Shown here piece by piece: positions 1 through 39,866 of a stretch of DNA of 39,866 nucleotides; the first letter of the stretch is position 1; each line of letters opens with the position of its first letter. Origin of the DNA: an uncultured Gammaproteobacteria bacterium (GTDB lineage: Bacteria; Patescibacteriota; Microgenomatia; UBA12405); assembly GCA_964516555.1 (NCBI GenBank), contig CAZFAI010000002.1, positions 1-39,866 on the forward strand, in the 5' to 3' direction. A program made the translations under genes and the position numbers. Under the pieces are notes generated by a model. The model had not been told where the DNA came from and searched no databases. It saw only the letters and a program-made list of their open reading frames with translations.

Positions 1-2
1 TT

Positions 3-923
3 AAAGGGAAGAAAATCGGAGAAACCATTTTTAGTTTAAATTGGTTGCCGATTGGAGGTTTTTGCCGTCTTTATGGAGAGGACGGAGGGGGGAAGGGAGA
101 CAGGGCTTTTAACAACAAAAATCCTTGGCAAAAAATGATCATAGTGCTTGGGGGAGTATTGATGAATTTGGTATTGGCGGTTTTGATATTTACGGTGGTG
201 TATGCGATTATGGGGGTGCCTCAGGAAACTGACATGGTAAAAGTGATTGGAGTGGCGCCGGAATCACCGGCTTATGAAGTCGGATTAGAAGAGGGTGTTT
301 GGATAAAGGAGGTGGCCGGAGAAGAGATAAATAAGCCGGACGAGTTGACAGAGAAAGTCAATGAGTACAGAGGCGAGACGGTGGAATTGTTAATAGAAAA
401 GCAGGGTGAAGAAAGGACGGTCAATATCTTGGTTAGGGAAAATCCGCCGGAGGGAGAAGGCGGGATGGGAATAGCTATTTCGAATACGGAAATGGTCAAA
501 TTACCCTGGTATCAGTTTTATAAGGGGATTGTAGCTGGATTTGAAGAGGCATATTTTTGGGGCGAGATAATCGTTGGGGGAGTCGTTAGGATGATTGGCG
601 GATTAATAAGCGGCGAGGGCGTGGAGGACGTCAGTGGTCCGATTGGAATGTTCCAGGCAACAAGTACTATCAGGGAAAATCAGGGGATGTTGGCCGTGGT
701 TCATTTCTTTGGAGTGGTGTCGGTAAATTTGGCTGTGGTGAATATTTTGCCGTTTCCGGCTTTAGATGGGGGGAGGATTATGTTTGTGTTGTATGAATTG
801 ATTGCCAGAAGAAAACCTAATCAGAGAATAGAATCAATTATAAATAGTGTAGGGATGATAATTTTGTTGGGGTTGATTTTTTTGATTACGGCAGGAGACA
901 TTGCCAGACTAGTCCGAAATTAG
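3..923 (+). CDS. rseP: RseP-type site-2 (M50) membrane metalloprotease, C-terminal part; 5' end lies outside the window
   Basis: The frame is open from nt 3. It shows LNWLPIGGFCRLYGE, a PDZ-like middle segment and the C-terminal NILPFPALDGGR motif typical of the RseP/S2P family. Confidence 0.85.
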   Translation, partial: KGKKIGETIFSLNWLPIGGFCRLYGEDGGGKGDRAFNNKNPWQKMIIVLGGVLMNLVLAVLIFTVVYAIMGVPQETDMVKVIGVAPESPAYEVGLEEGVWIKEVAGEEINKPDELTEKVNEYRGETVELLIEKQGEERTVNILVRENPPEGEGGMGIAISNTEMVKLPWYQFYKGIVAGFEEAYFWGEIIVGGVVRMIGGLISGEGVEDVSGPIGMFQATSTIRENQGMLAVVHFFGVVSVNLAVVNILPFPALDGGRIMFVLYELIARRKPNQRIESIINSVGMIILLGLIFLITAGDIARLVRN

Positions 924-950
924 TTTTCAGCGTAATTTCATTTTTGTTTG

Positions 951-980
951 TTGACTCGGTGTTTTAAAGATGTTTATACT
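951..980 (+). promoter_or_regulatory. Candidate sigma70-type promoter for the surface-protein operon
   Basis: TTGACT (951-956), an 18-nt spacer, then TATACT (975-980), about 40 nt upstream of the ATG at 1022. Sequence pattern only. Confidence 0.3.
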
Positions 981-1021
981 GATTATATTAGCGATTATTT
1001 GCTTGATAAAAAGTTTCAAAA

Positions 1022-2725
1022 ATGAAAGAAAATTTTGACAAATTTAAGAGAAGTTTAGGATTGGCTCAGATTCCATTGATTATTGGTCTTTTGATTATGG
1101 CAGTAGCAATTCCGGTGGCAACAAAGTTGGTTGAGCAGAATCAGGATACGAGAAATAGAGCGGCGATTCCTCTTCCATCACCTGCACCTAATCCATCTAC
1201 GCCTGTTCCAACTCAAGGTACGGTGACTCCTATACCAGAGGAACAGAATGCCTGTCGGAGGGCTGGTGGTTGGTGTATCCCGACTGGTTCTTCTTGTGTT
1301 AATGGTACAACTACAAGTTCGTTGAGTTGTTACCCTCCCGCACCGGGAAAGTGTTGTATCCCAATAACATCAACCAATACTCCCGCTCCGACTAAACCAG
1401 TATCTACCAACACGCCTCTTCCAACTAAAACTCCAGGGTTGAATACTCCAGTTCCGACTAAACCGGCGACAGTGTTAACCAGTACTCCAGCACCAACTTC
1501 TGCTCCGGCAATGACTTGCTCCTGGTGCACAAATCAAAATCAATGTGCTGCCAGTGGATGTGCCTGGAAGGGAGCTTCATCTTATTGTAGCGTCGCTGGT
1601 GATGGATGCTGTGATTGTGGAGGAGTTGGCGGTGATGACCCTCAACCAAGTACAATATCTTTTAATGGTGTAATGCTTGATCCTAACGGGAGTAACAGAT
1701 GGACTCCGGGAACCAGTTGTTCTAATTTTAAAGGTGGTTCTATCTCAACTACTGCCGGATCTGTAAAGTGGATTTCTGATGAGCACGGTGGTCATTTTGA
1801 TATCTTTAATGTTCCCAAAAACACACAAGTAAAAGTTACATTGATACCTCCCGGTGAATGTGGCTTAACTTGCGATAGGTGGGCCGTTTTTACTCATAGT
1901 AATGGGGCAACTGTGGCCAATGGCAACGGATGTGAGGCTACTTTTACTACCGGAGATTCTGATTGGAAGCACGGTGTAAATTTTTATATGAAAAGAGTTG
2001 TGCCAACAGCAACTATGACACCAATTCCTACTGCTGTACCAAATTTAACTTGGACTATTAATTCAAAGGTTGTATGTCCGGCAGGAAGAACATTAACTAA
2101 GGATGTTCATGTTTTTAATGCAAAATGGCCACCGAATCCACTTGTTTGGAATTTTGATACAGGAAATAGCGGAACTTTTACCGGAGAAGCTAATAGATCG
2201 GTTACCATTAGTAGTAACAATGTTTCAAATAGTGTGTATCTTGGGATGGAAGCTAACTATAAAGTAAGTAAGAATTTGTCGACAGGTAGCACAATTGTTG
2301 ACTATATTGAATTAAAACCAAAAGGCACATCTCCCCATAGCAGTATGATTTTTGGCAGATACTTTAACCCTTATACTCATATGGTCAGGTGGGATCGGAC
2401 ATTGCCCCAGGGTACTTATACAATTGAATTTGAACCTCAGGAGGCACATATGGATATTGTTTGTCCAACGCAATCTACCCCCCCATCTCCTACTGCCGTG
2501 AGTCCAAGACCGACTGTAATATTGTCAGGAATTCCGACAAAAACACTTACCATTTGTGATAAGGCAGTAGAGATAGGATTGGGCGGATGGAAACAACAGT
2601 ACGTCAGTAACAGAGGTCGAAGGGTACAAGGTACTTGGACAGCCGATATAAATAAGGATGGTTTTGTGGACATTATCGACCGGTCAATTATTTTGGGGTG
2701 CTTAATAACAAACAATGTTATGTAA
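1022..2725 (+). CDS. Secreted or membrane-anchored Cys-rich protein with Pro/Thr linkers and one C-terminal dockerin-like repeat
   Basis: N-terminal TM helix (IPLIIGLLIMAVAIPVA). Tandem TNTP-x-PTKP linker repeats. Two Cys-rich modules (aa 78-112 and 166-199). C-terminal DINKDGFVDIIDRSIILGCL resembles an EF-hand or dockerin repeat. Confidence 0.7.
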   Translation: MKENFDKFKRSLGLAQIPLIIGLLIMAVAIPVATKLVEQNQDTRNRAAIPLPSPAPNPSTPVPTQGTVTPIPEEQNACRRAGGWCIPTGSSCVNGTTTSSLSCYPPAPGKCCIPITSTNTPAPTKPVSTNTPLPTKTPGLNTPVPTKPATVLTSTPAPTSAPAMTCSWCTNQNQCAASGCAWKGASSYCSVAGDGCCDCGGVGGDDPQPSTISFNGVMLDPNGSNRWTPGTSCSNFKGGSISTTAGSVKWISDEHGGHFDIFNVPKNTQVKVTLIPPGECGLTCDRWAVFTHSNGATVANGNGCEATFTTGDSDWKHGVNFYMKRVVPTATMTPIPTAVPNLTWTINSKVVCPAGRTLTKDVHVFNAKWPPNPLVWNFDTGNSGTFTGEANRSVTISSNNVSNSVYLGMEANYKVSKNLSTGSTIVDYIELKPKGTSPHSSMIFGRYFNPYTHMVRWDRTLPQGTYTIEFEPQEAHMDIVCPTQSTPPSPTAVSPRPTVILSGIPTKTLTICDKAVEIGLGGWKQQYVSNRGRRVQGTWTADINKDGFVDIIDRSIILGCLITNNVM

Positions 2726-2740
2726 TTAACAGGAAAAACA

Positions 2741-3916
2741 ATGAAAAATAACAAATCATCGATAATCATAATGCTTTTAATGGCGGTAGTGTTAGTGGCA
2801 GTGATGGCGGTAATTAGTGACAGGCAAGAATTGAGAAGAAGCGCTCATTACGCAAAGGGGAGCTTGCATTTAGCACCATCAGAAATTGAAGCAGAAATTG
2901 GTGAAGAGGTGTCGGTGATATTAAAGGCAGTTCCGGGAGTTGATGAGCCAATAATTCAAAACGTCCAGGCACTTGTGTGTTATGACAATAATGTACTTCA
3001 AATTGCGGATACTGAAGATAATGCTATGCAAAAAATTGAAATAATTGATAAGGAGGTTTTTACCGAGGAGCCGATAATATTTTTTGAGGAAATTGCCAAT
3101 AAAAGTTGTGTTAATTTGACTGCAGTAACAAATAAGGCAGGAGAACTTAGCAGTAAAGTTGTTGATGTTGCCAGATTTAAATTTACGACTTTAGCTGAAG
3201 GCAGCGGAAACATTGAAATTATGAAAGGTGATTCGGTAATGTCGGGCTATATAGCTAACAATATGGATAAGAGCATAGAAATTACCACTGTAGAAAATGC
3301 CAGTTATGTAGTAAGTGGGGCTGTTGTTGAGCCGCCAGCGGGTGAAGTGCCTTGGTTAAATTTCAAGATGGCTTTTATGGGTGTAAATAAACAATCGAGT
3401 TGTGCAATGAATTGGCCAATGACACTGACGGTCTTGGGAGATGCTGGTGTAAGTAAGGTGTACAGTAACGTAAGGGGAGAAGTCGTAAGCGGGACTGAAA
3501 ACCCGGTTATTTATGAGGTTAGCTTACCTTTGACAGATTTTGAAGATACTGAGAATGTAGCAGTTCTTATTAAAGGACCAAAACATCTTCAGGTGAAATA
3601 TGCGGTTGATGGCCAAGATGAGTTTTATGGGAAACAGGGGGGTGAGTTAGTGTTAACTAAAGATAAAGAAACAAGTAAGGTTTATGATTTTACAAAATAT
3701 CCGTTATTGGCCGGTGACGTAACTGGGAAAGATGGAAAACAGGATGGGCTGATTAATGGTATGGACTTCTTGTATGTAAGAGATGCGGCAATTGCCAGAG
3801 GGAAAGATTTACCTAATTTGGACAAAGGAGATCTTGACGGTAATTGTGTACACAATTCGTTGGATGTTACTTGGTTAATGCAAGCTCTCGAAGAAAGACA
3901 GGAGCAAATTAATTAA
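2741..3916 (+). CDS. Secreted protein with an N-terminal cohesin-like module and a C-terminal two-repeat dockerin-like module
   Basis: TM or signal helix. The pattern GEEVSVILKAVPG...VQALVCYDNNVLQI...ARFKFTTLAEGSGNIEI matches the cohesin sequence logic. The C-terminus carries GDVTGKDGKQDGLINGMDFLYV and GDLDGNCVHNSLDVTWLMQAL. Confidence 0.6.
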   Translation: MKNNKSSIIIMLLMAVVLVAVMAVISDRQELRRSAHYAKGSLHLAPSEIEAEIGEEVSVILKAVPGVDEPIIQNVQALVCYDNNVLQIADTEDNAMQKIEIIDKEVFTEEPIIFFEEIANKSCVNLTAVTNKAGELSSKVVDVARFKFTTLAEGSGNIEIMKGDSVMSGYIANNMDKSIEITTVENASYVVSGAVVEPPAGEVPWLNFKMAFMGVNKQSSCAMNWPMTLTVLGDAGVSKVYSNVRGEVVSGTENPVIYEVSLPLTDFEDTENVAVLIKGPKHLQVKYAVDGQDEFYGKQGGELVLTKDKETSKVYDFTKYPLLAGDVTGKDGKQDGLINGMDFLYVRDAAIARGKDLPNLDKGDLDGNCVHNSLDVTWLMQALEERQEQIN

Positions 3917-3929
3917 AAAAAGGAGAAAA

Positions 3930-4538
3930 ATGATGAATAATGAATTTGGAAAATATTTACTACCCTTGGTGGCAGTGGTGGTAATTTTGCAAAGTGTTGT
4001 GCTGGTTAATAGTATCCAGGGTGACAGAAGCGCAGAAGTCAAAAGTACAGAGCCGGTGAATAATCAAGTTAAGGTGATAGAAAACAGGACGGAATCATTT
4101 GACATGGTGTTTGGGGTTGAGACAAAAAATATGCAGGTCGGAAAGAAATATTCAGTTGACCTTAGCATGCTTTCTAAGGATGAAAATAAGGTTGGTACCG
4201 TTGATTTGTATGTGAAGTACGATCCTAGCGCCTTTGAGGTCAGCAATTTGGGATATGATTCAAAGCTGCAGAAGCCAAATGTTTTGCTTTCTGGAGAAAA
4301 GAAGGGAATGATGGTAGTTAACTATTATTCAATGGATCCTAGCGGATTCTTATTTAGTAAGGCGGAACACTATAGTTTGATAACTTTTGATGTAATACCA
4401 AAAAAGGAAGGTAATTTTGAATTTGAAGTTAGTACTGGTAATGTAAATGATGGTTCTGTTACCATGATTCTAGACAATAATACAAAGAAGGAAATGCTCT
4501 TTACGAGCAACAAATTAACTGTTAATGTAACTAAGTAA
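3930..4538 (+). CDS. Small secreted cohesin-like protein
   Basis: Signal or TM helix, then VGKKYSVDLSM...VGTVDLYVKYDPSAFEVSNL...ITFDVIPKKEGNFEFEV (cohesin-like pattern). Its TAA shares one nt with the next ATG (TAATG). Confidence 0.55.
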   Translation: MMNNEFGKYLLPLVAVVVILQSVVLVNSIQGDRSAEVKSTEPVNNQVKVIENRTESFDMVFGVETKNMQVGKKYSVDLSMLSKDENKVGTVDLYVKYDPSAFEVSNLGYDSKLQKPNVLLSGEKKGMMVVNYYSMDPSGFLFSKAEHYSLITFDVIPKKEGNFEFEVSTGNVNDGSVTMILDNNTKKEMLFTSNKLTVNVTK

Positions 4539-5236
4539 TGAGATACAAAAAAGCTGCAATTATTTGCTTTATATTTATGATTTTTGCCATGGCAAAGGGC
4601 GGGGTAGCTAGTGCTGCGCCTCATTTTACTTTGACTCCTGCAACTTACTCGAGTTCGGTTGGGAGTACTTTTGTGGTTGACCTTGGAGCTGATTCCGAGA
4701 CACAGAGCATAATTGCGATGGATGTAGTAGCCACTTTTGATCCGGCCAAGTTAGAGGTGGTGTCGGTAGAAAAGAACAATACGACTGACTTTAGTTTTAT
4801 ATTCGATTCAACTACTCCAATTATTCAAAATACTAACGGAAGGTTTGAGGTAACGTTAAGCCCTACTAGTTCCAGTGTTTACGACGGTCAAATTGTGAAG
4901 GGTAGTTTACTTCGGATAAAATTAAAAGCTAAATCAGCAGGTGTGGCAAGTTTAAATTTATCATGCCAGGCGGGTTCGGTAACTGACACCAACATGTTCA
5001 ATCAGAATTCGGAAGATGTAGTTAGCTGTGCGGCTAATCAGAGCGGATCATATACCCTGACTGCAGTTGGTGGTGATTCTACTGATACAAATACTACAAC
5101 AACAACGACAGATACTACTACAACTAGTACTACTAGTAGTGAATTACCACAAACCGGAGGCATAGCTTCAACATTAGGTTTGTTGGTTTTTGGAACAATC
5201 AGTGTGTTAGGCGCTCTATTGTTGAGATTTTTATGA
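4538..5236 (+). CDS. LPXTG cell-wall-anchored cohesin-like protein
   Basis: Signal peptide (AKGGVASA-AP). Cohesin-like VGSTFVVDLGA...AMDVVATFDPAKLEVVSVEK...LRIKLKAKSAGVASLNL. Poly-Thr stalk. LPQTG at nt 5144-5158, followed by a hydrophobic helix and an R-containing tail. Confidence 0.75.
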   Translation: MRYKKAAIICFIFMIFAMAKGGVASAAPHFTLTPATYSSSVGSTFVVDLGADSETQSIIAMDVVATFDPAKLEVVSVEKNNTTDFSFIFDSTTPIIQNTNGRFEVTLSPTSSSVYDGQIVKGSLLRIKLKAKSAGVASLNLSCQAGSVTDTNMFNQNSEDVVSCAANQSGSYTLTAVGGDSTDTNTTTTTTDTTTTSTTSSELPQTGGIASTLGLLVFGTISVLGALLLRFL

Positions 5237-5940
5237 AAGGAAAAGCAAACGTAAAGACCATTATTGTAATGGTAATTATGGTTTTGGTGGTGGTGTTGGG
5301 TATTTTGGGTGCTAAAACCGTTCAAACTTACTTGAGTGGAGCTACGGAGGATGTAATGCCCAGAAACGTTGTAGCTACTGCCAATGAAGATGGCAGGGGA
5401 GCTGTAATATCATGGATGTCTGATAAGGAATCGATGGGTGTGGTGGAATATGGTACTTCTCCTGCGTCATTGTTATTAAGAGCGCTCGAAACTAGCCAGG
5501 TAACTAGTCATCAAGTGACACTGTCGCCATTAAAGTCAGGAACTACTTATTATTTTAGGGTAAAGATTGGAGAAGAGATATATGACAATAGCGGGATACC
5601 GTATTCTTTTAAGACCAAAGAATCTGAGTCTGAGTCAGAGCGGGTGATGGAGCCAGATGTAACACTTGAGCCGACAATGCCAACACAAGTCGGCAGCGGG
5701 AGTAGTGTTATTTCGGGAACATGTAATAAAGAAACAGATTACAATAGCGATGGAACAGTAAATGCTTTAGATTATATTCAATGTATAAAGGGTAGCAGTG
5801 TGGCTCCAACAAGTGCTCCAGCACCCGCAACTTCGGCAACTGAAAGCAGCGGGAGTACATGTAAACCGGGAGTTGATTATGATAATAATGGATCTATAAA
5901 TAGTTTGGACATGATCAAGTGTTTACAAAACCAGAGATAA
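5233..5940 (+). CDS. Secreted FN3/PAP-N-like domain protein with two Cys-flanked dockerin-like repeats
   Basis: TM helix. AVISWMSDKESMGVVEYGTSP...SGTTYYFRVK is an FN3-like pattern. Repeats: CNKETDYNSDGTVNALDYIQCIKG and CKPGVDYDNNGSINSLDMIKCLQN. ATGA overlap with the upstream gene. Confidence 0.65.
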   Translation: MKGKANVKTIIVMVIMVLVVVLGILGAKTVQTYLSGATEDVMPRNVVATANEDGRGAVISWMSDKESMGVVEYGTSPASLLLRALETSQVTSHQVTLSPLKSGTTYYFRVKIGEEIYDNSGIPYSFKTKESESESERVMEPDVTLEPTMPTQVGSGSSVISGTCNKETDYNSDGTVNALDYIQCIKGSSVAPTSAPAPATSATESSGSTCKPGVDYDNNGSINSLDMIKCLQNQR

Positions 5941-5979
5941 TAGGTAAAATATTGCCTATTAACTAAAGGAGGTGACTTA

Positions 5980-6195
5980 ATGCCAATTATCGTAAAGAAG
6001 AAAAAAGGTGAAAGTAAGGATGATGTAATCGGTAAATTCCGGAGACTTTGCCTTGAGGAAGACATTACTGAAGAAGTAAAGAAGAGGACTGCTTATAGCA
6101 AGCCATCCGAGGGAAGATACGCAAAGAAGAAAATAATCTTGTGGAAAGAGAAATGTCGCAAGAGAGCTAAAAATTCCAGGAAGTATGTCTCTTAA
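5980..6195 (+). CDS. rpsU: 30S ribosomal protein S21
   Basis: MPIIVKKKKGESKDDVIGKFRRL...; basic, 71 aa; strong SD AAAGGAGGTGA upstream. Confidence 0.9.
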   Translation: MPIIVKKKKGESKDDVIGKFRRLCLEEDITEEVKKRTAYSKPSEGRYAKKKIILWKEKCRKRAKNSRKYVS

Positions 6196-6628
6196 GGACA
6201 AGATTAAATCAGACAGTGTGATTGCATTAAAACAGCATGAAAGCCGAAAGGTGGAAGTATTGAGGTATCTGGTGTCACTTATTGACAAAAGAGAATTGCA
6301 GCTTCCACCAGGAGGGATGAATGAGAAAGAAGAGGTTAGTGTGTTGCGTAAAGAGCTAAAGAATAAGGAAGAATCCAGAGGGTTGTCTGAAGAGGCCAGT
6401 AGAAGCGACTTGGTAGAAGCTTTGGATTATGAGATTGAAGTGGTAAAGGGTTATCTGCCTTTAGAGATGAGTGAGTCAGAGTTAAGGGCTATTGTTGATG
6501 AGGTGGTGGATAGGGTGGGATTAAATTTTGGCTTAGTAATGAGAGAAGTTATGATGAAAATAGAAGGAAGGGCTAGTGGGGATACCGTGTCAAGAATTGT
6601 TAAGGATAAATTAAGTGAGCAGGGATAA
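6185..6628 (+). CDS. GatB/YqeY domain protein
   Basis: LKDKIKSDSVIALKQHESRKVEVLRYLVSLIDKRE and the C-terminal half are typical of the YqeY family. The position after rpsU is also typical. Confidence 0.8.
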   Translation: MSLKDKIKSDSVIALKQHESRKVEVLRYLVSLIDKRELQLPPGGMNEKEEVSVLRKELKNKEESRGLSEEASRSDLVEALDYEIEVVKGYLPLEMSESELRAIVDEVVDRVGLNFGLVMREVMMKIEGRASGDTVSRIVKDKLSEQG

Positions 6629-6986
6629 CATTGATATCTTAATTAAAAAAGCTGTTAACACCGGGGTAAATTCCGATGAAGTTGAGGAGCTGTCAAAGAA
6701 AGCTTTAAAAGAGAGGGGTTATAGCAAGGATGTTGAGTTGAGTGTGATATTTGTGGGTAGAAAAAAGGCAAAAGAATTAAACCAGTTATATAGAGGGATG
6801 GATTATATTCCTCAAGTATTGGGTTTTCCGATGTCGCGGGAAAAGGATGCTGACGGAAAGATTCGGCTTGGAGATATTGTGATATGTACTCAGAAACTTA
6901 AATATGAAGCGAAGTATCAAAAAAAAAGCGAAAGGCAAATTTTGGGTGAATGGTTAGCCCATGGGTTAGACAATTTATTGAAGTGA
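6615..6986 (+). CDS. ybeY: YbeY-like protein (rRNA maturation RNase family), short, without a complete His triad
   Basis: LSVIFVGRKKAKELNQLYRGMDYIPQVLGFPM...GDIVIC aligns with the YbeY core. The protein ends at ...EWLAHGLDNLLK, where HGxLHLxGYDH is expected. GTG start. Confidence 0.55.
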   Translation: MSRDNIDILIKKAVNTGVNSDEVEELSKKALKERGYSKDVELSVIFVGRKKAKELNQLYRGMDYIPQVLGFPMSREKDADGKIRLGDIVICTQKLKYEAKYQKKSERQILGEWLAHGLDNLLK

Positions 6987-7028
6987 TATAAAAAAGACTA
7001 ATTGCTAAGTGGACTGGGGTTTGCTTAA

Positions 7029-8591
7029 ATGGGTTTGATGTCAGTTTTTCATTTGAAATATCGGCCACTGAAAATATCAGATTTAGATTTGATTGATGTA
7101 TCCGAAAAATTTAAGAGTATTCTGAGCAACAAAGAAGTACCACAATCATTTCTTTTTGCCGGACCAAAAGGATCCGGAAAGACTTCGGCGGCCAGAATAT
7201 TGGCCAGAGCTGTAAATTGTGAAAACAAGACGGGTGTCGAACCTTGTGGAGAATGCGGAAATTGTAAGGAAATATTAAGCGGAGCAAGTATTGATGTGCT
7301 GGAGTTGGATGCGGCTTCGAATAGGGGAATTGAGGATGTTAGATCACTTAAAGATAAAGCTTATTTACTGCCAAGTAAACTGAAAAAAAAGGTGTTTATT
7401 ATTGATGAGGTTCACATGATGACCAAGGAGGCATTTAATGCTTTATTGAAGCTGATTGAAGAGCCACCGGCACATACTATGTTTATTCTGTGCACCACAG
7501 ATGCTGAAAAGATACCAGAAACGGTGTTGTCAAGGCTAGTGAAGGTAGATTTTCGGAAGGGATTGAAGGAGGAGTTGATTAAGTCGCTGAAGCGAGTGGT
7601 TGAGGGTGAAAAAATATCGATGAGTGACGAATCCTATGATTTAATTGTCAGTAAAAGCGATGGGAGTTTTCGTAATGTCCACAAATCTTTGAACGAAATT
7701 GTTCTTTTGTATGGCAATAAAATTAATAAGGAAGTTGTAGAAAAATATTTTAGTCAAAAAGGAGGAGATTATAGTGAAAATGAGTTTGAAGATGATTTGA
7801 TAGCAGGTGATCCGTCTGTAATTTTGAAAAAATTAGAAAAGTTAGCTGATAAAGGGGTTAATTTTAGTGACTTTCGGGAGCGGTTGATTAGCTATTTTCA
7901 AAGGAGGGTACTGACCGTCTATGGACTTGGAGAAGCCAGGGTTGAAGGGTTGGCGGTTAGGGATATTGTTAGAATGATTAACTTATTGATTTTGGCCAGC
8001 AGGAAAGAAAAAGATGTTAGTATTGATCAATTACCGCTTGAGCTGGCAGTAATTGAATATTTAGGGGAAAGACGAGGAGAAAGTGGTAAAACAAATCAGG
8101 ATGAATCTGAGAAAAAAGAAGTGAAAATTGAAAAGAAGGTCGATAATAAGAAGAAAAAAACAGTAAAAATAATCCAGAAAACGAAGGTTGTTGAAAGTAT
8201 GGCAATTAAGAATGAAGAGAATCTGACGGTGGGGATGAATGTGGTCGAAGATTCTTGGGGAAAAGTTTTGTTGGCGGTTAAACCATTTAATCATTCGGTG
8301 GAAGCATTTTTGAGAGCGGTTAAACCAAAAAAGATTAGTGGTGATTGTTTGGTGGTTGAAGTGTTTTATCCTTTTCATAAAGAGAAATTGGAAGAGAGCA
8401 AAAACAGAAGGATTGTTGAGGCTGGCTTGAAGAAAGTGTTTGGTTTTGATATTGGTTTTGAATGTGTTTTGAGTAGAAATAGCAAGAAGGCCATTGTCAT
8501 TACTAATGAAACACCGGTGGAGGATATTGAAAGTAGAGAGAAGGGTGGAGATAAAGATATGTATGATGTAGCTAAAGAGATTTTTGGTTAG
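7029..8591 (+). CDS. dnaX: DNA polymerase III subunit gamma/tau
   Basis: Walker A GPKGSGKTS, Zn module CGECGNC, Walker B FIIDEVHM, sensor LSRL. Confidence 0.9.
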   Translation: MGLMSVFHLKYRPLKISDLDLIDVSEKFKSILSNKEVPQSFLFAGPKGSGKTSAARILARAVNCENKTGVEPCGECGNCKEILSGASIDVLELDAASNRGIEDVRSLKDKAYLLPSKLKKKVFIIDEVHMMTKEAFNALLKLIEEPPAHTMFILCTTDAEKIPETVLSRLVKVDFRKGLKEELIKSLKRVVEGEKISMSDESYDLIVSKSDGSFRNVHKSLNEIVLLYGNKINKEVVEKYFSQKGGDYSENEFEDDLIAGDPSVILKKLEKLADKGVNFSDFRERLISYFQRRVLTVYGLGEARVEGLAVRDIVRMINLLILASRKEKDVSIDQLPLELAVIEYLGERRGESGKTNQDESEKKEVKIEKKVDNKKKKTVKIIQKTKVVESMAIKNEENLTVGMNVVEDSWGKVLLAVKPFNHSVEAFLRAVKPKKISGDCLVVEVFYPFHKEKLEESKNRRIVEAGLKKVFGFDIGFECVLSRNSKKAIVITNETPVEDIESREKGGDKDMYDVAKEIFG

Positions 8592-8641
8592 GAAGGTGAT
8601 AAAATGAATAATTGTTATAAGTTTCTGTTTGTAAATTTCTT

Positions 8642-8890
8642 ATGTTTGACAAAGCAAAAATGTTGGCTCAAGCCATGAAATTAAAGAAAGCAGTTGAGGC
8701 TGAGACTGTTGAGGTGGAGGCAGGTGGAGTTAAGGTGGTGGCTAGTGGTGATCAGAAGGTTAAGTTTCTGTCAGTTGACGGAGTGGAGAACAAGCTATTG
8801 GTAGATACAATAAATAAGGCATTAAAAAAGTCCCAGGAAGTAGCTGCCAAGAAAATGAAAGACATGGGTGGCCTGGAAGGGTTGTTTTAA
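8642..8890 (+). CDS. ybaB: YbaB/EbfC nucleoid-associated protein
   Basis: Size, the conserved dnaX-ybaB-recR order and the pattern VEVEAGGVKVVASGDQKV. Confidence 0.8.
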   Translation: MFDKAKMLAQAMKLKKAVEAETVEVEAGGVKVVASGDQKVKFLSVDGVENKLLVDTINKALKKSQEVAAKKMKDMGGLEGLF

Positions 8891-8899
8891 TTAATAACA

Positions 8900-9511
8900 A
8901 TGGCCCAATTTCCATCAGCAATTAGTAAGCTGATTGCAATGTTTGAAAGATTGCCAGGGGTAGGACCAAAAAGTGCGACCAGGTTGGTATTTTATTTGCT
9001 AAATACTCCGGAAAGTTTTGTAAAGGAATTTTCGGAAGCTCTTCTGGAGTTTAAGAGCAAGATTAAGATATGTAAACAGTGTTTTTCGGTAAGTGAGGAT
9101 GATTTATGTGATATTTGTAAGCAAGGAGACAGAAAAATGAATATAATTTGTGTAGTGGAGAGAGCGATTGATGTAATGGCGATAGAAAATACGGGTGGCT
9201 TTCGAGGGGTCTATCATGTTTTGGGGGGTGTGATAAACCCATTGGAACATGTGGGACCGGATGATCTTAGGATTGATGAGTTATTAAATAGGATAAGAAA
9301 TACTTCAGAAAAAGATGTGGAAATCATTTTAGCAACAAATCCGACAATGGAAGGTGAGGCAACGGCTCTGTATATTAAAAAACAAATTGAAGGATTAAAT
9401 AAGGAGATAAAAATCAGTAGGATAGGAAGCGGTTTACCGATTGGAGCAGATTTGGAATATGCTGATGTCAGTACTTTGAGCAGAGCACTGGAAAGCAGAC
9501 AGTCAATTTAA
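8900..9511 (+). CDS. recR: Recombination protein RecR
   Basis: LPGVGPKSATRL helix-hairpin-helix, C4 finger CKQC...CDIC, and a Toprim segment. Confidence 0.95.
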   Translation: MAQFPSAISKLIAMFERLPGVGPKSATRLVFYLLNTPESFVKEFSEALLEFKSKIKICKQCFSVSEDDLCDICKQGDRKMNIICVVERAIDVMAIENTGGFRGVYHVLGGVINPLEHVGPDDLRIDELLNRIRNTSEKDVEIILATNPTMEGEATALYIKKQIEGLNKEIKISRIGSGLPIGADLEYADVSTLSRALESRQSI

Positions 9512-9523
9512 TATAGTTTAGTT

Positions 9524-10015
9524 ATGAAAAAAATTATTGGAAATACAATTAAAGCTTTGGGTGAGTTAACGGTTGAAACAGGGAGTGAGGCAGTAAAACA
9601 AGGTATAAAGGTGATGGAAATGAGTGGGCAGGAGCTGCTTTCCGATATTAAAGAGTTGAGCGAGGAAGAATTGGAGAAAAAAAGGAAGGAAGATGAGATG
9701 AAAAGACAAGAAGAAGAAAGTAGTTTAAAAAGCCAAATACAGGGGAAAATGGATATGGAAGGGGAGATGAAGGATTTGAGAAAAGAAGAAGCGGATGCGG
9801 AAAAAGAAAGAGAAGAAGAATTTTTGGAGAATATCAGAAGACAGAGGGAGGCTGAAGAAGAGGAAAGAAGGCAATTTCTGGCCACTCATGAGAGCAGTAG
9901 CCCGGGCAAAAGAAAGAAGAAGAGAGGAAGTGCCTTTGCCAGAGGTAAGCAAGGACAGGCTTCAATTTCTGAAATGTCAGCTACATCAGAGTTTCCCAAG
10001 AAATCTGATTCTTAG
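9524..10015 (+). CDS. Hypothetical Glu/Lys-rich (coiled-coil or low-complexity) protein
   Basis: Long ORF in operon register between recR and cysS. The polypurine coding tract leaves other frames open as well, so only the operon context supports this frame. Confidence 0.45.
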   Translation: MKKIIGNTIKALGELTVETGSEAVKQGIKVMEMSGQELLSDIKELSEEELEKKRKEDEMKRQEEESSLKSQIQGKMDMEGEMKDLRKEEADAEKEREEEFLENIRRQREAEEEERRQFLATHESSSPGKRKKKRGSAFARGKQGQASISEMSATSEFPKKSDS

Positions 10016-10030
10016 GATATAATCAAGACA

Positions 10031-11416
10031 ATGAGTAGTAAAGTGTATTTGTATAACACTGCCAAGAGAAAGAAAGAAGAATTTAGGCCTATTGCCGGAA
10101 AAAAGGTGGGTATTTATTCGTGTGGGCCGACCGTTTATTCCAATCAGCATATCGGCAATATGTATGCCTATGTTGTTTGGGATGTGTTTGTAAGATTTTT
10201 GAGGTATGCAGGTTATGAGGTTTTGTGGGTGATGAACATAACTGATGTAGGACATATGACATCAGACCAAGATGAAGGTGAAGATAAGCTGGAAAAAGGA
10301 GCAAAACAAGAAGGGATATCACCCTGGGAGATTGCTAAAAGATATGAAAAACAATTTATGGAAAGCTTGGAGATGCTTAATATCGAAAAACCGGACCATT
10401 TACCCAAAGCTACAGAGCATATAGTAGAGCAGATTGAATTGGCCAAAAAGATCGAAGATCGGGGTTTTGCTTATATGACAAAAACGGGATTAGTTTTCGA
10501 TACCAGTAAATTTGAGAATTATGCTGATTTTGCTAACTTGAAATTGGAAGAAATGGAATCGGGTGCCAGGGTTGAAGTGGACTTGGAAAAAAAGAAACCA
10601 TGGGATTTTTTGTTGTGGGTGATTAATCAACCCGAACACGTAATGAAATGGGAATCACCTTGGGGCGAGGGGTTTCCGGGTTGGCATTTGGAATGTAGTG
10701 CCATGTCGACAAAATATTTAGGAGAAAAATTTGATATTCACACGGGAGGGATAGAACATATCGGAGTCCATCATACTAACGAAATAGCACAAGGATATGG
10801 TGCTTTTGGAAAGGAAACTGCCAACTACTGGCTTCATAACGCCTGGTTGACGTTGAAAGATGAGAAAATGAGTAAATCTCTGGGAAATGTTTATACAGTA
10901 GGACAATTGATGGAAAAGGGATATGATCCATTGGCTTTCAGATATTTAATTTTGACCTCACATTATAGAAAAGGGTTGGTGTTTTCTTTTGAATCTTTGG
11001 AAGCAGCTGGAAGAGCACTAAGCAGATTAAAAAAGTATGTTAGTGAATGGAAGAAACAAGGTTTGGGTGCGGTGAACAAAGATTATAAAAAGATGTTTAT
11101 TGAAGCTGTAGCTGATGATTTTGCCATGCCTGAGGGGATGGCAGTAGTGTGGAAGTTGGTAAAAGATGCTAATTTAAGCGATGGGGATAAACTGGCAACT
11201 TTACTTGATTATGACTTAGTCTTGGGCTTGAGGTTGTCCGAGACGGAAGAGTTGGAGGAAAAAATTCCCGCGGAAATAGAGAGACTAGCGGATGAAAGAC
11301 AAAGAGCCCGGGAGAATAGGGATTGGTCTAAAGCCGATGAGTTAAGAGAGGTGATTTTGAGTAAAGGTTATTTAGTTGAAGATGTAGGTAACGGTAGTGT
11401 AATTCGAAAAAAATAA
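10031..11416 (+). CDS. cysS: Cysteinyl-tRNA synthetase
   Basis: CGPTVYSNQHIGN (HIGH region), KMSKSLGN, WHLEC. Confidence 0.95.
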   Translation: MSSKVYLYNTAKRKKEEFRPIAGKKVGIYSCGPTVYSNQHIGNMYAYVVWDVFVRFLRYAGYEVLWVMNITDVGHMTSDQDEGEDKLEKGAKQEGISPWEIAKRYEKQFMESLEMLNIEKPDHLPKATEHIVEQIELAKKIEDRGFAYMTKTGLVFDTSKFENYADFANLKLEEMESGARVEVDLEKKKPWDFLLWVINQPEHVMKWESPWGEGFPGWHLECSAMSTKYLGEKFDIHTGGIEHIGVHHTNEIAQGYGAFGKETANYWLHNAWLTLKDEKMSKSLGNVYTVGQLMEKGYDPLAFRYLILTSHYRKGLVFSFESLEAAGRALSRLKKYVSEWKKQGLGAVNKDYKKMFIEAVADDFAMPEGMAVVWKLVKDANLSDGDKLATLLDYDLVLGLRLSETEELEEKIPAEIERLADERQRARENRDWSKADELREVILSKGYLVEDVGNGSVIRKK

Positions 11417-11458
11417 AAAATTGTAATACTGAGGATAATATGTTAATCTAGAGCGTTT

Positions 11459-11752
11459 ATGAATGACAAAAATCAATATCAAATAATCTCGGTTTTTAAC
11501 CCAAAAACTGAAGAAAAGGAAAGGGACGAGGTATTAAAAAAAATTACCTCTTGGGTCGAAGAACAGAAAGCAGAGATCAATAATTCAAATCATTGGGGTA
11601 ACAAAGAATTGGCTTATGAGATAAATGATCTAAAAAAGGGTGATTTTTGGATTATGGATGTTGAAAGTGAAAAGCCCTTGGATGTCAGAAATTTTAATGT
11701 ATTTTTAAATAGAGAACCTAAAATTATTCGTTATTTAATTTTGAAAAAGTAA
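11459..11752 (+). CDS. rpsF: 30S ribosomal protein S6
   Basis: Conserved rpsF-ssb-rpsR operon context and the pattern YQIISVFNP...WGNKELAYEI. Confidence 0.85.
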   Translation: MNDKNQYQIISVFNPKTEEKERDEVLKKITSWVEEQKAEINNSNHWGNKELAYEINDLKKGDFWIMDVESEKPLDVRNFNVFLNREPKIIRYLILKK

Positions 11753-11761
11753 GGAGAAAAT

Positions 11762-12319
11762 ATGCCTAGTCGATGTTTAAATCGAGTGATGTTAATTGGT
11801 AATTTAACCCGTGATCCGGAATTGAGGTACACCCCAGGTGGGATGGCGGTGACTTCTTTTGGGTTGGCTACTAATCGGGTGTGGGTAACGAAGCAAGGTG
11901 AGAGAAAAGAAGATGCCCAGTTTCATCGAATAGTTGCCTGGAATAAGTTAGCTGAATTATGTTCCCAATTATTAAGCAAGGGAAGAAGGGTTTTTGTTGA
12001 GGGTAGGATTCAATACAGAGAAATTACTGATCAGCAAGGTGTTCGCAAACAAGTTTCTGAGATCGTTATTGACGATATGGTTATTCTGGATAACAAAGGT
12101 GTTCCGTCCAATGAAGCAAGAGGAGACGTGGATATGGGTGGAAGTGAAGATGTGGCCGTTGCTTCTAATGACAATGGAAAAATTGAAGATATTGTAATTC
12201 CAGATGAAATTATGGATGATGGAGAGACTGAAGTTAAAAGTGAGGCGAGTAGCAATGAAGTTTCTGCAGAACAGCCAGCTTCTACTGACGAAAAGCCAGA
12301 AGAAGAAATGCCCTTCTAA
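11762..12319 (+). CDS. ssb: Single-stranded DNA-binding protein
   Basis: OB-fold NRVMLIGNLTRDPELRYTPGG and an acidic tail ending EEMPF. Confidence 0.9.
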   Translation: MPSRCLNRVMLIGNLTRDPELRYTPGGMAVTSFGLATNRVWVTKQGERKEDAQFHRIVAWNKLAELCSQLLSKGRRVFVEGRIQYREITDQQGVRKQVSEIVIDDMVILDNKGVPSNEARGDVDMGGSEDVAVASNDNGKIEDIVIPDEIMDDGETEVKSEASSNEVSAEQPASTDEKPEEEMPF

Positions 12320-12339
12320 ATTAAATAAAGGAAAAGAAA

Positions 12340-12579
12340 ATGCCAAGACCAAAAAAACCAATGATGATCCAAGTCCGATCAAAAGAATGTCAGTTTTGTA
12401 AGACAGGTACAGTACCCGCCTGGCAGGATTATGATGTTTTGAAGGACTATTTATCCTCAAGAGGTAGGATACTTAGTTCCCATTACACCGGTGTGTGTGT
12501 CAAACATCAAAAGCAGTTAGCTAAAGCTATAAAACAGGCTAGACATTTGGCCTTGATTCCTTTTACGACTCAAGAGTAA
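12340..12579 (+). CDS. rpsR: 30S ribosomal protein S18
   Basis: CQFCK...DYLSSRGRILSSHYTGVCVKHQKQLAKAIKQARHLALIPF. Confidence 0.9.
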   Translation: MPRPKKPMMIQVRSKECQFCKTGTVPAWQDYDVLKDYLSSRGRILSSHYTGVCVKHQKQLAKAIKQARHLALIPFTTQE

Positions 12580-12594
12580 AGTTTAATTTGACAG

Positions 12595-12630
12595 AAAAAA
12601 CCCTCCTTAGATAAAAGGAGGGTTTTTGTT
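12595..12630 (+). terminator. Rho-independent terminator after rpsR
   Basis: Stem CCCTCCTT (12601-12608) pairs with AAGGAGGG (12615-12622). 6-nt loop, T-tract 12623-12627, A-tract upstream. Confidence 0.7.
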
Positions 12631-12639
12631 TATAATTAG

Positions 12640-13395
12640 TTGATGAGGCAAAAAAAAATAAGAGCCAAGTGGGTGGTAAAAATGCCGGAGGATGCTGTTT
12701 TGAGGGTAAAAAAAGGTAGTAGGGTGGGAGGAGGGGATGTCCTTATGGAAATACGGCAAGGTAGTGTTGAGGTGATTGATATGTCGGTTGTTTTGAGAGA
12801 AATTAAGATTGGTGAGGAAGATAGTTTTCGAAGCACCTGGCTGAACAAGGAAGTAGCGGAGGGGGATGTTTTGATAAAAGGTAGTGGGATGTTTCCGAAG
12901 ACTATAAGGTTTCCCAGTAGCGGTGTATTAAGAAAAATTGATGAGTTTTTTAATTTCGAATTTTGGCATAAGAGCGAGGAGGTAAAGGAAGTAAAAAGTC
13001 CGGTTGGAGCGAAGGTATCTGAGGTGGGGAGTGGCAAAATGATGTTGGAATTTGAGGCTTATGAATATCGTGGAGAGGGATTAGTTTTGGGCAAAACATG
13101 GGCTGGCGGTCCAATAAAATGTATCAGAAGAATCAGCGAGATGGATCATACAATGTACGGTAAGATTGTAGCCATGGAGGATTTTAATCAAGCTATGTTT
13201 ATGAAGGCTGAGGTCTTAGGAGTGAAGGGGGTAATTATAATTGGGGAAGTATTGGGTGAAATTAGATCGGGGTTACCGGTATTGGCGATAAACATGGAAG
13301 AATGGGGTAAATTAGATATTGTAAACAAGGAAAACTCTAGCTTGAAGATACTAATGAATTCAAAATTGGGAAGATTATTGGTCGTGGTAGAATGA
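12640..13395 (+). CDS. Hypothetical protein, translationally coupled to the S41 peptidase gene
   Basis: ORF of 251 aa ending in an ATGA overlap with the next gene. The start is uncertain (TTG 12640, ATG 12643 or ATG 12682). No family recognised. Confidence 0.5.
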   Translation: MMRQKKIRAKWVVKMPEDAVLRVKKGSRVGGGDVLMEIRQGSVEVIDMSVVLREIKIGEEDSFRSTWLNKEVAEGDVLIKGSGMFPKTIRFPSSGVLRKIDEFFNFEFWHKSEEVKEVKSPVGAKVSEVGSGKMMLEFEAYEYRGEGLVLGKTWAGGPIKCIRRISEMDHTMYGKIVAMEDFNQAMFMKAEVLGVKGVIIIGEVLGEIRSGLPVLAINMEEWGKLDIVNKENSSLKILMNSKLGRLLVVVE

Positions 13396-14591
13396 AAGAA
13401 TCGATGAAAAAAATAAGAAATTTATTTTTAGTTTTTGCTTTGGTAGCTATTACTTCAGCGATAAGTTTTAGCATTGGTAAAACACAAAGAAGGTCTGTGG
13501 CAGGTGAAGAATTAGATTTGTCTTTGATGTGGACGGTTAAGGATATGCTTCATGAAAAATTTTTGGATAAGGAAGATATGGATGAAAAGCAGATGACTTA
13601 TGGAGCAATTGCAGGAATGGTAGAAGCATTGGGGGATCCCTACACGGTATTTTTGCCTCCAAAAGAGAACAAAAGTTCGAACGAGGATTTGGCCGGAGAA
13701 TTTGGCGGGGTAGGTATCCAGTTGGGATATAAAGACAAAACGTTGGCGGTGATGTCACCGCTTCCGAGAACGCCGGCAGAATTAGCCGGTGTAAAGGCGG
13801 GCGATTTGATATTGAGAATTAAGGATTTGGAGAAGAATATTGACCGGGATACAGTCGGAATAAGTTTGGATGAAGCGGTAGAGGTGATTCGAGGAAAGAT
13901 TGGGACTGAAGTAACATTGACGATGCTTCGCGAGGGCGGTAATGGGACTTTTGAAGTGACCTTAAAAAGAGATAATATTGTAGTTTCAAGTGTTGAAATG
14001 GATTGGAAAGAGTTGGATAACAAGAAGGTGGCTTGGTTGAGGGTCTACAAGTTTACCGAAAGATTAAATACTGAGTGGGATGAAGCAGTGAAAAAAATTA
14101 ATACTGAAAAAGGAGCAGATTATGGCGGAGTCGTACTTGACTTGAGAAATAATCCGGGCGGTTATTTACAGGGAAGTGTTTTGGTGGCGTCAGATTTTTT
14201 GAATGACGGGGTAGTTGTTAAGCAAGAGTCGTATGATGGAAAGGTTGAAACGTATTCTGTGGATAAAAAAAGAAGGGGATTGCTGGATGATAAACTGATA
14301 GTTTTGATAAACGGAGGTTCGGCTTCAGCTTCAGAAATTCTAGCCGGGGCACTAAGCGAATATAGTAGAGGAAGGTTAGTTGGAGAAAATTCCTTTGGTA
14401 AGGGGACTGTCCAACAACCGGAAGATTTCAGGGACGGTTCAGGATTGCATGTTACAGTAGCAAAATGGTTGTTACCAAGTGGGAAAAATATTCACAAGGA
14501 AGGTGTAGCTCCGGATGTGGAGGTAGTTGATGATAGTGAAACTGAAGTTGATGAACAACTTGAGAGGGCCATGCAAATACTACTTGAGTAG
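13392..14591 (+). CDS. ctpA: S41 family C-terminal processing peptidase (CtpA/Prc-like) with a PDZ domain
   Basis: FGGVGIQL, PDZ segment AGVKAGDLILRI, NPGGYL, INGGSASASEILAGAL. Confidence 0.9.
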   Translation: MKESMKKIRNLFLVFALVAITSAISFSIGKTQRRSVAGEELDLSLMWTVKDMLHEKFLDKEDMDEKQMTYGAIAGMVEALGDPYTVFLPPKENKSSNEDLAGEFGGVGIQLGYKDKTLAVMSPLPRTPAELAGVKAGDLILRIKDLEKNIDRDTVGISLDEAVEVIRGKIGTEVTLTMLREGGNGTFEVTLKRDNIVVSSVEMDWKELDNKKVAWLRVYKFTERLNTEWDEAVKKINTEKGADYGGVVLDLRNNPGGYLQGSVLVASDFLNDGVVVKQESYDGKVETYSVDKKRRGLLDDKLIVLINGGSASASEILAGALSEYSRGRLVGENSFGKGTVQQPEDFRDGSGLHVTVAKWLLPSGKNIHKEGVAPDVEVVDDSETEVDEQLERAMQILLE

Positions 14592-14615
14592 CAATAAAAA
14601 GTTATTATAATTAAT

Positions 14616-15797
14616 TTGTATATGGAAGCAAAAACAGTAAAGGGATTTCTATTAGGCTTATTATTGGGGGCAATACTGGTGACAGGTGTAGTTGGCGGTG
14701 CGGTAGCGGATAGACTGGTTGGTTTGGAATTCTTAGATAAGTTGTTAATTAGGCGTGACACACAAGGACGGGTAGTTACGGCAAATCGGGAGCTTGTTAA
14801 CGAAGAGTCGGTGGTTACCAGAGTTGTAGAAAATGCAACTCCGAGTGTGGTGACCGTATCTATGAGTAAGACTCAAGTATTTAACACAGATCCGTTTGAT
14901 TTTTTTGGTAGCTTTTTTGGGATTCCAAGAGGTGAAACAAGACAGGAGAATGTCGAGCAGGATATTGGAACCGGATTTATTATTTCAGAAGATGGCTTGA
15001 TTGTAACCAACAAGCACGTGGTGTCTGACAGTAGTGCCAAATACAGGGTGGTAATCGGTAAAGACGAGGTAGTTGAGGTAGGTCAGATATATCGTGATCC
15101 TACAAATGACTTGGCGATCTTGAAGATAGATAAAACGGGTTTAACTCCGGTGACCATGGGAGATTCAAATGAACTTAAAGTAGGCCAGACAGTGATCGCT
15201 ATTGGTACGGCTTTGGGAGAATTCCGATCGACAGTAACAACCGGGGTGATTTCAGGTTTAGGCCGTGGTATTGTAGCAGGTTCACCTTTTAGTGGATCAG
15301 AAAAGCTTGATAATGTGATTCAGACAGATGCGGCTATCAATCCAGGGAACTCGGGAGGCCCGCTTTTTAATAGTTCAGGTGAAGTGGTGGGAGTAAATGT
15401 GGCAGTATCGCAAGCCGGACAAAACATTGGATTTGCCTTGCCGATTAATTTGGTTAAAGATTCAATTGATAATTTTAAAACAACAGGAGCTTTTGACAGA
15501 CCCTACATAGGAGTATCTTATAGAACAATTTCTAGACAAGCAGCATTATTAAACGAAGTTCCTGCCGGGGCATTTGTACAAGAAGTTATTGCAGGTAGTC
15601 CGGCAGAAAAAGCGGGAATTGAAGTTTCGGATATTATTGTAGAAATGGATGGAAAGAGACTTACTGATGATGAGAATTCTTTGACTGAAATTGTTAACAA
15701 AAAGAAGATTGGTGACACCATAAGAGTAAAGCTTTGGAGAGACGGTGAAGACATGACAGTTGATGTAAAACTGGAAAAAAGAGATATGAGCAGTTAG
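14616..15797 (+). CDS. htrA: HtrA/DegP family serine protease with a C-terminal PDZ domain
   Basis: TNKHV, DLAILKI, GNSGGPL, and PDZ segment [20 protein letters not shown]. Confidence 0.9.
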
Positions 15798-16510
15798 TTA
15801 TCGGAGGGATTATCCAGGACAGAGAGTTCCAAGAGAAGATCATCGAGATCGCCTTGTATTGTTTTTTCTAGATTGAAAGATTTATCTATCCTATGGTCTT
15901 TTATTTGGTTTCTGGGGAAATTGTATGTTCTTATTTTATCTGCACGATTTCCCTGACCAATAGAAGATCGGGTACCAGTAATTTGAGCCATTTTCTTTTC
16001 TTCTTCCATTTGCCACAGTTTGGCCCGCAATAAATTCATAGCAACTTCACGATTTTGTTGTTGCGAGCGCTCCTGACGGACTGAAAATGTAAGGCCAGTA
16101 GGTTTATGAGTAAGTCTTACAGCAGTAGAAACTTTGTTGACGTTTTGGCCGCCTTTACCACCGGCCCGGGAAGCGGTCATTATGACATCGTCAGAGTTTA
16201 GGGTGATATCTTTAGCTTCAACTTCAGGATAAACAACGACTGACGCGGTAGAAGTTTGAATACGACCACGTTTTTCGGTGACAGGTATTCTCTGGACACG
16301 GTGAGTACCAGTTTCGTACTTCAACTGATTATAAGCATCGTAACCGATTATTTTGATGATATTGTCGTCAATCTGAGATACTTTCCAGCCGACTTTATTG
16401 GCATATCGAACATACATGTTTTGAAGATCACTTGCCCAAAGTCCGGCTTCTTGGCCTCCAGGACCCAAGTAAAACTCCAATATAGCAGAGTTGGGGTTAA
16501 TTGTGGGCAT
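15794..16510 (-). CDS. prfA: Peptide chain release factor 1, short form lacking the N-terminal domain
   Basis: [17 protein letters not shown] carries the PxT tripeptide of RF1. GGQ motif in [14 protein letters not shown]. Only 238 aa; the ATG sits 4 nt after the rpmE stop. Confidence 0.85.
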
Positions 16511-16514
16511 AGGT

Positions 16515-16787
16515 TTAGGCTTTCTTGGCTGTTTTTTTGCTGGTTTTTACCTTGCTTTTTTCAGCTTTACTTTGAGAGTATTCTTGTCCCATGGCGACTT
16601 TACGGTTGAACTTATCAATCCGACCGCGGGTGTCTACATATTTTTGTTGGCCAGTAAAGAAGGGATGACAGTTAGAACAAACTTCGACTTCAATTTTTTC
16701 AATTGTAGAGCCGGTCGTAAAACTGTTGCCACAGGCACAAGTAACTTGGCTTTGTTGATAATATTTTGGATGTATACCTTGTTTCAT
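16515..16787 (-). CDS. rpmE: 50S ribosomal protein L31 (Zn-ribbon type) with a Lys-rich C-terminal extension
   Basis: [10 protein letters not shown]...CACG...[10 protein letters not shown]. Confidence 0.9.
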
Positions 16788-16810
16788 AGCTACTTATTAT
16801 ATCAGATTAT

Positions 16811-18052
16811 TTATTTTTTCAGAATTGTTAGGAGTTTTGTTTGTGTTACTGTTATTTGGCGGTTTTCGCCAAGGTATTTTAATACAACCAGGTTGTTTTT
16901 TGCCTCATCTGGGCCTATTAGACAAAGATGAGGAATATTGGAGTTAAGAGCATAATTAATTTGTTTGCCTAATTTATCAGCTTTGGGATAAAAGAAAACG
17001 TTTACATTGTTTTTTCTAAGTAGATTGGCCAATTCAATGCTTTGGTGTTCGGTTTCAGATCCGAAGTTGGCAATTAAAACGTCTAACTTGGTTTTGGATA
17101 TGTTAGGCAACAAATTAAGTTCAATGATACAGTCAACGATACGGTCAAGACCGATAGTGGTACCAACTGCGGGGATATTAGGACCTCCAAGTGATGACAC
17201 TAAATTGTCGTAGCGACCACCACCGGTGATTGAACCGATCTTGGGTTCTTCTACATATGTTTCAAATATCGGACCGGTGTAATAATCCAGACCCCTAACC
17301 ATGGTTGGATCAAAAGTGTACGCCTCTTGAGGAACACCCAAGTCTTTTATTTTTTCAAAAACCTGTTTTAGATAGTCGTCTGGTTGAGCTGTTTTGATAT
17401 ATTCAAAAAGTCGATTGACAGTAGCATTGTCAATGCCTTTTTCTATGAGTTCATTTGTTACTCCATCTTGACCTATTTTTTGGAATTTATCGAGACTTTG
17501 GAGTACTGACTTTTTATCGTTTTTTATGTCGCATTGGTCAATTATTTGAGACAAAACTTGTCGGCTATTTATACGGATAGAATATTTTTTAAAGTTCAGT
17601 TTTTGAAGTATAGTATAAATGACAGCAACAAACTCAGCGTCTGTAATGGGGGAGTTGGAGCCGAAAGTGTCTATGTCACATTGCAATACTTCACGGTAAC
17701 GGCCTTTTTGGGGTTTTTCGGCACGCCATACAGGTTGAAGTTGATAGCGTTTAAAGGGAAGAGGAATTTGGTTTGGGTATATAGCTAGAACCTTGGAAAC
17801 TGGGACGGTCAAATCATAACGCAATCCAACTTTACGGCCACCCTGATCCTCAAAAGAATAGACTAATTTGTCGGCATCCTCTCCGTATTTACCCATTAGG
17901 GTAGATGCATATTCCAGAGTTGGAGTTTCCAGTGGTTGAAAACCATAACTTTCGAATACTTCTACAAGAAGGTTTTTAACGTAATTTCTGACTACCATGG
18001 TTTCGGGCAAGAAGTCCCGGAATCCCTTTAAGGTTTGGGGTTTTTGTTTCAT
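16811..18052 (-). CDS. hisS: Histidyl-tRNA synthetase
   Basis: LKGFRDFLPE, GLRYDLTVP, FKRYQLQPVWRAEKPQKGRYREVLQCD, GGGRYDNL. Start set at ATG 18052 because the longer ORF (to 18124) would run into the tRNA-His gene. Confidence 0.9.
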   Translation of the reverse strand: MKQKPQTLKGFRDFLPETMVVRNYVKNLLVEVFESYGFQPLETPTLEYASTLMGKYGEDADKLVYSFEDQGGRKVGLRYDLTVPVSKVLAIYPNQIPLPFKRYQLQPVWRAEKPQKGRYREVLQCDIDTFGSNSPITDAEFVAVIYTILQKLNFKKYSIRINSRQVLSQIIDQCDIKNDKKSVLQSLDKFQKIGQDGVTNELIEKGIDNATVNRLFEYIKTAQPDDYLKQVFEKIKDLGVPQEAYTFDPTMVRGLDYYTGPIFETYVEEPKIGSITGGGRYDNLVSSLGGPNIPAVGTTIGLDRIVDCIIELNLLPNISKTKLDVLIANFGSETEHQSIELANLLRKNNVNVFFYPKADKLGKQINYALNSNIPHLCLIGPDEAKNNLVVLKYLGENRQITVTQTKLLTILKK

Positions 18053-18097
18053 AGTTGATTGTAGCATTAACAACAATATGTTCCGAGGAGATTTGGG

Positions 18098-18172
18098 GGT
18101 GGTACACCGGACTTGAACCGGCAACCTTCTGCTCCACAGGCAGATGCTCTAACCAATTGAGCTAGTACCACC
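18098..18172 (-). tRNA. tRNA-His: tRNA-His (anticodon GTG) with an encoded G-1
   Basis: Hand-folded cloverleaf: G-1 plus acceptor GTGGTAC/GTACCAC with C73, D stem GCTC/GAGC, anticodon stem TCTGC/GCAGA, loop CTGTGGA, T arm GCCGG-TTCAAGT-CCGGT. An exact CCA is not encoded. Confidence 0.85.
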
Positions 18173-18239
18173 ATAAAAGAAAGCGGGGCAAAGATAGTAT
18201 AGGCTAAAATGACGGAAATTTAAAGATTCAGGTAGGTAG

Positions 18240-18935
18240 TTATTGCTTGGGTGTCGGGGTTGGAGTGGGAGAGCTTACTTGAAATATTTTTGAGGCGTAA
18301 AAGGTTTTAGCCATGGATGGATGAGGTATGATGATGCAAATCATGCGCTGTCCGGTTTGGATGTCGGTTGAAGTTAACTTTTTGTTATTTTTGTCAACAA
18401 AAATAGTTTTGGTGTCGGTGGTAATTTGATATTGCTGGTCTTTGTTTTGATTGGGAATCAGGACAAAAACCGGTGAAGAAACTGAGGCGTCGACTACATT
18501 GCCGACAACAACTTGTTCGGGTGATTCCAGAGTTTTTATATCAATGAATACTATTCTTTTGGTATCCAGAAGGGTAGGTTCAGTCATGTAACCCATGGCT
18601 AAAACATCCTGTCCAGTAGTAAGTTTGTCGAGTTGAGTTTTATTTCTTTTGGTATCAATGAAGGTAGTTTCGCTGTCAACAATTAGGGTTAAGCTTTGTG
18701 AGTTGTGAGTAATTTGAATTTGGTTATCGGTGATTTGAGTGACGGTTCCAATGAATCCTTTGCGGGTAGATTCAGGATTGGTAATGTCCTTAATTTTTTC
18801 CATTACTTTATCCTGTACGGCTTGGCGGATTTTTTGAACTTCCTCAAGATTGGACGGTTTGGGAGTAGGAGTGTTAGCGTAGACGGGAGAAACAAAATTT
18901 AGAGTTATTAATAGGGTTATGAGTGAAAATATCAT
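18240..18935 (-). CDS. Secreted hypothetical protein
   Basis: Signal peptide MIFSLITLLITLNFVSPVYA. Repeated beta-rich segments. Pro/Thr C-terminus (PTPTPTPKQ). Confidence 0.55.
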   Translation of the reverse strand: MIFSLITLLITLNFVSPVYANTPTPKPSNLEEVQKIRQAVQDKVMEKIKDITNPESTRKGFIGTVTQITDNQIQITHNSQSLTLIVDSETTFIDTKRNKTQLDKLTTGQDVLAMGYMTEPTLLDTKRIVFIDIKTLESPEQVVVGNVVDASVSSPVFVLIPNQNKDQQYQITTDTKTIFVDKNNKKLTSTDIQTGQRMICIIIPHPSMAKTFYASKIFQVSSPTPTPTPKQ

Positions 18936-18938
18936 AAG

Positions 18939-19406
18939 TTAGAATTGAGCTGTTGAATAAGTAACCATTAATTGGGTTTCAAGTTGGTTATCTTGTGTGT
19001 CGATAGAAGTAATTTTTATTGAATTGACACCGGATTCGATGTTGACTTGAGTTTCAAATTTTCCGGATTTATCGCTGGTGGTGCTGTAGTCTCCCAGGGG
19101 AGTCAGAATAATCACCATGCTGTCAGGAGTAGTAGAACCAGAAATTTTGATTTTTGAGGTGTCTACAACGGAATTATTGGCTGGAGTGTCAATGGTGATT
19201 GGTGACTTTGTTTCCAGATCGGTTGTCGATGAGGTTTCGACTGTTTCAGTGGCTTCTTCACTGTTATCTTCCGTTAGGGTAGGAAGGGGTGTGGGTGAGT
19301 TTTTGGTAGAGAGATTATTATTATTTTTTAGGGCAAAGTAGCCTCCGGTGACTCCAAAACCGAGGAGGGCGCCAAGAGTGATTGCTAGAAATAGTTCTTT
19401 AATCAT
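18939..19406 (-). CDS. Membrane-anchored hypothetical protein with an Ig-like extracellular domain
   Basis: Start set at ATG 19406 (MIKELFLAITLGALLGFGVTGGYF, TM helix), because the longer ORF overlaps the divergent neighbour. The segment ITIDTPANNSVVDTSKIKISGST...SGKFETQVNIESGVNSIKI looks like a bacterial Ig domain. Confidence 0.5.
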   Translation of the reverse strand: MIKELFLAITLGALLGFGVTGGYFALKNNNNLSTKNSPTPLPTLTEDNSEEATETVETSSTTDLETKSPITIDTPANNSVVDTSKIKISGSTTPDSMVIILTPLGDYSTTSDKSGKFETQVNIESGVNSIKITSIDTQDNQLETQLMVTYSTAQF

Positions 19407-19467
19407 ACTTTTTTGTTTTGATAAATGATAACACATGATTGTTTGAAGTGATGTTAGAATTACATAT

Positions 19468-20049
19468 ATGGAAATCAGGAGAATTGGTAAACACGCTCTT
19501 TGGATAAAGGGCAAAAAGGAAAATATTTTTGTAAATCCTACTGAGGATAATTTAAAGTTAAAAAAATATCAACCGACAAGAATTATTATAGTTACCGGGA
19601 GTGAGCATGATAATTTTGGTTTGGGAAATGATGAGGTGATTCTAAGGGGACCCGGAGAGTATGAGGTGGGTGGTGTTGAGATGTTGGGGGTGAATGGAGC
19701 AGAGGATTATTTTTATGTGATAAACATTGATGGAGTTAAGGTGGGTTTAATGGGGGATATGAAAGACGTGTTATCGGATAAAAAAATTGAAAAAATAAAT
19801 GCCTTAGATGTTTTGGTTATTCCAATCAAGTCTAATGATAAGGTGGGAACTAAAATAAAAATGGAGTGGGCAAAAAAATGGGGGGCTAATTACGTAATTC
19901 CGGTGGGATACGAAGATAGCGATGAAGAATTTAAGACTTTTCTTGACGATGTCGATCGGGAAGATGCAGAAAAGGCTGAGTCTCTTAAGGTTGAAAAAGT
20001 TGAGGAGCTGCCTGAAGGGATGGAGGTAGTAATCCTAAAAATTCAATAA
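19468..20049 (+). CDS. Hypothetical protein, possibly a degenerate MBL-fold (UPF0173-like) protein
   Basis: IRRIGKHALWIKGKKENIFVNP resembles the N-terminus of MBL-fold hydrolases, but no HxHxDH motif is present (VTGSEHDNF). Weak call. Confidence 0.4.
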   Translation: MEIRRIGKHALWIKGKKENIFVNPTEDNLKLKKYQPTRIIIVTGSEHDNFGLGNDEVILRGPGEYEVGGVEMLGVNGAEDYFYVINIDGVKVGLMGDMKDVLSDKKIEKINALDVLVIPIKSNDKVGTKIKMEWAKKWGANYVIPVGYEDSDEEFKTFLDDVDREDAEKAESLKVEKVEELPEGMEVVILKIQ

Positions 20050-20054
20050 ATTTT

Positions 20055-21365
20055 ATGAGCGATTTTATAAAAGTACCGCCAAGCTCGGAAGAAGCTGAGC
20101 TTTGTGTGTTGGGATCAATTTTAATTGATAATGATGCGATATTGAATGTATCGGAGTTTTTGAGACCGGAAAACTTTTATAACACTAATAATGGATCTGT
20201 TTTTGAGGCGATGATGAAGCTTTATGAGAACAGATTTCCAATCGATATTGTGACAGTTTCGGAGAAATTGAAAGAGCTTAAGCAACTAAAGAGAATTGGA
20301 GGCCGGGCTTTTTTGACTAAATTGGCTAACGAAGTGCCGACAGCTGCAAATGTGGAGAGTTATGGGAGAATAATCAAATCGTTATCTGCCAAAAGAGAAT
20401 TAATTACAGCTGCAGCAAAAATTGGGGAGATGGCATTTGATGACGGGATGGCTTCAGAAGAACTTTTGGATGCAGCTGAGCAGTCGATATTTTCCTTGTC
20501 GCAGAAGCATTTGAAATCCGTGCCGTCTTCTATCAAAGAAGTACTGACAGCCAGTTTTGACCGCTTGGATGAATTGCAGAAGATGGGAAACGGCTTAAGA
20601 GGTGTTCCTTCGGGTTTTAAGGGTTTGGATACTTTGCTGGCTGGGATGCAAAACAGCAACTTAATAATTTTGGCGGCCAGACCTGGCGTGGGAAAAACAG
20701 CTTTTGGATTGAATATTGCCAGGCATGTAGCAGTCGAGGAAAAGCTGCCAACCTGCATATTTTCTTTGGAAATGAGTAAAGAGGAATTGGTAGACAGGTT
20801 GTTGGTGAGGCAGGGCTTGATTGACGCATGGAAATTAAAGACCGGTCAATTATCTGAGCATGACTTTGGTTCTTTGTCAGAGGCCATGGGAATATTGGCA
20901 GAAGCTCCGCTTTATATAGACGATACTCCCGGTATGACAGTCACTGAACTAAGAACTAAAGCTAGAAGACTACAGGCAGATAAAGGGATTAAGCTTATTA
21001 TTGTTGATTATTTACAGCTAATGCACGGATCGACGAGGGATAATCGTGTTCAGGAAGTATCAGAAATTTCTCAGGGTTTGAAAAACTTAGCAAGAGAATT
21101 GGGTGTTCCCGTTTTGGCAGCGGCCCAGTTATCGAGGGCGATGGAGGCAAGGGGCGGTAAGCCAAGATTATCGGATTTAAGGGAGTCAGGAAGTATTGAG
21201 CAGGATGCAGATGTAGTTATGTTTTTGCACCGTGAGAACGAGGAAGTGAGAGAGATGGTGACTTGTAGCATAGAAAAGCACAGAAACGGTCCGACCGGAC
21301 AACTAAACTTGTTTTTTAACGGAAAACAAGTCAGCTTTTTTGATGTGGAACAAAAGGCAGAATAG
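20055..21365 (+). CDS. dnaB: Replicative DNA helicase DnaB
   Basis: PPSSEEAELCVLGSIL, Walker A ARPGVGKTAF, LIIVDYLQLM, SGSIEQDADVV. Confidence 0.95.
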   Translation: MSDFIKVPPSSEEAELCVLGSILIDNDAILNVSEFLRPENFYNTNNGSVFEAMMKLYENRFPIDIVTVSEKLKELKQLKRIGGRAFLTKLANEVPTAANVESYGRIIKSLSAKRELITAAAKIGEMAFDDGMASEELLDAAEQSIFSLSQKHLKSVPSSIKEVLTASFDRLDELQKMGNGLRGVPSGFKGLDTLLAGMQNSNLIILAARPGVGKTAFGLNIARHVAVEEKLPTCIFSLEMSKEELVDRLLVRQGLIDAWKLKTGQLSEHDFGSLSEAMGILAEAPLYIDDTPGMTVTELRTKARRLQADKGIKLIIVDYLQLMHGSTRDNRVQEVSEISQGLKNLARELGVPVLAAAQLSRAMEARGGKPRLSDLRESGSIEQDADVVMFLHRENEEVREMVTCSIEKHRNGPTGQLNLFFNGKQVSFFDVEQKAE

Positions 21366-21400
21366 GGTAGAATTTGATATACTAGATAAGTTTTTTTGTA

Positions 21401-21484
21401 GCCGAAGTGGCGGAATTGGTAGACGCGCACGACTCAAAATCGTGTGGCAGCAATGTCATCTGGGTTCGATTCCCAGCTTCGGCA
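21401..21484 (+). tRNA. tRNA-Leu: tRNA-Leu (anticodon CAA), long variable arm
   Basis: Hand-folded: acceptor GCCGAAG/CTTCGGC plus A73, anticodon stem CACGA/TCGTG, loop CTCAAAA, T arm CTGGG-TTCGATT-CCCAG. Confidence 0.9.
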
Positions 21485-21523
21485 CATATAAATAAAGCCC
21501 GGCATATTATAGAATATAAGTAG

Positions 21524-22210
21524 ATGCAAATCGGAATATTAAAAGCTATCGGATTATTGGTATTTTTATATCTAACTTGGAGAAACTCCAGGGATAATTA
21601 TGGTGACGAGAAGATGATTAGTTACTCGTGGTTAAGTCTTGGGGCTTTTTTGTTTGGAGGACGTCTAATTTATGGATTACTTAATTGGGGGGTATGGAAC
21701 GATTCGATAATAAGTTGGTTTCTTTTTTGGCAGAAGCCAGGTTTAAGTTATACCGGTGCATATTTGTCATGGGTTTTGGTATCCGCACTGTTTGCCCAAA
21801 AAAATGAGTGGAAGGTTTGGTCTTTTATGGAAGAATCTATTGGCAACTTTTGGATATTTTTAGTGTTTGTCATGTTGGATGAGATTTTTAGGTCAGGGTT
21901 TAATACTTTGGTGATTTTTGTTTTGGCGGTGTTAATAATTGTTGGCATTTTATCCCTAATTATTGGAAAGAAGTATAGGTCATTTGTTTGGTATAAAAGC
22001 GGTAAAAAAGGATTTTTGTTCTTTTTTGTTAATATTTTGTTTTGGTTAATTCTGGGAGTGAGAGCTTTAATCTTTAAAGATGGAGTAATTGTTGGCAGCT
22101 TATATGTAATTCTTAGTTTGATTTCTTTGACAGGATTAGTTATGCTTGGAGAAGTTTTTAATCAACAAACTTTATTGTTTGCAGGAAGAAGGAGAAAAAA
22201 TGAAAGATGA
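21524..22210 (+). CDS. Polytopic membrane protein; faint resemblance to the N-terminal half of Lgt
   Basis: Multiple TM helices. GGRLIYGLLNW and W-x-KPGLSYTGAY loosely parallel the Lgt segments GGRIGYVLFYNF and VWDGGMSFHGG. Lgt catalytic residues were not recognised. Confidence 0.5.
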   Translation: MQIGILKAIGLLVFLYLTWRNSRDNYGDEKMISYSWLSLGAFLFGGRLIYGLLNWGVWNDSIISWFLFWQKPGLSYTGAYLSWVLVSALFAQKNEWKVWSFMEESIGNFWIFLVFVMLDEIFRSGFNTLVIFVLAVLIIVGILSLIIGKKYRSFVWYKSGKKGFLFFFVNILFWLILGVRALIFKDGVIVGSLYVILSLISLTGLVMLGEVFNQQTLLFAGRRRKNER

Positions 22211-22580
22211 AAGACAAAATGGAAATTTGACATTTCCCAGCCGCCTTATTAATCCGATTAAAAAATTTTTGGAAGATGAAATTGTTAGGTTGAAGAGAAG
22301 GCTAAAAGGGATAAAGGCTAGTGATCCGTTTACTGATCACAACAGAGATGGTGAAAATTCCCTGGAAGAGGACGTGGACGAGCAAATTGGGCATTTTGAT
22401 GCTGAAGTTAAGGTTAATTTTATAAATAAACAGATAGTTCAATTACGAAAGGCCCTGACAAGAATTAAACTGGGCAAATACGGGACATGTGAAAAGTGCG
22501 GGAAGATGATTGATACTGACAGACTGGCTGCTAAGCCGGACGCCATTATTTGTATTGATTGTGAAAAAGAACAAGAATAA
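22200..22580 (+). CDS. DksA/TraR family C4 zinc-finger protein
   Basis: CEKCGKMIDTDRLAAKPDAIICIDCEKE. Start chosen at ATG 22200, behind AGGAGAAAAA. Confidence 0.8.
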   Translation: MKDERQNGNLTFPSRLINPIKKFLEDEIVRLKRRLKGIKASDPFTDHNRDGENSLEEDVDEQIGHFDAEVKVNFINKQIVQLRKALTRIKLGKYGTCEKCGKMIDTDRLAAKPDAIICIDCEKEQE

Positions 22581-22950
22581 GAATGGAATATGGTGGAGGT
22601 GGTTGGCAGTTGCAATTTTAGGTTTTTGCGCTCATGAGTTGAGTGTGGTGATATTTGGATTAAAAGTGGCTAATAGCGGTGTCAGTTTTGGGTGGTTTGT
22701 GAATGGTTTGTGGCTAGTGCTGACAGTATTTGTGTTCTATTTTCTTATTTTTCGAAGTAATGAAGGTTTGGGATTCTGGATTATACTAATAGGGGGCGGA
22801 ATCAACCTTGTTGACAGGTTAAGGTTTGGGTATGTCAGGGATTATTGGCAATTACCGATGACTTCTTTGTATAACAATGTTAATGATTGGCTTATTGGGA
22901 TGGGAACTGTTATTTTTATTTATAGCTTATGGAAAAAGAGATTGGAATAG
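22561..22950 (+). CDS. lspA: Lipoprotein signal peptidase II
   Basis: NSGVSFGW, GGGINLVDRLRFGYVRDY, NNVNDWLIG. The start is uncertain: the ORF opens at 22510, and GTG 22561 minimises the overlap with the upstream gene. Confidence 0.75.
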   Translation: MKKNKNKNGIWWRWLAVAILGFCAHELSVVIFGLKVANSGVSFGWFVNGLWLVLTVFVFYFLIFRSNEGLGFWIILIGGGINLVDRLRFGYVRDYWQLPMTSLYNNVNDWLIGMGTVIFIYSLWKKRLE

Positions 22951-23609
22951 TTTATCAGGATCAATATTTGATGGTGGTAAGCAAGCCGAATGGGATGACG
23001 AGCACCAACGAAGGTAGGTTAGATGGTGTAAATAGTTTGGAAAATTGGGCAAAAATAGTTGCAGGAATTGAACTTGACAGGGGAGGAGTGGTTCATCGTC
23101 TGGACAAAGATACATCAGGACTGGTATTAGTTGCCAAAGAGGCAGAGGTTTTATTGAAGTTGAAGGAAATTTTTAAAAATCGAATGGTTGATAAGAGATA
23201 TATAGCTTTGGCGTCGGGGGATTTGCCCGAATCTGGGCTTATTAACGTACCAACCGGACGTTCAAAATATAGTTTCAAAAAATTTGGAGTCAGACCGGAT
23301 GGAAAAAAATCCATGACTGAATTTAAAATTATTGATAAATACAGGATTGAATGGAAAATATATAGTTTAGTTGAATTATTGTTAATGACGGGTAGGACTC
23401 ATCAAATTAGAGTTCATATGGCTTATATGGGTTGGCCGCTTGCAGGAGACAGGACTTATGGTGGCAGAGAGGTGTTGGGATTAAAAAGGCAATTTTTACA
23501 CGCTTATAAACTTGGCTTTAAACATCCAGTAACTCAAGAAGTGTTGGAGTTTGTTTCAGATTTACCAAATGAGTTAAAAGAAATTTTAGACAAAAGTGAA
23601 AAAGTATAA
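22929..23609 (+). CDS. RluA-family pseudouridine synthase (no S4 domain)
   Basis: HRLDKDTSGLVLVAK, GRTHQIRVHMAY. The lspA-rlu order is conserved. Confidence 0.9.
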   Translation: MEKEIGIVYQDQYLMVVSKPNGMTSTNEGRLDGVNSLENWAKIVAGIELDRGGVVHRLDKDTSGLVLVAKEAEVLLKLKEIFKNRMVDKRYIALASGDLPESGLINVPTGRSKYSFKKFGVRPDGKKSMTEFKIIDKYRIEWKIYSLVELLLMTGRTHQIRVHMAYMGWPLAGDRTYGGREVLGLKRQFLHAYKLGFKHPVTQEVLEFVSDLPNELKEILDKSEKV

Positions 23610-24444
23610 ATACACTTTACAAATAATAATTATGGGATTATTAATTGTGGCGGGTTTGGCATGGTTTGGATTGATAAAAAACAAGTCCTGGGATGGGAAA
23701 AGTGATTTGAAGTTGGCTATAATTGGTCGGGAAAGTATTGGAATGGTCTCAATTTCACCTGACAGAAAGATGATTAACATTATGAAGATAGACGGCGGGA
23801 TACCCTTGTGGCTACCTATGGGTTTAAGTTGGTACCAGACTGATAAAGTCAGCCGGTTGTTAGATTTAGAGGAGAACAAAGGGGAGTTGTCGGAATTGAT
23901 GATGTTTTATAATTTTGGGTTTACGGCGGATAAGGTTTTTTATTTGAATGATGTGGACAGGTGGAGGGATAATAAGTTGTTTATAGGGGAATTTGGTTTA
24001 ATAAATTGGCTAAAGTTTCGTCAAATGAGTAGCGATATGATATATAAAGAAGAAATAATTGACAAAAATCTTAGCGAAGCAATGATAATGTTGGATGAAG
24101 TAATGATGAGGGATTTTGCTGACGGTAGGGTTCTGACAAGCGATTTGAGAATAAATGTGATAAACACCAGTGATGAAAGTGGTTTGGCAAACTTTTTGGG
24201 AACAAAATTGGAATGGGCTGGTTATTCGGTAGTGGGAGTGGAAAGCGGTGAGGAGAACGTTGAAAGTTGTTTATTGACTACAAGTAGAGAATATGAGGAT
24301 GATTATTCTATTCATTTGCTAACCAAATTATTCTCTTGTGAAGTAGTGTTGGACGATCAGGAGGGACAGCAGGAAGTTGAGTTATATTTTGGAGGAAAGT
24401 TTGCTGAAATGATAAAATATTCAAGCTATGTCAGGACATTCTAA
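23596..24444 (+). CDS. Membrane-anchored protein with a C-terminal LytR_C-like domain
   Basis: N-terminal TM helix. INVINTSDESGLANFLGTKLEWAGYSVVGV resembles the LytR C-terminal domain. GTG start, or ATG at 23632. Confidence 0.55.
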   Translation: MKKYKYTLQIIIMGLLIVAGLAWFGLIKNKSWDGKSDLKLAIIGRESIGMVSISPDRKMINIMKIDGGIPLWLPMGLSWYQTDKVSRLLDLEENKGELSELMMFYNFGFTADKVFYLNDVDRWRDNKLFIGEFGLINWLKFRQMSSDMIYKEEIIDKNLSEAMIMLDEVMMRDFADGRVLTSDLRINVINTSDESGLANFLGTKLEWAGYSVVGVESGEENVESCLLTTSREYEDDYSIHLLTKLFSCEVVLDDQEGQQEVELYFGGKFAEMIKYSSYVRTF

Positions 24445-25141
24445 ATGGGCCAATATTAAAGAAAGAAAGGGTTCGCAGGATAAAAAAAGAAGCGAGTCTT
24501 TCACCCGGATGGCAAAAAATATTATTACTGCCGTCAGGATTGGAGGCGGAGTGACCAATCCGGAACTTAACACATATTTAAGAAGTGCTATTGATAAGGC
24601 TAAAGAAGTGAACATGCCGAAAGAAAACATACAAAGATTGCTAGATAGTTTTGAGGCCAGAAGGGCACAATTAACAAGCTATATACTCGAAGGCTATGGT
24701 CCTTTTGGGGTGCCTTTGGTGATTGAGACGGAAACGGATAACAAAAACAGAACATTGTCTGAGATCAAGTCATTGTTAAAAACTTATGGCGGAAGCTTGG
24801 GTGAAACTAATTCAGTATTGTATCAATTTGAGAAAAAAGGAGAAGTAGAATTTGATGATGTTAGTGAAGATGACCAATTAATGATGATTGATATTGGGGC
24901 GTTGGATTTTGAGGACAATACTGTAATGGTTGATCCTAATAATACAAAGGACTTTGTGGATAGAGTAGAGAAAGAAGGTAAAAACGTAGTTCGGTCAGAA
25001 GTAGTACTCAGGTCAACTATGCCGGTGGTGTTAAAAAATGAAGCTGAGCTAAACAAAATCATGGACTTGATTGTTGATTTGGAGGAAAATGAAGATGTGA
25101 TTAATGTTTATGCTGGTTTTGATTATGAACAAAAGAATTAA
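24428..25141 (+). CDS. yebC: YebC/PmpR family DNA-binding regulator
   Basis: MSGHSKWANIKERKGSQDKKRS... Confidence 0.9.
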   Translation: MSGHSKWANIKERKGSQDKKRSESFTRMAKNIITAVRIGGGVTNPELNTYLRSAIDKAKEVNMPKENIQRLLDSFEARRAQLTSYILEGYGPFGVPLVIETETDNKNRTLSEIKSLLKTYGGSLGETNSVLYQFEKKGEVEFDDVSEDDQLMMIDIGALDFEDNTVMVDPNNTKDFVDRVEKEGKNVVRSEVVLRSTMPVVLKNEAELNKIMDLIVDLEENEDVINVYAGFDYEQKN

Positions 25142-25910
25142 GTATATCTTATCGTCGTTAGTATCGGCGTTTGGGTTTTTTCTTTTAATTACATTGCCCT
25201 ATGAATCCCATTATTACGGTTTAGCTGCGGGAGCGTTGTTGATAATGGTATGTTTTTGGTTTGGCTTGGGGATAATATTTGACAAGGATTGGTTTAATAA
25301 AATGATGTCGGTTATTTTGCCGGTAAGTTTTTTTATTGGGGCGGGTTTGTTTGTAGCATTGTTACCGCTTGATTTTTTGGGCTCTTTTATTTTGAGCGCA
25401 ATTTTTGGAGTAGTTTGTTATTTTATATTTTTAGTAGAAAACGTGTTTTTGGTAGCAATCGGTTACAAGACGGTACCTCTTTACAGAGCGGCTTATACAG
25501 TAAGTTTAATCATATTACTATTAAGTTCTTTTTTATTGTTTAACAGTATTTATTCTTTTCGATTTAATTATGGAATCAATATGCTGTTGGTTTTTTTGGT
25601 AGCAATATTAGTGTTCTTATATCAATTTTGGGCGATTGCCATAGAATTACCTGATGACGGGAAGGGAAAGAATATTTCAATATACGTATTAGTACCTTCA
25701 CTTTTAATTACTCAGTTGGCACTAGTGTTTTCATTTTGGCCGGTTGGTATATTTAAGGGGTCAATTTATTTGGTTTCAGCGATATATGTATTAAGTGGAC
25801 TGCTACAAGCAGATATTAGAGAAAGGCTATTTAAGAGGACTTGGTTATCCAGTATTTGGGTGGGCGTGGCAATCTTGTTGGGAATAGTAATGATGACAGG
25901 TTGGAAATAA
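25104..25910 (+). CDS. Polytopic membrane protein, unknown function
   Basis: About 7-8 hydrophobic helices. The start is ambiguous (ATG 25104, 25110 or 25125). Confidence 0.55.
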   Translation: MFMLVLIMNKRIKYILSSLVSAFGFFLLITLPYESHYYGLAAGALLIMVCFWFGLGIIFDKDWFNKMMSVILPVSFFIGAGLFVALLPLDFLGSFILSAIFGVVCYFIFLVENVFLVAIGYKTVPLYRAAYTVSLIILLLSSFLLFNSIYSFRFNYGINMLLVFLVAILVFLYQFWAIAIELPDDGKGKNISIYVLVPSLLITQLALVFSFWPVGIFKGSIYLVSAIYVLSGLLQADIRERLFKRTWLSSIWVGVAILLGIVMMTGWK

Positions 25911-25945
25911 AAATATACCTAAGGATAGGCTAAATATTAATTATT

Positions 25946-26422
25946 GGTAGGGGAGAGTGGGTAAGGCTTTCCCCAGTTTTAGCTAGTTGTCTGACAATTT
26001 AAAAAGTAGTTAGTTTGGATTTGGCTGGTGTTAATAGAAGCAGAGGCTAATTCAAATTCGGTAAAAATTAGCAGTCGTGGAGGTAGAGTGGGGAAGTGGC
26101 CTATAATATTATTAACCTATAATATATTATTTTCACACTAATAGTAATAATTTTCACAAATATATTGATATACAATGATATAGTTTGTGTGGAAAACTAT
26201 AAATAACGCGAATATATCAAGAGAGTGCTTGATTGTAACCAGAGTAGAGGTGGAGTTATAAGGAAATAAGCAAGCAATTAATTAATTATTGATAAATATT
26301 GTATGGATAATGAAGGAGAATAATTATAGTATCCCCGAGTGGTAGGAGAGCTCTTTTAAGAAGTCGCACAATGTATGTTTTACGACTATAAAGCCGTGAT
26401 AAGGGAGGGGAGGTGCGATTGG
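25946..26422 (+). repeat. Irregular array of five degenerate purine-rich motifs (GGTAG-R-AG-GTGGG-AAGG-like)
   Basis: Copies at 25946-25966, 26079-26099, 26239-26263, 26336-26351 and 26398-26422. They are GC-rich islands in AT-rich noncoding DNA. Confidence 0.4.
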
Positions 26423-26711
26423 TTAATTTTTATAATTATTTAAAAATTTTGTTTTTTATTTCTTTAAAATAAAAGTATCGATATTTTATTTTGATCATTT
26501 TGTCCTCCGACGACGGCTTACTACTTATTTTTTGTCTAGCCTTAAATTTGATTATTGACTCCCCTTTAGGTAAATTTCGGAGAGTGAGTATAAAATAAGC
26601 CTAAAAATAGGTAAAATAAGGCTAAGACGTCACCAGAGCCCCTGTAACAAAAGATTTTTAAAATCATGATAACTAATTCGTTAATATTTCGAAATAGTGT
26701 TAAGATTTATT

Positions 26712-27650
26712 ATGGAAAGAGACTTGAGGGTTATGGTTAGAAGATTTTTAGAATATTTAGAGGTGGAGCGTAATTGTTCAAAGTTAACTATCAGAAACTA
26801 CAATCATTATCTACAAGTACTGATAGATTTTCTGTCTGACAAAAAAGAAACCTTAACTGTAAGTGACATTAACTCCGAGACGGTGAGAAGTTTCCGATTA
26901 TATCTGAGTCGACAAAAAGGTGTGAAGGGTGAAATGAAATCTGTAACTCAGGGTTACTATGTTATTGCACTCAGATCGTTTTTAAAGTGGTTGGTAAAAA
27001 ATGATTATGAAGTACTACAGCCGGAAAAATTGGAAGTTCCAAAAAACAAAGACCACTCGTTGAAATTTCTGGATGACCATCAGATTGAAAGGCTGTTAGC
27101 TCAGCCATTGTCGTCAACAATAAATGGATTGCGGGATAAGGTAATACTAGAGTTGCTTTTTTCTACGGGTTTGAGGGTTTCGGAGTTGGTTTCCCTTAAC
27201 CGGGATAAAGTAAATTTAACTACCAGGGAATTTGGTGTTATCGGTAAGGGTGGACGTTCCCGGGTGGTGTTTATTTCAAAACGAGCGGCTGAATTTTTGG
27301 ATAAATATTTGAAAAACAGGCGGGATCATTTTAATCCATTGTTTATCAGATATTCAGGTAAAAAGGATGTAGCGATGAGTGATGAGAACGTCAGATTGAC
27401 AGCAAGATCAATACAGCGGATGGTTAAAAAATATGTAAGGCAGGCTCGCCTACCGGTTGAAGCTACACCACACACACTTAGACATTCTATGGCTACTGAT
27501 TTGCTTCGGGCTGGAGCAGACTTGAGATCTGTTCAGGAAATTCTTGGACACAAAAATATTGCTACCACTCAAATTTATACACATGTTACGGATGCTAGAC
27601 TGAGAGAGGTTCATGAGAGGTACCATAAGGGTAACAATGAAAATAAATAG
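26712..27650 (+). CDS. xerC: XerC/XerD-type tyrosine recombinase
   Basis: N-terminal FLEYLEVERNCSKLTIRNYNHYL. Catalytic region GLRVSEL...HTLRHSMATDLLRAGADLRSVQEILGHKNIATTQIYTHV. ATG 26712 is preferred over GTG 26697. Confidence 0.9.
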   Translation: MERDLRVMVRRFLEYLEVERNCSKLTIRNYNHYLQVLIDFLSDKKETLTVSDINSETVRSFRLYLSRQKGVKGEMKSVTQGYYVIALRSFLKWLVKNDYEVLQPEKLEVPKNKDHSLKFLDDHQIERLLAQPLSSTINGLRDKVILELLFSTGLRVSELVSLNRDKVNLTTREFGVIGKGGRSRVVFISKRAAEFLDKYLKNRRDHFNPLFIRYSGKKDVAMSDENVRLTARSIQRMVKKYVRQARLPVEATPHTLRHSMATDLLRAGADLRSVQEILGHKNIATTQIYTHVTDARLREVHERYHKGNNENK

Positions 27651-27962
27651 TTTTTCTTATCCTTATAGTTGCACATATTGCGGATACTATTGAGATAAGC
27701 TAATAATTAGATGTGTATGTGATATTTAAGTATTGTTATTGCCGTAACTTAGGCCTAAATATAATATTCGTACTCAGTTGGCACTCCCCTGCTAAGTTTG
27801 CTAATATCCCCTACCCTATAATTATAGACCCATAATGTGTCATTTTTGAAGTTGCAGATAAACTGATGACAAATAATTTGCCTAAAATAGTGAGTATTAA
27901 TACCTAATATCCTATAAAATACGCAGCAAAGATCCTATAATAGATGACTCCCCTACCCTGGT

Positions 27963-30608
27963 TTATTTTGCTAACTTATCCGTAGTCTCTTCTATTTCGG
28001 GTTTTTCCAGAACAGTTAAAGTGCTAACTCTATCATCTTCGGCTCTAATTCTCATGAGAATAACTCCCTGAGTATTGCGGCTCAACACAGGAATATTTTT
28101 TAACGGTAATTTAATGGTAATAGCTTTTTTGGATACCAGAATTACCTGTTCGTCATTTTCGGTGACAACCTGGGCAACGGCTACCTTACCGGTTTTGCTG
28201 GTTAAATGAGAGACTTTGACACCAACTCCACCACGTTTTTGTAGAGGATATTGATAGACATCGGTTCTCTTGCCGATACCTTTTTCGGTGCAAACAAGGA
28301 GGTGCCGGAAGCTTTTGTCTTTTTTGCCTTTTTCTTTTGGTATGGAGGGTGGAACAACTCCAACGCTGACAACATAATCTTGTCCTTTAAGAAGTATGCC
28401 GCGGATACCGCGGGTATGGCGTCCCATGGGTCTGGCATCCTTTTCATGGAAGCGGATACATTTACCATCATATGTAATCATAAATATATGGCAATCACCG
28501 TCCGTTGTTTTGGCCCAAACTAGTTGGTCATCGGCATCGATTTTAATGGCAGTTAAGCCGTTCTGACGGATATTGTTAAATCTTTCTATTGCGGTTTTTT
28601 TAACAACGCCCTTTTTGGTAGCAAGAAGAATATTTTTAATATTATTTTCCTTGGTAACCGGCAAGATCGCCTGAACCGATTCTCCTTGGGAAATATTTAT
28701 TAGGTTAACAATGGCCTGGCCTTTGGATTGGCGATTGGTTTCGTTGAGATCCCAGACTTTGGTCTTGAACACACGACCTTTGTTGGTAAAGAAAAGGAGG
28801 TCGTCATGTGTAGTGACGTTGAGCATATTTTCAATTTCGTCAGTTTCTTTGGTTGTCATCCCTAAAACTCCGATTCCTCCACGACGCTGAGTGCGGTAGG
28901 TGTCTTTTGAGACACGCTTGATATAACCGGTTTTGGTAATTGTGACCAGGGTGGATTCTTTTGGTATTAGATCCTCTTCGGAAAAGTCCTCTAGTCCTCT
29001 GACATAAATTTTTGTCTTGCGTGGATCAGCATATTTTTCCATCATGCTCTTATTTTCTGATTTAAGAACAGATATCATTCGGTCTTCTTTGGTAATAATG
29101 GCTGTTAAGTCGTCGATAACTTTCTTGACTTCATTGTATTCGTCTTCAATTTTTTGTCTTTCCAGGGCTGCCAAGCGACGAAGTTGCATTTCCAAAATAG
29201 CGTTGGCTTGAATGTCAGTAAGGTCGAATTTTTTCATTAAATTATCGCGGGCATCATCGGTATTTTGAGAAGCGCGAATTGTTTTGATTATTTCATCGAT
29301 ATTATCCAGGGCAATTTTGAGACCCTCGAGAACATGAGCTCGCATAAAAGCTCCACGAAGATCATAAAGTGTAGCGCGCCTGATGATATTTTCGCGATGA
29401 CGAAGGAAAAGGAGCAGCATTTGACGCAAGTTTAGCGTTTGAGGTATACCGTTAACCAGGGCAAGCATGTTAGCTGAGTAAGAACTTTGAAGTGAGGTGT
29501 ACTTGTATAGTTTGTTGAGGACTGTCTTGGGTTTACCGGTTTTTCGAATTTCGATAACAACTCTAATTCCGTGTCTGTCAGACTCGTCGCGCAGGTCAGA
29601 TATACCAATTATTTTTTTGTCACGAACCAAATCGGCAATTTTTTTGATGAGTTCGGCTTTGTTTACCTGGTATGGTAACTCGGTGACGATGATTCGGATT
29701 TTGCCCGATTTTGTCTCTTCAATAGTAGCTTTCCCCCGGATTTTAAATTTACCACGACCAGTATTGTACATTTCGATAATTCCATTTTTTCCATATATTT
29801 CGCCTGCAGTTGGAAAATCCGGTCCCTGGACGTATTTAACTAAATTATCAATGGTAGCATTTGATTCCAAACTGAAGTGAATGTCTTTTAGTTCATATAG
29901 TGGCTTTAGGATGATATCTTCAGTTGTTTGTTTTTTGTTGATTATCGGATTAAGTTCAATTTCAGGCTCAATTTTTTCCAAATGAGCGTTGTCTAGCATG
30001 TGATCGATTGCCTGACAAAGCTCTTTAAGGTTATGGGGTGGGATACGGGTGGCCATACCGACGGCAATACCATCAGCACCATTTAGAAGTAAATTGGGAA
30101 CACGAGCAGGTAGTACGGATGGTTCTTTGAGAGTTGAGTCAAAGTTATCAGTCATATCAACCGTATCTTTGTTGATATCTGAAATCATTTCGTTTGAGAT
30201 TTTGGCCATTTTAACTTCGGTGTACCTCATAGCGGCCGGAGGGTCTCCGTCAATGGAACCAAAGTTTCCCTGACCATTAACAAGCGGATAGCGAAGAGAA
30301 AATTCCTGGGCCATACGAACCATGGCAAAATAAACAGAAGTGTCACCATGAGGATGATATTTTCCCAAGACTTCACCGACAACTTTGGCGGATTTTGAAT
30401 TTTTACCTCCCGGAGTTAATCCCATTTGATTCATGGCGTAGATAATCCTACGGTGTACCGGCTTGAGACCATCCCGGACGTCAGGCAAAGCACGCTGGAC
30501 GATAACGCTCATGGCGTAATCCAGATAAGATTTCTCCATCTCCGGAACAATGTCTACCGTCAATACTTTTCCGATGTTATTAGTTTTTGAGTTATTTGAA
30601 TCTGCCAT
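27963..30608 (-). CDS. gyrA: DNA gyrase subunit A
   Basis: [16 protein letters not shown] (active-site Tyr), and a GyrA-box-like QRRGGIG in the C-terminal beta-pinwheel. Confidence 0.95.
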
Positions 30609-30614
30609 AATTTT

Positions 30615-32564
30615 TTAAATATCTAAGGTGGCCAAGTGGGCGTGGGTTTGAATAAATTTTTTCCGGGGTGGAACGTCGCTGCTCATTAACACCCGGAAAA
30701 TATCGTCAGCTTTTTGGGCGTCTTCGATCGATATTTTTTTGAGCAATCGGGTGTCGGGGTTCATGGTAGTGTCCCATAGTTGCTGGGGATTCATTTCACC
30801 CAAACCCTTGTAGCGTTGGAGTTCAAAAGGTTTACCGGTATCGATGGTTTTTAGATATTCTTCTTTTTCTTCTTCGGTATAAACGTATTTCATCTTTTTG
30901 GCTTGTTGAATACGGTAAAGTGGTGGCATGGCGATATAGACATACCCATTTTCTAAAGTGTATGGCATGTGACGGAAAAGGAAAGTTAAAAGGAGAGTGG
31001 AAATGTGGGCACCATCAACATCGGCATCTGCCATAAGGATAATCCGATGATAGCGGAGCTTTTCGGGATTAAGAGTCTCCCCTATTCCCATGCCAAGGGC
31101 AATAATTAAGTCCTTAAGCTTGTCTGAAGAGACTATTTTATCGAGTCTCATACCTTCAGTATTGAGTGCTTTTCCCCAAAGCGGAAGAATTGCCTGGAAG
31201 CGACGATCCCTCCCCTGCTTGGCACTACCACCGGCAGAGTCTCCTTCTACAATATATATTTCTGAATCTTCAGGATTTTTTGATTGGCAGTCAGCTAATT
31301 TTCCTGGAAGTCCGAGAGAATCAAAGATTCCTTTGCGCATGATAGCATCTTTGGCGGCTTTGGCTGCTTTGCGAATTTGGATGGCCAGAAGTGATTTTCC
31401 AACTATAGATTTGGCAACATCGGGGTTTTCCTCAAAAAAGGTAGCGAGTTCCTCTTTGACAATTTTGGCGACAATGGGTTGGACTTCGCTGTTGCCTAAT
31501 CTGCCTTTGGTCTGACCTTCAAACTGAAGATCGCGACTGGGCATTTTGACAGAAATTATGGCAGTCAAACCTTCTCGGGTGTCATCGCCGGTGATATTAT
31601 CATCCTTGCCTTTGAGCATTTCTTTTTTGACGGCATAATCTTTGATAGCCCGAGTGAGAGCAGTTTTGAAACCAGAAAGATGAGCTCCACCTTCGTGAGT
31701 GTTGATAATGTTGACAAATGATGGTGTGTTTTCCTGAAAGGTATCATTGTATTGGATGGCAACTTCCAGATTAACACCATTCTCTTTATCTTCCCCTTGA
31801 ATGTAGATTGGTTCGTGGACAACAACTTTACCCTTGTTGAGTTCACGCAACAAGGAAATTATTCCACCTTCAAAATAGTAATGATGTTGAGTATCGTTTC
31901 TTTCATCATAGAAGTGGAAATAAATTTTTGAAGTAAGATAGGCACGATCTTTGAGAGATTTCAAAATAGTTTTAGTGTCGAATTCAGTTGTTACTTTGAA
32001 AATTTGAGTGTCAGGCAAAAAGGTTGTAGTAGTACCGGAAGTATTTTTGGGTATGATTTTAGAAAGTTTAGCAACGTTAGTTTTGGGGATTTGAGTTAGT
32101 TCGGTTTTTACTTTACCCCTGGAGAATTCCATCATGTAGGTTTTGTTGTCGCGTCTAACTTCTACCCGATAGAGTTTGGAGAGGGCGCTGACACAGGCAG
32201 CACCGACTCCATGTAGACCGCCGGAGACTTTATAGGCAGCACCTTCGAATTTACCACCAGAATGAAGAGTGGTCATGATTACTTCGAGTGCAGGTTTATT
32301 GTATTTGGGCATAATATCGATAGGGATTCCCCTACCGTCGTCGGCAACAGTAACTGAGTTGTCGGGATGGACAACTATCCAAATGTTTTTGGCATAACCC
32401 GCTAGGGCTTCATCGATAGAATTATCAACTATTTCAGTTAAACAGTGGTGGAGTCCCCTGGTATCGGTAGAACCGATATACATGGCTGGACGTTTTCTGA
32501 CCGGTTCGAGACCTTCTAAGACTACAATTTGTTCGCTGGTGTATCCTTGATTTTTATTTGCCAT
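30615..32564 (-). CDS. gyrB: DNA gyrase subunit B
   Basis: LEGLEPVRKRPAMYIG, GLHGVGA, EGDSAGGSAKQGRDR, PLWGKALN. Confidence 0.95.
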   Translation of the reverse strand: MANKNQGYTSEQIVVLEGLEPVRKRPAMYIGSTDTRGLHHCLTEIVDNSIDEALAGYAKNIWIVVHPDNSVTVADDGRGIPIDIMPKYNKPALEVIMTTLHSGGKFEGAAYKVSGGLHGVGAACVSALSKLYRVEVRRDNKTYMMEFSRGKVKTELTQIPKTNVAKLSKIIPKNTSGTTTTFLPDTQIFKVTTEFDTKTILKSLKDRAYLTSKIYFHFYDERNDTQHHYYFEGGIISLLRELNKGKVVVHEPIYIQGEDKENGVNLEVAIQYNDTFQENTPSFVNIINTHEGGAHLSGFKTALTRAIKDYAVKKEMLKGKDDNITGDDTREGLTAIISVKMPSRDLQFEGQTKGRLGNSEVQPIVAKIVKEELATFFEENPDVAKSIVGKSLLAIQIRKAAKAAKDAIMRKGIFDSLGLPGKLADCQSKNPEDSEIYIVEGDSAGGSAKQGRDRRFQAILPLWGKALNTEGMRLDKIVSSDKLKDLIIALGMGIGETLNPEKLRYHRIILMADADVDGAHISTLLLTFLFRHMPYTLENGYVYIAMPPLYRIQQAKKMKYVYTEEEKEEYLKTIDTGKPFELQRYKGLGEMNPQQLWDTTMNPDTRLLKKISIEDAQKADDIFRVLMSSDVPPRKKFIQTHAHLATLDI

Positions 32565-32600
32565 AACAATGATGTTTTTGCGATTTTTTAATACAAAAAT

Positions 32601-32629
32601 ATTCTAACAGAGCTAAGTTAGCTTTACAA
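32601..32629 (-). promoter_or_regulatory. Candidate gyrBA promoter with a 13-bp palindrome in the spacer
   Basis: On the minus strand: TTGTAA (32629-32624), a 17-nt spacer, then TAGAAT (32606-32601). The spacer contains AGCTAA-N-TTAGCT (32611-32623). About 36 nt upstream of the gyrB ATG. Confidence 0.35.
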
Positions 32630-32801
32630 TAAGCAAATATAACCTAAAGATAGGATAAATATAACATCGTGTAAAGACAAAAACATTATAAATTATATTG
32701 CCTATTTTACCGATAAATATATGATAATTGCTAATATCCCATAGTCATAGTAAAAAGTAATTATAAGGATAAAATAGTACAGAATGATATTGTTTGTGCG
32801 A

Positions 32802-33338
32802 TTACCTACTTTTAGTTAAGATGTGATAAGAAATGACCGAGGCGGCTACCAAGACGTTGAGGGATTTGTTGATTCCAAACATGGGAAGCTCTACTGTCTG
32901 ATGGGCAAGTTTTAAAACTTCAGATGAGATACCTTGCGACTCACTTCCCAGGACTAAGGCTACAGGAAATTTATAATTTGATTCGAGATACGATTTGCTA
33001 TTGTTTGTTTGTTCAATGGCAACAATCTGGTAGCCGTCTTTTTTGAGTTTTTTAAGGCAGTTAACGGTTGAAGGACAATGTTCCCAGGGAATCCATTTCC
33101 ACGTACCGACCGATGATCGGTGAATTTTGATGTTGGGAGGGGTGACTACCTGACCACAAAGATAGATTTTTTTTAAAGCAAGAGCATCGGCAAGACGGAA
33201 AAACGTTCCGATATTGTATGTATCTAGGACATTATCTAGAACTAAAACAAGGGGGTGACGTTCTATTTGTTTTTGTATCTCTTTTGCTTTTTTCGGATCA
33301 CTTTTTCTAATTTGATGCGAATTTAATTTTTTTGGCAT
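32802..33338 (-). CDS. SpoU/TrmH family RNA 2'-O-methyltransferase
   Basis: LVLDNVLDTYNIGTFFRLADA, LVLGSESQGIS, SLNVLVAASVISY. Confidence 0.85.
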   Translation of the reverse strand: MPKKLNSHQIRKSDPKKAKEIQKQIERHPLVLVLDNVLDTYNIGTFFRLADALALKKIYLCGQVVTPPNIKIHRSSVGTWKWIPWEHCPSTVNCLKKLKKDGYQIVAIEQTNNSKSYLESNYKFPVALVLGSESQGISSEVLKLAHQTVELPMFGINKSLNVLVAASVISYHILTKSR

Positions 33339-33351
33339 GATTGAATTTTAA

Positions 33352-33381
33352 CAAAAAAGCCAGCCTAACAGAGGCTGGCTT
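33352..33381 (-). terminator. Rho-independent terminator after the thioredoxin-fold gene
   Basis: Stem GCCAGCCT (33359-33366) pairs with AGGCTGGC (33372-33379). On the minus strand it is followed by TTTTTT (33358-33353). Confidence 0.65.
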
Positions 33382-33403
33382 TAAATATCAAAACTATATT
33401 AGT

Positions 33404-34375
33404 TTAGTTGCAGCCACCGGCGGAAAGAGCTGCCTGATTATCGGGGGTTGATTCCAGGGTAGTATTGCATTCTTTGGGAGATTTATTGAATGCAGAACAA
33501 ATAGCTTCTTTAAGAGTGTTTGGTGCCCTGAATTGGCTTTGCTCAATAACCTTTTTGCCTACTTTTAAATTTCCGGTACCATCTTGGGTATAAGCTTCCT
33601 GAGGTGGGAAGATAACACCGTTGACCAGGACTGTCGGAGAAGCGCTGATTTGTTTGGTGGTAGAGTCGGCCACTTCTTTTTCAATTAAAGAAATAGCCTG
33701 CTCGTTAAAGCATTTGGTAATTTCATTGGTGTCAAGACCGGCTTTTTGAGCCTGATCCTGCCAGCAGGTATCAGCATTGATGGAGTCACAGTTTTGGTTG
33801 ACGTTGGCAATGAAATTCCACCAAGTAGTTTTATCCTGGGCTAAGTTAAAAGCACAGATTTCGCGAACGTTTTGATTGGCTTCAACCCGACCATGAAGAG
33901 ATGAGTAATAAGCATTTTCACCTTTGATATAGGCGTTTTCATCCATACATTGTTTTTTGTTGTCGGCAATAGTTTTTTTACAAGTGGCCTCGTCCTGAAA
34001 ATATCCGTTTTGGACATAGGTTGAACACATACTGGGGTCTCCAATTCGATTAGGTCCGCAGTATTCAGCCAGACCTCCCTCAATCTTGTCAAATATATAG
34101 CGAGGTCGGATGGTGGCTTTGTCTCTCATCAGTTCGGCGACAGGCCGTATAACATCTTCAATCTGATTACCATAAGGACAGAAACTCATGACATAAAATT
34201 CCATTTCAGGATTATTTGATTTTTCAACAGCAAAGACGCTCTTGGCGCTCAAAACTTCGCCTTGTGATCTTGACTTGGTAAATGCTACTCCTGAATAAAA
34301 AGAGGTAGCGAAAAACAAAACAATAAATAATATGGCTGCAGGAGTTGGTACTTTGAGATATTTTTGGATTTTCAT
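33404..34375 (-). CDS. Secreted Cys-rich thioredoxin/DsbA-fold-like protein with a monothiol CPYG motif
   Basis: N-terminal TM helix. YVMSFCPYGNQ sits where DsbA-like proteins carry CxxC. Twelve Cys in total. Confidence 0.5.
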   Translation of the reverse strand: MKIQKYLKVPTPAAILFIVLFFATSFYSGVAFTKSRSQGEVLSAKSVFAVEKSNNPEMEFYVMSFCPYGNQIEDVIRPVAELMRDKATIRPRYIFDKIEGGLAEYCGPNRIGDPSMCSTYVQNGYFQDEATCKKTIADNKKQCMDENAYIKGENAYYSSLHGRVEANQNVREICAFNLAQDKTTWWNFIANVNQNCDSINADTCWQDQAQKAGLDTNEITKCFNEQAISLIEKEVADSTTKQISASPTVLVNGVIFPPQEAYTQDGTGNLKVGKKVIEQSQFRAPNTLKEAICSAFNKSPKECNTTLESTPDNQAALSAGGCN

Positions 34376-34394
34376 GATTTTTAAATTTTAATAA

Positions 34395-34595
34395 TTATTC
34401 TTCTTCGATAGTAATTGCTGCTACCGGGCAAGAATCAATGGTAGTTTGGGTGATGTCGGAAATTGCTTCTGGTTGTTTTATAACCTTGGCTTTATAAGTT
34501 TCGGGGTCCATCGCAAACGTTTCGGAGTCCATTAAAGGACAGGTATTACATCCGATACAGGTATTTTTATTGATTTTTATAATTTTTTTTGGCAT
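34395..34595 (-). CDS. Small ferredoxin, probably single-cluster
   Basis: CIGCNTCP ... CPVAAI, 66 aa. Confidence 0.8.
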   Translation of the reverse strand: MPKKIIKINKNTCIGCNTCPLMDSETFAMDPETYKAKVIKQPEAISDITQTTIDSCPVAAITIEEE

Positions 34596-34616
34596 ATTTT
34601 TTAGGCTAACAAGTCA

Positions 34617-35123
34617 TTATAGCATCTTAGCATAGGTCGATTGGTTTTCATTGATAAATTGACCTGACTTAATAATGGCGTTGAGAATAAGTGCAATTCT
34701 ATCTTCGGCTTCGGATTGACTAAGCTTCTTTAGGTTGTGTGGGAAGTAATGAAGAATTTCATTTCGTCCGAATTTCCAGGCATCCCAAAGTTTTTCAGCT
34801 AGTTCTTCACCGTTTTCGTGTAAGTCTGTTAATTTTTGAAAAATTGAAAAACGTTTGTAGCGAAGAGAAGGATTTAGCGTCTTCCCTACCCTAAAGCGAT
34901 CGCTTTTGTAGTTAAATTTGTCGATAATGCCAATTTTCAAAAAGAAATCTTTTAGATAACCTTCATAGGCTTTGGCGATAGGTGCGACAAGAAATGAATA
35001 GTCGGAGATATGGTTTTGTCTGAGGCAATTCCGGATGGTTTGAAGATCACTTATGAGTGATTCTTGTTGGGGAGATAGATGAGTTTTGGCTTGTTCTATA
35101 AGATGTTCGGATAGTTGGGTCAT
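34617..35123 (-). CDS. Hypothetical alpha-helical protein with an RNxxxH (HEPN-like) motif
   Basis: KFGRNEILHYF lies about 43 aa from the C-terminus. ATGA overlap with the upstream membrane-protein gene. Confidence 0.5.
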   Translation of the reverse strand: MTQLSEHLIEQAKTHLSPQQESLISDLQTIRNCLRQNHISDYSFLVAPIAKAYEGYLKDFFLKIGIIDKFNYKSDRFRVGKTLNPSLRYKRFSIFQKLTDLHENGEELAEKLWDAWKFGRNEILHYFPHNLKKLSQSEAEDRIALILNAIIKSGQFINENQSTYAKML

Positions 35124-35683
35124 AGATTAGATCTTGCCAGTAAATAGACAAACAGGCAAGTAGCCAAGAGAAAAATGAGGATGTATTGTTTGAGATAATC
35201 GATTGAAAGTTGTTTTTTCTCCCGGGCAAAGAGCCAATTTTGAAGTGATTTTTTGTCTCGACTATAATCAATAATTTCTTCAATAAGAAGATGAATATTT
35301 AAACTTAGAACAAAACTTTTAGTAAATATGCCCGAGGTAGAAGTAAAAACAAATATCGATATTAGTAGTAAAACTATTTGGAAAAAGTAATGATGAAATA
35401 TCAAGTTATTGTGGGTGTTACGGGTTTTCGAATATAGTTCTATGAGTGATTTATAGTCTTTGTTTCTGATAATGGCTTGGGCTAAACGGCCTTCTTCGGT
35501 GTTAGGTTTTAAGTATAGCCAGTACACGAGATGATCAATTTCAAGAAAAATTGAACCCCAAGCTAGGCCAAAAAATAAATATACAAAGTCGAAAACCGGT
35601 ATTTTTCCTAGCAACCAAAAAAGGCTGATGAAAAAAAATACTCCGACAATAGGAAACAGGTGCAGTTTAATTTCTTGTTTCAC
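35120..35683 (-). CDS. Membrane protein (about 4 TM), unknown function
   Basis: Hydrophobic helices. Translationally coupled to the HEPN-like gene. Confidence 0.55.
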   Translation of the reverse strand: MKQEIKLHLFPIVGVFFFISLFWLLGKIPVFDFVYLFFGLAWGSIFLEIDHLVYWLYLKPNTEEGRLAQAIIRNKDYKSLIELYSKTRNTHNNLIFHHYFFQIVLLLISIFVFTSTSGIFTKSFVLSLNIHLLIEEIIDYSRDKKSLQNWLFAREKKQLSIDYLKQYILIFLLATCLFVYLLARSNL

Positions 35684-35706
35684 TAGAACTATGATAACAA
35701 ATGAGA

Positions 35707-36930
35707 TTACTCATATCGAAGTGCTTCTATTGGGGATAATTTACTGGCCTTGCGGGCAGGAGCAACCCCAAAAACTATACCTACGATGGCTGAGACACCA
35801 AATGCCAAGATTACTGATTGGAGAGTAACTTTAGCCGGAAAAAAGTTGTTGATAGCAGCACTACCTAAAAACCCAAGAAAAATTCCAACGGCACCGCCTA
35901 TTCCGGATAAAATTGTGGCTTCTATAAGAAACTGAATTAAAATAGCCCTAGGATAAGCGCCGATGGCTTTCCGCAAGCCGATTTCACGAGTTCTTTCCGA
36001 AACGGTGACAAGCATAATATTCATAATGCCAATACCACCAACTATAAGTGAAATGGCGGCAATACCGGTAAGAGCGACAGTCAGGGTTCCAATAATACTG
36101 TTTATTGAAGAAAGAAGCTGAGAAGAATCGAAAACGGTAAAGGTGTCTTTTTCGTAGCGATCCAAAAGAACTTTTTCAACTTCTAATTTACGCTGAGGTA
36201 TTTCGTCTTTGGAACCGGTTTTAATTTGAATGCTATTAATATTTTCGTTACCTGAAAGGGAGTGAACGATATCAAGCGGAACGTAAATATAATCGTCAAC
36301 CGGCGGACCGCCAAAACTACTTCCCTGCTGATTAGCAATACCGATGACTCTTAGTGTTTTGCCTTTTAAAATTATTTTTCGCCCTAATGGATTTATGTTG
36401 CCAAATAGATCCTCAGAAATATTTGAACCTAAAATTGCGATCTTACTGCCTTTGGTGTTTTCTTCGGCAGTAAACCAGCGGCCATTATCCTGATTTGGGG
36501 TGGCATTACTGTTTTCGCCGTATTTTTCGGTGGTACCGATGATACTAATAGACCGAAGGCTTTTTTTTAAAGCTTTGACTTCGGTAGTGGTTTGGGTAAG
36601 CGGGATGATGGTGTCGGATCTAAAATTACGGGAGAGAGTTGAAATGTCTTTTTTATCAAATGAGAGAGTCAAAAATTGCTCTGCACCTTGGTTGAAGCCT
36701 CCTCCTTCATTAAATACTCTTCCCGGAGAAACAAAAATAGTATTAGCCCCTAAACTTTCGAATTGATCAGAAACATAACTTTTTAACCCATTACCGATTG
36801 ACGTTAGCAGAATAACGGAAGTTACGCCGATAATTATGCCCAAGGAGGTTAGCAGTGTTCTGCCTTTATTTTTTAAAATAGAACGGAATGATGAGTTGAG
36901 TAGGTCAGAGAGAGAGGGTTTTATTTTCAT
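35707..36930 (-). CDS. macB: MacB/FtsX-type ABC transporter permease
   Basis: N-terminal TM helix, a large extracytoplasmic domain, and a C-terminal FtsX-like 3-TM bundle (ERTREIGLRKAIGA). Confidence 0.9.
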   Translation of the reverse strand: MKIKPSLSDLLNSSFRSILKNKGRTLLTSLGIIIGVTSVILLTSIGNGLKSYVSDQFESLGANTIFVSPGRVFNEGGGFNQGAEQFLTLSFDKKDISTLSRNFRSDTIIPLTQTTTEVKALKKSLRSISIIGTTEKYGENSNATPNQDNGRWFTAEENTKGSKIAILGSNISEDLFGNINPLGRKIILKGKTLRVIGIANQQGSSFGGPPVDDYIYVPLDIVHSLSGNENINSIQIKTGSKDEIPQRKLEVEKVLLDRYEKDTFTVFDSSQLLSSINSIIGTLTVALTGIAAISLIVGGIGIMNIMLVTVSERTREIGLRKAIGAYPRAILIQFLIEATILSGIGGAVGIFLGFLGSAAINNFFPAKVTLQSVILAFGVSAIVGIVFGVAPARKASKLSPIEALRYE

Positions 36931-36932
36931 AC

Positions 36933-37646
36933 TTACTTTGAATAAATTTTGCCATCCCGAATAATTATTTTTCTTTTGGCTTGATTGGCCAGTTCCATGT
37001 CGTGGGTGACTAAGACTATGGTTCGGCCTTCCTTTTGGTGTAGATAATGGAAAAAATCCATGATATCTTTGCCGGAAGCGGAATCGAGATTTCCGGTAGG
37101 TTCGTCTGCCAAAATTATTTTTGGATTATTGATAAGCGCGCGGGCAATGGCGACACGTTGCTGTTGGCCACCAGAAAGTTGCGCCGGAGTATTTTTAAGC
37201 TTATTCTTCAGTCCCACCTTTTCCAACATTTCAACTGCTAATTGATGGTGCAGACTTTTGGGTACATTGGAGTATAAAAGCGGTAGGGACACGTTTTCGA
37301 GTGCTGAAGTTTTGGGCAGAAGATTAAATTGTTGGAAGACAAAACCCAGGGTGATATTTCTGATTTGGGCTAATTGGTGCTCCTTAAGTTTGGATATGTT
37401 CCGACCTTCAAGAACTACTTGTCCGGAAGTAGGAACATCGAGAAGTCCAATAATATGCATGAGGGTAGATTTTCCCGAACCGGATGGCCCTGTGATTGAT
37501 ACGAACTCACCTTCTTTGATTTGAACATCAACTCCATCCAGGGCATTAAAGGTCGTGTTTCCGGAAACATAGGTTTTCACAATGTTCTTAAGCTCCAAAA
37601 TTGTTCTGGAAGACTTATTGCTTGATGAGGATTTTTTCATTTTCAC
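36933..37646 (-). CDS. ABC transporter ATP-binding protein (MacB/LolD-like)
   Basis: [35 protein letters not shown]. Confidence 0.95.
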
Positions 37647-38673
37647 TTACTCCGGAGATAATTTGAACATAGTCGTCGGTTTCAATATCGGTAGAAATAT
37701 CTCTTTTTTCAACTTGATTTTGAGAATTTATGATATAGAGATAGTATTTGCCTTCGGCGTCTTGATTAACTGCTTCAAGCGGTAGAACTAACGCTTGAGG
37801 TGCTTGAGAAATTAAGATTGAAGCGTCGCCGTTCATGTCCAAGCGATATTTTAAGTCTTGGTTGTCGACAGAAAGTGGGAAGCGGACTTCGTAGACTGTA
37901 GATGCCTGACCGATAACGGGTGAAAAACTAATATAAGAGATCTCTGATTCGAAAACTTTGTCGGGGAAGGTGTCGATTGTAATTTTTGTTTTTTGGCCGA
38001 CAAAAATTCGATCAACATCTTCTTCGTCAATTTCGGATTTAAAATAAAGTGAGTTGGGGTCAATAATAGTGAATGAAGCCGTGGTGGGGGTAATGTTGAT
38101 ACCAGGATTAGGTTGGTCAACACCAACAACGATGCCGTTTATCGGAGACCAGATAGTGGCGTATTTAACGCTTAAGTCAGCAAGCTCATAGGCGATAACT
38201 GCATTACCAAGGCTGTTTTGGGACCGGTTGAGAATGCGCTGCATTTCGTCGGTTAGTGTGAGATTTTCTTTTTCGGTTTTGTAGGTGTCCTGGACGTCCT
38301 GAAAGGTATCTAGTTGGTTTTTGTAATCATTGAATTGTTTTTCTAGAGATTTTTTTAGCTCGGTTTTATCAAGCGAGGCAAGAGCTTGCCATTTTTGAAC
38401 CGGATCGCCGGTCTTTACACCGACCCATGCTAAGCGGCCTGATGTTTGAAAGCGGACTTCTGCTTTTGATTGGGCGTCGATTTTACCAGCCAATGTTATA
38501 TTTTCATCCAGGTCCATAACTATCGGGGAAACAACTTTGTCTTTTTTTGGGTCAAAGGTGGGAATGTCAGTACTATTAGAATTTTTCTGGAAAAGGTAGA
38601 ACAAAAAGCCAATTAAGACAACAAGACTTATAAAAATCAATGGAAAATTTTTTGACTTGAATATTTTTTTCAC
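37615..38673 (-). CDS. HlyD/MacA-like membrane-fusion (periplasmic adaptor) protein
   Basis: TM anchor, barrel-sandwich segments and a coiled-coil middle. Lies upstream of the ABC ATPase and permease. Confidence 0.8.
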   Translation of the reverse strand: MKKIFKSKNFPLIFISLVVLIGFLFYLFQKNSNSTDIPTFDPKKDKVVSPIVMDLDENITLAGKIDAQSKAEVRFQTSGRLAWVGVKTGDPVQKWQALASLDKTELKKSLEKQFNDYKNQLDTFQDVQDTYKTEKENLTLTDEMQRILNRSQNSLGNAVIAYELADLSVKYATIWSPINGIVVGVDQPNPGINITPTTASFTIIDPNSLYFKSEIDEEDVDRIFVGQKTKITIDTFPDKVFESEISYISFSPVIGQASTVYEVRFPLSVDNQDLKYRLDMNGDASILISQAPQALVLPLEAVNQDAEGKYYLYIINSQNQVEKRDISTDIETDDYVQIISGVSENEKILIKQ

Positions 38674-38999
38674 GGCAGAGGATTATACCCTTGTTTAGTA
38701 TTTTTTTCAAGCTTTATTTGTCTGAGTTTCCACATAAAGAGTTTATACGGGGTTTTTATTGTGCCGCTGGTTTGATCCTTTACAAAAAGGCGAGCTTTTT
38801 CCAGAACGTTTCTGTCGGTTTGCTTGGCCAGACGGATGTAAAGAGAGCGATTTTTCCAGTCACCCAATTCTTTGGCCAGTTCCAGCCCGTATGCCTGAAA
38901 TTCGTTTTTGACATATTTTCTGCGACCTTCAAGGGTTTGTCTGAAAAGATCAAGTTGGTCTTTGATTGATGATGTATCGGCCACAATTAATTTTAGCAA
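38670..38999 (-). CDS. Small hypothetical protein, coupled by a 4-nt overlap to the adaptor gene
   Basis: 109-aa basic ORF. No family recognised. Confidence 0.45.
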   Translation of the reverse strand: MLKLIVADTSSIKDQLDLFRQTLEGRRKYVKNEFQAYGLELAKELGDWKNRSLYIRLAKQTDRNVLEKARLFVKDQTSGTIKTPYKLFMWKLRQIKLEKNTKQGYNPLP

Positions 39000-39011
39000 T
39001 TTAGAGATTGC

Positions 39012-39338
39012 TTAGTAGGCGGCACCTTGAAAGTTGGGGCAGTTGTCTTTAGCCCATTCAAGAAATTCGGGTTCACAGTTGGGTCGGGCTCCTACATCAG
39101 GTCCGGGCATACAGTTTACCCATTCGGAATCGGGACATACATTTTCTGTATCGGGTGTGGTTTTGAGATTTTCGTTTAACTCAAGGTTGTAGGAAGGACT
39201 GCTAAGATCAATTTCTCCAGGATTTTCCAACTCAATCGGAGTGTCAGGAAGGTCGATAGTTGTTGGTTGTCCCCTGCCGCAAGATGAAAGCATGAAGGCA
39301 GAAAAAATAAGAATTGGGATGATTATCTTTTTGGTCAT
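39012..39338 (-). CDS. Small Cys-rich lipoprotein
   Basis: Signal peptide with lipobox LSSC (MTKKIIIPILIFSAFMLSSCG). Four further Cys in the mature part. Confidence 0.65.
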   Translation of the reverse strand: MTKKIIIPILIFSAFMLSSCGRGQPTTIDLPDTPIELENPGEIDLSSPSYNLELNENLKTTPDTENVCPDSEWVNCMPGPDVGARPNCEPEFLEWAKDNCPNFQGAAY

Positions 39339-39376
39339 TTTTTAGGATAACAAACTTTTGTATATAATGAATTAAG

Positions 39377-39853
39377 ATGAGAAAAATAAATTATGTTAGA
39401 TTGCTTATTTCTTTGGCCATTCCCTTGGTTATTGGCAGCTTGGGGTCGTTGTTCACTTTGCCAAATATTACCAGTTGGTATGTAGGATTAAATAAGCCAT
39501 TGTTGACGCCTCCAAATTGGGTGTTTGGTCCGGCGTGGACCACTCTTTATATTTTAATTGGCCTGGCGCTGTATCTGATTTGGATGAGTGATGTTGATGC
39601 CAAAATTAAGAAGCGAGCATTTGGTATTTTTGGGCTCCAGATCTTTTTGAATTTTTTATGGTCAATATTGTTTTTTCAATTCCAGCTGGTATTTTTAGCA
39701 GTTTTGGAAATACTACTTTTGTGGGTAGTAATTTTGTGGAATATTATCGAATTTAGTAAGATCAGACGGGAAGCCGCCTGGCTAATGGTTCCCTACCTGA
39801 TGTGGGTAAGTTTTGCTGCTTATCTGACAGTTGGTGTTTGGTTGTTGAACTGA
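39377..39853 (+). CDS. tspO: TspO/MBR family tryptophan-rich sensory protein
   Basis: PNWVFGPAWTTLYILIGLA, five TM helices, W-rich. Confidence 0.85.
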   Translation: MRKINYVRLLISLAIPLVIGSLGSLFTLPNITSWYVGLNKPLLTPPNWVFGPAWTTLYILIGLALYLIWMSDVDAKIKKRAFGIFGLQIFLNFLWSILFFQFQLVFLAVLEILLLWVVILWNIIEFSKIRREAAWLMVPYLMWVSFAAYLTVGVWLLN

Positions 39854-39866
39854 GTTTTTATTTTTC

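Follow-up and report, generated by a model that had tools for sequence, protein, structure and literature searches.

A five-gene operon of Shapirobacteria encoding a candidate enzyme-free cohesin–dockerin surface scaffold

Dockerins classically tag enzymes, and the question raised by this locus is what purpose cohesin and dockerin modules might serve in an operon that encodes no glycoside hydrolase. The operon comprises five plus-strand open reading frames, P1 to P5, at positions 1022–5940 of the window, by which we mean the whole stretch of 39,866 nucleotides analysed here. Three cohesin modules (in P2, P3 and P4) and three dockerin modules (in P1, P2 and P5) are encoded within it. The Pfam, structure and profile checks that were run all favoured the cohesin–dockerin–anchor reading put forward in a preliminary description of the locus, and none of the outcomes named there as refuting it was observed. 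The AF2 models discussed below are those of P2 and P3, whose folds were compared with the PDB using Foldseek.

Layout and distribution of the operon

The five reading frames are tightly packed, with gaps of 15 and 13 nt followed by overlaps of 1 and 4 nt, and we reproduced exactly the layout and spacings that had been described. The 1-nt and 4-nt overlaps point to coupled, stoichiometric expression; P1 to P5 are translationally coupled and are inherited together in a fixed order. All five products begin with a hydrophobic segment, and the AF2 models place helices at residues 5–34 of P2 and 6–31 of P3, in agreement with the earlier proposal of a signal or transmembrane (TM) helix at the start of each product. 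All five are predicted to be exported or inserted in the membrane. The N-terminal helices of P1, P2, P3 and P5 are much more conserved than ordinary signal peptides, and may have an extra role outside the scaffold model set out below.

The operon is flanked by rseP and by rpsU-yqeY-ybeY-dnaX. A promoter-like site (TTGACT-18-TATACT, 951–980, plus strand) lies within the 98 nt that separate rseP from P1; it is a consensus match only, and the regional count of such sites is not above shuffled expectation. A six-frame translation of the 39.9 kb contains three copies of the strict dockerin-loop pattern in all, one in P1 and two in P5, with none outside the operon; LPXTG occurs a single time, inside P4.

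The carrier lineage is Shapirobacteria/Microgenomates, that is, Patescibacteria, with a genome of roughly 1 Mb, as anticipated by the suggestion of a small-genome bacterium. Among genomes of this lineage the operon is syntenic: the five genes recur in unchanged order across 11 genomes or contigs, with P4 identity falling as low as 38%, and in one further, distant member (L019). For the P2 family, 259 representatives were recovered at E<=1e-30. At one locus (L007) a GH39 gene adjoins the operon on the opposite strand.

The claimed absence of glycoside hydrolases held in Pfam searches, which found no GH, CE, PL or CBM domain in any of the five operon proteins or ten P1 orthologues, and no catalytic domain in P1, P5 or the same ten orthologues. 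With no dockerin-bearing carbohydrate-active enzymes or CBM among them, the operon would work like a cellulosome scaffold, yet is no cellulosome.

Cohesins, sorting signal and the dockerins of P2 and P5

P4 (232 aa, 4538–5236, plus strand) comprises a classical signal peptide ending in A-S-A (4538–4615), a cohesin (4616–5068), a poly-Thr stalk (5069–5143), LPQTG (5144–5158) and a hydrophobic helix with Arg (5159–5233). It scores above the Pfam cut-offs for both Cohesin PF00963 (36.6 bits, cut-off 24.1) and Gram_pos_anchor PF00746 (20.5 bits, cut-off 20), and under the cut-off on TIGR01167 (13.9 bits, cut-off 15.9). Among 20 homologues no variation is seen at L203, P204, T206 or G207, and P4 homologues are named in the sources ‘cohesin domain-containing protein’ or ‘LPXTG-motif cell wall-anchored protein’. 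Judged from its sequence, P4 carries a sortase sorting signal. The poly-Thr stalk, LPQTG and hydrophobic helix of the sortase-substrate end described earlier all stand, whereas its ‘basic tail’ reduces to one Arg: LPQTG is followed by a 22-residue hydrophobic stretch and then RFL. A search for a sortase gene across 345 kb, made up of the window and the surroundings of the orthologous operons that were fetched, gave none; published work describes sortase as near-ubiquitous among Microgenomates (PMC6744442). The architecture of P4 is the same as that of ScaE from the Ruminococcus flavefaciens cellulosome, in which one cohesin precedes an LPXTG signal and sortase attaches the protein covalently to the wall (PMC12484212).

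P3 (202 aa, 3930–4538, plus strand) consists of an N-terminal TM helix (3951–4013), a flexible tether and a single cohesin (4098–4535). On Pfam Cohesin it reaches 23.4 bits (E 7e-5), slightly under the cut-off of 24.1. Residues 53–202 were modelled at pLDDT >90, and the best 50 Foldseek matches in the PDB are all cohesins, of types I, II and III (best E 3e-11; TM 0.7–0.8 across the 50, 0.78–0.80 at the top).

P2 (391 aa, 2741–3916, plus strand) is of adaptor type, with a TM or signal helix, a cohesin, an X (Ig-like) module and a dockerin. Its cohesin (residues 40–193, 2858–3319) has no direct match to Pfam Cohesin PF00963 and was recognised by hhalign, AF2 and Foldseek. The P2 N-terminus aligns with the P4 family at an hhalign probability of 95.6% (E 1.1e-8), and the module, modelled at pLDDT about 75–93, matches single cohesins at TM 0.66–0.74. 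The cohesins proposed for P2, P3 and P4 were thus all recovered, in P4 above the Pfam cut-off, in P3 by structure and in P2 by hhalign and structure; checked for the nine-stranded jelly-roll, the P3 model and the P2 N-terminal domain match solved cohesins. Structural matches of both P3 and P2 include the ScaE cohesin 2zf9 and also the Archaeoglobus fulgidus cohesin 2xdh and Clostridium perfringens 2vo8 and 2jh2, cohesin folds from outside plant cell-wall degradation. The latter modules are scattered, on enzymes or single proteins, whereas here a closed set of three plus three sits in one conserved operon with a predicted sortase anchor and a variable head. Sequence identity between the operon modules and cellulosomal modules is only 10–18%.

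The remainder of P2, an X-like beta module with a PKHLQVKY motif (residues 203–321, 3347–3703, from alignments) and a dockerin (residues 322–391, 3704–3913), is the best-conserved half of the protein in family alignments. Dockerin loop 1 (GDVTG-x5-DGLINGMD, 3713–3766) contains a 5-residue insertion, and loop 2 (DLDGNCVHNSLD, 3830–3865) is canonical except for Cys in place of the usual Gly at position 6. PDB matches of the C-terminal family profile are almost exclusively dockerins (8x39_A, E 2.4e-5; 5nrk_B, 0.0024; 1ohz_B, 0.0027). P2 itself scores 14.9 bits on Pfam Dockerin_1, under the cut-off of 22.9, and the dockerin part of the AF2 model is of low confidence (pLDDT 30–50). The dockerin claimed previously for P2 is supported by the family profile, but its loops do not match the strict pattern. 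Cys221 of the X module and Cys369 of the dockerin are both invariant, which suggests an X-Doc disulfide.

A Coh-X-Doc arrangement docks a scaffoldin onto an anchoring cohesin. The top Foldseek matches of the whole P2 model are 3kcp_A and 4fl4 (E 4e-11), the Coh9-X-DocII segment of CipA from Clostridium (Acetivibrio) thermocellum, in which cohesin, Ig-like X module and C-terminal dockerin follow in the same order. P2 differs from CipA in its single cohesin, its N-terminal membrane or signal helix, and a dockerin whose first loop is enlarged and which has Cys at loop position 6; the domain arrangements are not superposable (rmsd about 21 Å).

P5 (235 aa, 5233–5940, plus strand) contains a conserved N-terminal helix (5251–5313), an FN3-like domain (5359–5619) and two dockerin repeats (5722–5784 and 5860–5922). 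Pfam returns Pur_ac_phosph_N (41.3 bits) and Dockerin_1 PF00404 (27.0 bits, cut-off 22.9), both above cut-offs, and the family profile matches PDB dockerins (2y3n_B, E 9e-4). Both loops are canonical, fit the strict pattern as had been claimed, and are each bracketed by Cys; 11 orthologues show little or no variation at the calcium-loop residues and the four Cys. The repeats are separated by a flexible Pro/Thr/Ser linker of 25 residues, which is unusually long. Repeat 2 of P1 and both P5 repeats have the calcium-binding residues at loop positions 1, 3, 5, 9 and 12. Searching Pfam for Dockerin_1 thus supported P5, but P1 and P2 fell below the cut-off as single sequences.

A variable head on a constant dockerin in P1

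P1 (567 aa, 1022–2725, plus strand) has a conserved N-terminal helix, Cys-rich and Thr/Pro-rich linkers, a hypervariable beta-rich head and a C-terminal dockerin. Residues 13–47 (GLAQIPLIIGLLIMAVAIPVATKLVEQNQDTRNRA, 1058–1162), a conserved hydrophobic segment with a QNQ-x-x-R-x-x-A motif, are probably a signal or anchor with its cleavage region. This stretch is 52–78% identical among P1 orthologues that are otherwise unalignable, and the motif is common to P2 orthologues. A prepilin motif was not found: L-A-Q-I-P comes after the conserved G of P1, and position +5 is not Glu. Two Cys-rich mini-modules (residues 77–114 and 164–201) joined by a Thr/Pro-rich linker can be read from the sequence at 1250–1624, and P1 has 22 Cys in total. 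The variable head (1625–2545) matches nothing in Pfam and nothing significant among PDB sequences, the best E for P1 against the PDB being 2.

In the dockerin (residues 509–567, 2546–2722) repeat 1 is degenerate and repeat 2 is intact, with its calcium loop DINKDGFVDIID at 2645–2680. Loop repeats had been claimed for P1; one intact loop is present, but not a repeat pair. Both calcium loops are kept in distant P1 orthologues, the first having been lost in the P1 of the window. The family profile matches dockerins almost exclusively in the PDB (22 matches, best E 9.5e-5), among them the group-2 dockerin of R. flavefaciens ScaH (8ajy_B), and the C-termini of 7 of 12 P1 orthologues match Pfam Dockerin_1 (best E 4.6e-5). 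The window P1 alone gives 12–15 bits (12.2–15.2) against the cut-off of 22.9. Single-loop dockerins are functional, and the ScaE cohesin is bound by them as well as by normal dockerins (PMC12270676).

Comparison with a sister contig (L001) revealed a sharp boundary between a hypervariable head and a constant dockerin at window position 2553. From 2553 onward the two sequences share 99.5% nucleotide identity; upstream, L001 has no nucleotide similarity to the window except for a 29-nt linker match. At 34–38%, the protein identity between these heads is lower than the 59% that the L001 head shares with its counterpart in the more distant L008. Head alleles are common to different lineages, and across lineages the heads are mostly unrelated sequences. 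A sister strain with 99.5% nucleotide identity thus carries a P1 head that cannot be aligned until the dockerin begins, which makes the head an exchangeable cassette attached to a plug that stays constant, and the retention of the dockerin at 99.5% nucleotide identity beside a replaced head implies selection on the plug itself.

Proposed assembly and its alternatives

On balance, the operon probably encodes an enzyme-free, sortase-anchored, ScaE-like cohesin–dockerin scaffold on the Shapirobacteria/Microgenomates cell surface, displaying a variable adhesin. As a precedent in Patescibacteria, a Saccharibacteria epibiont has a dockerin-domain protein that it cannot do without (PMC10633639). In this model a sortase encoded at another site in the genome would join P4 covalently to peptidoglycan, making it the anchoring socket that ScaE is in R. 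flavefaciens. The X-Doc dyad of P2, an adaptor scaffoldin, would plug into P4, and the P2 cohesin would present dockerin-tagged P1 outermost. P3 would form a second, membrane-tethered socket, probably holding P5 with its FN3 domain and dockerin. The result would be a short stalk built from calcium-dependent plug-and-socket joints, whose distal P1 head could be exchanged by recombination while the plug stays untouched. The most likely target of that head would be a substrate or the surface of a partner or host cell; a role in adhesion is suggested solely by the absence of enzymes and the variability of the head. The dockerins would thereby bind the operon's own cohesins, in the pairings proposed here. 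In a mirror-tree analysis the highest correlation was between the P2 dockerin and the P4 cohesin (partial r 0.73), which weakly hints at this pairing without clean discrimination, many pairs having small permutation p-values. Compared with the R. flavefaciens system, the operon lacks CAZymes, CBM and a multi-cohesin primary scaffoldin, consists of five small genes in one operon of a roughly 1-Mb Patescibacteria genome, and has as its cargo a hypervariable, non-enzymatic head.

Cohesin-like and dockerin-like modules exist outside cellulosomes, often without an identified partner. P1 to P5 could accordingly be independent surface proteins that share building blocks without forming an intra-operon complex, the cohesin-like beta-sandwiches acting as Ig-like spacers or ligand binders and the dockerin-like EF-hand pairs as calcium-stabilised caps or binding elsewhere. 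The non-cellulosomal Foldseek matches (2xdh, 2jh2, 2vo8), the divergent dockerins, the low-confidence P2 dockerin model and the one-loop P1 would fit this explanation. We nevertheless consider it unlikely in view of the 3:3 match of sockets to plugs, the strict fixed-order co-occurrence at all orthologous loci, translational coupling, the Coh-X-Doc adaptor architecture of P2 and a dockerin that stays 99.5% nucleotide-identical beside a replaced head. A minimal degradative, mini-cellulosome-like complex, with P1 heads as novel unannotated hydrolases acting on polysaccharide or host cell wall, is highly improbable. The classical role of dockerins as enzyme tags and the GH39 gene beside the operon in L007 speak for it, and the lack of any annotation in the P1 heads leaves room for a novel catalytic fold; however, P1, P5 and the ten P1 orthologues are without a catalytic Pfam domain, P1 is without a significant PDB sequence match, and heads exchanged for mostly unrelated sequences across lineages are more in keeping with recognition modules than with a conserved enzyme.

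A polymeric pilus or fibre is also conceivable, formed by sortase-catalysed pilin polymerisation or by donor-strand exchange, with pilin-like N-terminal helices. The Pam pili of CPR bacteria use donor-strand exchange and PapD-like chaperones with a C-terminal TM helix; their pilins, present in Microgenomatia, have a nine-strand beta-sandwich N-terminal domain and an Ig-like (truncated Ig) C-terminal domain, and the pam operon adjoins ATP synthase (bioRxiv 10.64898/2026.03.03.709456). The Pam system (PamA/PamB, Ca. Mycosynbacter amalyticus) is a CPR-specific operon for a surface appendage, encoding beta-sandwich and Ig-like proteins with disulfides and given a proposed role in host contact, and in these respects resembles the operon studied here. 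P2, like the Pam pilins, combines a nine-strand sandwich with an Ig-like module behind it, conservation of the N-terminal hydrophobic segments is unusually high in P1, P3 and P5, and some Gram-positive pilins appear low in the P2 Foldseek list. Still, we give a pilus very little credence: the locus has neither a PapD-like chaperone with a C-terminal TM helix nor an ATP-synthase context, the operon encodes a single LPXTG protein and no sortase, there is no Pfam N_methyl/prepilin match at E<=1 and no G-F-T-L-I-E motif, and the sandwich domains match cohesins specifically, in proteins with C-terminal dockerins. Compared by description, gene content and context disagree: the operon here has N-terminal helices, cohesin, dockerin and LPXTG occur only here, and the flanks differ from the ATP synthase of pam.

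Returning to the cohesin–dockerin scaffold, a more specific version of it is possible, though we regard it as doubtful. The operon may encode a host- or partner-recognition apparatus of ultra-small Patescibacteria, in which a constant, wall-anchored socket chain (P4–P2, plus P3–P5) would bear a receptor-binding P1 head, passed as a cassette from strain to strain and lineage to lineage by recombination that breaks precisely at the edge of the dockerin. In one sub-variant, the two Cys-bracketed single loops of P5 would be independent mini-dockerins cross-linking the P3 membrane socket to the P4 wall socket. If this apparatus exists, its plug-and-socket design would serve rapid retargeting, akin to the swapping of phage tail-fibre tips.

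Operon layout and putative wall anchor

The five genes lie on the + strand and encode P1 (1022-2725, 567 aa), P2 (2741-3916, 391 aa), P3 (3930-4538, 202 aa), P4 (4538-5236, 232 aa) and P5 (5233-5940, 235 aa). The tight same-strand packing reported in the preliminary description was confirmed, with 15 and 13 nt between the first three genes and overlaps of 1 and 4 nt thereafter, as was its claim of a signal or TM helix on each product, since all five begin with a hydrophobic segment. Scanning for promoters and terminators gave no more sites than expected from shuffled sequence. The strict dockerin-loop pattern matched three times in six frames of the 39.9-kb window, once in P1 and twice in P5, and LPXTG occurs a single time in the six-frame translation, within P4. 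These signatures are therefore specific to the locus and not background. The 71-aa ORF directly after the operon (5980-6195) is ribosomal protein S21, PF01165 being matched by its positional orthologue in the related locus L019; core housekeeping genes therefore border the operon on both sides, rseP on one and rpsU-yqeY-ybeY-dnaX on the other.

At the C-terminus of P4, a poly-Thr stalk leads into LPQTG, which is followed by a hydrophobic helix of 22 residues and by RFL. The sortase substrate proposed earlier is borne out except in its 'basic tail', which amounts to a single Arg. The protein scores 20.5 bits against PF00746, at the cut-off of 20, and 20 homologues all keep the L, P, T and G of the motif. 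A sortase was found neither in the window (motif scan of the six-frame translation), nor among the 829 ORFs of the fetched loci, 345 kb in total (phmmer with an approximate S. aureus SrtA query, plus motif scan), nor by Pfam among 20 further window ORFs. A 10-kb walk beyond the window end also gave no sortase, and type IV pilus genes were found there instead. Sortase is reportedly near-ubiquitous in Microgenomates (PMC6744442), and P4 would depend for its attachment to peptidoglycan on a sortase gene elsewhere in the genome. The type IV pilus set lies on a sister contig (L017:15836-20477), ~6-10 kb past the right end of the window, and comprises two T2SSE ATPases, T2SSF and an N_methyl pilin.

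Cohesin and dockerin modules

The cohesin modules previously suggested for P2, P3 and P4 were each recovered, by different routes. P4 matches Pfam Cohesin at 36.6 bits (cut-off 24.1), and its homologues are labelled in their sources as 'cohesin domain-containing protein [Patescibacteria group bacterium]' or 'LPXTG-motif cell wall-anchored protein'. P3 falls slightly under the same cut-off at 23.4 bits, its profile retrieved no cohesin from the PDB, and hhalign related it only weakly to P4 (probability 6%). Given these uninformative profiles, structure prediction was needed to settle the identity of P3. AlphaFold2 runs here used shallow alignments of 8-13 sequences. The P3 model has pLDDT >90 across residues 53-202, and each of the 50 PDB matches listed by Foldseek is a cohesin; types I, II and III are represented, as are non-cellulosomal cohesins (E down to 3e-11, TM 0.78-0.80). 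P2 has no direct match to Pfam Cohesin; hhalign relates its N-terminal domain to the profile of the P4 family (probability 95.6%, E 1.1e-8) and to P3 (67%), and in the model this domain superposes on cohesin structures with TM 0.66-0.74. Because the top structural matches of the whole P2 model are CipA Coh9-X-DocII, 3kcp_A and 4fl4 (E 4e-11), we read P2 as TM/signal, cohesin, X-like Ig module and dockerin. Three P2 orthologues (L016:7638-9356, L009:8098-9372, L013:7949-9325) carry small Cys-rich modules in the linker between cohesin and X module, with the pattern C-N-T-x-T-G-x-Y-x-C ... C-E, present in several copies in the first of these; similar Cys-rich knots occur in P1 linkers.

Among the dockerins, P5 scores 27.0 bits against Pfam Dockerin_1 (cut-off 22.9) and also has an FN3-like domain (Pur_ac_phosph_N, 41.3 bits). 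Both of its loops, DYNSDGTVNALD and DYDNNGSINSLD, hold the canonical Ca ligands; conserved Cys bracket each of them, and a Pro/Thr/Ser linker of variable length lies between the two. The P2 C-terminus as a single sequence stays below the Dockerin_1 cut-off at 14.9 bits; the corresponding orthologue profile matches the PDB dockerins 8x39 (E 2.4e-5), 5nrk_B (0.0024) and 1ohz_B (0.0027). Its loop 1 is enlarged, an invariant Cys replaces the usual Gly in loop 2 (DLDGNCVHNSLD), and this part of the AlphaFold2 model is of low confidence. For P1, the C-terminal family profile gave 22 PDB matches, dockerins only (best E 9.5e-5), among them the single-loop ScaH dockerin 8ajy_B, and seven of 12 orthologue C-termini match Dockerin_1. 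Two clear repeats are present in distant P1 orthologues, and repeat 2 alone is kept in the window's clade. In R. flavefaciens, single-loop dockerins are functional and bind the sortase-anchored cohesin of ScaE (PMC12270676). The loop repeats attributed to P1, P2 and P5 in the preliminary description thus hold in full for P5, with its two loops; P1 in the window has one intact loop and no intact pair, and P2 departs from the strict pattern. The Pfam families it named, Cohesin and Gram_pos_anchor in P4 and Dockerin_1 in P5, score above their cut-offs. Together, the operon encodes three sockets, three plugs, export signals and one sortase signal, with no recognisable enzymes.

The P1 head and conservation of the operon

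A sister contig (L001, SRR27370453) is 99.5% identical in nucleotides to the window over 2553-15236. Upstream of 2553, inside P1, it shows no nucleotide similarity except a 29-nt linker match, and position 2553 falls where the P1 dockerin begins (residue ~511, in a module that spans 509-567). Comparison of window 1478-2552 with L001:1-1084 shows the identity breaking from 99.5% to unalignable at this point. As proteins, the two heads (the variable part upstream of the dockerin) share 34-38% identity; both alleles are represented in the metagenomes SRR27370453 and SRR8925753. The head in L001 shares 59% with that of L008, a locus whose P2-P5 are only 66-78% identical to their window counterparts; being nearer to L008 than to the window, it indicates that head alleles appear to move between lineages. 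More distant genomes share at most short local matches in the head, and the first ~45 residues of P1 are conserved (GLAQIPL...LVxQNQDTRNRA). In P1, therefore, a variable head that behaves like a cassette sits between two constant parts, an N-terminal export/anchor segment and the plug; the head is swapped and the plug stays conserved.

Pfam searches detected no domain of any kind, catalytic ones included, in the head of the window P1 or of ten orthologues, in agreement with the claimed absence of a glycoside hydrolase. The ten orthologues gave a single weak dockerin match, NCBIfam likewise returned nothing for the window head, and phmmer of P1 against the PDB gave no significant match. Over the N-terminal 45 residues of P1, identity stays at 52-78% in orthologues that are otherwise unrelated in sequence, far above the conservation of an ordinary signal peptide. 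P1 and P2 orthologues share the motif (V/L)-x-Q-N-Q-(D/E)-x-R-(R/N)-x-A directly after the N-terminal helix (window 1058-1162 and 2756-2845); among all fetched ORFs, a pattern scan located it elsewhere only in one Cys-rich paralogue (L010:2044-2970). P1 contains 22 Cys, and conserved Cys pairs occur in P2, P4 and P5. A 323-aa protein encoded at 33404-34375 (- strand) matches Thioredoxin_4 (DsbA/MdbA-like) and may be the disulfide-forming enzyme needed by such Cys-rich exported proteins; MdbA-like proteins are reportedly enriched in CPR (PMC6744442).

A scan of species-representative genomes identified nine operon loci, one on the 998-kb contig JBAQNJ010000001.1, the plausibly named ones being Candidatus Shapirobacteria, Microgenomates or Patescibacteria. 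All have the five genes in identical order, usually flanked by rseP and rpsU-yqeY-ybeY-dnaX; lengths are kept for genes 2-5, and gene 1 varies from 414 to 1167 aa. Scanning the full set of 1.84 billion representatives with a P2 family profile (HMMER) recovered 764 proteins at E<=1e-10, of which 259 reach E<=1e-30; many of the matches are full-length. The P2 family alone comprises hundreds of 50%-identity clusters, and one distant member that was checked, L019, has an operon identical in make-up. The operon is thus widespread and vertically kept in the clade, set among housekeeping genes, and its five genes are co-inherited in a fixed arrangement and translationally coupled.

Several further features of these loci were recorded. 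At L007:4382-5695, rseP and operon gene 1 are separated by a GH39 glycoside hydrolase gene on the opposite strand, the only enzyme seen adjoining any copy. Three loci (L008, L010, L015) have the operon in full Shapirobacteria-like synteny, and their 'uncultured Gammaproteobacteria bacterium' titles (TPA bins) are almost certainly wrong. Over 1-27 kb of the window, where genes are mostly on the + strand, the GC skew of that strand is very strong (+0.23 to +0.49); over 28-38 kb, where genes lie on the - strand, it is still positive (+0.06 to +0.13). The title of PMC7143001 reports an unusual strand-composition disparity in a Microgenomates genome. GC is lowest (0.35-0.37) around 24-28 kb, and 26697-27650 encodes a tyrosine recombinase with Phage_integrase and SAM-like domains, either XerC/D-like or a mobile-element integrase. 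Two adjacent uncharacterised ORFs of 231 and 191 aa (18240-19514, - strand) may be further surface proteins, the latter with a sub-threshold match to Glucodextran_B (Ig-like).

Proposed assembly and alternatives

These data allow us to propose how the products might assemble. P4, if bound to the wall, would have the part that ScaE plays as anchoring scaffoldin in R. flavefaciens (PMC12484212). P2 would be an adaptor whose X module and dockerin plug into P4, and its fast-evolving cohesin would hold the fast-evolving P1 dockerin, which would place the variable head outermost. P3, comprising a TM helix, a ~25-residue disordered tether and a cohesin, may be a membrane-proximal socket, probably for P5. 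Evolutionary rates match between the P1 dockerin and P2 cohesin and between the P2 dockerin and P4 cohesin, and the latter pair has the highest partial r (0.73) of the nine in a mirror-tree/partial Mantel analysis. Several other pairs also have small permutation p-values, and we therefore take the co-evolution signal as a hint only; with analogy, it hints at the particular pairings. We propose an adhesion or partner-contact role, judging from the absence of enzymes and the variable head. A dockerin-domain protein was found to be essential in a cultivated Saccharibacteria epibiont (PMC10633639).

That the five are independent surface proteins which do not bind one another is unlikely given the 3:3 set of sockets and plugs, the adaptor architecture of P2 and the conserved plug. 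We consider it very unlikely that the operon builds a pilus by donor-strand exchange or sortase polymerisation. The Pam pilus, whose PamA/PamB structures are PDB 25PZ and 25QA, is the nearest CPR precedent (bioRxiv 10.64898/2026.03.03.709456), but it has PapD-like chaperones with C-terminal TM helices, adjoins ATP synthase and lacks cohesin, dockerin and LPXTG, whereas the operon has all three of these and neither the chaperones nor the ATP synthase context; on this comparison of gene content and context, the Pam reading was rejected. A type IV pilin-like reading was also rejected, as the prepilin motif is absent from the products, and a sortase pilus was considered and rejected. Least probable is a novel degradative complex, for which the GH39 neighbour at one locus could speak, but Pfam searches of the window proteins and of ten P1 orthologues detected no catalytic domain. 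The favoured cohesin-dockerin assembly resembles the anchoring end of a cellulosome, with a sortase-anchored cohesin, a Coh-X-Doc adaptor and dockerin-tagged cargo, but lacks the dockerin-bearing CAZymes that define one.

Non-cellulosomal cohesins and dockerins, and database cohesin labels on P4 homologues, are already known. In the searchable literature we found no description of a cohesin-dockerin system in Microgenomates or CPR, of the closed five-gene 3+3 operon or its conservation in Microgenomates, of the Cys-bracketed split-repeat, single-loop and enlarged-loop dockerin forms seen here, or of the cassette-like P1 head. For protein engineering, the operon would offer a natural trio of small, possibly orthogonal cohesin-dockerin pairs. 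Patescibacteria are mostly uncultured and, apart from type IV pili and the recently discovered Pam pili, their means of attachment to partners are, to our knowledge, largely obscure. If correct, our model would extend the cohesin-dockerin principle to a complete enzyme-free structural kit of covalent wall anchor, adaptor and hypervariable distal head, conserved in a broad range of Microgenomates amid core housekeeping genes, and would provide concrete candidate molecules for partner specificity in an uncultured lineage.

Follow-up and report, generated by a model that had tools for sequence, protein, structure and literature searches.

The largest noncoding gap in the 39,866-nucleotide stretch of DNA analyzed here (the window) most likely carries a dif-like site at which the product of the adjoining recombinase gene would resolve chromosome dimers, and it would probably serve as the cis-acting part of a single-recombinase xer-dif module. 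This prediction, which rests on sequence comparison with related genomes, centers on a 24-bp site at 26363-26386. The gap itself (25911-26696) spans 786 bp between the genes for a DUF5656 membrane protein and a Xer-family tyrosine recombinase, with an A+T content of 68.8% against 60.9% in the window, and the other intergenic gaps reach at most 345 bp. These values agree with the initial annotation, which had described the largest noncoding, AT-rich gap of the window and whose quoted motifs are all found in place. Open reading frames within the gap are limited to 33-37 aa, and a small coding gene was rejected as a candidate: alignment indels are not multiples of three, and a best alignment block of 100% identity does not look like protein. 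Near its upstream end, a terminator-like hairpin followed by AGTTTT (25950-25974, + strand) belongs to the upstream 268-aa membrane-protein gene, lies outside the module and is missing in relatives with shorter gaps. The purine-rich motif at 25946, one of five that had been grouped as a repeat array, is the 5' arm of this hairpin; all five motifs exist, but they do not form a single repeat family, and only the blocks near 26079 and 26403 hold positions that are conserved among relatives.

The core site is composed of two 9-bp inverted arms, GTCGCACAA on the left (26363-26371) and TTTTACGAC on the right (26378-26386), around the 6-bp spacer TGTATG (26372-26377), and has no assigned strand. With two flanking bases per side it takes on an 11-6-11 layout, in which 7 of the 11 arm positions are symmetric; this agrees with a dif site, where imperfect inverted arms of about 11 bp enclose a center of 6-8 bp. 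The core is unique within the 39.9-kb window, is present as a single copy in each related locus that carries it (5-21 kb scanned per locus), always in intergenic DNA, and forms the best-conserved block of the gap in the alignment of relatives; the initial annotation had overlooked it. Microgenomates, WWE3-like and other CPR lineages share the conserved arms and differ from one another in the central six base pairs (TGTATC, TAATAC, TATACC, CATACA and others). Positions 5 and 20, which correspond by symmetry in the two arms, are found as C/A, C/G, T/G and T/A, a free combination that fits two protein half-sites, not a hairpin. Likeness to known dif sequences was discarded as evidence, since the 14-16 identities over 28 positions with the sites of E. 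coli or B. subtilis are at chance level; against E. coli dif, the core has 15/28 identities (including CGCA.AATGTAT), no better than 194 other 28-mers of the window, and this speaks against the dif interpretation.

The adjoining gene (26697-27650, + strand) encodes 317 aa from its first GTG, with gene callers placing the start 12 codons later. Its product carries the Pfam Phage_integrase and SAM-like N domains, and the catalytic residues R-K-H-R-H-Y, as expected of a Xer active site, are invariant among 12 diverse homologues. In NCBIfam, the protein falls below the cut-offs of both XerC and XerD, with nearly equal scores for the two models (250.9 and 243.5 bits), and above the cut-off of XerA_Arch (227.8 vs 220); its best PDB match is XerD (1a0p). 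Orthology with XerS or XerH was not found, as the XerS model yields 126.8 bits against a cut-off of 267 and the XerH structure matches the C-terminal part only (E 2e-10). The nearly symmetric arms and the equal similarity to XerC and XerD are only suggestive of a single Xer protein. Most XerD residues in contact with FtsK-gamma are not conserved: E119, Q123, I127, E184, Y187 and W188 have E, A, S, R, E and F, respectively, as their counterparts in the window protein.

Linkage between the core and the recombinase gene is part of the comparative evidence for a xer-dif module. In 37 of 50 related loci, from several CPR lineages, a single core lies 250-1150 bp upstream of an orthologous Xer recombinase gene, and recombinase identity across these core-linked loci goes down to about 46%. 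Relatives retain the order YebC - membrane protein - gap - xer - gyrA(-), and their ORF-free gap measures 560-900 bp.

According to the model that we propose, each 9-bp arm would bind one monomer of the Xer-type recombinase, whose gene lies 311 bp downstream, and strands would be exchanged across the 6-bp center. A chromosome dimer, which carries two copies of the core, would be returned to monomers by recombination between them; such recombination might also help to unlink sister chromosomes. The approximately 300 bp upstream of the core, with their lineage-specific direct repeats, TGATATAG motif and conserved DnaA box, would act as accessory or regulatory DNA that binds further proteins, DnaA included. 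The inverted G-run and C-run repeats around the core, which delimit the 150-bp AT-rich spacer, could be further protein sites or structural elements.

Among these accessory elements, the purine-rich block GGAGGTAGAGTGGGGAAGTGG (26079-26099, + strand), which stays G/A-rich in all Shapirobacteria-type loci, lies directly 5' of a short direct-repeat array at 26100-26158 on the same strand. The array includes two copies of CCTATAAT (26100 and 26116; TRF period 16, score 51), a pair not mentioned in the initial annotation, and two copies of TTTTCACA with a spacing of 21 (26130-26137 and 26151-26158), which it had reported. Relatives carry two or three copies of CCTATAAT and two of TTTTCACG at spacings of 15-30 bp, and other lineages have three to five copies of TTGTCATA in the same place, spaced by 23-25 bp. 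We also considered the repeats as extra Xer half-sites and did not retain this option as a general one: it is plausible in Microgenomates only, where they resemble the core arm (TTTTCACGA vs TTTTACGAC), and the repeats of other lineages are unlike it. Downstream of the array, TGATATA-caa-TGATATAG (26166-26183, + strand) resembles an extended -10 element (TGnTATAgT) and may function as a promoter; the TGATATAGTTTGAT motif is conserved across Microgenomates, and an inverted partner, ATATATCA, is located at 26212-26219.

The conserved DnaA box follows directly, at 26188-26196 on the minus strand (TTTTCCACA, 8/9 matches; TGTGGAAAA on the + strand, TGTGGAWAA). It has the same orientation in 34 of 38 loci, 143-286 bp upstream of the core (mostly about 175 bp), and a perfect TGTGGATAA box is present in 21 of the 38. 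Two 8/9 boxes had been reported, and both exist, but their number is not above chance: the window has 26 such 9-mers, from which a gap of this size would be expected to hold about 0.5. What makes the box at 26188-26196 significant is its conserved place and orientation, not the count; the second 9-mer, TTATCCATA (26302-26310, minus strand), occurs in the window only and is probably a chance match. We know of no other dif-type site that is accompanied, at a fixed distance, by lineage-specific repeats and a consensus DnaA box, and the dif interpretation leaves this box unaccounted for.

The same elements could also belong to a purely regulatory region, where the palindrome would be the operator of a dimeric transcription factor or of Xer as an autorepressor acting without recombination, and where the repeats, the TATAAT-like motifs and the DnaA box would be promoters and operators. 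Conserved arms with a free 6-bp spacer could equally suit such an operator, and the likeness to known dif sequences is not significant; in addition, CCTATAAT contains a perfect -10 hexamer, and TGATATAGT resembles an extended -10 element whose predicted start is overlapped by the DnaA box. We nevertheless regard this explanation as improbable, for three reasons. First, linkage to Xer across very deep divergence (identity to about 46%) is the hallmark of XerS and XerH modules. Second, the site coincides with a terminus-type skew switch in one relative, L031. Third, a promoter-like region with a conserved leader lies nearer to xer (26590-26642), so the distal 450 bp are not needed for its expression; here, TAAAAT-like -10 candidates precede the block GACGTCACCAGAGCCCC (26626-26642, + strand), conserved in the alignment, and together they are probably the proximal xer promoter and mRNA leader.

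Returning to the xer-dif module, the core is flanked by inverted G-runs and C-runs that are specific to the Shapirobacteria-type clade. The left flank (26332-26350, + strand) contains TCCCC at 26332-26336 and GGTAGGAGAG at 26341-26350, a pyrimidine run that mirrors the GGGGAG of the right flank; a CTCCCC/TTCCCT-type run occurs at about -30 from the core in all Shapirobacteria-type loci. On the right, the G-run GGGAGGGGAG (26403-26412, + strand) is the inverted partner of both TCCCC at 26332 and CTCCCC at 26559, and GGGGA is found at +21/+22 from the core in 21/21 Shapirobacteria-type loci and not in other lineages. The second partner of GGGGAG, TTGACTCCCC (26555-26564, + strand), belongs to a C-run at +174 to +184 from the core in 20/21 of these loci, and the bases flanking the two runs co-vary (GGGAAGTGG/CCACTTCCC, CGGGGGAG/CTCCCCCG). 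Between them lies an AT-rich spacer of about 150 bp (26415-26555, no strand), conserved in composition and length and not in sequence, which would be a candidate unwinding element if an origin is present. The AT tract previously noted at 26423-26500 is confirmed, with 91% A+T; the GATC reported with it is there, as a single copy at 26493, and with 1.8 expected in the gap it marks no enrichment. GGGGA and TCCCC are overrepresented in the gap (3+3 copies vs 0.9+0.3 expected at the window rate). The G-runs were discarded as Shine-Dalgarno sites, most genes here having none.

This inverted pair also brings to mind an invertible DNA switch, in which the recombinase flips the approximately 150-bp AT-rich segment from GGGGAG (26407) to CTCCCC (26559) as in fimS-type phase variation. 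Co-varying flanks, a constant spacing, an adjoining tyrosine recombinase gene and weak NCBIfam matches to tyrosine-type DNA invertases are in line with this reading. However, those matches reach 52-55 bits, far below the 228-251 bits of the Xer models, and the inverted repeats are 6-9 bp long and lack recognizable recombinase arms. Moreover, the pair is confined to one clade, whereas the core and the recombinase are far more widespread, and both orientations were not seen, the spacer being too variable to judge. A switch of this kind is very unlikely.

The initial annotation had also offered a long structured ncRNA or a decayed mobile element as alternatives, and we give the two together only a remote chance. 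The minus strand does fold better than its shuffles (z -5.8, from only 20 shuffles), but this can be attributed to the DNA inverted repeats, and the + strand gives a z of -1.1. Rfam, searched with gathering thresholds for the whole window and with E<=10 for both strands of 25700-26900, has no match in the gap. For 17 relatives, RNAalifold predicted 11 pairs at -7.4 kcal/mol with a covariation term of +0.08, and these pairs are the core palindrome and one 3-bp stem only. Conserved blocks are also split by unalignable DNA of variable length, with a motif order that changes between lineages, all of which argues against a conserved RNA structure. A decayed mobile element is at odds with the stable position and synteny of the gap across relatives.

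The preferred reading of the initial annotation was a replication origin, with GC skew proposed as a check. A conventional bidirectional chromosomal oriC would account for an AT-rich gap with repeats and DnaA-box-like 9-mers, but the skew keeps its sign throughout. The window contains 24.6% G, 14.5% C, 30.4% A and 30.5% T, and the + strand shows a strongly positive GC skew at third and four-fold codon positions whichever way the genes point, to the left of the gap as well as to the right. Third-position values on the + strand are 0.45 for left + genes, 0.45 for left - genes, 0.44 for right + genes and 0.40 for right - genes. With the contig extended to 59 kb, the skew stays positive from 26 kb to the left to 33 kb to the right of the site, with third-codon-position values of +0.4 to +0.6 on both sides. 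The sign is likewise unchanged in the 26-76 kb sampled from a 1.1-Mb Shapirobacteria contig, and constant through the locus in every Shapirobacteria-type locus. This also counts against the dif interpretation, as a core with no skew inversion between -26 and +33 kb departs from canonical dif, unless the genome has none anywhere.

Other signs of a conventional origin are equally scarce. Gene orientations converge on the locus and do not diverge from it, and ordinary-skew relatives switch in the opposite, terminus-type direction. Neither dnaA nor dnaN, whose absence near the gap had been pointed out before, was found by Pfam among the window ORFs or in the Pfam annotation of the contig extension (-26/+33 kb), and a crude signature scan of 132 loci found no dnaA. 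The cumulative-skew minimum (- to +) expected of an oriC is missing, which is uninformative if the genome skew is monotonic, and the DnaA boxes form no cluster, with two 8/9 matches of which one is conserved. Two AT-rich tracts do occur near the DnaA box, one of 83% A+T directly 5' of it (26100-26187) and one of 91% A+T at 230 bp, beyond the core; no DnaA-trio pattern was recognized in the gap by eye. Nor does the gap resemble an iteron-type origin, which would have at least three iterons of 17-22 bp, as its repeats measure 8-9 bp in two to five copies at 15-30-bp spacing and no Rep initiator gene lies beside it. Taken together, these observations leave a bidirectional oriC with next to no likelihood.

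The module probably marks an ancestral replication terminus instead. In L031, a relative with ordinary skew, the module sits at a clear terminus-type (+ to -) switch, with third-position skews of +0.44, +0.19 and +0.40 on the left and of -0.19 (xer, + strand), -0.30 and -0.12 on the right. Cumulative skew peaks 36 bp from the core in L066 and 179 bp from it in L075, and in both loci all genes left of the core are on the + strand and all genes beyond xer on the minus strand. These two loci, together with L032, L037 and L055, lean toward the terminus type, in a signal that is weak or confounded with gene orientation; that the switch is clean in one lineage only is a point against the dif interpretation. 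KOPS-like polar words flipping at the core (AAAGAA, AGGGGA and similar) were rejected, as they merely track gene orientation.

An origin located beside dif is a tentative possibility. Replication in the Shapirobacteria-type clade might run in one direction, with the dif core and a DnaA-dependent origin sharing the gap as an origin-terminus junction; this extends the xer-dif explanation and does not replace it. An ancestral terminus with the DnaA box already in place would have acquired the origin, either newly formed or relocated, and either AT-rich tract, 26100-26187 or 26415-26555, would serve as the unwinding element. Closed Microgenomates genomes display a genome-wide G/C strand disparity with monotonic cumulative skew; the authors hypothesized that origin and terminus lie side by side or that (theta) replication is unidirectional, and located neither origin nor terminus (PMC7143001). 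The window matches the composition of these genomes, and its skew sign is kept through the ancestral terminus marker over 59 kb. In a genome with monotonic skew, a missing inversion says nothing about the origin; granted that dif marks the terminus and that the skew reflects replication, the origin has to adjoin dif. Unidirectional replication would indeed place dif beside the origin, and the unidirectionally replicating Pseudoalteromonas chromids, with dif2 4-27 kb from ori2, provide a precedent (PMC7858055). CPR origins, moreover, 'typically contain a small repeat array' (PMC7111523). In favor of an origin, the gap has a consensus-type DnaA box that is conserved and preceded on the 5' side by AT-rich repeats, as well as an AT-rich element of 150 bp, bounded by inverted repeats and confined to the Shapirobacteria-type clade. 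AT-rich DNA followed by a DnaA box is the relative order of DUE and R1 in E. coli.

Several observations speak against such a junction. A single DnaA box is conserved, the TTTTCACR repeats are three mismatches away from the DnaA consensus TTATCCACA, and both box and repeats also occur where the locus is an ordinary-skew terminus (L031, L032 and L037), so the box is not origin-specific. The clade-specific element, for its part, represents a single phylogenetic event. Eleven genes on the right-hand side, gyrA and gyrB among them, would meet the fork head-on. The -26/+33 kb range contains no dnaA, and genome-wide monotonic skew is known from other Microgenomates only.

Full-text searches of a paper library retrieved no paper that locates dif sites or replication origins in CPR/Patescibacteria, and the locus described here provides a concrete, widely conserved candidate dif with its own recombinase. 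The DnaA box next to a dif-type site hints that the initiator protein may be connected with the region of the terminus or of dimer resolution. If the origin does share the gap, the locus would place the origin and terminus hypothesized by Kadnikov et al. (2020) and explain the genome-wide G/C strand disparity; for the clades concerned, it makes the question of the G-rich and C-rich strands of some Microgenomates testable, by asking whether read depth steps at the gap. The conserved xer-gyrA-gyrB linkage would also fit, speculatively, Xer-assisted unlinking if topoisomerase IV is lacking, a situation discussed for H. pylori.

Compared with known systems, the module would work like the XerS/XerH type yet belongs to neither family. 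XerS/difSL of Streptococcus/Lactococcus and XerH/difH of Helicobacter/Campylobacter likewise consist of one Xer gene beside an imperfect-palindrome site in noncoding DNA, xerS and xerH adjoining difSL and difH (PMC5357621). The likeness includes the terminus-type skew switch in the ordinary-skew relative L031. In contrast, with 228-251 bits the window protein is much nearer to XerC/D/A than to XerS (127 bits) or XerH (PDB 5jjv, E 2e-10), and the central region has 6 bp and not the 11 bp of difSL. Moreover, 250-1150 bp separate the gene from the core, which has a conserved DnaA box and a repeat array on its upstream side, and in the window clade the core is not at a skew inversion. In archaea, the dif of Crenarchaeota is close to xerA, and that of Thermococcales has inverted repeats on its flanks, for which a role as partner-binding sites was proposed (PMC2958812). 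The archaeal XerA/dif system shares the inverted arms and 6-bp spacer, the window protein passes the XerA model cut-off, and the mostly unconserved FtsK-gamma contacts are a further point of likeness, but the host here is bacterial (CPR), the arm sequences are unrelated and a DnaA box is present. To our knowledge, archaea lack DnaA.

In strand composition, the window resembles the G/C-disparity genomes of Ch65 (Ca. Chazhemtobacterium), Collierbacteria and Beckwithbacteria (PMC7143001), for which unidirectional replication is likewise a proposal. The Pseudoalteromonas chromids carry a plasmid-type (RepA) origin 4-27 kb from dif, whereas here the candidate origin signals share an 800-bp gap with the core. 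Canonical XerCD/dif of E. coli and B. subtilis has in common with the module a site of the 28-bp class, two arms, a 6-bp center and a Xer-family enzyme; the differences are the near-symmetrical arms, which suggest one recombinase, the position of the gene beside the site, and a protein below the XerC and XerD equivalog cut-offs. ColE1 cer, pSC101 psi and the Tn4430 IRS with TnpI have about 200 bp of accessory DNA with repeated protein-binding motifs on one side. The gap differs from these in having no evident ArgR, PepA or ArcA sites; by analogy, the accessory DNA beside the core could act as a topological filter favoring resolution.

The largest ORF-free gap in the window spans 25911-26696, with a 268-aa membrane-protein gene (25104-25910, + strand) on its left and a tyrosine-recombinase gene, xer (26697-27650, + strand), on its right; beyond xer, gyrA and then gyrB follow on the - strand. 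The gap is 68.8% A+T, its ORFs are all ≤37 aa, and a coding role was rejected, as no conserved ORF was found. The initial annotation had proposed a replication origin here, and every motif it listed was recovered at its position. The first purine-rich, supposedly iteron-like motif proved to be one arm of the upstream gene's terminator-like hairpin, and the GATC is a single, unremarkable copy. The gap does contain genuine short direct repeats (CCTATAAT and TTTTCACA, two copies each) and is enriched in GGGGA/TCCCC runs. An iteron origin with Rep was discarded because a Rep gene is absent and the repeats are too short. A structured ncRNA also found no support: an Rfam search of the gap region returned nothing at E≤10, RNAalifold on 17 relatives yielded 11 pairs, all within the core palindrome and one 3-bp stem, with no covariation, and the folding z-score of -5.8 on the - strand arises from DNA inverted repeats. 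We conclude that the gap probably provides the cis-acting DNA of a single-recombinase xer-dif module of the CPR, whose accessory region, which carries a DnaA box, is unusual.

The comparison set comprised 50 genomic loci retrieved with the recombinase, the closest from Candidatus Shapirobacteria and other Microgenomates (CPR/Patescibacteria). The order YebC, membrane protein, gap, recombinase and gyrA(-) recurs in almost all CPR loci, with ORF-free gaps of 560-900 bp, and alignment with BLASTN and MAFFT resolved conserved blocks separated by unalignable DNA. Pfam had no match for the 268-aa membrane protein; its L136 orthologue carries a DUF5656 annotation. The linkage of xer, gyrA and gyrB is kept in most relatives; in the window, the convergent xer-gyrA intergenic region (27651-27962) measures 312 bp at 67% A+T. 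The wider neighbourhood (window 7029-32564 and positions 12001-15804 of L051, the window's own contig extended) is rich in replication genes (dnaX, recR, ssb, dnaB, xer, gyrA, gyrB, then ligA and a holB-like gene), with neither dnaA nor dnaN among them. Most of the 42 window ORFs lack a recognisable Shine-Dalgarno sequence before the start codon. In several assemblies the contig breaks inside the gap, some hundreds of bp upstream of either the core or xer (L001 at its contig start, L013 at its contig end, L030, L028 and L038); repeats, AT-richness or a coverage discontinuity could cause these independent breaks.

The most conserved block of the gap, at 26363-26386, consists of the left arm GTCGCACAA, the centre TGTATC (TGTATG in the window itself) and the right arm TTTTRCGAC. 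It occurs once in the window and exactly once in 37 of the 50 loci, invariably upstream of the recombinase gene. The 9-bp inverted arms, GTCGYAMAA and TTTWRCGAC, persist across lineages while the central six bases vary, as expected of a tyrosine-recombinase core, where the arms are recognised by the enzyme and the centre is the place of strand exchange. Symmetric arm positions 5 and 20 occur in every one of the four combinations, C/A and T/G included, so the arms behave like half-sites for a protein, not like a hairpin. The palindrome could still be solely an operator, without recombination. Similarity to E. coli dif was discounted as evidence, since 15/28 identities correspond to chance level. 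In Shapirobacteria-type loci alone, an AT-rich spacer of constant length (roughly 150 bp) runs between GGGGAG (+21/22 relative to the core) and CTCCCC (+174-184); the flanks of this pair co-vary, and a C-run on the core's other side mirrors the G-run. An invertible switch is conceivable for this clade-specific pair only, and is unsupported. The near-complete genome L136/L134 (JGI Ga0395526_000001, 1,117,440 bp) carries the complete module (core, DnaA box, repeats and G-run/C-run pair) 35 kb from its contig start, with a longer core-to-xer distance of 667 bp.

The initial annotation had also reported two DnaA boxes, of which one is conserved. The box at 26188-26196 (TGTGGAWAA, + strand reading) keeps its orientation in 34 of 38 loci and matches the consensus perfectly in 21, including lineages with unalignable flanks; its distance to the core, which lies downstream, ranges from 143 to 286 bp and is mostly about 175 bp. 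The box at 26302-26310 is not conserved. The count of 8/9 matches in the gap is itself no more than chance; window-wide, 26 such 9-mers were found vs 13.8 ± 3.9 in shuffles, 23 of them on the - strand. Elsewhere, five DnaA-box-like 9-mers (≤1 mismatch) fall within 1.3 kb (11182-12459), around an intergenic gap of 71% A+T upstream of ssb (11417-11761). The short direct repeats upstream of the conserved box share their position and differ by lineage: TTTTCACR and CCTATAAT in Microgenomates, and three to five copies of TTGTCATA spaced 23-25 bp apart in the L030-32/37 group. In Microgenomates, TGATATAGTTTGAT is also kept, ending 5 nt before the box, and looks like an extended -10 element.

The recombinase combines Phage_integrase and SAM-like N domains (Pfam). 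It scored 250.9 bits for XerC and 243.5 bits for XerD in NCBIfam, each under its equivalog cut-off, and passed the XerA model (227.8 vs 220). The enzyme is a Xer-family protein: its closest solved structure is XerD, and the R-K-H-R-H-Y catalytic set is invariant across 12 diverse homologues. The XerD residues that contact FtsK-gamma, E119, Q123, I127, E184, Y187 and W188 (PMC5052618), align with E, A, S, R, E and F; since most differ, a XerD-like interaction with FtsK appears doubtful. That would fit a site that does not have to lie at a polarity switch.

The window contains 24.6% G, 14.5% C, 30.4% A and 30.5% T (skew 0.26), and this strong strand disparity runs throughout. Third-position GC skew on the + strand is 0.45 for both + and - genes left of the gap, and 0.44 and 0.40, respectively, right of it; four-fold sites give 0.37-0.65. 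Across the window and its extensions L051 and L133 (74.5-kb contig), third-position skew stays at +0.2 to +0.75 in both gene orientations, its sign unchanged out to window-equivalent 59.2 kb, and every Shapirobacteria-type locus keeps the same sign on both sides of the gap. Neither an origin-type nor a terminus-type inversion therefore occurs here. In L136/L134 the same-sign skew is weaker, about 0.1 overall from 26 to 76 kb. Very strong same-sign third-position skew was also seen in the metagenomic contigs L082 (20.9 kb), L074 and L070 (-0.6, -0.3 and +0.35 over 14-21 kb); L082 and L074 encode a Xer homologue on the C-rich strand, with no core of the window type upstream of it.

Relatives whose skew is ordinary and weak suggest terminus-like behaviour of the module, most clearly L031. 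In the relative L031, skew runs +0.44, +0.19, +0.40 and then -0.19, -0.30, -0.12, switching exactly at the gap; the switch includes the + strand xer gene, so gene orientation cannot explain it. The cumulative-skew maximum lies 36 bp (L066) and 179 bp (L075) from the core, maxima partly confounded with gene orientation, which converges perfectly there, and L032, L037 and L055 likewise lean toward terminus-type skew. A conventional oriC is thus rejected. The missing inversion does not by itself dispose of an origin, given a strand disparity like that of Ch65, a closed Microgenomates genome with 15% G, 30% C and A roughly equal to T on one strand (PMC7143001). Should the window genome belong to this type, a terminus marker at which the skew does not change would imply a nearby origin. 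Pseudoalteromonas chromids shown to replicate unidirectionally carry dif at a distance of 4-27 kb from the origin (PMC7858055). The DnaA box and repeats are also present at the plain terminus of L031 and are thus in themselves no evidence of an origin. Co-location of origin and dif in a unidirectionally replicating chromosome seems rather unlikely.

The locus and its strand composition have parallels in several known systems. The strand disparity of the window matches that reported for Ca. Chazhemtobacterium and relatives: Kadnikov et al. described it in Ch65, one Collierbacteria and one Beckwithbacteria genome, where cumulative GC skew is monotonic round the whole chromosome, and proposed an adjacent origin and terminus, or unidirectional replication, locating neither (PMC7143001). 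The inverted repeats around the window core recall those flanking Thermococcales dif sites, for which partner binding was proposed (PMC2958812). Finally, the candidate site adjoins its recombinase gene, a hallmark ascribed to XerS/difSL and XerH/difH, which work with a single recombinase (PMC5357621), and an arrangement shared with Crenarchaeota, where dif also lies beside the recombinase gene (PMC2958812).
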